Below the pieces are notes generated by a model. The model worked only from the letters and a program-made list of their open reading frames with translations. It ran no database searches and had not been told where the DNA came from. This document shows, one piece after another, positions 1 through 64,000 of a stretch of 64,000 nt of DNA (within the stretch, counting starts at the first letter, position 1; every line of letters starts with the position of its first letter). Origin of the DNA: Camelus ferus (lineage: Eukaryota); NCBI RefSeq assembly GCF_009834535.1, contig NC_045705.1:56482001-56546000 (forward strand). Reading direction: 5' to 3'. A program made the translations under genes and the position numbers.

Positions 1-2379
1 CTGAAGCATTGAAACCTGTTGAGAGCACATCTTAGAGAGGGCTGGGCTAGAAAGCCAGAGTCTCCACATTCCAGAGAGTTACAATTGCTCACATCTCTAA
101 TCTCTGAGTTTTCCTTTCTCTTCAGAGCTCCCTTCAGTCTCTTCCATCTTCCTTACCCTGCCATCGCATGTCACCATCCCAGGGATGAAGCTCAGCAGAG
201 AGTAATTGTCTGTGACCCAAATGCTTTGGGTGCTGTCCCCAGACACTGGTGCATTTCCCTGCAGCAGCATAAAAGGGGTGTATCTTGGTTTCAGGGTCTT
301 CCCAGGCTTCTGTAGGATATTGTACAACCAAACAGCCTGGGGAAGAGCCAGAGTAAGTAGCAGGGCTCAGACTCAGGTCTTTCTCTGTGTCCAGAGTCCT
401 GGGGGGCACCTCTGTCACCTCCTCTTTTCCTCCTCCAAAATAAGAGTCAAAGAGAAAGAAATGACAGAAGGCAGAGGTAGCAGAGAAACATGGAGATGAG
501 AGTGTTGAGTATCCCCACGGGTGGTTTCATGTCTTGCATCAGGGAGAGATCAAGGAGAATCTCTTCCTGTGGCTCATGGATTAGCTCAGAGGAGGGCACA
601 GAATCTCATAATCTGTTTCTAGGAATGATGCCTAAATTGTGATCCAAAGTGGTAATGGTTAAGGGTACCTAAATCTCTTCTGGGCTTCCATTCTAGAAAA
701 ACAGAAATGTTCATGCTTGGCAACACGCGAGCATAGTCCACAGACGTCTCCAGTGAATTTTTCATTCACTCATTCATTCACCAAAACAACTGAATTCCTA
801 AGATGTACCTACCATACATTGTGCTGAGGGGAGCCTTATCAAAATAAATCAGAATTACTGTTCTTGGCAAACTCAAGCTAGTTGAGAGAGAAATTTGAAA
901 TTACCATGTAAATGATTGAATGGGGTTTCTAAGACACATGAGTGGACAAACAGAGGAAAGAAAAAAAATATTTGGGCATGGGGAGGGTTGTTCAGCAAAA
1001 ACAAAAGGTTAGGAGCAAGAAAACCTTAGGGGAAGGAGATTCAGAGGGGGGAAAAAACAGAAAAAAGTGAAGAGGTGGGAAAGTAAAAATAAGTCTATTT
1101 CAGGAACACTAGGTTTTGCAATCATAGAATGCCAGGATTAGAAAGATAGATAATCTAGTCCAGTTCCATGATTTTACAGATGAGGAAATTGAGGACCAAA
1201 AGGAGAAACTGACAATGTTTAGTATGCATGGCACCAGGTACAATCTGTGACAAACAGTGCAGTTTATTTGAAAGAACAAGGTACTTTGTACCAAACAGAA
1301 CCAAGTTTAGATCATTCTGTGCTGTCTCCTTGATAGACATTTGACTTTTCTAATCCTCAGGATCTTCATTGATATACATGGAGAAAGTTACATCTATCTT
1401 ACAATATTGTTTCAGAGCTGAGGGAATTCACTGATCATCAAAACTTGACTAATCTCTAATATGTACCTTATATAACAAGCATAACACAATAATACAGTGG
1501 CATAGCTGGATCCAGAAACCTCTTCTCTAATCCTCTACGTTAAAGTAAGTTGAAGTGCATTGTATCTGCCTCATGAGGTATGTTAGCGCTCCTCCAGCAA
1601 TTACAAACCATGGAGAGAGAACCAGGGGTCTCTGCCCTTGCAGTTGTCCCAGAGATTCTAGTGCTAGAGCCTTGAAGGGATGTGCACCCAAGTGACGGTG
1701 CAGAACTCTGGCTGAATGCACTGATGGACTGGCCTAGGAGATGATTATACAGTTCAGTGGGGCAGGAATGTGCCGATTTCAATGTGGTACCTTACGAAAA
1801 TTAAGCTGGTTGAAGCAGTTTGGAAAATCTGCAAAGAGAGGAAGGTGGTGGTGTATGCTGAGAGAAATAATACCAGCCAAACAGCTGCCCTAAGGAACTC
1901 TAAGAGAGATGACGAGATTATGAGCAATTGAATTAGGGACTGAATACTGGGAAGGAGAGCATAGATGTAATAAGGCACATTGGGCAGATTGAATGAGTTG
2001 ATTAAAAGACATCCATTAGCTTTAATTCTATGTAGATCATCCAATAGTAAGGTTGTAAGTACACATATGTCTGTGAGAGCCCCCATCACACTTCTCAAAG
2101 CGGGGTAGGGATAGACTCAAATACTTGATATTCATGTGGACCTGTTATGAATTTATTTTTCAGAAATTTAACCAAACACTTTATTGGAGATTTCTTCTGT
2201 GCCCTGTCGTCCATAAATCCAACGTGTTTCCAATTCTATAAGGCATCATTGCCTGGGATAAGACCTCAACCACCCACCTCTTCAAAATCAGCCACGATCC
2301 TAATATCTGGAGCATAGGGGAACAGAAATTTTCTTTTACTTCCTCTCCTTTCATGAGTTTATAGACTTGGTTATTGACC

Positions 2380-3330
2380 CTGCCATTTATTTATTCAACC
2401 AAGCAAATAGTGACTGAGAATCTACTCTGTTCCGGGTACTGCACAATGCAAGAGCCATGTGTCAGCAAATAAAACCATATGGCTGCTGTATTCATGGATC
2501 TTACAGTCTAGTGAGAGAGAACAAAAGATTTCAAGGAAAGGAGCAATCATAAAATGTTAAAATGTGTTGAGTGGTATAAAGGAAACTAAGAATGTGTGGT
2601 GTGAGGATAATGGGTGGGATATGTGGCTCAGGACACCTACTTAGTGAGGGTCATCCCAAATGGTGCCTGAGAAAATGATGCTTAAGATCTAAGGAATGAG
2701 GAGTCAGCCATGTAAAAAGCAAAGAGTGGGGTATGGAATGAACATGAAAGTCCCAAAGTGAAGAAATAGCTTGGCTTATTTAATAGACTGAAATAAGGTC
2801 AGTGTGGTTAAAGAACACTGAGCAAGAGGTAGTCTGCTATGTGATGAGTGTGGAGGGTTAGGCTGGTACTGGAAGATATGGGTCAGTATCAACATATATC
2901 ACATATCACGTCACAACCATTTTATCAAAGTGCGTTGGGGAATGACTGAAGTGTTTTAAAAAAGGGAGTAACATAAACCAGTCACTTCCCTGAACATCAG
3001 TTACATTATCCCTGAAGTAGGAGTAGTAATCTTTCCAGGGTCTACATCACAGGATGATCGTGGAGATTAAATGAATAATACGTAGTGAAAGATTTAGAGA
3101 AATGTAAAGTGTTAGACAATACAGTAAAGATAACAAAAATCATGGCTATGGTGCTTTGCACCTGAGATAATTTTTCACATACTTTGTCTCATCTAAAGAA
3201 AAGGTCAAAGGATTTGGAATGAGACAGACCTGGATTCAATGTCCAGGACTACAGTATATGAGCTGTTCATTCAGAGGTCAACCACTACAGTTGAGTCTCA
3301 GTTTCCTCATCTGTATAATGGGACGGGGAA
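2380..3330 (+). mobile_element. L2 3' portion followed by MIR fragments
   Basis: atttattcaaccaagcaaatagtgactgagaatctactctgttccgggtactg (L2); gacagacctggattcaat...gtctcagtttcctcatctgtataatggg (MIR core). Confidence 0.7.
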
Positions 3331-4269
3331 GATGGTATTATCCAAAGTCTCTGTTGATTCTGAGATGGAGAAATCTAGTCAAAAATACTTAGGCACAAAT
3401 CAAGCAATTTATTCTACAGCAAAAGTGTATCATACATATTATTATCATTGTTATTAAAATAATCAGATTCTGTATGATGAAAAATTACCTGGTAAATGAT
3501 TTTGTTCAACATTTGCATTGTCACTGAAGGGTAGTACAATTTTCTATTTCATTAAAAAAAAGTGTATCATACAAAATTCAAGAGCCAGAAAAATTGTGAC
3601 TTTAGGAAGACTCAGTTTCAGGAAGTACAGAGCCATCTCCATAGGGGGAAAAAAGCAGCTTCTCACTCCCTCAGACTCTGTCTCTGTGGGACTGCATGAA
3701 CTCTCATGCTTGCTTCTCTCTGCATATCTGATTCATTATCCTCTCTTTCCAAAGAGGTATTCTCCTTTTCTCCCTATGCACATGGAAATAGCACGTCCTC
3801 AATTTGGGCAGCAAGTGGACAATCACTAGTTTCTCTGAATTCCAATCACTATTTCCTGGAGAGAAATTTCATGCCATCAGCTCATACCAGGTGTCAACAT
3901 TGGGGATGATAAGCTTTTGCAGGATAGGTAAGATTATGTAGTAGTGATGTGACTCTTAAGGCGCTGTAGATGAGAGGGAACAGCCTTACAAAAGAAATTT
4001 ATTATGTTCATAAAAGAAATGAGACAATCTAGGCAAATGCACTGGCATAGTTCCTGGAATATAACATAATAGGGAGTCAGTGAATATTTTAATTGTTGTT
4101 ATTATTATGTTTTGAACATATCAGTAAATGGTATAACCAGTTATGGAGCTTGATTTTTAGAATTTGGATTCAATACTAGATTGTTCTTTCCTATCATCCT
4201 GGATCCTCTCAGTGTCTGCCCAGATTGAAGAGGTCACATCTATCTGCAGACCTCATCCATATCCCAAGG

Positions 4270-5229
4270 ATGCTCCCTTCCTAGTCCTTCATCAACATCT
4301 CCCTCTTCCAGCCCCCTGATTTCCTGATAATTGGCATCCCAGGGCTGGAAGCCATTCATGGCTGGATCTCCATCCCCTTCTCCTCCATCTATACTGCGGC
4401 CCTCACTGGAAACGGCCTGATCCTCTTGGCTGTGAGGAGGACCCCCAGCCTGCACCAGCCCATGTACTACTTCCTGTCCATGCTGGCCCTCACCGATGTG
4501 GGTCTCACCTTGTCCACCANNNNNNNNNNNNNNNNNNNNNNNNNNNNNNNNNNNNNNNNNNNNNNNNNNNNNNNNNNNNNNNNNNNNNNNNNNNNNNNNN
4601 NNNNNNNNNNNNNNNNNNNNNNNNNNNNNNNNNNNNNNNNNNNNNNNNNNNNNNTCGTGGCCATCTCCAACCCCCTGCGCTATGCAGCTGTCCTCACAAA
4701 TAGTGTCATCATCAGTATTGGACTGGCCATTGTGGCCCATGCTACCCTGTCTCTCTTTCCTGTGCCATTTTTGATTAAGCATCTTAACTTCTGCCCAGGA
4801 AATAACTTCCTGTCCCACTCATTCTGTTTCCACCTTGATGTGATGAGGAGAGCCTGTGCTGACATCAGCATCAGTATACACTATGGGCTCTGTGTGGTTG
4901 TGTCCACTGGGGGCATTGAATCCCTGCTCATTGTCCTGTCCTACAGTCTCATTCTGCACATGGTCATGGGACTGGCTTCTCCCAGGGAGCACATCTGGGC
5001 CCTCAACAACTGTATTTCCCATATCCTGGCTGTGTCTTCTTTATTCCAGTTATCACCATGTCCATGATCCACCGTTTTGGGAGGCACCTGCCTCCCCGTT
5101 ACACATGCCTTTGTTGCTTATGTGTAGCTGGTGGTGCCCTCTGTGCTCAACCCCATCATCTACAGTGTCAAATCCAAGCCCATCAAGGAGGCCATGCTCA
5201 GGGTCCTGAGGGGAAAAGACCAAGGCTGA
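4270..5229 (+). pseudogene. Class I olfactory receptor pseudogene, OR51A subfamily (probable orthologue of human OR51A9P / mouse Or51a25)
   Basis: Reading from ATG 4270 gives MLPS*SFINISLFQPPDFLIIGIPGLEAIHGWISIPF...LHQPMYYFLSML...VAISNPLRY...SHSFCFH...CISHILAV...VLNPIIYSVKSKPI...GKDQG* (TGA 5227-5229). Lesions: TAG at 4282-4284, frameshift near 5034, an extra C near 5095, TAG at 5125-5127. 4520-4654 is N. The orthology call rests on position next to OR51E1 in opposite orientation and on recalled sequence. Confidence 0.9.
4520..4654. other. N run (135 nt)
   Basis: Undetermined bases inside the OR51A-type pseudogene. Confidence 1.
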
Positions 5230-8200
5230 TGTAATTATGAAATATAACAGGGTCTGAGCACCATAAAAGACACTTGCTGTAGCCTCATAGGAACCAGCTA
5301 CCCTCAGCAAGTATTGACAATTCCTAGTCTTTGCTAATACAATGGAAAGACCATCAGGCTTGTTCATGTTATGAATGTATGTTCACTGTTTACTTTGTCC
5401 TGGAAGCAGTGCTGAGGATTAACGACTGAGAAATATATTTAACATGGCCCTTTCTTTCTAGGAACTCACCATCTTGTGCCTGGATAAAGCATGTAAATAC
5501 ACAAGCAGAATTTAGACATATTCGTACCATACAAAGTTCTGTGCAAGAGATTACTAGGGATTGCAAACTGGTACTTGCCAGAACCTTCCTGGGAAGTTTG
5601 GAGAAACCTCTACTACAGAGAGTGCTCTTTATTTCATCTTGGAACATGTGTAGGGTTTTTCTCCGCAAAGTAAGAATTAAGAAAGAGAAAAATGTAGGGA
5701 AAAAAGAACAACACAAAAAAGGCATTTTTATATTTTTTCCATAAATTTGTATTGAACAAGTGAATAAATAAATGTATTGATCAGACGATAGGATTCCACT
5801 GGCCCCAGCACTGACTTCTTGTCACTCATCTCAGGAGTGTCCTGTTCTCCAAGAGACTCCCTTATTTGACAGATTCCATAGTAAAGTCTGACAGTGACAG
5901 TTGCATCGTCTTCTATGTCCACTTCAGATCTCCTCCAGATTCTCCATACCTTCACTCTTCAACCTTCTTAAAAGCCCTACCTCCTTGTTGGCTTCCTTAG
6001 GAATGGAAGAGGCAGATTATAATCTGGTTCTGCACCAGCTTCATTCCCTTTGGATTGAATCTAAGATAAAAAGCTATTAGATGCAAGGGGAATGGACAAG
6101 AAGAAGTTTGAGTGTACCTTGTTTAAAAGATCAGCAATGAACATCCACTCTGAAATCCTAAACCAATGCTGGAATATAACCAGCATGGAGGTTTTGACAG
6201 CTGTCCAAGCAAGAGAGGGGTCTCTGGACTAGGATGCTGGCAGTCAGAATGGAGAACACAAGGCATGTTTATGAAACATTTCTAGATAAAACCAAAAATA
6301 AATGAGCAAGTGACTTACGGACTGAGAGTTCCTATCATTCAGACTTCTCTAGCACCCAGCAAAGGTCCAAGTAGCTGAGATGGTAGAGGCAGAGACAGGA
6401 ATATCCAAACAAAGAAAATGGGAAAGGTAAAAGGATGCCCATGTAAAAGATATATGATGAAGGTCTTTGTCCGGAAGATACCCTAACTGCCTGCCAAATC
6501 ACCTAAAAGAGGCAGCACTCTCTCTTATTCGAGTTCTTAATTCCAGGCCCTTCTCGGTGACCTGATGAGTGTTCATGAAGTAAGTGACCAGACATCTGGT
6601 CTAGAAATTAGGAGATTCTTGCTCTAGTTTTATCTCTGGGTCTGGTATTTAATACTTATTGAGAAACACAGGAAGGTGGTGGTGGTGGTAGGATTTATGT
6701 GTGTGTATGTTTATATTCACTAAATGGTTAACCCATTTAGGATCCAACCCATGAAACTTTATCCTGAGCTTATTAACTATCATAGACTTGGAATCCCTTT
6801 TGAAATCTAGGATAATGGCTGCATCCCCAGAAAAAAAAAAAAAGTAAAATGTGTCTGATTTATCTCTTTATTATCCATCTATGTGTGTCTCCAATAAAAT
6901 TTCAAATATAAAACGAATATACACATTCATCCTATGTCCATACAGAAGCATGTACACAAGCATTTATTAAAAATCTGGAAGAATAAACACCAAAAAGCAG
7001 TATTTTTCAGGTGACAAGTTTATTGGAGTTTTATTATATTTTTATTTATTTCATATTTTCGAAGTATCTAAGATTTTTCTTTACAGTGATCACATATTGC
7101 TTTCCTAATAAGAAAAAAATCTGTCTCTTTCTCTCCCTTCTTTCATTCTGTTTCTTTATTTCAACCCCAGTGTCAGGGCACTACTGGGAACTGATATGAT
7201 CTTCCACATAGTTCAAAGTGACCAGCACTGAGTCTAGTTTATGTCCGTCATTCTCCTAGCCACCACTCACCTGGGCATAGCAGATTCCACGCTGTCACAA
7301 TTCTCATCTTCTGGATTCTAGTTCAAGAAACTGGGTATTCAATCTCCATAGCCTTTCTACTGAGTAGCCCTGTGCTACTAGCTATGGCCAGAAAGTCTGG
7401 CGGGCCATGCACCATGCTCTCCACTCTACTACCTGCTTCTCACACTTACCTACCTCTCTTTAGGTCTGACTAGCACTCCCCTGTGACTGGAGATCTCATT
7501 TCTCCCCCATTCATTCCCATGGCACTCCTGTAGTGCCAATGCTACCTCCTCCCCATTCTGCTTCCTTCTGGAAGTGCTGTGCCTGGCTTGTGGGGCTCCT
7601 GAGTGAGCCTCCGGAACCATACTCATGCTAAGTACAGCTATCAAGGACACAGTCATTATTATTGGTCTCGCCTATGGTCTTCTTCTCTGAACCTTGATGC
7701 AACAGGCTTCCCCCTACATGGTAGCTCAGAGCCCTCAGAGTACATGGTGTCCACTTACATGCTCTACTCTCTTTCTGTGGACCCATGCTTGCCTTCACCT
7801 TGCTTCCTGGCTAGTCTCAAAGTGCTTCCTACTCTTGACTCCCTGGTCTATGGTAAGCAGCCCAGCCATTTTTACTGTGAGCTTCTAGATTTTCCCAGCT
7901 GCATCTCTCCATGAAGTGTCTCTCCAGAAATCCAGTGAATGCCCACTGCTGATTATACTGTTTCCCAAACTAGCCGCTGTTAGGAAATTACTCATATTGC
8001 TACTACATATTGCAAATTACTCCTGTTGCTACTACACAAATACAATGGCAAACAGACCAGGAACTATTGGGATTAAAGCCATCAGCAACATTAACAGGAA
8101 ATTCCTAAATACAATACTGGCTGAGTGAGAAAGGAACTTAAATACTTCCCCTAGAAAATGCAAAACTCTGGAATGTCTAACTCACTACCCAACTAGTCTA

Positions 8201-9008
8201 ACAGTCCCTCCTAACAATATGGCTAGAGCGTCAAAAGATTTAATTTTTTTTTTTTTTTTTTGAGCCTGAGTGATCTCATCAAACATCAATTTCCCCATTG
8301 GTACAATGAGGGTACTAATCATATTTCTACCTAAATCAAAATGTTGATAAGAAAATTACATAAGGAAAAGCATCCAAGGTCTGTTTAACTCTCAGAATAC
8401 CATGTGTCATCTTTCATTAATGTAGATGAATATAATCTTCCTGTGGATTTATTTTTAAGCCTCTTCTTAAGAACTGGTACTCAGAAGAAATTTTTTTTTT
8501 CTCTATAGAGGTCATTTTGAAGAAGGAAATCTAGGTACGACTCTTTCCTAAGTTCCAAAGTGGTTGGAGATTCTGAAGAGGAAAACATAGTTTGAAGCCA
8601 GATTATCTAACTGTATTATATTCTTATATTATTTTATTTTTTGCCATGCTTAATCCTTTGGTAGTAAATGGTCTTAAGATGCATCATCCTCATCTCAGAA
8701 TGCTGTGGACTATCAGGGCAAGTGATAGTCTGAATGATTTGGACTTAAGAATTGGACTGAAAGGTTAAGTGGGAAATCATAACCCTCCAACCACAACTAC
8801 CTCAAAGAACTAAAGGGAAAAATAATATTGAAAAATGGGGATTGAGAGTATACAGTTCTACCAACATGGAGATTCTCCAACCAGTTTCACCTTTGAAGGA
8901 TCAGTTGCGTCTTTAAGAATTTTCTCCCTAATACTGTCTTCCAAAATCTTGATATTAAAAAAATGAATTGAAGGACTTTGCATGAAAAAGAAATCTGATC
9001 CCTGCCAC

Positions 9009-9962
9009 CTAGGGAACTGAAGTATGTGTGGTCACATGGAAAAGACGGAGGATGCGCTGCCGGATCTCCTTAGTCTTCACTCCATAGACAATAGGGTTGA
9101 GCACAGGAGGAACAAGCAGGTAGGTGTTGGCCATGATGATGGGCAGGAGGGAGTCATGCCGTTTTCCAAAGCGGTGTACCATGGACAATCCAATGAAAGG
9201 CACATAGAATATGAAAACAGCACACACGTGAGAGACACAAGTGCCAAATGCCTTTGCCTGGGCTTCACGTGTCAAGCCCAACACAGTCTTTAGGATAAGC
9301 AGATATGACAAAGAGATGAGAAGTGAGTCCAGGCCAATGGCAGAGATGATGACAATGAGGCCGTAGATGATATTGATGTGGATATCAGCACAAGCCAGCT
9401 TCATGACATCTTGGTGGAGGCAGTAGGAATGGGAAAGGATATTGGAGCGGCAGAAAGGCAGCCGTTTGATGAAGACAGGCAGGGGTGCCATAAGCGCAGC
9501 ACCCCGTACCACCGCAGCCATGCCAATCTTGATAACACGAGGCAANNNNNNNNNNNNNNNNNNNNNNNNNNNNNNNNNNNNNNNNNNNNNNNNNNNNNNN
9601 NNNNNNNNNNNNNNNNNNNNNNNNNNNNNNNNNNNNNNNNNNNNNNNNNNNNNNNNNNNNNNNNNNNNNNNNNNNNNNNNNNNNNNNNNNNNNNNNNNNN
9701 NNNAGATGGCCATCATTTTGGGCATAGATGAGGTGGAGATGAGGACATCAAGGCCAGAAAGCATGCAAAGAAAGATATACATGGGTTCATGTAGGCTATG
9801 TTCTGTCCGCACGATGTAGATGATCGTCAGGTTACCTAGCACAGCAATAAGGTAGAGGGAGCACAGCGGGAAGGCCAACCAGAACTGAGCTTCTTCCAGG
9901 CCTGGGAGGCCTATTAGAATGAAATATGTGGCACTGGATTCATTGCCATTGGAGCCCACCAT
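9009..9962 (-). CDS. OR51E1: Olfactory receptor 51E1 (317 aa, single coding exon; 53 codons hidden by Ns)
   Basis: ORF MVGSNGNESSATYFILIGLPGLEEAQFWLAFPLCSLYLIAVLGN...VPPVLNPIVYGVKTKEIRQRILRLFHV closely matches recalled human OR51E1. A splice acceptor (tctctgtattccAG) lies about 42 nt upstream of the ATG, at 10005-10006. Confidence 0.95.
   Translation of the reverse strand: MVGSNGNESSATYFILIGLPGLEEAQFWLAFPLCSLYLIAVLGNLTIIYIVRTEHSLHEPMYIFLCMLSGLDVLISTSSMPKMMAIXXXXXXXXXXXXXXXXXXXXXXXXXXXXXXXXXXXXXXXXXXXXXXXXXXXXXLPRVIKIGMAAVVRGAALMAPLPVFIKRLPFCRSNILSHSYCLHQDVMKLACADIHINIIYGLIVIISAIGLDSLLISLSYLLILKTVLGLTREAQAKAFGTCVSHVCAVFIFYVPFIGLSMVHRFGKRHDSLLPIIMANTYLLVPPVLNPIVYGVKTKEIRQRILRLFHVTTHTSVP
9546..9703. 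other. N run (158 nt)
   Basis: Undetermined bases inside OR51E1. Confidence 1.
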
Positions 9963-10714
9963 ATTGAAGAAGCTGAGCTGTGACCAGTGCCTGACGAGTA
10001 GAGGCTGGAATACAGAGATAAACCATTATTAGATCCTCTAGAATTCCAGTATCATTTTTATTTCTCTTCATCCTGATGGCCTGTTCTCTGACCCATACTC
10101 TAACTTCATTGCTTATCTAAACTCATTCTATTCGAAACTCAACCTAGCCATCCTTCATAACTGAAGGACCAATGAATATTTACCCAGTCCTACTTACTAA
10201 CTCCACCTCTAAAGTTACTCCCGAAAACAAATGAAATAGTAAGGCAAAAATTCTAAGCATATTTTAAACCATTTAGTTCACCAAGGATAGGTTATTGGCT
10301 AAGTACACATCAGACTTAGATGATAAAAACAGCCATCACTTCTTCTGTCCTGTCCTATACTTATGCTCCCCTATGCTTAATATCAACCGTAATTCTAAAT
10401 CTATCATTAGGCTACCTTTAAGACTAATCCCAGTCCAATGTAGTAATTCTAAGAGTAACATAGTTAACACTGAAACCTAACCTCTTCACTGCTCCTAATG
10501 ATCTCTCTAACCCCAACTTTAACATTAACCTAAGGTTTTAGTAGTTATTTCTAATGTAATCTAAAACTTAACATCTATTTAATGATGATAAACTTTAATT
10601 CAATAAAAATACCTGACATACTAACTTCATCCTGAACTCTACATTTCACTCTTGCCAAATGTCCATCCAAAGTCTTACACTTGTCCAGAACGCCTAGTTT
10701 ATATCATAAAAGGA

Positions 10715-11155
10715 ACAATGGCTGCAGTGGGTGCTGTTGGTGTCCCACCCAAATCCCCTTCATCAAGTCAGTGCATCTATGTTTCATCTGCAGTGAGTGT
10801 TGAATGCTAAAGGCTCATAGTTCCCACTTTCCCCAGATCAAAGGAGAGGCACTGCACCCAGAAAGTTATGCTTTCCCTACCAGGGTACATCTAGAGGTCA
10901 ATGAGTGCCTGACATAAAGGTACAAAGGCTTAGCCTCCTTGCCTCAGGGTGGGACCAAATCTGTGATGCAGTGTTCCTGAGGAACCAGAGCTGAAGCTGG
11001 TGTACAGCTGAGACCACAGCCTTACTTAGCTTTCTTTCCCTTCTCTATCCCACTCCCCTCACTCCTCTTCTCATGACAGTAGTCCTTCATATCTCCTTTA
11101 AACAAGAATTTCTACTTCAAGCTCTGTTTCTAGGAGACTCACCAAGCTTAAGAGA
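10715..11155 (+). mobile_element. Ancient ERVL-type LTR (LTR16-like)
   Basis: gcagtgggtgctgttggtgtcccacccaaatcccct...caagctctgtttctaggagactcacc. Family from memory. Confidence 0.45.
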
Positions 11156-14100
11156 GTGGGGTTGACACCGAGGACTAAACCTGATAGATGATGGTATCAG
11201 AAGCACTGGAGGAACAATAAATCCTGTACCAGGGTTCTGGTATCCCCGACTCTGGCTATTAAGGTGATGGATATAAGTAGGAATTGCTGAGGTAGAAAAT
11301 GTCAGACTTGCATTTTCTCAGATCATATCTCTCTGATGAAACAACTATAGAGTTAACTAACTTCCTCTCTTTTTTTCCCTTTCTTTCATTCACAGATATT
11401 CACATGCTCCTACTTTTCACTAGATTATATAAATTGTATATATTTACTCACACAGTGTATGTGTATATTTCACATACATACTATCTATGTATATACTAGC
11501 TGTCTCCTCTTCCCGTTATGAAAATAGTAACATTTATTGCTAGAGTATATTTAAGATAATTTTATCTTGGCAAGAAAAGAGAAAGGGTTGGTTCTTAAGA
11601 CCTGGCCCTTGACAACCAGGGTAGGGTATTCTGCACGGGCTACCAGAGAGCAGGTGAGTGTGGAGAAGAGCTCAGGGCCAGCATCAGGAGGGGCTCACAC
11701 CATTCACTGGGCTCAGGACACACTGATGATCTTTGCTCCACCACTGAGCTGTCCCCCAGAGGTCCCCTCAGACCAGGCACAAAAGGGGAATTACTGGCAG
11801 CATGAGTTTTAGAACAGAGAGTGACAGAGTTTAATTCAAACTGCTCGAGGGAGAAGATATAAGGAGCCAGACTTATCCAAGAACTTCAGGTTAAGAGGCC
11901 AAAGTCATCAACATCACATAACTCTTCTGTACTGACCTCTCTGTAGCGTATGCCACTGTGATCAGTTTCCTCCTTCTTAAACCTTCTCCTTGCCCCTTCT
12001 GCTTCCCATCTATCTCCGAGCACTAGGTCTTTCTGGATCCTCAGCCTCCTCCCCTTGACCCTGAAGCATACTTTTAAATGATAATGCTCTCAGAATTGTA
12101 TCCTCAGAGCTCTTCTTGTTCTAGATACTCTCCCCGGACTATCTCTTCCCCTTCAGTAAACCCCCTTGTTTACTATTGATTCCGAAACTATTGACCCCAA
12201 GTCTACTTGGGAAAGCCTGACTTAACTTTTGTGATCCAGATTCATCATTCCAAAGTCACTAAAAGCGTTCACCTAGCTTTCTCTCAAACATATCAAACCC
12301 TCCGTGTCTGTGTCCACACAGATCTGACTAGCAGTCAGTCTCTCACAATGACAGAGACCAAGCACTGATATGGAGATAACCAGGAATCAAAGAGAGGAGG
12401 ATGCAGCTGGCCTGGAAGTAAGGCGCCTTGACAGCATGAGGTGGGCAACTGTCGCTGGAGGTAACAGCAGGCTGGACCTCAGAAGGCAGCAGCAGGAGAG
12501 AAATGAAGGAATGGAGAGGGGAGCCAGGTCCAGGACCCAAGCATCACCCTTCAGTCTGTCAGCCCTGAAGCAGCCCAGTCTCCCACTTGACAGACAGCCT
12601 GAGCAGCTGTTGGTAATTAAAGCCATCGCATGCACCCAGAGAATATTTGGCACTCCAAAGAAAACTGGAGCTAAATCATTCTGTTTTGAAAACAAAACAT
12701 AATCCAGGAAAAATATACAAAGAGGTTTTTTTTTTCTTTTTTCTCTCATTTTTAGGAAGCCTTCACTGCCTTAACCCCCAGGGAATAGCTCTCTGTGCTT
12801 GAAATTTCCTCTGAAAAAGTCACACTATTTTAGCAAATCCCAGAAATGCTTCTTGGAGAACTGTGAAGGACATCTTAGCCCTTTCTTGATGATGGGGGAA
12901 CAGAAGCCTCCAGTGATACCGAGAAATCCACTTTGAGGCCTTAAATCTTCCTCATTCCTTCCCCGTGGCCTCCAGGACTCTGGCCCCTGTCCAGCTCAGC
13001 CCCCTTACCAGTCCATCCTCATATCCTTCCCCCGAGTTCTCTGAACTCCCTTCTTCCCAGAGACATGGAAAAGCAGTCAGGGGGACAGAGTCAAGAGAAC
13101 AATAGGGTCACTCCCAACAGGGGCCCTATCGGTTTTACGATTATAACAGAAATCGTTGTATGCCTATAGTGTTGAATGCAGACACTGAATAAAGAGTACC
13201 TAACCCAAGAACAATTCTGCATAATAGGATTTCTATGTATCTTCTCTATATTATAGGTGATAAAACTGAGGCCCTCAAGGAGTTAAAAAAATGTTTCCAG
13301 GGTTTACCTGTTGACTGGTAAAACAGAAATTTGACCTAGACTGTTCAGCTCCAAGGCCTGTGTATTTCCCCTTTGAACTGCCTTTAATGTGCTGTACCTC
13401 CTGAAAGCTAATCAGATCTGCCCAAGAGGCAGAGGAGAAGAAGGGCTTGGTATGTAAGTCACCTGGCCCAGCTAGAGCCTTGGAAGGCAAACCAAGGGAG
13501 CTGTAAAGAGGACCCTCTGGGACTTGAAGACTCTTTCCTTTTCAGCCCCGACTCCTCTGGCTGTGACTTGGGCAGAGCCCACAGTGGAAAGTAAAAAGCT
13601 TTATCCTCTTCTGAGTACTTCCTTATTATACAATACAAGCCTCAATACAAGGAGGTATCAGTAATCCCATTTGACAGATGAGGATGGTGAGAGTTGGTTA
13701 GAGCTCTCTGTGTCAAATCCATGTGCTTTCCACAAGGCCAAGCCCTGCCTCTCTCCCAGTCTCCTTTACAATGAATCAGTGCTTTATACGGACTATTTCA
13801 ATGTTAATTCCAATGAATCCAAAATTTGTAGAGCCATGAGTCCAGAGGGCCTCTCTAGGGCTCAGGACGCCTGACCAGCTCTCTGCATCTGGGCTCAGTG
13901 TGTGGGGCGTGAAGAGAGGGAATGTGAGAGGAGATCCATGGTCACTGCCATTATCAGGCTAAGCACACAGAATGTTCCATGCCTGGATCAGTGGGGTGAG
14001 AGCCTCAGGTGCCCCTGCCTGCCTCTGTGGGAACATCTGGAAGAAAATGTCCTTGGAGGGAAGCCCAGGAATACCTGGGAGCCTCTGGCTCTTACTCCCA

Positions 14101-25560: not shown

Positions 25561-27479
25561 CCTAAGCCCTAATTTTGATGGATTCACTTTACTTTTTTTC
25601 CCTTTGTTTCATTTAATGTCTTCAACATTATGAGATTATTTATTCTCATAATTCTGAGCAGATCTTATCCTCCTATTTCTGTAGTGGGGTGGACACTGAT
25701 GTGTACATTTAAAAAAGGAGGTTTACAGAGTCGTCTTTCATTCACTCTTAGTGCAGAAGTTATTTATCCTCTCATTGATGTTCGTTCGTAACTCACAGTT
25801 CTGTTACTTCAGTTGAGGCCCAGTTTAAGGGAAAGTTTCCTTACATTTTTGGTTGCAACATCAAGCACCAAGTTGGCCCCAATTTTGAATGAAGATTTTT
25901 CATGGGAACTTTTCAAGTATTTTTTCACTTGTTACAGTAATAAGGATATTATCTCACTGAGTACTGTGAACCGTGGTATGACTTTTAAAATAATGGTATA
26001 TCCCTATATTTTTGTTTCAATATTTTTCACAAGAAATAAGGAAGAAAACAGTCAATATAAACAGAATATTTAAACAGTCAATAGCAGAAAACTCTGACCA
26101 GGGACATACTCAAATTCTTAGCTTAGGAGGGCCTGAATTATATGAACTTTATGATCACAATTCCCCAGCCCCATCTCATGACGCACCAACTGTCCTTCAG
26201 TATGGTCCTACACTAGCATTATTTCACTTCCTCAAATGAAAGTTCTGTTTCCTTACACCCACTTCTTGCTCAAGAGTGGGCTGGCCAGCTCACCTGTGTC
26301 ATTCTTTATAACCTTCCTAAGAAGAGGCCCAATCTACTATTCACTGAGAAGGAGGCAGAGCTCTGTGAGAACCTACATCAGATAAAAACAGTAATTTGTC
26401 AAACCATCATTCATAACCATGAAAAAACAAAGGGAAGCAACTAATGTGGAAAATATCAGAGCTTGAAAAAGGGAAACAAATATGAGAAATAAGATCAAAT
26501 GGCCCAGTAAAAAACAGGGCAGAAATGAGAGACCTTAGATAAAAAAAATTGTAGCATCATTGAGAACTGAGAAAATCCTGTTGTGTTAAAACAAGAACAG
26601 ATTGCTACAGAAGGAAAGCAGTGTGCAAGCAAAAAAGAATTATTGGAATTAATAATAACGATAATGAGAGTGTGCAAATTTTATGGTTGGTTCTGAAGCA
26701 AGACGGGGAAGAGATAGGAGTATTTTCTTGAATCCCTAAGTCCCCCAGGTGTAAAACACAACAATAATAACAACAAAACCAGAAACTGAGTAGAAAAAGA
26801 GTATTCGTTGTCTTTCTGCACAACATTTTGGAAGAATCTCTCAAGTTGACCATGCATACTTCTTGCATGAGACTTGCATAAGAAAAGGTAAGACACATGG
26901 AGGGCAAAGACAGGCATTCCAGAATGAAGGAAAGGAAGGGGTGGAGCAGATGGAGTAAAGTCAACAGTCCAGGAATACTTCCTAAAAGCCTCTCCTTCTC
27001 CACAAGAATTCTAGGTCTTATTTTTTAGACTCACCTCACCCTCCATCCCTGACTCCCTCCCCTCGCCTAAGTGAGAGTATTAGCAAAGGCCTGTGGCTTT
27101 GCTGCCCTGAGCTGGGATTTCCTTTCTCTTCCTTGGGCTGCCATTGAGGGGATGGAAGAGGGAGGCCCTAAATTCTGCTACTTGGATTCCAGTGAGGTAT
27201 TTATCGATATCATGAGTTGCCTTCTAGAACTGAAGACAGCCTAAAATACTGGAAGAACAGAGGGTATTAACCTCCATTATAAGAGTTCCAGGAAGAGACT
27301 TTTGAGCTGAAGGAGGGCAACTACCCGTGGTCTGAGCTGCACTCCTCCTAGCCTCCTCCTTACACCCTCACAGGTTTTTTCTTCTTACTGCCAAGTCACT
27401 ACCACAGGAAGCTATCTCCTCCCCTTCAAAGTTTGGGCCTAAGATTGTATGAAACTCCTTGAGGCTGTGGCTCACATGT

Positions 27480-27480
<1 letters not shown>

Positions 27481-27524
<44 letters not shown>
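27481..27524. repeat. (GA)22 microsatellite
   Basis: Perfect GA run. Confidence 0.98.
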
Positions 27525-27528
<4 letters not shown>

Positions 27529-28485
27529 GGCCAACGCGGGGAGGGAGGTCTTTCAGCAGGGTGTATGGCACGCAACACGGCCAGTTCCTAGTCTCCGTCC
27601 ACAAAGTCAGGCCCCAGGGTTTGTGCCAGCTCCTACCCCTTTCTTAGCCCTACTTCCTCACCTCCTCCCCTGCCCCCCACCCAGCTCCCAGTCCTTGTTT
27701 CTCCTTTGAGTGCCACTCCGCTCCCCTAGTGCAGGTAGACACCATCCCATAGTTAGCCATTCAGCTTGTTGTCCTGGTCCATCCTGGATTCAGGCAGAGG
27801 GTTGGGGTCTGCAGTTACAGCCATGGGATGTATCTAAGACAGAACCTCACCTGGACACACCTGTCTGCCTCTCACAGCAAACAAAACACCCCAAGAGAGT
27901 GAAAATATTGAAAAAAATAAGAAAAAGTACATCATGAATGCATAAATTATATGTAGATACTAGCCTATCCTTACATAGGCATAAAGTGATTTATATTTAA
28001 TATAAAATTAAAAATGTGTTAGTTTTCTTACTATTTTATCTTTGCTTCCAAAGAACTACATTACCATACAGTATCTCTCTTTCTCTCATAACTGAAAAAA
28101 CTGCGTAACAGCCTATGATCACAGGTAAGTGGTTCTTTTAAAAATGTAACAATGTCTCCAATACTATATTATTAATATGACTGTAATTCTATATGCCATA
28201 AAATTTTATAATGATTCATTCATTAGTGTATAGGCTAGGTTATGGTGAAGCAATCATATCAATTACACTGTGACCATAGAGTAATCATATTGCTGATCAT
28301 TATCAATGCATAAATTGTATACCTATAAGTAAATATGAATTTCTTTTCATATTATCTATTTTTTACATCTAAGGTTAACAATACATATAACACCTACAGT
28401 GTTTCATGTCATATACGACAATATTGATGTAGGTACTGACAGGCAGATGATACATCTTGTAAATAGAATACATAACTTATAATAT

Positions 28486-28622
28486 NNNNNNNNNNNNNNN
28501 NNNNNNNNNNNNNNNNNNNNNNNNNNNNNNNNNNNNNNNNNNNNNNNNNNNNNNNNNNNNNNNNNNNNNNNNNNNNNNNNNNNNNNNNNNNNNNNNNNNN
28601 NNNNNNNNNNNNNNNNNNNNNN
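28486..28622. other. N run (137 nt)
   Basis: Undetermined bases adjoining the Tigger-like element. Confidence 1.
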
Positions 28623-28746
28623 TAAAGCTTGGGGTCAACTGTAGGTTACTAATAATTAAGGTTTTGGAGGAGTGAAAAGTTATATGGAGAGTTTTTACTG
28701 TGCAGAGGTTGGTGTCCCTAACCCCACAATGTTCAAGGACCAACTG
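28623..28746 (+). mobile_element. Tigger2/MER8-like DNA transposon 3' end
   Basis: taaggttttggaggagtgaaaagttata...ccctaaccccacaatgttcaaggaccaactg followed by TA. The other end probably lies in the N run. Confidence 0.65.
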
Positions 28747-29929
28747 TATAACCAACTTGATTTTGAGTTCCTTAGGAGCAGAGCTCTGTGGCCCATAGTT
28801 GTAATCCCAGCACCCAGCACAAAATGCACAAAGTTAATGCTCAGTAAATGTTAAAGAGGCTTGTTTCAATTAATCCGTTTACTATTTCTTTAGGGCAGCC
28901 ATTTCTCCAGATCCAGGTGAGGCACAGGGTACAGCTCAGCCCTCAGCTACCTCTTTCCTTTTTTCTTTGCTCCTGGCCCCATTTGTTTCAGAAATTTTCT
29001 GGACCTCACCCTTCAGAATTTTAGCCATGGCCTGGGCCCTGACATTGGCATGAGGATCCAAAAAATATCAGTCCCCACAGGGAAATCATTTGGAACTGGG
29101 CTTCAGTTGGAGGATTTCCTGGTTGTTTTCCATACAGGCTGGATGTGCCTTTATTTGCTTATTCAGTGTTTAGTAAACACCTAAGTACCAGAAAAAGGAC
29201 ATGGTGCAGGCAGTACAAAGAAAAACCCAAATCACTGCCTTTTGCAGTTTTTGTGTGTGTACATGTCTCTGTGCATTTGGACGAGGGATGAGTACCCCTT
29301 GTTTTGGGGGGGGGGTTGGCGGGGGGGGGTGTTTTGCTTTTCAGTTTCTATAGCAGTTTCTGACCAGGAATTCCACTTCTGCTTCGTCAGTTCCCAGTAT
29401 CTGCTTCTAACTCTAAAGGGGGTTGTGGCAATAGTGATGAGAAGTTGCCTGCTGAAGCTTTGAAGGATAGGAGCTCGCCAGGAAAACTCGGGGTTTTTTA
29501 ATGAGAAACCACTATCTGCAGCCTAGAGCCAGGAGAGGTCGCTCATCTTGCAGGTAACTGCAGAGTCCACTGAATTTGAGTCCCCAGCCCTTCGCTAATT
29601 TGGGTCACAGAACCAGACATGGCTGGTCTCACACGCTGCTGAGTTTAATGTGGAAAACTGTCAAATGAGCAGCATTACGTCCGGCTCTACCACCCGGAAG
29701 GGAAAGGTTCGCCCACAAGAGCCACTAGTCATCCAGAGCGGAAGTGTGAGAAGCAAGGAGTTCCCCGGGCCTGGAGCCAGCTGGGCCTCTGCTAATGCAG
29801 GGCCTGAGCGGCCTCACCCAGGAGCCTCAATCCTTCGACCCGTCCTCAACTGACTCCTGTGCCCTTTTACAGTTTAAAGAACTCTGAGTACGGTAAGGGT
29901 CCAGAAAAACCGAACAGAGAAAACGAGCC

Positions 29930-30480
29930 GCCCAGCCTAGAGGTGCGCGGAGCCCGGTCCCCCGCTCCGATTGGCTAGGGACTTCCCGGTCCCTGTCTGT
30001 GACTGGTTGCTCCCACAAAGACGCCGCCGGCAGGGCGGGCCGCTCATTGGCTCTGGCCCTGTGGGCGGGGCCTCGGAGCCTGTGGATGAGGTGGAGGAGC
30101 GGCCGGCGGCTGGGGTTTTCGTCTCCTGGCCGGCGGTAAGTGCCGCGCTGGCTGGGCCCGCCGCTTCGGATGCTGCGGACACTCGGCCGTGGGAACCGGG
30201 CGTCTCCGTTTTCAGTTTCCGCTTCGGGGCGCTAGTGCCGGCTGAGGAGGGAGGTGGGTATACAGTTGTGCCCCTTCGGAATTCAGAAGTCCTGCTGGCG
30301 GCCAAGCTTATTACTCAGCCCTCACCCGCGCGCTGCCCTCAGGCCCTGCCGGGCGTCATGTGACCGGAGGTTACCACCCCCTCAGCTCCCGAACGCCGGA
30401 GGTCACCACCTTCCCTCTTCCCACTCAGGCCACTCCTCTGGCGTCTCTTCCAGGCTCTGTCCTTTACTCCGCAACTGTCT
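29930..30480 (+). promoter_or_regulatory. TRIM68: CpG island / TRIM68 promoter with non-coding exon 1 ending at 30135
   Basis: GC- and CpG-rich island in an otherwise CpG-poor region. Inverted CCAAT boxes (ATTGG 29970-29974, 30046-30050), GC boxes (GGGCGG at 30033 and 30063), and a donor GCG|GTAAGT at 30135/30136. Confidence 0.8.
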
Positions 30481-31619
30481 TTCTTAGAAGGCTCTCCACT
30501 CTGCCAAATGCAGGGCAGGAGCAATTAAACGTTTAATATTTAAAGTTTTGCCAAAGTAATTTGTGTATGATAAAAATAAGGCAATTGCTACCCGACCCTA
30601 AATCCTTTTTTGCAGGGGCTACCGCTTTTCATTTTCTCATGTTTAGAGCTTTTTATGGCCCTACTAAATCTAAATAATATGCTTCCATCGCAAGTTTTAT
30701 TTTTTGAGGAGGGAGCAGAGAAAGGTTTATTGCAGGGACGGGTGGCTCATGCCCAAGAAAACCCCAAACTCTTCCATAGCATTTCTTGACTCAACATTTT
30801 TGTATTTCTTTACCCCACTTCCCTACTGCCACCATCTTTCCATTTTCAATAGCAGTTTTCATTCTTTTGTTGATCTTTATAGCTTTAAACCATAGATATC
30901 AGCTTCTATTGTGTCAGCTTCAGTTGGTAGCTCCGTATTAGACGAGGGTATTGACATTTTTTCCACATCCAACCTATCAGCTGGACTTCAACATTTCCGT
31001 TATCTCTCATGTCTTCAAAAATATTTGAGGCACTGTTTTTGCCCTTAGATATGGTAGTGAACAAAGTAGACAATGCCACTCATGAAACTTGTACTCTGAA
31101 AAGTAGGACAGTAAACACATACATGTCAAATGACTTTAAGAGCAGGAAGGTGGAGAAGTCATTTCAAACTGGGAGAACAGCAGGAATCCACGTGGGGTGG
31201 AATGAGTGGACATGGGGGCTGCAGGGAAGTGTGGAAGTGTCTCTGTTTGCTTGACTGGGCTGTTTCAGGGTGAAGAGAGACCTTCCTACTGGACTGCGTG
31301 CCAGGGAAGCAGGATAGGCTCTTCAGTACGTTAGTGATTTAGCAAAACAAGGTTTTAGGGTACTGGATCCTACAGTTTGGTAGTGACAGTGGAAGGAGGA
31401 AAAACAGGAGGCAGGGAGGCCAGTGAGGAGGCAGGGCCTGCTAATGGCCTATAACGGAGAGTCCTGCAAAATCTACTGAACCGTCCCACTTCCTTCAGGC
31501 AGCCTTACTGGATTACCCTAAGCCACAATGATTTCCCTCCCCTCTTGAATTGTTATTATACCTTAAAGCTAGGGAGGTTAAGAAATGAACTCACGGTCAT
31601 GTAGGATGGGGAGACTGAT

Positions 31620-31885
31620 TACCAAAGTGGAAAGTATTGGGGAGGGATAAATTGGGTGTTTGGGACTGACTGATACATACTGCTATTATAAAATAGATAA
31701 ACAAGGACCTACTATGTAGCACAGGGAACTATATTCAATTTCTTGTAATAGGCTATAATGGAAAAGAATCTGAAAAAATACGTATTATGTATATGTATAA
31801 CTGGATCGCTTTGCTGTACACCTGAAAATAACATTGTAAATCAACTGTACACTTCAATAGAAAATAAAATTTAAAAAGAAAAAGA
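31620..31885 (+). mobile_element. L1 3' end in TRIM68 intron 1
   Basis: gggagggataaattggg...aacaaggacctactatgtagcacagggaactatattcaat...gctgtacacctgaaa followed by an A-rich tail. Confidence 0.85.
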
Positions 31886-33077
31886 AAGCTAAAGAGGTGA
31901 AGTACTTTGCCCGAGATAGAATTGTGGAGCCCAGGACCAAGCACCTGTAAAATGAGAACAATAGAATAATGGTTTCTGTAAAATAAATTGAGTCAGTCCA
32001 TGTAAAATGCTCAGAGCAGTGCCTGACTTATAGTCTACTCAAGGAGTGCTTGGTATTATTATTAATGCATAATACGCTGTCAATTCCCTAACACGTTATA
32101 AAAACATTTTGGATTTAGAAACTATTTTCTCTGTCTAGCTGATTTATTCATTCAGCAAATATGTATGCAGCAATAACTGCATGACAGCAACCATTTAGGT
32201 GCCGAGGATACAACAGTGACTAAGACCGTCTTGGCTTTTCCCTTTACTGACTGGTAACAGACTTACAAGGTGAACACATAAAAACTGTGCCAAGAGCCTG
32301 CCGTTGATCATTCAAGTTCTGTGTCCACACTTGTGGCCCTGGCAGAAATCTCAAGCTTCTTGCGGTAATGAATTCATAAATATGGGTTTAATTAACATCA
32401 GATGACCTTTGTTTTATCTTCCAAGTGATGTTTGTTCATGTCTACTACTAACATATCCCTGAGGAAAGTGTCTTGGCATGTTAGTGAGTATCACTGCAGA
32501 GGTTTACAGGGGGTGGAGAAGATATTGCTGGTTCCCTTATACCTTACACTGGAGTGTGCAACACGAGAAAGCAAACTGAACATAGAGGCAGTGGGCTTCC
32601 AGCATATTACCTTTTCTGCACCTTGAAGTATGTACATAGACATAGAAACATGCTAGAGAGTGAGGCTGGGGATATTTCTGGCCTTATTTTGGGTACTGAA
32701 ATACCACATGGGTAAGTTCTCTTAAACAGACCAGTGCTGGTTTGGCGAGCATGTGGAGGTAGAATAAGAATGGTCTGGTGAACAAACCCAGAAGAGAGTC
32801 AGAGGTGACCAGGTGAATGAAAACAGAACTCCCAGCATCCCAACGCTCGGACATCCCAAGATGTCCCTTCTGTGGTGTGAGTAGCATGACCCAGTCAGAA
32901 CTTCAGTTGGGAAGGCCAGTGCTTATTATTAAACAAGGTCAATAAAGGGTCCAAATGAGGAAGTTATTTTTTTCAGTCACTAAGTATTCCTTGAATAGCT
33001 CCCTTTTCTCCTCTTCTCAGCGTTCACTGCCTCCACCTGGTTTTATTCACATTCTAAGGAGAGTGTGGTGGGGAGCC

Positions 33078-33503
33078 ATGGATCCCGCAGCACTGGTGGA
33101 AGCCGTTGTGGAAGAAGTGGCCTGTCCCATCTGCATGACCTTCCTGAAGGAGCCCGTGAGCATTGACTGTGGCCACAGCTTCTGCCACGGCTGTCTCTCT
33201 GGGCTCTGGGAGGTCCCAGGAGAATCCCAGAACTGGGGTTACTCGTGTCCCCTCTGCCGGGCTCCCGTCCAGCCAAGGAACCTGCGGCCTAATTGGCAGC
33301 TGGCCAATGTTGTAGAAAAAGTCCGTCGGCTAGGGCTGCATCCAGGGATGGGGCTGAAGGGCGACATGTGTGAACCCCATGGGGAGCACCTGAGGATGTT
33401 CTGCAAAGAAGATGGCCTGATCCTGTGCGAGGCCTGCAGCCGGTCCCCTGAGCATGAGGCCCACAGTGTCATGCCCATGGAGGATGTCGCCTGGGATTAC
33501 AAG
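33078..33503 (+). CDS. TRIM68: TRIM68 coding exon 1 (RING + B-box2; 426 nt)
   Basis: Acceptor ttctcAG at 33019-33020; ATG 33078 MDPAALVEAVVEEVACPICMTFLKEPVSIDCGHSFCHGC...CPLC...CEPHGEHLRMFCKEDGLILCEACSRSPEHEAH...WDYK; donor AAG|GTGGGA. Confidence 0.95.
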
Positions 33504-34596
33504 GTGGGAAATGGAGGCCAGCCCCGCTGGACTCTTCCCCTGCCCCTCACTTGGCTATGTCTAGATCAAGAATTTGACTGGAGCCCCAGAGACAAAATGA
33601 GAACTAATTCCCTTGGCTTCTCACATCCCCAGCTCTGGGGGCCTGCCTGAGAACAGTGAGCCACACCTCTCCTTGCATGAATGACCTCCTTTGACTTCCT
33701 TCCCTCCCATTTCCACACCTCACCCCCAGTCCCAGCATGCCTTAATGCCTAACCCAAACTTGCTTTCTGTACTGAGAATTTGTGGGAGAGCAGTTTGGTT
33801 TAGCTGGGGTTCTGGGTGCCCTGGATGAGGTCATCAAAGTGGTGCGTGTCAGAACCTGCAGACTCCTAGCAGTGCCACAGCTAATCACTCGACATCAGGT
33901 GAGTCATTTTAAACTCATTTTATAGACAAAAGTAGGGCTTAGAAATGTGAGATCACAATTATTGGCTTTAGAGCTAGAAGGAACTGTGGCTGAGTCGTTT
34001 AGGATTGAGTGATAGTGTCCAATCTAATGTTGTAGGGTCCTTTCTGACTTTAGGTTAAGTTAGTCAAAGAAAGATCAAAGGCTAGGACTCGGGTCTTCCT
34101 GCTCTTTGGCAGGTGTTCTTTCTCCTCTCCCTAGCTTTTATTTATTGGAAGAGGTGGTGAGGAGCCATCTCTGACACCTGCTGCTCCTTTTTTCGAGGTA
34201 CCCTCAGCAACTTCTAACTTGTTCTTTCCTCCAGTGTCCATGCTGAGTGTCTTTATCTGAATCATCCCAATAATTCTGTGATCCATTCATCCAGTACTGG
34301 TCTTAATTTTCTCTCTTGAAGTTGAGATTAGGAGGAAATTAGCTGTTTTCCTATGTGAGAAGAATTTCTGAAATACTAAAATTATTTACTTACTCATTTT
34401 ATTTTGGGATTATTAGAATATGGAGGCAGTACAGCATAGGCCTAAGAGTTAAAGAGCTGGGTTAAGTCACAGCCCGGCCATTTACTAGCTGAGTGACTTT
34501 GGATAGGTCAGTTTTCTTGATGAATCTTTGATAAAATGGTTATTGTTATGAGAATACTTTATGCTTTCCAGTAGTAATCTTCTGCGTTAGTATCTA

Positions 34597-34770
34597 GGAT
34601 GGTGCTTCTCACCTTTAATGTGCATATGGGCCACCTGAGGGTCTTGCTAAAATTCAGATTCTGATTCAGGAGGTCTGGGGTGAGGCCCGAGAGTCTGCTT
34701 TTCTAACAAGCCCCCAGGTGATGCTGATACTGCTGACCCACGTGGATCACGCTTTGAATAACAAGGTTTT
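34597..34770. mobile_element. MER5A (hAT-Charlie) in a TRIM68 intron
   Basis: gtgcttctcacctttaatgtgcat...cagattctgattcaggaggtctggggtgaggcc...tctaacaagcccccaggtgatgctgat. Confidence 0.75.
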
Positions 34771-35093
34771 AGGAGGTCATAGGATAACAAGGCAGATAAG
34801 GATAAAAAGAGGCATGGATAGGAAAGTCCAAGGTAGTTTTCTGGCAGGGTTGGAAACAGAGCTTTTCTTCTACTTTACAAACAGTCAGAGGCTGTGGGAG
34901 TTGAACTGATTCTCAGGTGAAGAGACCTTGGATGTTATCTGGACAGGAATCCGCTCCCTCTGTGACATTCCCATTTCTTCCATCGTTCATCCTGGCTCAT
35001 TGCCTGAGGGATTCTTGTTTTCCCATCACCTACCAATGCTTGGAAGCCTGGCTCTCCATCCAGGTGGCCTCATGAGGTTTTTATCTCTTTCAG

Positions 35094-35189
35094 TGGAAAC
35101 TGCATGAGGCTCTGGAACATCTGAGGAAGGAGCAAGAAGAGGCCTGGAAGCTGGAAGTCAGTGAGAGGAAGCGGACTGCCAACTGGAAG
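35094..35189 (+). CDS. TRIM68: TRIM68 coding exon 2 (coiled coil; 96 nt, GC donor)
   Basis: Acceptor tttatctctttcAG; translation WKLHEALEHLRKEQEEAWKLEVSERKRTANWK; the frame-preserving donor is AAG|GCAGGT. Confidence 0.9.
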
Positions 35190-35980
35190 GCAGGTTGCCA
35201 CCTGGGAGAAGGAGTCTCTGTGGTCCTTTGTTGTCTTGGAGGTGGCCCAGGATGGCTTCCTCACCTCTGAGAGGCAGTGTGGGGCCTGAGGTCAGAGAGC
35301 CTGGGGTCCTCGCGCCAGCTTTCTCTACCAGATGTGCTGCCTTACGCAGGCCCTGGAGCCACTTAGTTCAGCTTCTTGACCGTGACGTGGGGACAACTCT
35401 GGGCTTACGTCCTCACGCATGAGAAAGGAGAAGTGCACACCTCGTGTATGCTCTAGCTCACAGTGGTGTTACTAAAGTATTGGAAAAATCATCCGGGAAA
35501 TAAACTCAAGGCCCATAACTATCAAACTGTCAGAACTTTTGACCAATCGAAGATAACACTAAACCAGTCTAAAACATGTTGGGCTGATATAATACTAGGA
35601 AGAAGCAAAAGCATCTAACAGTCTAGTTGTTAAACTGTTTTACAAGCTTAAAGTATAACGCTTCTTGTCAGTGTTCTGAAAATAGAATATATTGTTTGAA
35701 AATGGAAGATAGTCTAGAGCATAGAGTAAGTACCAAGCTAATATCCTGGGCCCTGCTGCGGTCAGTAAGAGCTAGTAGTAGGGACCCAGAAGCCTGTACT
35801 GAAGCTGTGGGAGCAGGAAGGTAAGGAAATAGTATCTTTTGTGTTTGCCCGTGCAGTACCTGGCCCACGGTGGGCAGCACAACATTCAGAGTGTGTGTAT
35901 ATGCACGTGCCACTGTCCTCGCTCCTGGGGGGCCCTTGCACAAACAGTATCTGTGCCAATTTCTGATCTTGGTTCTGTAG

Positions 35981-36241
35981 GTACAGGTGGAAACCCGAAA
36001 GCAGAGTATCATGTGGGAGTTTGAGAAATATCAGCGGTTACTAAAGAAAAAACAGCCACCAGGACGGCGGCTGGAGGTGGAGGCGGCTGCAGCTCTGGCC
36101 AGCCTAGAGCAGGAGGAAGGGGAGACCGTGCAGAAACTGGAGTCGAATCACAATGCGCTCATCCGGCAGAGCCGGGTCCTGTGGAAGATGATCACGGAGC
36201 TGGAGGAGAGGTCCCAGAGGCCTGTCCGCTGGATGCTGCAG
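35981..36241 (+). CDS. TRIM68: TRIM68 coding exon 3 (coiled coil; 261 nt)
   Basis: Acceptor ttctgtAG; translation VQVETRKQSIMWEFEKYQRLL...RSQRPVRWMLQ; donor CAG|GTGAGG. Confidence 0.93.
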
Positions 36242-36683
36242 GTGAGGAGAGGTTTTCCCAGGAACACTGAGCCAGAGCTGAAGATGGCCCAGGACTCTAG
36301 AGAGAGGATCAGCACTTTGCCCGCCAGACATAGCCCCCACACCCACTGTAATGCCAGCTGTTCCGCTACCCCTGGTTGGGTGCGTGGCCTGGCCCATTGC
36401 AGTTGTGGCCTCATGGATGGGGCAGAGTTTAGGCAGCTCTGGCATCATACCAGTCCCTCCCCTCTGGCCAGAGAGTGAGATGGAGCCTGAAGTTGGCCAG
36501 TCCAGCTAGAGCTCAGCCTGCCCTGCACCCCTCTCTAGGCTTCTCCCCCTCTACCCCTGCATGCCTTCTCTCCAGCCTGGCTCTCTGCCTGCCTTTCCCT
36601 TAGAGAAACCCCCTCCCAGAGCTCTGTGTCTCCCTCTGAGGAACAAGCATACTCATGTGCTGCATTTCTTTTTCTCTTTCTAG

Positions 36684-36706
36684 GGTATTCAGGAAGTCTT
36701 AACCAG
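36684..36706 (+). CDS. TRIM68: TRIM68 coding exon 4 (23-nt micro-exon)
   Basis: ttttctctttctAG|GGTATTCAGGAAGTCTTAACCAG|GTATGT encodes GIQEVLT(R). A 23-nt exon is typical of the TRIM5/21/68 family and keeps the frame. Confidence 0.9.
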
Positions 36707-37283
36707 GTATGTTCCCATCTTTGGAGCCCCTAGACAGCCCTCTAAGGGATAGTGGGGCCTGGCCGGAGCCAGAAGTGGGGAAGGAACATAGACTAAGTAC
36801 CTATAGAAAAGTGAGTGCTGGTCCACAATCTTCTCCCTCTTCCATTGTATTGGCTAAGGAAGCTTTGAACATCTTTCTCTTTTCTTCTGTGTACTTGGCC
36901 AGATTCATTTCAGGCATTACCAATAAGAATTTCAGGTAAAGTTGTAAAATGTATGGCTTCAAGTAGATGGCCCAAGAAGGGAAAAGACTGCGGATGTAGC
37001 TTCTAAGTCTGTGTATCAGCTGTTCTCCTCCGTGGTACACCTCTTCCTCTCCCAGAGTCAAATTCACATCCCATCCTCCCCGTGGCCTAGGGATGTGAAT
37101 GTTCTCTGTGTCACAAATCGTCCAGCTCAATCAAATAATCCTCATGTCTCTGCTTTGCCTGGTGTTGCTGGGGAGGGCAACTCACTGACTGTGGCCCTGG
37201 CCAAAACCCTCCTCCCTGTGCTAAGGGAAGGCCCATGTGCAGAGCCAGGACTTATGGCCCCAAGGCCTCCCCCTCTCTATCAG

Positions 37284-37384
37284 GAGCAAGTCTTGGAGCC
37301 TGCAGCGACCAGAGCCGGTCTCACTGGAGCTGAAGACGGACTGCCGCGTGCTGGGGCTAAGAGAGATCCTGAAGACATATGCAG
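37284..37384 (+). CDS. TRIM68: TRIM68 coding exon 5 (101 nt)
   Basis: Acceptor ctctctatcAG; translation SKSWSLQRPEPVSLELKTDCRVLGLREILKTYA; donor CAG|GTAAAG. Confidence 0.92.
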
Positions 37385-37538
37385 GTAAAGAGTGCTGGGC
37401 GGGACTGTGATGAGCAGTGGGGGGACCCCTCCTGAAGGACCGAAATGGTTCCATACCTCTGAGTGCCCTGCCCAGCAGAGACCTCACCCAGGCCCCCTGG
37501 TTCTGGGCCAGGGGACCAACCACAGTCTTTTTCCTTAG

Positions 37539-38089
37539 CGGACGTGCGCCTGGATCCAGACACTGCCTATTCTCGCCTCATCGTGTCTGAGGACCGAAAA
37601 TGCGTGCGCTACGGAGACACCAAGCAGAAACTGCCTGACAATCCTGAGAGGTTTTACCGCTACAATATCGTCCTGGGCAGTCAGTGCATCTCCTCGGGCC
37701 GACACTACTGGGAGGTGGAGGTGGGAGACAGGTCCGAATGGGGCCTGGGTGTGTGTAAGGAAAATGTAGACCGGAAGGAGGTGGTCTATCTGTCCCCCCA
37801 CTATGGCTTCTGGGTGATTAGGCTGAGGAAGGGCACTGAGTACCGGGCAGGCACCGATGAATACCCGCTCCTGTCCCTGCCCGTCCCGCCCCGCCGGGTG
37901 GGAGTCTTCCTGGACTACGAGGCCCACGATATCTCCTTCTACAATGTGACTGACAACGGCTCTCACATTTTCACCTTCCCCCACTATCCCTTCCCTGGGC
38001 GCCTCCTGCCCTATTTCAGTCCTTGCTATAGCATTGGAGCCAACAACACCGCTCCTCTGGCCATCTGCTCCCTGGATGGGGAGGACTAA
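37539..38089 (+). CDS. TRIM68: TRIM68 last coding exon (PRY/SPRY, B30.2; 551 nt)
   Basis: Acceptor tttttccttAG; translation ADVRLDPDTAYSRLIVSEDRK...SGRHYWEVEVG...RVGVFLDYEA...LDGED*. The six exons sum to 1458 nt = 485 aa plus stop. Confidence 0.96.
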
Positions 38090-39845
38090 GAGCCCCCTAT
38101 CCTAGCCAGGGGCCTTGGAATTGTGCCTGGCCCACAGGGGGCTTGGAGGGCCCTGCCCCTGACAAGGGTCCTCTTGAACTGAGCCGAGCCTGGAATCCAG
38201 GGATTCCTCTGCCTGACCCAGTGCTCTGCTGCTCCTGGGGCAAAGTCTCCCACCAAACCACTCGTGTGAAAAAGCCAAGACTCAGCAAAACAGCATCACA
38301 CCCCTGAGGTGCTTATGGTGAGGATCAGGGCGGTTCTTTCTGCCGCTCCTGCCCCTCCTCCCCATCCCCGTCAGTGCCATAATTCAGTCATGAGGACGAT
38401 GAAGTGGATCCAGTCTTCAGGAAACCTGTTGGATAGGGTTTACCAACGAGCCAAACACATAATGTCCGTATCCAGAGCTGGCTGCTATGCGGGTACCAGC
38501 AGGAGGATGCCTCAGTGAGGTCTGCTGCCTTTGAGCCCCCACATCTGACCCCAGCTTTCTGTCCTCCCAGCTAGAGAACGGCGTCACCCATTGCCCAGAC
38601 CACCCCAGTGGCCGTCCCCTCTCTGAGCAGCGGCTGGGCAAGTCACCCTCAGACTCTAAGGAGACCTGACCTGGTCATGCCCTTTTCTCTAAATGTCAGG
38701 ACCAGAAAACCTGTCAGCCTTGTTTCCATTTTCACTTCATGGATGGAGAAACTGAATGGCCTTAGTGCAGCCTGATACGTCTCACAAAGCCGTGGGAAGA
38801 AGAGTGTAAGGATTATACATATTCAAATGAAGCAAAATTGACAAACTCGCTTCTCAGGTCACATGTCTGCGTATTATTCATTACATTCAGGTCTGAATCA
38901 CTCCTGCGTTTGAAACATTTAAAGTGTCCTCAATGGGAGAATGGGTATAGTAACTGTATACTCACCTACCTCGTGGGATCGTGGTGAAGATCTCAGGTCC
39001 ATGCCGTGCTTTTGTTCCTTGCTCAGGGACAGGGAAGGCAGGCCGGGGATTTTTGCCTAGGTGACCTTCCCATCTTGCCTTGTTCCAGCATCTTTGCAGC
39101 ACTGCCTTAGTTTCTTAGGGCCTCTCCTGACAGTCTGGAGCCCTTGAGACAGAGATGCCCATGCCCTGGCAAACTCCAGGCCACAGTGATGTATTGTGCA
39201 TCTATTATATGTGTTTTGTCTTTGAGCAGCGACTGTGACAATGAAAATGATAACAAGAAAAGTGTAAAACAAACGCACGGAAAGGAAGGCTCACCCACGA
39301 GCTCTTTGGGCTAATGTTTGGGTCTTTGTATGTCACCAAGGGAATCCTCCTGGTTCTGGTAACTACATAATATTCTACCTTTCTCTTCTCTAAATCTGTG
39401 ACAGAAGGAGGAAAGCAGCAGGGAAGTGTAGGGAGAAAGATTAGGACCCAGCACAAAAAGCCATATATTATAAGGAAAAGGAATTAAGACTATATCTGGA
39501 CCCTTTAGAGTGACTGTTGTGTGTGGTAGAAATAATTCATTGCAAGTCTTAAGAGTATGATGTGGGAATGATTGCGTTGGAAACAAACTGCAAGGCAAGC
39601 ATATGAGAAGTATTGGTTTTGCCTATTGTGAGAGGCTACAATGTACACTTCACATACTGTCACCATGATTCTCCGATGTAGTTTCAGCTTGAAGGTAGTG
39701 ACTGGTGAGTTAGGATTGGGCAGCAAAGTAGATACAGGCAGAAGGGAAATAATTCCTGTAACAAAGAATAGCAAAAATTGTCTTTCTACCTTAATTGTGT
39801 TGGTTGTTCACAAATGAAGGAGGTGAAAACAGGCCAAAATGGAGA

Positions 39846-39851
39846 AATAAA
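39846..39851 (+). terminator. Candidate TRIM68 polyadenylation signal
   Basis: First canonical AATAAA I found downstream of the stop at 38089 (about 1.76 kb of 3' UTR). Not otherwise verified. Confidence 0.45.
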
Positions 39852-42800
39852 CTCCTGCCCACCAGGCTTCCAAGTTGCTCTTTGAGCATTAGCCGTAGAA
39901 GAGGAATGAACTGGTAAGTCACAGACCTGGTCTTGGCAAAGGGTTGAGCTGACCTACGTTAGAGGGACCGTATGTCTTTGTGTGGTGGGAACTCCCTGGG
40001 GAAGTGTGTATAGACTTGAGAAATTAGGGCATGCTTCCAGTTATATCCATGGACACTTACCAGAGGGGCTAGGGGCCGAATCAGTGTTGTTCTTGTACTT
40101 TGGTTATTTATTAGGACAAATCTTGGAAGATTCCTAGAAAAAGGATTATTAGGTGATAAATTCATTCTAACCTAGAATGAATTAAGGAATGGAATGGCTT
40201 CATTTGTAATATGCTCTTCGGGTTGCTTTCTTGTTTGTTTTATTTTGTTTTTACATTTATAAGCTGATTTGGGTGCTATGATTACTTGTTAGAAGAATTA
40301 AAAGGTTAAACACATTATATGTTATCATAATGCCTGATCTTTAAGACCAGGCAAGAAGAGCTTAAGGTCTTAAGTGTATGAAAAACCCCTTTCTCTAAGG
40401 GGGTTTCTTAGAATTCCCTTCTAAGAACTCCATGAAAGCAAGGGCCTCATTTGTCTGGTTCACCATTGTAGCCCCAGTCTAGCATATTGTATGTGTGTGT
40501 TTGTGTGTGTATGTGAAAAGTTAAGTGAAGGAACTTTCATCCATATGCCTAGAATCAAAACAAAAATCAGATCCTCTTGCTTCGTAGGGGCATGAAAGAC
40601 TGGATGCTACTTAATTTTAACCCTATTCAAAAACTGATTTGATAGATAATTACAAAAGTGGTCTGGAAAGGGAAGAGGCAGGTAACCGAGTGGAAGGGAG
40701 AATGCCCTGGAGGCAGGTGGAGGATAGAATTCTCTGGAGTGCCTAGGGTTGTAGCTCCAGCTGGGTGTGATGAGGGAAGGATGAGCTTTGCCCGTCCTTG
40801 TTTTACTGGTGGACAAACCGACGGGGTGCAATGCCTGAGGCTTGAGGGGAAAGGCCCTTCAAAGGGTAAAATGCTTGCATTCTGCAGAAGGTGGAGACAG
40901 AGGGCAAATTCTTGGGTTCACTACTCCCCAAGGAAATCCGGCCTTCCCTATTTTCAAGCAGAATTGGTTGTAATCTGAGCATCTCCTGTGGGTCCCAGGC
41001 TCTAGTCAAATGAGCACACAGTGCTTCATGTGATAGGGCAGGGTTCGTATCTGAATGTGTCGGGACAAGTCCAGGGTTTTCTTTTTGGGATAGCCATGAA
41101 AGGGAACCAGTCCACTTTGGGAAGTATGTAGTTCGATATGTGAGTATCAACGGTGGGTCCCAGCTAGTTTCAGTGAATACCATTGTGAATGAAACAGCTG
41201 GCAGGATGGCCTTCTGATGGAAATGCTGGGAAGAAATCTCTTTTGGGTGCAGGCTGGACTATCCCTTTGTCACTTTCCATCAGATTCTTTAAGGTGTCTA
41301 ACATTCTTTGACTTAATGAACACAGCCAATTCATTGGGTTGCTCGTGGAGAAAGAATAGTGTGACTTGTCAAAATGGAAATCTTATCAAATAGACTTAAC
41401 CATCTCGTGATCTTGATTTGGTTTTGTGTTGTGGGGTTGTAAGGGGAGGAGAATTTCTTTTTACTACTCTAGGAACTCATTGCATCATTATCTGATTGTT
41501 AGAGGCTGATTCCTACTTCTCTGATATTCAGAAGTAGAATACATTCAAGGTAGGTAAATAATATCAAGATTAGCAAAAAGTATAGATGCTAAGTCGTTGA
41601 GCAGCAGCTCTCTTTGGAACAGTTACTACATGAATACTGACATACACAGGACTATAGTTTTGGTGGTGCCTAGGACTACCCTCTTAAAATTATGGAATTA
41701 GGAATTTATTGGGTATATTTTTAAAGTATATACAGTAAATCAGATGTTGCATTATGTACTTTTATTCATTATTGTATTTAATCTTTAATACCTTCTACAA
41801 ATTAGCATGTTTTCCCCATCAGTAGAAAGGAGATATTAAGACTTAGAAACAGTAGCTTGCTATCAACACTTAGTAGATTGTCTTTTATTAAGATTTTCAA
41901 ATGTATCAGAGTCAAATACATGTTATCTCTTACTATGAAATCTTTTTCTTTTAATGTATACTGAATAGTCCGTGTAAGACTTTCTGAAAGGGGAAAATAA
42001 AAACAGAAACCAATGAAATAACTGATGACTTGGAGAAGAGCAGTGATATTTCAGCTTCAGGATTGTTATTGTTCTCTCTTAACCTTTTCATCCCAGGGCA
42101 TACTTCCTTAGAGGTGTCCAAAAGAAGAAATACCTGTGTTATATTTGATCTGTTTTGTATCTTGTAGTAAAATTGCACAAGCAGGACTAAGAAGCAAAGA
42201 GAAAGATGTTCAAAACCAAACTCACATTGCCTTTGCTTCTGTTGCTTAGAAACAGAAAGCTGGTTATTAGTATACTGACTCCAGCCAGCTTAGCAATAGT
42301 GGGTCTATTAAAAGGATGTAGAGATGTTTCTTACAGAACAGAATGGATGTACCTAGGTGTTCAAAATGAATTGGAACGGGCGAACCAGAGACTCAGTTTC
42401 TTCATCCCATTTTGCTAATCTGCTTCTCTTGTTGTAGAACAGATTTCTCTTTCCAAGTTGATGTGTGGGAAAATGGCCACCATCCGTGATCCCAAGTTCA
42501 TATCTCCTCAGGTAAACTGGAATCCACTTTGACTGGAGGACTCTGGTCCAGGTATGAGCACATGACCCAAGTTGAGTGGATTCATCAGTGGGCCAGAAGG
42601 CAGGGTCATAGATTAATAGTTACTTCTGTATAATCACATAAGGAGATGAACAGTTGTGAGAAAAATCAGATGTGGGGGAACCAAAGAGTTGGTTGCTTCT
42701 GCAGAAGGACTGGTAGGATACTAAGTTGGAAATGTAGGTCAGAATCTAAGGAAAGAACAACCCCAAATCTATACTCTCTCTGCCCAAACTTCAGATACTA

Positions 42801-43002
42801 GTTGATTGAAATCATCGAAGGTGTTGTCAGAAAATTAATCATTTCATACACATCCTTGTTAGAAATTGAAAAGTTAGGCAAAGAGACCCCTTATGGCTTC
42901 ATCTTAGAACTTCCGTGGCACCACGTAAACCAATAGTTCCACAGATCTGTAAGGTATCTTTGAAGTTAGCTGAAATGCTTAAGGTTTGAACATACTTTGT
43001 AT

Positions 43003-43977
43003 TCATGAACCCCGGCTGAAGTGGTCAAAGAGGCAGTGCATCAGCAAGCTCCTTGTTCGCTTTCGTATCTGTTCGGTTCTCAGGCCATAGATGATGGGGT
43101 TTAAGGTGGGTGGGATGATCACGTACAAGTCAGCTAACAGCACTTGGGTGTGCGAAGGCACTATGTCCTTCCCTAGCCAGGCCACATAGATGGATGCCAT
43201 CCCAGGTAGGTAGTACAGAGCCATAACTGCCACATGGGAGCCACATGTGCTTAATGCTTTCAACTGTGCATTCTTTGAGGAGAGACCAAATACAGCCTGG
43301 AGAATCAGATTATAGGAGGCAGTAATAAAGAACACATCAGAACCCACCATAATAGAGGACCCAGTCAGGCTGTAGAGACTACTGGGCATGGGATCAGCAC
43401 ATGCCAGCTTGGCCACAGCTATATGCTCGCAGTAGGAATGGAGAACAACACTAGAGCCACAGAAAGGTAGATGACTCACCATCCAACTCAGTGGAGTCAT
43501 AAATATGATAGCTCTGATGGTGATGGTCACACTCATTCCCAGCATCACTTGAGGTGTGAGAATCCTCTTGTAGTGTAGGGGCTTACAGATGGCTACATAG
43601 CGGTCAAAAGCCATGGCTAACAGCAGCCCCGACTCCACAGCTGTGGCTGCATGGACAAAATACATCTGAGTGAAACAAGCATTAAAAGTGATGGAGCTGT
43701 CTCCTGAGGAGAAGATGCTCACCATCTTGGGCACTACAGAGGAGGCCATAACAATGTCCACGGCAGCCAGAACACACAGGAAGCAGTACATGGGCTCCTG
43801 TAGAGTGGAATCCACCCAGATTACGGTCGCTATGAGGGTGTTTCCTAACAGGGTTATGGTATACATGACACTCAGTGAGATGGCCAGCCATAGATGTGAA
43901 GACTGCAAACCTGGGATGCCCACCAAGAAAAAGGTGCCAGGGGTTTCCATTGTATGGTTGTAGGGTGGCCCCAGCAT
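43003..43977 (-). CDS. OR52I1: Olfactory receptor 52I1/52I2-like (324 aa)
   Basis: MLGPPYNHTMETPGTFFLVGIPGLQSSHLWLAISLS...MAFDRYVAICKPLHY...KALSTCGSH...PTLNPIIYG matches recalled human OR52I1/2. The first ATG is at 43977 (the track starts at an upstream GTG). It cannot be assigned to I1 versus I2. Confidence 0.9.
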   Translation of the reverse strand: MLGPPYNHTMETPGTFFLVGIPGLQSSHLWLAISLSVMYTITLLGNTLIATVIWVDSTLQEPMYCFLCVLAAVDIVMASSVVPKMVSIFSSGDSSITFNACFTQMYFVHAATAVESGLLLAMAFDRYVAICKPLHYKRILTPQVMLGMSVTITIRAIIFMTPLSWMVSHLPFCGSSVVLHSYCEHIAVAKLACADPMPSSLYSLTGSSIMVGSDVFFITASYNLILQAVFGLSSKNAQLKALSTCGSHVAVMALYYLPGMASIYVAWLGKDIVPSHTQVLLADLYVIIPPTLNPIIYGLRTEQIRKRTRSLLMHCLFDHFSRGS

Positions 43978-45909
43978 CACAGATGAGACTGCTTTCCTGT
44001 TAATGTATAAAGTGATGTTAAGGATGCAATCCTGTAAGACTTATTTCCAGCTATGGTGTTAGGAAGTCTAATGATAGTCTCAACTCAGTGGGCCCAGAGT
44101 TAGAAAGCTGACATCTGGGCAAAGGTATCCTGCCTCTCCTCCCATCCTCCTCAATATTCTTTGCCTTACTAATTTCTGTTCGTTATTCAGAGATCATCTC
44201 GTGAGCTGCCTCCTTTGGGCAGTCTTCTCTACCTCCTCCCCCAACCCATGCTGAAACTGAATTAGGTACCTTCAGAGCTTTTATGGACTCTTGTCCATGC
44301 TGATCTCTGAGGGACCTAACTTGACAATCCTAGTACTCTACCTGTGACTTTATTGTGCTCACTTGTGTGTCTTGTTCATGGCCTTATACCTTATACCAGC
44401 CTTATAGCTGTGGTGCACAGGTCCATGGAAAGAAGGCATATGTATTCATTATAGCAAACAGTTGAATGAATGAATGAATGTGAAATCAGAGGAAAGAGTT
44501 TTCCTTTTATCTTTGTTCAATTCCAAACAATATTTAATAATTGTTGAATGAAACAGTGAACTTCCTGAGATTGAATGTGTCACACTTTGCATCTCCTTCC
44601 TCAAACTCTCACTGCCCTAATGCTGTATCTCTCAAGGCCCTAGGCTAGTGAGTCACCACACCAATTGTATGACTAGTTGACTTTACAATAGTCATATAAA
44701 GCCCAGGAACTATTTCCTAGGTGTCCAGGCAGTTTTAAATGAAGAGGGCTTATTTGCCAAGGCTCAAGACTAACCTGCCCTTAACTATCACCTCCTGTCT
44801 TTCCCCTTAGTAAGGGACTTTCAGGCTAAGAACTCTTCATATCTTTGGACACTGTCTTTACTTCACCCTTTTTGATTTTTCATCAGGCCTGGCTTCTCCC
44901 TGAAATATTGGGTAGATCAGATTGACAGAGTACTAGCCTCAGAATCCCATCAGCTGCAGTAGCATTTTCTTTGTTAACCAAGCACTAGACAAACATTTAC
45001 CTGGTTCTCAATTCTAACCAGGTGGCATGCATTTGCCTCTTCCATTAACCCCTGGAGAGCCAACCACTCACTGGCTGATTCCACTCACTCACTGATTCCA
45101 CACCCAGGTACCAACAGCAGCCTTGATGAGAGTCCCCAGAATGCCAGATTTCTGGGATGATTGCAAACTATGATCTTTATTGAAACAGACAAACCAACAA
45201 CAACAAAAAATCCCTAGACATAAGAAATGCCTTATAATGGAACAGAGTGAATAAAGTAATGAGCTCTGTTTCACGGTCAGAGGCTTGCTGTTCCACTGGG
45301 TGAAACATCAGTGACAGATCTAGAGAGGATAAGGGGAAGCTTTTTGAAGTAGAATGGTAGTAAAGAGTGGAATTATTTCATTCAGGATATCCTTAAGACT
45401 GCTGTGTGTTTCCTGGATGCAGCAAACTTCAGGTTGAGCATTATTCCTTAAAAAGCCAAAGAAGAGCCTGAGGACCCAGAATGCCTCCCCTACCCCCTCA
45501 CCTCTGATCCAGGATCTCCCTCCCACGTCACTGCCCTGCACAAATCCACATTTCTTCTGAGAGCAGTCTCAGCTGCTGCCTGCCCAGTCCTCCTCTATCT
45601 AGCCTTGGCAACTTGAAGCTAGTCATACGTTTCATTCCCTCGAGGCTTTTCCCTCATTCCTTTTCTTCTTGATTAGCAGTGCTAAAGGTTTATGTATCTT
45701 ATTAGTCCTTTCAAACAACAGGACATTTAGTTAGGTTGGTCTTTTTTTTTTTTTAATCTTCAGTCTACTGCTGCTGAAAATGTTCTTGCTAAGATCAACA
45801 ATGCTCTCCATCAGTGACATGCTGCCAATGCAGTGTTTTCATTCTTTATTTTACCTGACCTACCTAAAATATTTAACAGTATTGCCTGCTCCATGCTCAT
45901 TTTTGGGTT

Positions 45910-46040
45910 AATTTTTGATTGAAGTATAACATACATACTGTAAAATGCACAAATCTCAGGTGTATAGTTGATAAAATTTTATAAAGTGAGCACATGAACA
46001 CACCCACGTGGCCACTACCCAGGTCGAGATACAGACATAG
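45910..46040 (-). mobile_element. Old L1M 3' end
   Basis: ttgattgaagtataacatacatactgtaaaatgcacaaatctcaggtgtatagttgata...ccactacccaggtcgagatacagacat. Confidence 0.65.
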
Positions 46041-48164
46041 TTGGCTCCTGGTCGTTGAGGTGCACTGTTCTTCACAAAGGTCTGGCCAAGCTCTCCTAAG
46101 ACATTTCCAGCCCAGAACCTGCCTCTGCCTTCAACCCTGTGGAGACATTCACATGTAGACCTGGAGAGCCGATCACTAAAGAAAAGCTTAGACAAGTCAC
46201 TTCAATAAATAAACTATAGGATATGTAATGATCCTTTATTCCTATTTAAAGGATGAGAAATATGCAATTCAAATTAAAATTGTCTTAAAGGTAAAAGCAG
46301 TGATGCACAGTTCATTTGAATGGAGACTTTGTGTTTATGATAACCCAATGCCTCCTCTCTACAACCAAAACCACATGCTCCTAATCAGCCCTGCTGCTCA
46401 GTTTCTACTCTCTCAACTTCCCCTGATCCCTGAAAACTGTCTCCATCATCCCAAGATTAGACTTACCCCTCCTCTCTCAGCTTTGAACCAAAGTAGTCAT
46501 GGGTTCCCTGTTCCTTTTCTCTCCGCAATTGCCCCATCATTTCCAGAAGGTAATTTTGGTATCAGCAGTAACCCACCAGACCTGGCCAGCCCTTTGGAGG
46601 GGTTGAGGGTTTTTATCCTCCTTTCTAGGGTGACTGCATCAGCCCAGCACCCAGCCCCCAGGTCAGTTACCCACATCCCTGGAGTCTTCTCTATTTGGCT
46701 TCCTCTGGTAGTCCACATTTCTTTCATGCAAAAGGATTTATACAGGACCCTTCAGGAGGAGTGGGGAGAGCGACGCTAGATCAAAGACAACATGGAGTCA
46801 TGGTAAGGAGTATTGTCACTTCAAAGACCTCCCATTGGGAGCCCTCTTCCCCCTTTAGACTATCATCTTGCTTCTTCCCTGGACACCCCGGCTTCCCTTG
46901 GCCTCTGTCCAGCAGCCAAACAGTGTAACTCCTCCAGAGACTGATTTTTCTCTGTGCTCTGACCCCAGGGAGCTTTCCAGATTACAGGAAGAGGGAGATG
47001 CTTAGTGGATGATGAGCCTTTGTTTCTTCATGTCCTCAGATGATACATAAGAGAATATAGTGTACATTCTGAAAAGAAAACAAAAGGCCCAAAATTAGAT
47101 TTTTGGAAGCCTGATAGGTGCCAAGCACCCTGCTGAACACTTTTCAGAGATGACCTTTCAATTTTTACAACCCCCTGAACTAAGCTGCCATTATTACAGC
47201 TACATTTTTATAGATTAAATTGAGGTGCATAGAAAGTCACAAAGCTAGTAAGCCAGAGAGCCAGGATTCCAATTTTAGCAATCATAATACATTTTTCTCA
47301 GTTGAAGGACTCTGCACTGATAGCATACTTAATCTCTCAAAGTCCACTTCACCTTCCGCTTCCTCCATTCTGTCTGGGGACTCGTGTTCAGCTTCATTGG
47401 TTAGGTACTTTGCCTAGCATGGTGTTATGAAGTCCTTTTTGAACAGAGAAGGGAATAGAGCATTAGGGAGACTAAGGAAAGCTTTCAAACTGAGGGGAGG
47501 TCATGAACCTTAGCACAAAGATCTGACAAGACAAAATGTTCTCCAAACAGAAGAAGGTAGAATGCAGGGTACTTGAAAGAAAATGCAAATAAATGAGGCT
47601 AGGGGGTGTGCGGGCCATATTTTAGAGGTCCTGACTTCTCTCTGGGCATCACCATGGGGCAGGAATAAAGCTGAGATAAAGAAGCCAACGGTAAGATAGC
47701 AAGTTTTTTTTTTTATGGCAAAAGATAGAGATATATGGAAATATGAAAAGTCAGGAGATGATGTTGCATGCCCCCAGTTCCCTGAGTCCTCAGCAGAGAT
47801 ATAGTTATTAGTGATGTGAATGGGGGAGAGTCATTCTGTTGCCTTTTGGAGGGGCATGGGGTTGCTTTCTCGCCTTCCTCCACCAGCACATTTCTAATGA
47901 CCAGGGGGTAGTTGAGGTTCAACTTACTAGGCTTAGCATCCATTAGAAGGTGCAGTCTTCAAGCCTGCGAAAGAACTAGTCCCTCAAACTGCTGCACTGT
48001 GCTCATCCCCAAGGTACAAGAGGAGGCATTCAGAAAGAGACCAAAGATCTATCCTTGGGAAAGTGCCATCCAAGTGTATTAACTGGCTATTTACATTACT
48101 TGATGCAGAACATCGGTTCCCAAAACCCCTGCCCCAAATATCACTGAGATCTCTCAGGAGGTGC

Positions 48165-48685
48165 CTGCAGTAGGTACCTGATATTCATGCCCATTTTTAA
48201 TCCCCTCCTCTTGAGGTTGGGCTCAACCTAGTGACTCACTTCTAATGAGTAGAAAGCTGCAAAAGTGATGGGATTTCATTTTGGAGATTAAGTGACCAGC
48301 AGACAGTGCCTTCCATCTTGCTCACTCTTTTGCTGTCTTTGTCACTCTTTCTGAGGTCCTCAGGTAAGCCAGCTGCCGTGTTATAAGCTGCCCTATGGAG
48401 AGATCCACATGGCAAGGAAATTATGAGCCTGGAATTGGATCTTCTGAGGCTTGCCACCAGCCCTGTGTGTGAGCTTGGAAGCAAATGCTCTTCCAAGTGA
48501 ACTTTCAGATGACTGCAGTCCTGGCCAGCACCTCATTGCAACCTGTAAGACATCCTGAGCCAAAGGCACCCAGTAGAGCCACACCCAGATTCTTGACCAC
48601 CCCCATCAGAAACTGATGTAATAAATGTTGTTGTCTAAATTGCTAAATTTGAGCTAATCTGTTACACAGGAAAGATAACTAGTCG
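48165..48685 (+). mobile_element. MaLR LTR (MLT1-like)
   Basis: Typical MLT1 blocks: gtgactcacttctaat, gccctatggagagatccacatggcaaggaa, tcagatgactgcagtcctggcc, aataaatgttgttg...gataacta. Confidence 0.75.
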
Positions 48686-49959
48686 AGTCACTGACCACAT
48701 TATCTATAGTTTCACTTTTATTACAAGAGAAGAGAGTTAATGCCACCACCACTGGCCATTTTTCCTGTTGGGGGAAGTTACTTGATCATGACCATCCTGG
48801 ACCTCTGGGTCCCAAAACTTCATGGTGATTGATGTGTGGGGAAGATGACCCTTTCTTGCTGCTAATGATCTGATACTGCTATTCCACTAAAAACTGAGAG
48901 GCAGACATCAAGGCAGTGTTGCTTGTGACATGGTATGTCAGGATTTATTTAAAAACCTCTGTGCATGGGATCCACATACATATCCAGAGGGATGGAGAGG
49001 GGACAGATGCAATTAACAGCCTTCAGGTTGTCCAAACTAAATAACCTCTCATTCAACATACCTGCCTTCTATTCCTATTAGGAGATATTGTCTAGATGAT
49101 CTTCACTGGCATTCTGCAGGCACAAGCAGAATACTTTTGGAACATCTGACTGTTCAAATCCTTGACTGAGGATCTGCTTCTGAGAAAACACAATCTAAGG
49201 CAGTGGCATTCTTGCCTTATTCCTGATCTTCATGGTAATGCTTTACTGTTTCTCCCTTAAGTAAGATGCTGGCTTTAGGAATTAAGTACACATATCACTT
49301 ATAATCAGTTCTTATTTGAATGCTTTATGAGCAATTGATGTCAAGAGCCTTTTTAACATCTTTGGAAAGAAGCATATTGTGTTTCTCCTTTGATTTATTA
49401 ATGCGGTGATTTATATTAAAGGATTTCCCATAACTGAACCATACTTCAATTCATTGAATAATCTCACATGGTCATGGGGTATTATTTTCTTAATGTGGTT
49501 GGAGTCTGTTTGCTGATATTTTAGTTAGTCTTTTTGTATCAATACTTATAAGGAGGTTCAGCTTTAGTTTTCCTTTTCTGTGCAATATTTCTTAGGTTTA
49601 GCCATTAATGGAACACTTCCTTTGTAGGAAAAAAAAAATGGGTGTTTTCTTCTTTCTCTGCAAATTTCTTTCTCTCTTTTTTTCTGTGAGTCCCCTGTGA
49701 AATTATCTGAACCTATTGTTTTTTTTTTCAGAGAGGAATTCTTAGCTTTATTTCTTTCATGCAGATTTGTTTGTGCTTTCTACATCTGCTGGTATCAGTT
49801 TTGAACAAACGTATTGGATTGCATTGTACTGTATTGTACTGTAAGCAACTTCACCCAGGTTTTCCAACTTATTGCTTAGAATTGTGTGAATCTAATCATT
49901 TTTATTTTATCAGTTTCACTGGTTACTTCCTCTTGTTATTTCTTTTTTTAACTCATTTT

Positions 49960-50900
49960 TTTTTAAATGAAGTATAGTTGACTTACAATGTCATGTTAGT
50001 TTCAGGTGTACAGCATAGTGATTCAGCTATATATATACATTTTTTTTCTCTTTCTCAGATGTTTCCCATTATAGGTTATTACAAGATACTGAATATAGTT
50101 CCCTGTGCTATAGATTAGGTCCTTGTTGCTTGTCTATTTTATATATAATAGTGTGTATCTTTTTAATCTGAAACTCCTACTTTATCCCTCCCTCACCCCT
50201 TTCCCCTTTGGTAACAATAGTTTGTTTTCTATGTCCATTAGTCTGTTTCTGTTTTGTAAATAAGTTCATTTTTATTATTTTTTTAGATTCCAGATATAAG
50301 TGATATCGTATGATATTTCTCTTTCTCTGACTTATTTCACTTAGTATNNNNNNNNNNNNNNNNNNNNNNNNNNNNNNNNNNNNNNNNNNNNNNNNNNNNN
50401 NNNNNNNNNNNNNNNNNNNNNNNNNNNNNNNNNNNNNNNNNNNNNNNNNNNNNNNNNNNNNNNNNNNNNNNNNNNNNNNNNNNNNNNNNNNNNNNNNCAA
50501 GTCTTGGTTTTTGTAAATAGTGCTGCTATGAACATTGAGGTGCGTGTATCTTTTCAAACTAGAGTGTTTTTGTCTTTTTGGATATATGCCCAGGAGTGGG
50601 ATTGCTGGCTCACATGATAACTCTATTTTTAGTTTTTTAAGGAACGTCCATACTGGCTGCACCAAACTACATTCCTACCAGCAGTGTAGAAGGGTTCCCT
50701 TTTCTCCACACCCTCTCCAGCATTTATTGTTTGTGGATTTTTGAATCATGGCCATTCTGACTGATGTGAGGTGATACCTTATTGTAGTTTTGATTTGCAT
50801 TTCTCTGATAATTAGTGATATTGAGCATTTTTTCATGTGCCTGTTGTCCATCTGTCCATCTTCACTAGAGGAATGTTTAGGTCTCCTGCCCATCTTTGCA
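49960..50900 (-). mobile_element. 5'-truncated L1 (ORF2 C-terminus plus 3' UTR)
   Basis: Minus-strand ORFs give [39 protein letters not shown] and [29 protein letters not shown] (L1 ORF2). Poly-T at about 49960. Older L1 fragments continue at 49200-49950. Confidence 0.93.
50348..50497. other. N run (150 nt)
   Basis: Undetermined bases inside the L1. Confidence 1.
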
Positions 50901-52229
50901 TTCTTCCATACATTTTTCTATGTATCTCTTTGTATCTGTGTTAAAATAATAAAAAATGAACATATTCATAAATATAGGCAGACACATATGTAGTGTACAT
51001 TTAGAAAATGTGGAATGCATTAATCATAGAGTGTAGTATGTACCATCACCTAACTTGTCCATGACTTGCATGAGTAAGTTGTGAAAGGGCCGTATGGGTA
51101 AGTGTTACTCCCTGAAAAGGACCATTGGCCGTGGACACTGGAGGTGGGGTTCCTATTCTTGACCAAGGATAATCCACTGGTATGACACTGGCTCTTGGGC
51201 AGGGGAAGTCCATGATGGCCTAGGGAGCTGCCCTACTGTAGCCAACTCCCTGAATGGTGGAACCACAACATGCATTTTTCCTGGTTCCGTTCACAGCAGC
51301 ATGTTATATTGGAAGATAAAATAGGTTCTGTGCTAGACCCAGAGAATGTGACCAGGAACCACTGCATGAACCCAAGGCAACACCATTAGATTTGAAAAGA
51401 TTTTGCCCAAGAAAAACATACCATAGAGATGGAGTCTAAGCAACTCCCCGAAAGCCGCTGTGCATGTAGCACAAATGCAGGACAAGCGTAGAGATTGCTC
51501 ATGAGCTCATCCTGAGTACCGTGGAGTAGTAGTTTGCCTTAAGAAGTTGTCCCACATGTGTGTTTTCCCTTCACCTACTCTGGGTCTTTGAATCCGTATT
51601 TCAGCCTGAATAGTGCTCACAAAACCCCAGTGTCATCCCACCTCGTGCCCCTGCTTCTTGCTTAGAAACAACACAAGCCACTACCTCTACCACAGGCTAT
51701 TGAATGAGTTGCTGTGTATAAATGGATTCAAGCCATTCACATAAAACACTCTCAGGATTAAAACATATTTAGACATGTATTTCTCAGCCTAAACAAACAA
51801 AAATAAAATTTTATAAATAAAAGGAGTGACTCAACAAACATTAACTGGTGCCTATTGTAAATTACCAGAACTAAGCTTAGGTCTGGAGATAGAGAAAGAA
51901 ATATCATGTTCCTCTCTCTCAAGGAGTCCATGCACTAGAGTAGGCAAAAATTAAGCAGTTAAAATGCATTGTGATCAATTAAATAGAAAGCACTGTGGAA
52001 CGATGTGCTTTCTTGTGGAATAAAGGGCAGTCACTTCGCCCAGCTGGGAGTGAGAGAACGTGTCCTACAGGAGCTGATTCCTGGGCTGGATGTTGACAAG
52101 TAGCAAGAGTTAGCCAGGTCAGGGGCTTGGGAGGAAGCAAGTAGCCAATCTGAGAAGTGAAGAGGAGAGGCAGGAGATGGTCCTTAAGCGATAGGCAGGG
52201 GAGACCAGCAGGGCCTTGGATGTGCAGGT

Positions 52230-52885
52230 GCTCAGGAGTTGCCATCCCAGTATTTGCCTCCGTGGAATATTGATTATTTTGAGCTGAGGGTGCTTGAGAA
52301 ACGGCAGATGCAAGAGGGCTTTCTGACCTAGCCCTTTCCACCTAAAATCAGGCCATCAGTTTCCCATGAGAAAGGTGCTCTTCCTGTACCAGAACAAGAA
52401 TATCCTTGTGTCCAGAGACTGGGCCTCAATGCTGAAGTGGGTCTGTACAAGCAAGTTCACTAAAGTAGCCCGTATCTGCACTCGTTCCCGCCTCCCTCCA
52501 CCGTGTGTCTTCTAGTCACTTCCCCACAATTTACTGCGCCTAGCCCAAACCCCTTTGTCTTGTCATTTCTTCACAAATGTGCCATTTCTTTGCCTAAAAG
52601 ATGTAAAAGCATCAAAATTCATCAAATTGTACATCTGAAATATGTGTAGTTTACTGTACAGGAACCATACCACAGTAAAGGTGTTTACAAAAGAAAAAAA
52701 ATACATAAAAGCTATTTGCTCTGGTCCCTTACTCAGGTCTTCATTATCTTGTGAAGGTCCCCATGCACATGTAAACATTTAAAAATCTTGTATACTTTTC
52801 TGTCTGTTTACTCTGCCTCATGTCAGTTTGATTCTTAAGCTCAGCCAGAGACCCTGCAAGGGTAGAGGAGAATTTTTCCTCCCCC
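52230..52885 (+). mobile_element. Ancient ERV1-type LTR (MER31/MER67-like), interrupted
   Basis: gttgccatcccagtatttgcc...ttattttgagctgagggtgcttgagaaa at the start and cagccagagaccctgcaagggtagaggagaatttttcctcccc at the end. Family assignment from memory. Confidence 0.55.
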
Positions 52886-53300
52886 CCAGATTCCACACTA
52901 GAGATTTGGACATTAACCTGATGTTCAGAGGTGGCTGGCTGAGTGTTAAGGAGTAGAAAGTCGTGATCTGATTTTGAATTTAGAAAGTAAATTATACTGA
53001 TTTTGACCATTAGGATTTTGGTAGGTGGACTCAGACTCAAATTAACTAGACTCAAATTTTGGAAAGTAGCAGCATCACTAATGCGTCCGAACATTAGAGG
53101 CCATCATTTGATCACATCCTGCTGCCACGTTTCCCATTATAAATAGAGACAGTCAAGTAAGTGAGATTTATCACACAGTTTATTCCAAGTAATTGTTAAG
53201 AGCATATGTGCTGTTTTAACTACTTAAGATTAAAACAACCTCATTTTTAACGAATTAATTCAACAAATACTTATTAGATGACTATTATGAGCTGGACATT

Positions 53301-53586
53301 TGTCGGCAGTCTTAAGTGAGTAGGCCGTGGGACCCAAGTCAAAGTTCACAATAACTTGCATGTGTATGAGGTAAGAAGTAAATGTACGCATGCGCTAGTA
53401 GCATGAGTCAGCATTATGAACAATACGCATGCGCAGGCACAATAAAAGGACAAGTGCATACACCTGAGGGCATGCCACCCACTTGTACTGCAATGAAGTG
53501 TTGTTTTGCTCTATGTCAGCTCCTTGCGCCATCCAGTTAGGCAGCTCGCTTCCTCGGATCCCTCTCCAGCCCCACGGCGGCAGACA
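53301..53586 (+). mobile_element. Solo LTR, family A (286 bp), with 5-bp TSD ACATT
   Basis: Termini TGTC...GACA; ACATT at 53296-53300 and 53587-53591; clearly homologous to 60187-60471. Orientation inferred from a TATA-like ATAAAAGG followed by a polyA-like motif. Confidence 0.8.
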
Positions 53587-54249
53587 ACATTATGCTGGAT
53601 ACTAGGTAACTCGGCAGGCAAAAGCACCTAGAACAACTACCCTCCAGAGCTTTCAATCTGACAAGGAAGAAAGAGAACAATCAGCTTATCAAACAAATGT
53701 ATTCACTTCCATGTGTGCCTTGGGATTTCTAAGGAAAAGTTGTTTGAGACTTGGTGGGAGCATAGGCTTCCTAGGTGGAAATAAGTTTAGGCTGTGACCT
53801 GACAGCTGAATAGACCATTTACAAAGTGTTTGTGGGTGAGGTGGAGACCGAACTTTGAAGGGAGAGACACAGCCGTGTGCAAAGACATCAAGGCTAGGTA
53901 GAGAATGGTACCTTAGAAGGACTAAGAGGACTACAAGAGCCCCAGGACGTCCTTCTGACAGGTAAGATTAGAACCGTTTTCATTTTTCTTTAAACAAGGG
54001 AAGTCACTGAAGTGTCTAAGCAAGGGTCACTTGTGATCTGATTTGTGTTTTCGCAAGTTCTATTCCTTTGCACTGAGACCTAGAGCAGAACGGGGCAGAG
54101 CAGTAGCAGAGACTTGGGTGCGTACTGCATGCAGAGTTAGGGAGCGGCAGGTAGTTCCTTTAAGATACCTGATTTTGAAGCACTGTAACCTCGGACCTGA
54201 ATTGTCCTGGTGTTGGCTCTCTTTTGTGTAATTTCTAGGGCTTTAGTGT

Positions 54250-54790
54250 TCACGGTGTGGCATCTCAGCCTGGCTGCTCTGGTGTCATCTGGGAGCTTGT
54301 TAGAAATGTGCAATCTTGGATCTCACTTTGGTTTAATGAATCAGAAACTGCATGTCAGGAAGAGCTGCAGGTTAATTGAATACAGGTGATTAGAGTAACA
54401 CTGCTTAAGGTACAAGACTCAAATTAGGTTGCATGTTAGGGACACCTGGCTAGTCTGAGGAACTGTTTCTATCTAGTTCCCACCACCAGAGACCCAGATT
54501 TAACTTTTCCCTGAATCTAATGATTTTGAACAAGTCCCCAAGAACTTCTAATGTACAGTGGATGTACATAAGAAGTAAAGATGGGACTTTCAGAAATGTC
54601 TCCCCTATGACAGTTGTTCTCAAAGTTTGGTGGCCAAAGGAATCATCTGGAGGGCTTTTCATAATACAGATTTGGGCTTCATCCCCAGAGGATCTAACTC
54701 AGTAGGTCTGGGTCCATATTTTATTACTTTCAAGTTCCTACCTGATGCTGAAGCTAGTGGTGTGGGGACCACCCTTGGAGAAGCACTGCT
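54250..54790. mobile_element. Cluster of MER5-family fragments
   Basis: catctgggagcttgttagaaatg, gaatcagaaactgcat, cagttgttctcaaagtttgg...gaatcatctggagggctt...ctcagtaggtctggg. Confidence 0.65.
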
Positions 54791-55119
54791 TTAGAGCGTA
54801 TAGTGATTTTGGAAAATTTGCAATTAACAATCACCTTCCATAAGACAGGCATGAAAAATACAGCCTGTTCATAGATTTTGTCCCTGAGCAGCCATAAAAT
54901 CTTTTGTTTATCTATCCTTTTTGTTTGCTATTTTTTGTAATTTCTAAGTCTATAACATTCACTTAAAATTATGACACATGTGAAAGTAAAAATAATTTAA
55001 AATGTATTACATTTCTGAATGGAAATGCCCAGACCAAGCTGTATTTGAAGGCTTAAAAAGTAGGCAGAAGCTTGCATCAATTCCTGGATTTTCTTGAGAA
55101 TCATGATTTTAAGAGCATC

Positions 55120-55600
55120 TGTCAACAACAGAAAAACAATGCAGGAGGCTGCAAATAAGAAAAGAGTTTATTTGGGGGTAATAAGAATTCCAATTCAGTA
55201 GACACAGTTTCAAGTATCTTCAAATGACTGTTCCAGGGAAGAGAAAGTGTCAGGGGCTTGCAAAGAAAAAAGCCATGAAGTTACAAGTTGCTTCACAAGA
55301 ATCAGGATGGACCCTGATGCAAATATTTCTCTCTTTAAGGAGAAAATATTTGTCCTTAAAGTATCAGGAGCTATTTTAGGGGAAATTTCTATAAGTAGAT
55401 CAGCTGTCACAAGTTATTTTTAGGTTAAGAGTCCAGTAAGTATCTTGAGTAACTAGCAGATGTTCTGGATGACCTCATCAGGTCTAAAGGTCAGATTCTA
55501 TCCCAGCTGAGACATGCATAAATCACACTTCCTCAGTGGCCTCCTGGTTCCATTTTAGAGCTGTCTCTTAGCAATACTGTGAAGACTTTGGTTTTCCTTC
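55120..55600 (-). mobile_element. Ancient LTR (MER34/MER39-like)
   Basis: aaaagagtttatttgggggtaataagaattccaattc...ccattttagagctgtctc blocks. Family uncertain. Confidence 0.45.
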
Positions 55601-55774
55601 CAAATTTGAAATGCAAAAAAATGCTAATAAAGCAGGGAGGTAGTCCAGAATGTGATGTTTATATTAGTGACCAATTTTATTAATTTAGGGGCAAAGCTTG
55701 CACAATCACCCTATGATATACACACATACATTTCTAGATTATCCAAATATATATGAAAGTTCTGGAATACTACT

Positions 55775-56010
55775 TGGCCTTAAAAAATAATTAACAATGC
55801 CATTTGCAGCAACATGGATGGATCTGGAGATACATTTTAAGTGAAATAAGCCAGAAAGAGAAAGAAAAATACTATATATCACTTATATTTGGAATCTAGA
55901 AATAAAGACAAATGAACTTATTTACAAAACATAAACAGACTCACAGACAGAAAACAAACTTATGGTTACCAGGGGGTGAAGGGAGTGTGCAGGGATAAAT
56001 TGGGAGTTAT
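55775..56010 (+). mobile_element. L1 3' fragment
   Basis: aatgccatttgcagcaacatggatggatctggaga...aagtgaaataagccagaaagagaaag...gggataaattgggagtt. Confidence 0.85.
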
Positions 56011-56465
56011 TCTGCAATAAAAATATATATATACAAAAAAAGTGCAACTATACTTGTAATTATAGGTATAATTGAATTGGATGTAAGTTCTAAATTTTGA
56101 AACAGATTATCCAAACAAATTCATGAACATTTCACTGCAGTGTAACAACATTTTTACAGTCAGCCCAGTTGACTTAATCACTAGGCTAACTGTAGAAATT
56201 TGGTCAATCTCAGACCTCATCCACAGTGCAAAACAACACAGCCAACTCCAGATTTCAAAAACTCCTGCTGGGTGCTGTTGAGATGTAGTGGTTGAGTCAA
56301 TCCAATCAATTCCATTGTTCTCATAATTAGATTAGAACTCACCAACCCAGATTGAATCAGTAAAGAACTAGGTATTTCTCCTGCACAGTTTTTATGTGAC
56401 AGAATTAACTCTCCTTACCAGTTAATGTCTGATTCAGAGTTTTTAAGTCTGTAACACTTGTTTAG

Positions 56466-58460
56466 TCAACTATGGAAATGAGTAGAAAAAAAGTAATACA
56501 AATATTATATTCTGAGTATGAGGTGCTCAGACAGAGTTGTATTTGAAGACATGATAAAGGAGGTGGCATTTACCTGGCTCCCTCCAGTGTCATTAGGAAT
56601 TGAAGAAAATCAAATGGAGAAAATTTGATGTTTCTGTAACTTGTGAGCCACTATCAGCAGGGATGATTTCCAGAAGTTGCTATTGACACTGGTGGATCAT
56701 TTTATTAATTTATGGGCAGAACTAGGGATATCATGCTATGATTTAACAAAATTGTACTTCTAGAGTATCCATCATACCTAAAAAAAAAAAAAATGACCAG
56801 CAACCATTGTAATTCTTTGTATCATTGAATTAGGTGTACATTTAGAAATTTCTAACACCTTTTCCACATGCATGTCCTCAGGTCATTGGAGTGGCCCATG
56901 CAACTGCAATGGTCTGGTTGTTTTGCCCACATTAATACCAGCCCCAAACACACCTCAACTGACAAGGCTGACCAATTTAAAAATGCTTCCAGTTAGTACA
57001 CAAACGCTTGTGAATAATGAGAGATTTGGATGATTTAATCACTGGATTATTTTGAAGATAGGACTAGGTTCTCCAGTCAGAGCCCACAGTCTAAAAGCTT
57101 TCACTAAAGAGCTAACAACAGCCATCAGTGAAGAGAACTGCTCCCCCCAGCTGCAGAGGTGACCAAATATAAAACTAGTTTCTGTTACTCTAACTATGCT
57201 AGTTGGAAGAAAAAAGATGTCCCCAGGTGATCATCACCCTGGCTTCAGAGTCCCCTACGCCACTGAAGACCATCCTTCTAGCTGAAGAATCAAGTGACTG
57301 GCATCCGGCCCTCGTCACCATGCAGAGTGGCTGTGGCATGTATGAGTAACGTGGACAGGAGCATGGAGGCCCACGGCATTGTCAGGGTGAAAGGGTTCAG
57401 TATCAGGTCTTTTGGAGCTACATCCCATGTGAGGCCTTCGGGACTGGCACCCAACCATTCAATCAACTGTGCCAATAGAGGGAAAGCAACTAACAGTACA
57501 TGTATTCTGAATGTGGAGTGTTCACACAGAGCCCTACGTGGCAACATGATAAAGGAGGCAGAGGCTGCCTTGCTCTGCTCCCTCCCAAATCATTATGATT
57601 TGAAGGAAATCAGATGGAGAAAATGCAGTGTTCTTTTAACTTATGAAACACTATCAGCAGGGATGTTTTCCAGAAGTGGTTTTTGACACTGGTGGATCAT
57701 GTTATTCATGGGCAGAACTATGGATATCTTGCTAGGATTGAACACAATTCTAATTCTAGAGTATCCATTGTCTGTGGGGGGAAAAAAGTGCTATAAGCAT
57801 TGTGATTTCGTGTCTAACTGATTTAGGTAGGCTTGGAAATTTCCAGCACCTTTTCCACACATGTCCTCAGGTCACTGGAGGGGCTGGTGACCAGCCTGCC
57901 TGTAGCCTAGTTGTTTGCCTAACATCAGTAGTAGCCCCAGACCCACAGGAGTGGGACTGGGCTCACTATAGATTGCAAAATGCTCCCTGGGGTAGCTACA
58001 CCCTTGCAGAGCATGAGAGGTTCGGGTGATTGAATCTCTGGGGTGCTCTGAGGACCAGACAAGTTTCTGTGGTCACAGCCCATGATGTTCACCCAATCAA
58101 TCGAGAGCTAACATAATCAATCCATCTGGAGCTAACACCATCAATCAAGAGTTCTCCACCCACTGCCCAGAGGTGACTCCACATAAACCCACATCTCTTT
58201 GACCCTTGGCTAGTTGGCAAGAAGAGTTGGACCGGGGACGGTCATCTCCCTGGCCTCAGAGTCCCCTCGGACCCTGAGGCCCACCTGTCTGGCTGGAGTC
58301 CAAAGTAGCCGCCATCACCATGCCCTCTTCCCCACTCAGGGTGGCTGTGGTGTGCATGAGTAACATGAACAGGAGCATGGAGGCCCACGGCATCCTCAGG
58401 AGGAAAGGGTTCAATGTCAGATCTTTCGGAGCAGCATCCCAAGTGAGGCTCCCGGGACAG
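56466..58460 (+). repeat. Old head-to-tail tandem duplication, unit about 1.0 kb (about 56466-57460 and 57463-58460)
   Basis: Colinear anchors: tcaact (56466/57463), acatgataaaggagg (about 56551/57544), cactatcagcagggatg...ttccagaagt...ttgacactggtggatcat, tctagagtatccat, cagaggtgac, gctagttgg, cagagtcccct, and ATG (57320/58320). Confidence 0.9.
57320..57456 (+). pseudogene. Truncated, frameshifted 5' fragment of the SSU72-like gene
   Basis: The ATG at 57320 is followed by a ~14-nt deletion relative to the intact copy. The shifted frame reads RVAVACMSNVDRSMEAHGIVRVKGFSIRSFGATSHVRPSGLAPN and then homology stops. Confidence 0.9.
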
Positions 58461-58904
58461 CCAGGCAACCCTCCAGTGATTTACGATTTCTCGGTGACGT
58501 ACGGGCAGATGCGCAAGGACCTTTACCGGAGAGACCGAGAACGCTATAGAAGCAATGGCGTCTTGCACATCTTGGGAAGAAATGAGAAAATCAAGGCCCG
58601 CCCAGAAAGATTTCAAGAGTGCAGAGATGCCTTCGACGTCATCTTCACCTGTGAGGAGCGCGTCTACGACAGGGTGGTGGAAGACCTGTGTGCCCGAGAA
58701 CAGGACACCTGCCAGCCGGTGCACGTCATCAACGTGGACATGAAAGACACCCTGGAGGACGCCACCCTCGGGGCGTTGATCATCTGTGAGCTGTGCCAAC
58801 GCCTCCAGCAGGCGGACGACGTGGAAGGCAGTGTGGCGGAGGTGCTCCTGTCAGCGGAGGAGAAAACGGGAAGAAGCTTCCTTCACACCATCTGCTTCTA
58901 CTGA
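58320..58904 (+). CDS. SSU72-like RNA polymerase II CTD phosphatase, intronless retrogene (194 aa; SSU72L family)
   Basis: Full-length ORF MPSSPLRVAVVCMSNMNRSMEAH...SFLHTICFY, the same length as SSU72. It keeps C12-x5-R18 and D140/D143, has no introns, and has a Kozak context gccatcaccATG. Motifs such as ILRRKG and HILGRNE resemble the recalled human SSU72L paralogues more than parental SSU72. Confidence 0.93.
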   Translation: MPSSPLRVAVVCMSNMNRSMEAHGILRRKGFNVRSFGAASQVRLPGQPGNPPVIYDFSVTYGQMRKDLYRRDRERYRSNGVLHILGRNEKIKARPERFQECRDAFDVIFTCEERVYDRVVEDLCAREQDTCQPVHVINVDMKDTLEDATLGALIICELCQRLQQADDVEGSVAEVLLSAEEKTGRSFLHTICFY

Positions 58905-59476
58905 GGCTCTCGGCTGGTTTGGGTTCCTTCCGCGGTCAGACCTTGTGCGTGGACTTTTAGACTAGTCTGGATTTTTTGACAAAAGTGTCTTGAAAGCCCT
59001 TTCCACTAAAAGCCATTTGTATGATTTTTCAGGTTTTTCAAGAAATAGACCAGAAAAGCATTTTATGGGAAAGGGAATGTGGACTACCAGTAGTCATCAA
59101 AACCCTTCCAGTGTGGGGGACAACTTTTTATGGATTTTACCTTCAAGCAACAATTCAGTGCTCACATTGCTCTGCAAGGAAGTTACCATGAAGGACTTCC
59201 ATTTTCCAGATGAAGAAAGCAAGGCTTATAATGAAGTGCTGGACAAGTGATTTGTTGAAAATTATTCAGAAAAAAAACAGTGTCTATTCTATCATTTTAT
59301 AACAATTTCCTTTTGCTCATTTTGCATGATATATTAATTATAAAAGGGTGAGTTTTTTGTGAGATAGGAATGTATTGAATGCCTGAAGGTATAGATGCAT
59401 TTATTTTTAGATTATATGTCTTTAACAAATGCCATCTTCACTGGAAACTCAGGGTTGATCATCTGCCACATGTTAT

Positions 59477-60074
59477 TGAGACAGGAAGGGGGAAGGGCAC
59501 AGCTGGTCAAGGAATAGCACAGCAATTAACACCAGAATGGCGGAAGGTTCAACCCCTAGTAGGCCTTGAGGCTCAGGACGGAGGGAGATTTGACTTCTAG
59601 TAGACAGTGAGCTTCATTATACTCCTATTGTAATATATTAACATGGTGAATAACATGCCCACAGGCGCCATGACAGTCCCAAGGCTGGCCTCAAGAGGTC
59701 AAAGAGTGGGAAATGGCCAGTTTCCTGGGAATCCCAGCCCCTTCCCCAGACAAGTTAGACTGGTCCTTCCACCTTACTAAGATATAAAGCTACCGAGCCC
59801 ATAAAAACTGGCCTTCAGGAACAGCCCGCACTTTGTCTATGGAGTATGTACATACTTTTACTCTAAGCTGAGCACCCAAACCCCACACCTTATGGCCTTT
59901 CTCTTGCCTTCTGATGTATCTCTGTAAATAAATCTACCTGTATTCAACTGTGGCTCACTCTTGAATTCTTTCCTGCGCGAAGCCAAGGACCCACACTTGG
60001 TGGGGCACGTCCCAGGGACTCAACCAAAGCCTGGGACATGGCCCTCATGCCCCACATCCGTTTTTCCTGCATCA
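59477..60074 (+). mobile_element. Solo ERV1-type LTR, family B, with 4-bp TSD TTAT
   Basis: Runs TGAGACAGG...CCTGCATCA; TTAT at 59473-59476 and 60075-60078; AATAAA at 59927-59932; ctcttgaattctttcctgcgcgaagccaag block typical of ERV1 LTRs. Confidence 0.85.
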
Positions 60075-60186
60075 TTATGACTAAAATCTAGGAATTATCT
60101 GTTCAATTAAATAGTTCATCATATGAAATGAAATAAAAACATCTAATTTAAAGAAAAGGTGTATTCTTGTTTCTGGTAGGGGAAAG

Positions 60187-60471
60187 TGTTGACAGTCTTA
60201 AGTGAGTAGGTCGTGGGACCCAGGTCAAGGTTCACAATAACTTGCACATGTATGAGGTAAGAAGTAAATGTACGCCTGCGCCACTAGCACGAGTCAGCAT
60301 TATGAACAATACGCATGCGCCACTAGCATAATAAAAGGACAAGCGCGTACACCTGAGCACGCACCGCCCGCTTGTACTGCAGTAAAGTGCTGTTTTGCTC
60401 CATGTCGGCTCCTCGCGCCTTCCAGTTGGGCAGCTCACCTCAAATCCCTCTCTAGCCTCCCTTGGCTGACA
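60187..60471 (+). mobile_element. Solo LTR, family A (285 bp)
   Basis: Termini TG...CA; colinear with 53301-53586; flanks unrelated to those of the first copy; TSD degenerate (GAAAG/GATGG). Confidence 0.75.
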
Positions 60472-61604
60472 GATGGATTATGACAACATGAGCCCCTTGG
60501 TTTCTTACTGTTAAAGCTCTATGAGTGACATGGGGAAAAGCACTCTCTCAAAGGAGAATTTTATTAAACTGAAAATGTTCATGATTTGGATATTGGGGTC
60601 CTCGGAAAGTGGATCCTCACTCCTGGGAAGTGAAACGTTGGTGATGATCAGCAGTGTCACCAAGGCTTGTGTGATTTCCAGGAGGAAATAAAGACAGGTC
60701 GGTGACAGAGTTGAAGGAGTTCACTTGCTGTGTAAGGAAGCAGATGTCAGCTTGCTTTATGGCGTGTAGCCAGGGTGGAGCAGGGGTGGGCCTGGAGGGA
60801 GCAGCTAGTACAGTCATTCTTGAGAAGACGAGGGGCCTGGGAGTCGGGTGGATGGCTCTCGACAGGCGGAGTAGATGGCCTCTATGATCGTGCTCCTTAT
60901 GGTGGCTATTCGCCTTTTCTCCATTCATCCCTTGCTTGAGCAGTGTCTGCTTCACCTCTGCCTTTCTCACATACCTACATATTTGCCCCAGGCCCAGCTA
61001 ATGACTGTTTTAGCTTTAGATCAGAACTCTCCTCTCTGCTTATCAAAGGGGCAGTGTGGGCTGTGCTTCTCGGCTGGTCTCCCTGTGAACTGTTGAAGCA
61101 ACCTGAGGTCAATTCTTCTTGTAATCGGTACCCTCCCCCTGCTTCAGGGCATGAAGACTGCAGCTGTGTCCGGCCCCATTGTCAGCAGCACTTGGTCGCG
61201 TTTTGCTCCCGGACCTTGCTTCAGACATGTAAGTACCACTATCTGTGAAACCATTTATGTCTCCGTCCCTGACTCTGGGCTCTCTTTGGTCCTGAAGCCG
61301 TGCAAGTACAGGTATTGCAGACCTGTGTGGGGTAGCCCAGCAGTGTCGGGTCATGGAGAGCTGCTGGAGTTGAAATGACAGGACTTGGTGAAGAGGAGAG
61401 AGAGGGGAGAATTTTGAATCGCTCTCAGTTTTCTGTCTTTGACCACAGGCGTACAGGTCCACATACCTGCATGTGGCAGTGCTGGTGGTGGGTGGTGAGT
61501 GTTCTTTCCGGCTAGATTCACTGTCCTTTCTAAGTTTCTTAGCGGATGGTGGGTAGTCCAGGTCAGGATCGGGAAGGGACAGGGATCACTTCAAAATATG
61601 GGAA

Positions 61605-62177
61605 TGATGCAGGAAAACGGATGTGGGGCGTGAGGAGTGCAGAGTCCCGGGTCTCGGTTGAGCCCCTGGGACGTGCCCCGCCAAGTGTGGGTCCTTGGCT
61701 TTGCAAGGGAAAGAATTCAAGTGTGAGCCACCGTTGAGTAAAGGTAGATTTATTTAGAGAGACACAAACTGCATAGAGTGTAAGGCAAGAGAAAGGCAAG
61801 GAAAGAGTGTGGGAATTGGGTGCTCAGGTTAAAGGAAAAATAGGTACACACTCCACAGACAGAGTGCGGGCCGTCTCCAGAGGGGAGAGAGCGAGCGCGC
61901 AAAGGGCCACTAGGCGTGGTGTTGTCACTTTTTATGGTCTCAGTAGCTTCACACACCTACAGGTGGGATCAATCCAACTGCCCTGGGGAAGGGGCTGAGA
62001 TTACCAGGAATTGGGCCTTTTGCAGTTAGCCTTGGGTCTGTCATGGCGCCTGCGGGCGTGTTATTTGATCACGCTGTTAGGAGCATATAATGAAGCTCAA
62101 GGTCTACTGGAAGTCAAACTTCTTAATCCTTAAGGCCAGCTAGGAGGTGAATCTTCCACCATTTTGGTCCTGTCTCA
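61605..62177 (-). mobile_element. Solo ERV1-type LTR, family B, inverted, with 4-bp TSD GGAA
   Basis: The reverse complement begins TGAGACAGG and ends CCTGCATCA, like 59477-60074; GGAA at 61601-61604 and 62178-62181. Confidence 0.85.
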
Positions 62178-64000
62178 GGAACACAAAATGGAAGTAGCTT
62201 TTTAGGTAGTGCTGGGAGCTCTTTTGAAGAAAGAAATGATTTTCCCAGATGATATTATTTTTACCAACAAAACCACGTGGGAGAAAGTTAGAAAAGGCTG
62301 TGAATTGAGCTCCTCTTTGGGCATGCACAAGGCAAACATGACAGAGAGAGGAGGCAAGGGCCGTGGGTGCTAAGATGACGAGTGATTGCACTGATGAATT
62401 ACAAAATATAAAGTGTGCATAAAAATGAAAGGGAATGGGACTGGATTAAATCGGTTGTGGAATATAGTCTGTCTAAGAGCCCTTTTAGTTCAAAAAATAT
62501 AAAAAATTGGGAAGTTGGAACTTTGAGTTTGGTGAATGTACTTCTTGAGATTTTGATCAGGTGGTAGAGTTCTTGGTGTAATTGTGGAAGCTAACGTCGC
62601 TGGTAGACTTAGACAAACACAGCTGAGGAAGAGGTCAAAACACTGAACATTGTGAGTATTGAGTGGGGAATCTTTTGTTTGCTGGAGCTGCTAAAAATTA
62701 GAGTAGTAGTTGAGTAAAAGGACGCCTGAGAGAGTGCCCGGGGCCCGTGTTGCTTTCTGAGCCCCCAGTGCCTGGGCCTGTGTTGCTTGAAAATTCTGAG
62801 ATGAATTAGAGGCGATGATCACAGCTCAGAGATGGTTTACGTCGAGCTGTGGATGTTACCACATTGGCCAGGACGGTGAACGCTGGCAGCATTCCACAGG
62901 CGGTTCGGGATCTTACTCGTGGTGAGTGTGGTCCCAGGATGCAGAGTCCTGATCTTCATTATTGCTTGGCCCTTTTATCTGTATCTTATGATGCTCCTCA
63001 TTGTGGCAATGTCTTTCCAGCTTTGGATCTGCTGAAATCGAGCCAGAGCTGGGACCAGATGGCTGCTAAATTCTGCCCTGGGCTTGGGGGTACTTCATTA
63101 AAAAGAAATCATGGGGTGGGGAGATTCGGGCTAGATCAGGTGTTACATTGTAGTGGGAGAATAGTTTCCAGGTGGTGTGAACTCCACTATTATTCTTAGT
63201 TTTGCCAAAGGGAGAGGAAGTTATATTTGGAAGTTGTAATGGTCACTACCAATATCTACCCGTCTAACCATGAGGAGTGGGAAATAAAGGTTTCCACGTG
63301 CCGTATTGAAAATACAGTGATTCTGTGAGTATACACACAGTTCTAATTAAGGCATAGAGGCAAATGAAATGTTTACATGGTTGTTAAAGATGAAATGACA
63401 GCATTTGGATGAAAATTGCTAAAAGATTTGACTATAGATGTAACTACAAAAGTTATTTATGCCAAAGGTGGCTCTGTGACTGGGACTGGTTCAAAGACAT
63501 TGCCACGGGTGTGCATGACAAATTTGCCATGGATGTGTTTATTTCTTGACCTGGCGATGTCTGCCATATAATAATCCACTAAGTCATTCATTTGTTTTGT
63601 TTTCTGTGTTTGTGTGTGTGTTTACAATAACAAGTTTAAAAAATCCAAAAATGAGAGGAGTACTTTATAGTCCAAGAGGCAACAGCCTAACAATATAAGT
63701 ATGTCAGTCGCTACATTTGTAATTATTTTCTTTCTTATCCTTCACTTCCCAACTCCAATTGGCCCTGATGTTGCTTCTTGATTATATATTCACCTTCTGA
63801 TAGTTGTTCCTGCTTTTACTTCACTCTAGATCCACTGGCAAAGGATGTAATACTTCAACCTTATTCTGTTGGTCAAAGCAAGTCGCAAGGGCATCACACG
63901 TGCAAGGGAATGGGTAATAGACCGCAGTTCAGGATGGGGGAGTTGGCTTGTGAGTACAGGAGAGGGAAGAATTGTTGGCATCCATTTTTTGCAGATAGTC

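What the first reader, a model, noticed from the sequence alone, without database searches (positions are those of the whole stretch)
58320..58904. Intact, heavily diverged SSU72-like CTD phosphatase retrogene inside an olfactory receptor cluster
Seen: an intronless 194-codon ORF with no stops or frameshifts, a good Kozak context, the catalytic P-loop C12-x5-R18 and D143. Established: SSU72 is a highly conserved Pol II CTD Ser5/Ser7 phosphatase that works with symplekin. From memory of the parent, this copy changes the P-loop (CSSNQNR to CMSNMNR), the substrate loop (KLPGPAPDKPNV to RLPGQPGNPPVI) and many surface residues. Inference: an ORF this diverged but unbroken implies purifying selection and possibly a new, perhaps germline, substrate or partner. 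Related SSU72L copies exist in the human 11p15.4 cluster but, as I recall, further away (beyond TRIM21/OR52B4) rather than next to OR52I. This may therefore be a separate, poorly characterised family member.
Basis: partly seen in the sequence, partly recalled or inferred. Interest (0 to 1): 0.7.

Follow-up and report, generated by a model that had tools for sequence, protein, structure and literature searches.

The report
Camel SSU72-like phosphatase retrogene, already annotated
This is an intact, selectively maintained camel copy of the SSU72L family, an old intronless offshoot of the RNA polymerase II tail phosphatase SSU72; databases already annotate it, and its odd residues are shared by the whole family rather than unique to camels.

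Summary
The ORF is real: window 58320-58904 (+), 194 codons. It matches Pfam Ssu72 over its full length and human SSU72 end to end without gaps, at 64% identity. C12, R18 and D143 are kept. All four parental coding introns are absent, so it derives from a processed retrocopy.

It is not a separate lineage. In a maximum-likelihood tree it sits inside one clade (support 100/100) of intronless SSU72-like genes from primates, tree shrew, bat, carnivores, horses and rhinos, and cetartiodactyls. That clade includes macaque "SSU72 like protein 2". The P-loop changes are common across the clade, and the substrate loop is its most variable stretch.

The exact protein is already in NCBI and UniRef, and is identical in four Camelus assemblies. 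The alpaca orthologue is 97% identical and named "SSU72 like protein 3-like".

Purifying selection is clear. Omega is 0.25 across 11 orthologues, far better than omega = 1. Camel-alpaca divergence in the CDS is half that of the flanks.

The gene lies 14 kb from an OR52I-like receptor. A dead partial duplicate lies 1 kb upstream and is shared with a beaked whale.

Transcription was not shown: the RNA libraries that hold the locus also hold an intergenic control. Function is untested.

The parts
58320..58904 (+). SSU72L coding sequence: 194 codons plus stop, single exon
   Evidence: ORF. Pfam Ssu72 over the full length. Gapless alignment to human SSU72. Colinear with pig SSU72 cDNA across all four intron sites. 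AlphaFold2 model pLDDT 91.8, TM 0.96-0.98 to human SSU72 4h3k_E.
57588..58319 (+). 5' flank of about 730 bp shared with SSU72L copies of other orders and with the tandem duplicate. It presumably holds the promoter and 5' UTR.
   Evidence: blastn blocks beginning at camel 57588-57592 in hippo (two copies), rhino, horse and sea lion, 70-74% identity. No detectable similarity to the 5' UTR of pig SSU72 cDNA, z = -0.5. CpG observed/expected 0.08-0.27, so not a CpG island.
58905..59280 (+). Conserved 3' flank, probably the old 3' UTR, ending in an A-rich run at 59268-59279. The run may be a poly(A) remnant of the retrocopy.
   Evidence: Cross-order alignments end at 59225-59279 in hippo, whale, rhino, horse and sea lion. 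The A run is visible. No similarity to the pig SSU72 3' UTR, z = 0.5. No AATAAA or ATTAAA before 59927.
56370..57457 (+). Dead, truncated tandem duplicate: 5' flank plus codons 1-50 only. The start codon is lost and homology ends after codon 50.
   Evidence: tblastn aa 2-50 at 57309-57455, 69% identity. Pfam Ssu72 E = 6.5e-11 on the first 45 profile positions. The alignment to the main copy shows ATG replaced by CGG plus a 3-nt deletion. The paralogous 5'-flank match runs from 56370. The same fragment lies about 1 kb upstream of the gene in alpaca and Mesoplodon.
43003..43980 (-). Neighbouring intact OR52I1/OR52I2-like olfactory receptor gene (context)
   Evidence: Pfam 7tm_4 E = 1.4e-81. Best named hits are 'olfactory receptor 52I2-like' and '52I1-like', 85-88% identity.

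Best explanation
The ORF is the camel member of the SSU72L family (the 'SSU72 like' genes, HGNC SSU72L1-6 in human). The family began as a processed, intronless retrocopy of the Pol II CTD phosphatase gene SSU72. The retrocopy inserted in the class-I olfactory receptor region no later than the common ancestor of primates and laurasiatherians. It then spread by tandem duplication of a unit of about 1.7 kb: roughly 730 bp of 5' flank, the CDS, and about 370 bp of 3' flank. Camelids keep one intact copy plus one dead partial duplicate. Shown: the coding sequence has been held open by purifying selection, with constraint much weaker than on the parent gene. Inferred: the protein folds like SSU72 and keeps the Cys12 nucleophile, the CX5R phosphate-binding loop (including N15, N17, R18 and S19) and the general acid Asp143. 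It is therefore most likely an active cysteine phosphatase of the Ssu72 type acting on phospho-Ser-Pro substrates such as the Pol II CTD, probably in a restricted tissue or stage. The family-wide changes at P-loop positions 13 and 16, and the hypervariable substrate loop and cap, could shift substrate or partner preference. Nothing here tests that. My confidence is about 0.95 for the identity and evolutionary history and about 0.5 for 'active CTD-type phosphatase'.
For: Identity: Pfam full-length match; gapless match to human SSU72; model TM 0.96-0.98 and rmsd 1.1 A to 4h3k_E. Retrocopy: all four coding introns of the parent are absent. Family membership: a 37-tip clade with UFBoot/SH-aLRT 100/100 and stem length 0.27 holds strepsirrhines, Cebus, colobines, tree shrew, fruit bat, carnivores, perissodactyls and cetartiodactyls. 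The camel and alpaca sit inside a Cetartiodactyla subclade supported 100/98. The P0022 cluster in that clade contains macaque and green monkey 'SSU72 like protein 2' and a Pan 'SSU72L2-like' protein. Shared derived residues are N53V, M84I, K89E, N100E, L107V, Q118R and I162L. Already annotated: the exact protein is in NCBI, UniRef and nr on 4 contigs, and is identical in four Camelus assemblies, with one synonymous difference in one of them. The alpaca orthologue XP_072826872.1 is 97% identical. Selection: pairwise dN/dS 0.18-0.29. GY+F3X4 omega is 0.251, lnL -3338.3, against -3459.2 with omega fixed at 1. Every 30-codon window has omega 0.12-0.33. Camel-alpaca divergence is 1.54% in the CDS and 3.23% in 19.4 kb of flanks, p = 0.009. 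Neutral survival is 0.66%. Positional conservation: the same upstream truncated fragment occurs in alpaca and beaked whale, and a same-strand OR relic lies 5-9 kb downstream in camel, whale and sea lion.
Against: Transcription is not demonstrated. RNA-labelled libraries hold the locus (shares 0.77, 0.76 and 0.56; unique 3'-flank depth 4-17). The same studies also hold an intergenic control 3-5 kb upstream (shares 0.42-0.46), so DNA carry-over explains much or all of the signal. No canonical poly(A) signal lies within 1 kb of the stop. No homology to the parental UTRs and no target-site duplications were found, so the retrocopy origin rests on intron loss plus an A-rich run. The camel-alpaca dN/dS of 0.56 rests on only 9 substitutions and does not by itself exclude recent relaxation. 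Enzyme activity, substrate and symplekin binding were not testable. One hippo paralogue has C12S, so not every family member need be catalytic.
Confidence: 0.8

Rival explanations
1. Neofunctionalised paralogue. The protein is active, but the family-wide remodelling (M13, a hydrophobic residue at 16, V53, and a hypervariable loop 47-51 and cap helix) has moved it to a substrate or partner other than the symplekin-bound Pol II CTD. A germline- or embryo-specific phosphoprotein is one possibility.
For: Seven sites invariant in canonical SSU72 from fish to pig are replaced by one different residue in at least 80% of SSU72L proteins. The stem branch of the clade is long, 0.27. The variable positions cluster in loop 41-51 and helix 65-78, where omega is highest, 0.27-0.30. 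From memory, low-molecular-weight PTPs carry hydrophobic residues at the matching P-loop positions (CLGNICRS), so M13 and M16 fit an intact P-loop with an altered pocket.
Against: No window reaches omega > 1. Catalytic and most groove-lining segments (LPG 44-46, YDF 55-57, RPERFQ 94-99, NVD 138-140) are kept. I could not obtain the published list of symplekin or CTD contact residues, because Xiang 2010 is not held. The location of the changes relative to those interfaces is therefore untested.
Confidence: 0.3
2. Non-catalytic or regulatory protein, for example a decoy that competes with SSU72 for symplekin, or for the CTD, without turning over substrate.
For: Constraint is far weaker than on the parent: omega 0.25, against a canonical protein that is almost invariant across vertebrates (branch lengths about 0). 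Some paralogues have lost catalytic residues: hippo P0025 C12S, Nasalis R18G, Trachypithecus N17S.
Against: The camel protein keeps C12, N15, N17, R18, S19, D140 and D143. These are at least 90% conserved across the clade, which is hard to explain without catalysis.
Confidence: 0.1
3. Unexpressed pseudogene whose frame is open by chance or through gene conversion from other copies.
For: Transcription was not shown. There is no nearby poly(A) signal. A dead partial copy lies next to it.
Against: Omega is 0.25, with a log-likelihood gain of 121 units over omega = 1. The CDS is half as diverged as its flanks between camel and alpaca. Simulated neutral survival is 0.66% before counting indels. The window holds no intact donor copy for gene conversion.
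Confidence: 0.04

Closest known systems
SSU72L family (human SSU72L1-6, formerly SSU72P pseudogenes; NCBI 'SSU72 like protein 2/3/6-like' in other mammals)
   Same: Intronless 194-aa Ssu72-domain ORF in the same strongly supported clade. It shares the derived residues. It lies in the class-I olfactory receptor region with tandem copies. HGNC now treats at least SSU72L2 as protein-coding (PMC12807706).
   Different: Camelids keep a single intact copy plus a stub. Rhino has at least 4 identical copies 9.3 kb apart, hippo has at least 4, and human has 5 within 116 kb (PMC13732488). The camel copy lies 14 kb from OR52I. By the T2T coordinates in PMC13732488, plus my memory of the TRIM68 position, the human cluster lies a few hundred kb away. 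I could not test whether that is a true positional difference. Camelid-only residues are Q47, V59, G62 and Y69.
Canonical SSU72 (Pol II CTD Ser5/Ser7 phosphatase; PDB 3o2q, 3o2s, 4h3k)
   Same: Same length, with no indels. Same fold: TM 0.96-0.98, rmsd 1.1 A. Same CX5R loop, Asp143 and C-terminal FLHT(V/I)CFY.
   Different: Only 64% identical. It has no introns, against five coding exons in the parent. Omega is 0.25, against a near-invariant parent. P-loop positions S13 and Q16 are replaced by Met, and the 47-51 loop is rewritten.
Other, independent SSU72 retrocopies (ape and platyrrhine 'SSU72-like' P0112 cluster; cervid, marsupial, mole-rat and colugo copies)
   Same: Intronless-length 194-aa Ssu72 ORFs annotated 'SSU72-like'.
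   Different: They branch near canonical SSU72, outside the SSU72L clade. They are separate, mostly younger retropositions, and the camel gene is not one of them.

Membership tests
Ssu72 phosphatase family (Pfam PF04722) | Full-length match to the family profile above the curated cut-off | tested here: met
   268.7 bits against a cut-off of 25.3; profile positions 1-189 of 189.
Ssu72 phosphatase family (Pfam PF04722) | CX5R(S) phosphate-binding loop with the nucleophile Cys12 and Arg18 | tested here: met
   C12-M-S-N-M-N-R18-S19, aligned gaplessly to human C12...R18.
Ssu72 phosphatase family (Pfam PF04722) | General acid Asp143 in the D-loop | tested here: met
   V-D140-M-K-D143 is retained. 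D143 is at least 97% conserved in the clade.
Ssu72 phosphatase family (Pfam PF04722) | LMW-PTP-like core plus Ssu72 cap fold | tested here: met
   AF2 pLDDT 91.8, pTM 0.89. Foldseek top hits are human and fly Ssu72, TM 0.93-0.98. LMW-PTPs follow at TM about 0.4-0.5.
Ssu72 phosphatase family (Pfam PF04722) | Phosphatase activity on pSer5/pSer7 CTD and stimulation by symplekin | not testable with these tools
   Needs recombinant protein assays.
SSU72L (SSU72-like) retrogene clade | Groups with named SSU72L proteins to the exclusion of canonical SSU72 | tested here: met
   The 37-tip clade has support 100/100. It includes the cluster holding macaque and Chlorocebus 'SSU72 like protein 2'. Human sequences themselves were not in the set.
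SSU72L (SSU72-like) retrogene clade | Single-exon CDS lacking the parent's introns | tested here: met
   Colinear with pig cDNA 403-988 across the introns mapped on pig genomic DNA.
SSU72L (SSU72-like) retrogene clade | Location in the 11p15.4-type class-I OR / TRIM region | tested here: met
   An OR52I-like gene lies 14 kb upstream. A RING/B-box/PRY-SPRY TRIM gene lies at 32955-38089 and further ORs are present. The exact slot relative to the human cluster was not testable.
Processed retrocopy | Poly(A) tail remnant, target-site duplications and parental UTR homology | tested here: inconclusive
   An A-rich run at 59268-59279 sits where cross-order homology ends. There is no UTR similarity to pig SSU72 cDNA, z about 0. 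Target-site duplications are not recognisable at this age.
Expressed protein-coding gene | Transcript evidence above genomic background | tested here: inconclusive
   The locus is held by RNA-labelled runs, but the same studies hold an intergenic control. A 94-nt unique stretch at 60080-60173 had zero depth.

The most novel reading that the evidence does not exclude
SSU72L is a boreoeutherian-wide paralogue of the CTD phosphatase, maintained by selection for roughly 90 million years or more. Its P-loop pocket is remodelled (Met13, a hydrophobic residue at 16) and its substrate loop evolves fast. On this reading it has a substrate or partner distinct from symplekin-bound Pol II CTD, perhaps in germ cells or early embryos. 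The single-copy camelid gene would then be a clean model for a function nobody has assayed.
Probability: 0.3. Interest if true: 0.5.

Novelty: already known. Interest (0 to 1): 0.22.

Why it matters
For this window it matters little. The gene is already annotated, and its unusual residues are family traits, not camel novelties.

At the family level there is a real gap. The SSU72L genes were only recently reclassified from pseudogenes to protein-coding in human. My analysis shows clear purifying selection across mammalian orders. I found no paper that tests their activity, partners or expression. The one study that cites an SSU72-like locus appears to have knocked down canonical SSU72 instead. 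The camelid locus has one intact copy and no intact paralogues nearby. That makes it simpler for expression and knock-out work than the multi-copy arrays of human, rhino or hippo.

Tried and rejected
I did not resend them and laid only the 3' flank.

2. RNA support. The encouraging first result was rejected as evidence after the intergenic control was held by the same studies. A raw-read single-cell run gave nothing usable.

3. Parental UTR homology. blastn with word size 7, and Smith-Waterman against shuffles, gave z about 0 for both flanks.

4. Primate synteny. The look-up of a Microcebus OR52I protein was not on record, and no look-ups remained. Eulemur and Microcebus loci show no OR within 10 kb either side. 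Whether the primate and camel positions are orthologous is therefore open.

5. Mapping substitutions onto the symplekin and CTD interfaces. Xiang 2010 (PMC3038789) and PMC3423551 are not held, and other papers give no residue list.

6. Positive selection. No 30-codon window exceeded omega 0.33. Proper site and branch models (PAML) were not available.

7. Earlier scan notes. Nothing was found by place or by words.
Full report
**Observation.** Window 58320-58904 (+) is an ATG-to-stop ORF of 194 codons.
- It matches Pfam PF04722 (Ssu72) over the whole profile, E = 2.9e-80.
- It aligns to human SSU72 (PDB 3o2s_B) from residue 1 to 194 with no gap, E = 6e-86.
- Identity to canonical SSU72 (pig cDNA L010) is 125/194, or 64.4%.
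- The start context has A at -3 but C at +4.
- An AlphaFold2 model (pLDDT 91.8, pTM 0.89) superposes on human SSU72 chains at TM 0.93-0.98, best 4h3k_E at 0.96-0.98 and rmsd 1.1 A. LMW-PTPs are only distant second-tier hits.

**Origin of the window.** The window is identical over 15.7 kb to GCA_009834535.1 CM020777.1 at about 56.5 Mb, a Camelus assembly.

**Retrocopy nature.**
- Pig SSU72 cDNA maps to five exons on pig genomic DNA, with introns after about CDS nt 80, 224, 364 and 483. The camel ORF is colinear with the cDNA across all four sites.
- Homology to the parental UTRs is undetectable, z about 0.
- Between mammalian orders the SSU72L unit is alignable from about 57588 to about 59270-59280. 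That is roughly 730 bp upstream and 370 bp downstream of the ORF.
- The downstream edge coincides with an A-rich run at 59268-59279. I read this as a possible poly(A) remnant. That is an inference.

**Local anatomy.**
- About 1 kb upstream lies a truncated duplicate at 56370-57457, comprising the same 5' flank plus codons 1-50.
- At the position of its start codon, ATG is replaced by CGG with a 3-nt deletion. Similarity stops after codon 50. It is dead.
- Alpaca and the beaked whale Mesoplodon carry the same stub about 1 kb upstream of their intact gene. Camel, Mesoplodon and sea lion each have a same-strand OR relic 5-9 kb downstream. In camel that relic carries a stop and a frame change (my reading of the coordinates).
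- The locus arrangement is therefore old, shared at least among cetartiodactyls and in part with carnivores.
- Upstream neighbours are an intact OR52I1/I2-like receptor at 43003-43980 (85-88% to named OR52I proteins) and a RING/B-box/PRY-SPRY TRIM gene at 32955-38089. From memory its N-terminus looks like TRIM68; this was not tested.

**Family placement.**
- The best database hit is alpaca XP_072826872.1, 'SSU72 like protein 3-like', at 97% identity. Next come hippo (82%), ruminants and cetaceans (77-79%), and rhino and horse (73-77%). Canonical SSU72 is at about 64%.
- The window's own protein is already in NCBI, UniRef and nr, on four contigs.
- Four Camelus assemblies encode the identical protein, with one synonymous difference in one of them.
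- I built a careful maximum-likelihood tree of 77 proteins. All these intronless copies form one clade of 37 tips: strepsirrhines, Cebus, colobines, tree shrew, a fruit bat, carnivores, perissodactyls and cetartiodactyls. Support is UFBoot/SH-aLRT 100/100 on a stem of 0.27.
- Camel plus alpaca sit in a Cetartiodactyla subclade supported 100/98.
- The catarrhine cluster in this clade contains macaque and green monkey 'SSU72 like protein 2' and a Pan 'SSU72L2-like' protein. The clade is therefore the HGNC-named SSU72L family.
- Other 'SSU72-like' proteins (apes plus platyrrhines, cervids, marsupials, mole-rats, colugo) branch near canonical SSU72. They are separate retrocopies.

**Which residue changes are camel-specific.**
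- Changes common across the clade include M13 (or V, R, K), a hydrophobic residue at 16, V53, I84, E89, E100, V107, R118 and L162.
- Only Q47, V59, G62 and Y69 are camelid-only, plus P48 in camel alone. All five lie in or next to the loop and cap region that is the clade's most variable stretch.

**Selection.**
- Pairwise dN/dS of camel against hippo, cattle, whale, rhino, horse, sea lion and lemur orthologues is 0.18-0.29.
- A codon model (GY+F3X4) on 11 SSU72L CDSs gives omega 0.251 and lnL -3338.3. Fixing omega at 1 gives lnL -3459.2.
- All 30-codon windows lie at 0.12-0.33. The highest values are in the substrate loop and cap and in the C-terminal helices. No window exceeds 1.
- Within camelids the CDS differs at 9 of 585 sites (1.54%), against 626 of 19,400 (3.23%) in the flanks, binomial p = 0.009.
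- The camel-alpaca dN/dS of 0.56 rests on too few changes to interpret.
- Simulated neutral substitution at 0.31 per site left the frame open in only 0.66% of trials, before counting indels.
- The gene is therefore maintained by purifying selection, but much less tightly than the parent. Canonical branches are about 0.

**Expression is unresolved.**
- RNA-labelled Logan runs from three 2025 studies, carrying the organism label 'reproductive system metagenome', hold 0.56-0.77 of the sampled words of 57900-59600.
- Laid on the unique 3' flank, they give contigs at depth 4 and 17. Depth is zero in the 94-nt unique stretch 60080-60173.
- As a control I queried an intergenic stretch, 53600-55300. 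The same studies hold 0.42-0.46 of it.
- These libraries therefore contain camel genomic DNA or pervasive background. The difference (0.77 against 0.42) is too weak to claim transcription.
- The Logan contig L005 (window 57955-59541) ends where an LTR-like repeat begins. It says nothing about transcript ends.
- No AATAAA or ATTAAA lies between the stop and 59927, and that first signal is inside the LTR-like element.

**Literature.**
- HGNC changed SSU72P2 to SSU72L2 because the biotype changed from pseudogene to protein-coding (PMC12807706).
- Human SSU72L1-5 lie within 116 kb at T2T chr11:4.29-4.41 Mb (PMC13732488).
- I found no functional study of any SSU72L protein.
- A 2026 sheep and cattle embryo paper highlights LOC114118287 ('SSU72 like protein 3-like') and reports an 18% drop in blastocyst rate after siRNA (PMC13398327). 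Its siRNA sequence matches canonical SSU72 cDNA (pig) exactly. It is absent from the Bos javanicus SSU72L CDS and from every other SSU72L CDS I hold. That phenotype should not be credited to SSU72L.

**Mechanism.** Shown: fold, catalytic residues, intron loss, clade membership and purifying selection. Inferred: the protein is an active Ssu72-type cysteine phosphatase. From memory, LMW-PTPs carry hydrophobic residues at the P-loop positions matching 13 and 16 (CLGNICRS). Met at these positions should therefore be compatible with a working P-loop while altering the pocket. Whether the substrate is still the Pol II CTD, and whether symplekin is still the partner, is unknown.

**Verdict.** This is a correct observation of an ordinary, already annotated member of a known but functionally unstudied gene family.

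Noticed in passing
PMC13398327 compared with L010 (pig SSU72 cDNA) and L008:10001-10582 (Bos javanicus SSU72L): The siRNA used to 'knock down' the SSU72-like locus LOC114118287 matches canonical SSU72 cDNA exactly. It is absent from every SSU72L CDS I hold. The reported blastocyst phenotype probably reflects canonical SSU72.
   Followed up: partly
window 53600-55300 and 57900-59600: RNA-seq and metatranscriptome libraries labelled 'reproductive system metagenome' (three 2025 studies) hold unique intergenic camel sequence as well as the gene. They therefore carry host DNA or pervasive background and are unsafe as expression evidence in this genome.
   Followed up: yes
window 59531-60076 and 61603-62168: An LTR-like element occurs as an inverted pair, 69-80% identical. 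It has its own AATAAA at 59927, followed by a primer-binding-site-like TGGTGGGG. RNA-library contig depth over it reaches hundreds to thousands, so the repeat family is abundantly represented.
   Followed up: partly
L015 and L016 (black rhinoceros, CM036952.1 at about 59.24-59.27 Mb): At least four SSU72L copies encode the identical 194-aa protein, spaced about 9.28 kb apart. This indicates a very recent tandem array or ongoing gene conversion.
   Followed up: no
L007 (hippopotamus) and protein P0025: The fetched hippo stretch holds two intact SSU72L copies 3.1 kb apart plus two decayed copies in 11 kb. Other hippo paralogues on the same chromosome are also annotated. One of them (P0025) has C12S, so it is catalytically dead if real.
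   Followed up: no
window 58320-58904 compared with its flanks: CpG observed/expected is 0.68-0.79 inside the CDS but 0-0.35 in the flanking 200-bp bins. Other SSU72L CDSs range from 0.23 to 0.70. I have no explanation; germline hypomethylation, constraint and gene conversion are all possible.
   Followed up: no
L001:19021-19918 (about window 67340-68237, just beyond the window): A class-I OR relic lies on the + strand 9 kb downstream of SSU72L. It has a stop and a frame change in camel. A similarly placed OR relic follows SSU72L in Mesoplodon and sea lion.
   Followed up: partly
window 4520-4654, 9546-9703, 28486-28622, 50348-50497: Four N runs of 135-158 bases. Two interrupt olfactory receptor ORFs, at 4426-5067 and 9009-9962.
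   Followed up: no
proteins P0112, P0263, P0265, P0266 (apes) and P0082, P0088, P0107 (platyrrhines): The anthropoid 'SSU72-like' proteins of this cluster form their own clade outside SSU72L. They represent a second, independent intact-ORF SSU72 retrocopy lineage in primates.
   Followed up: no
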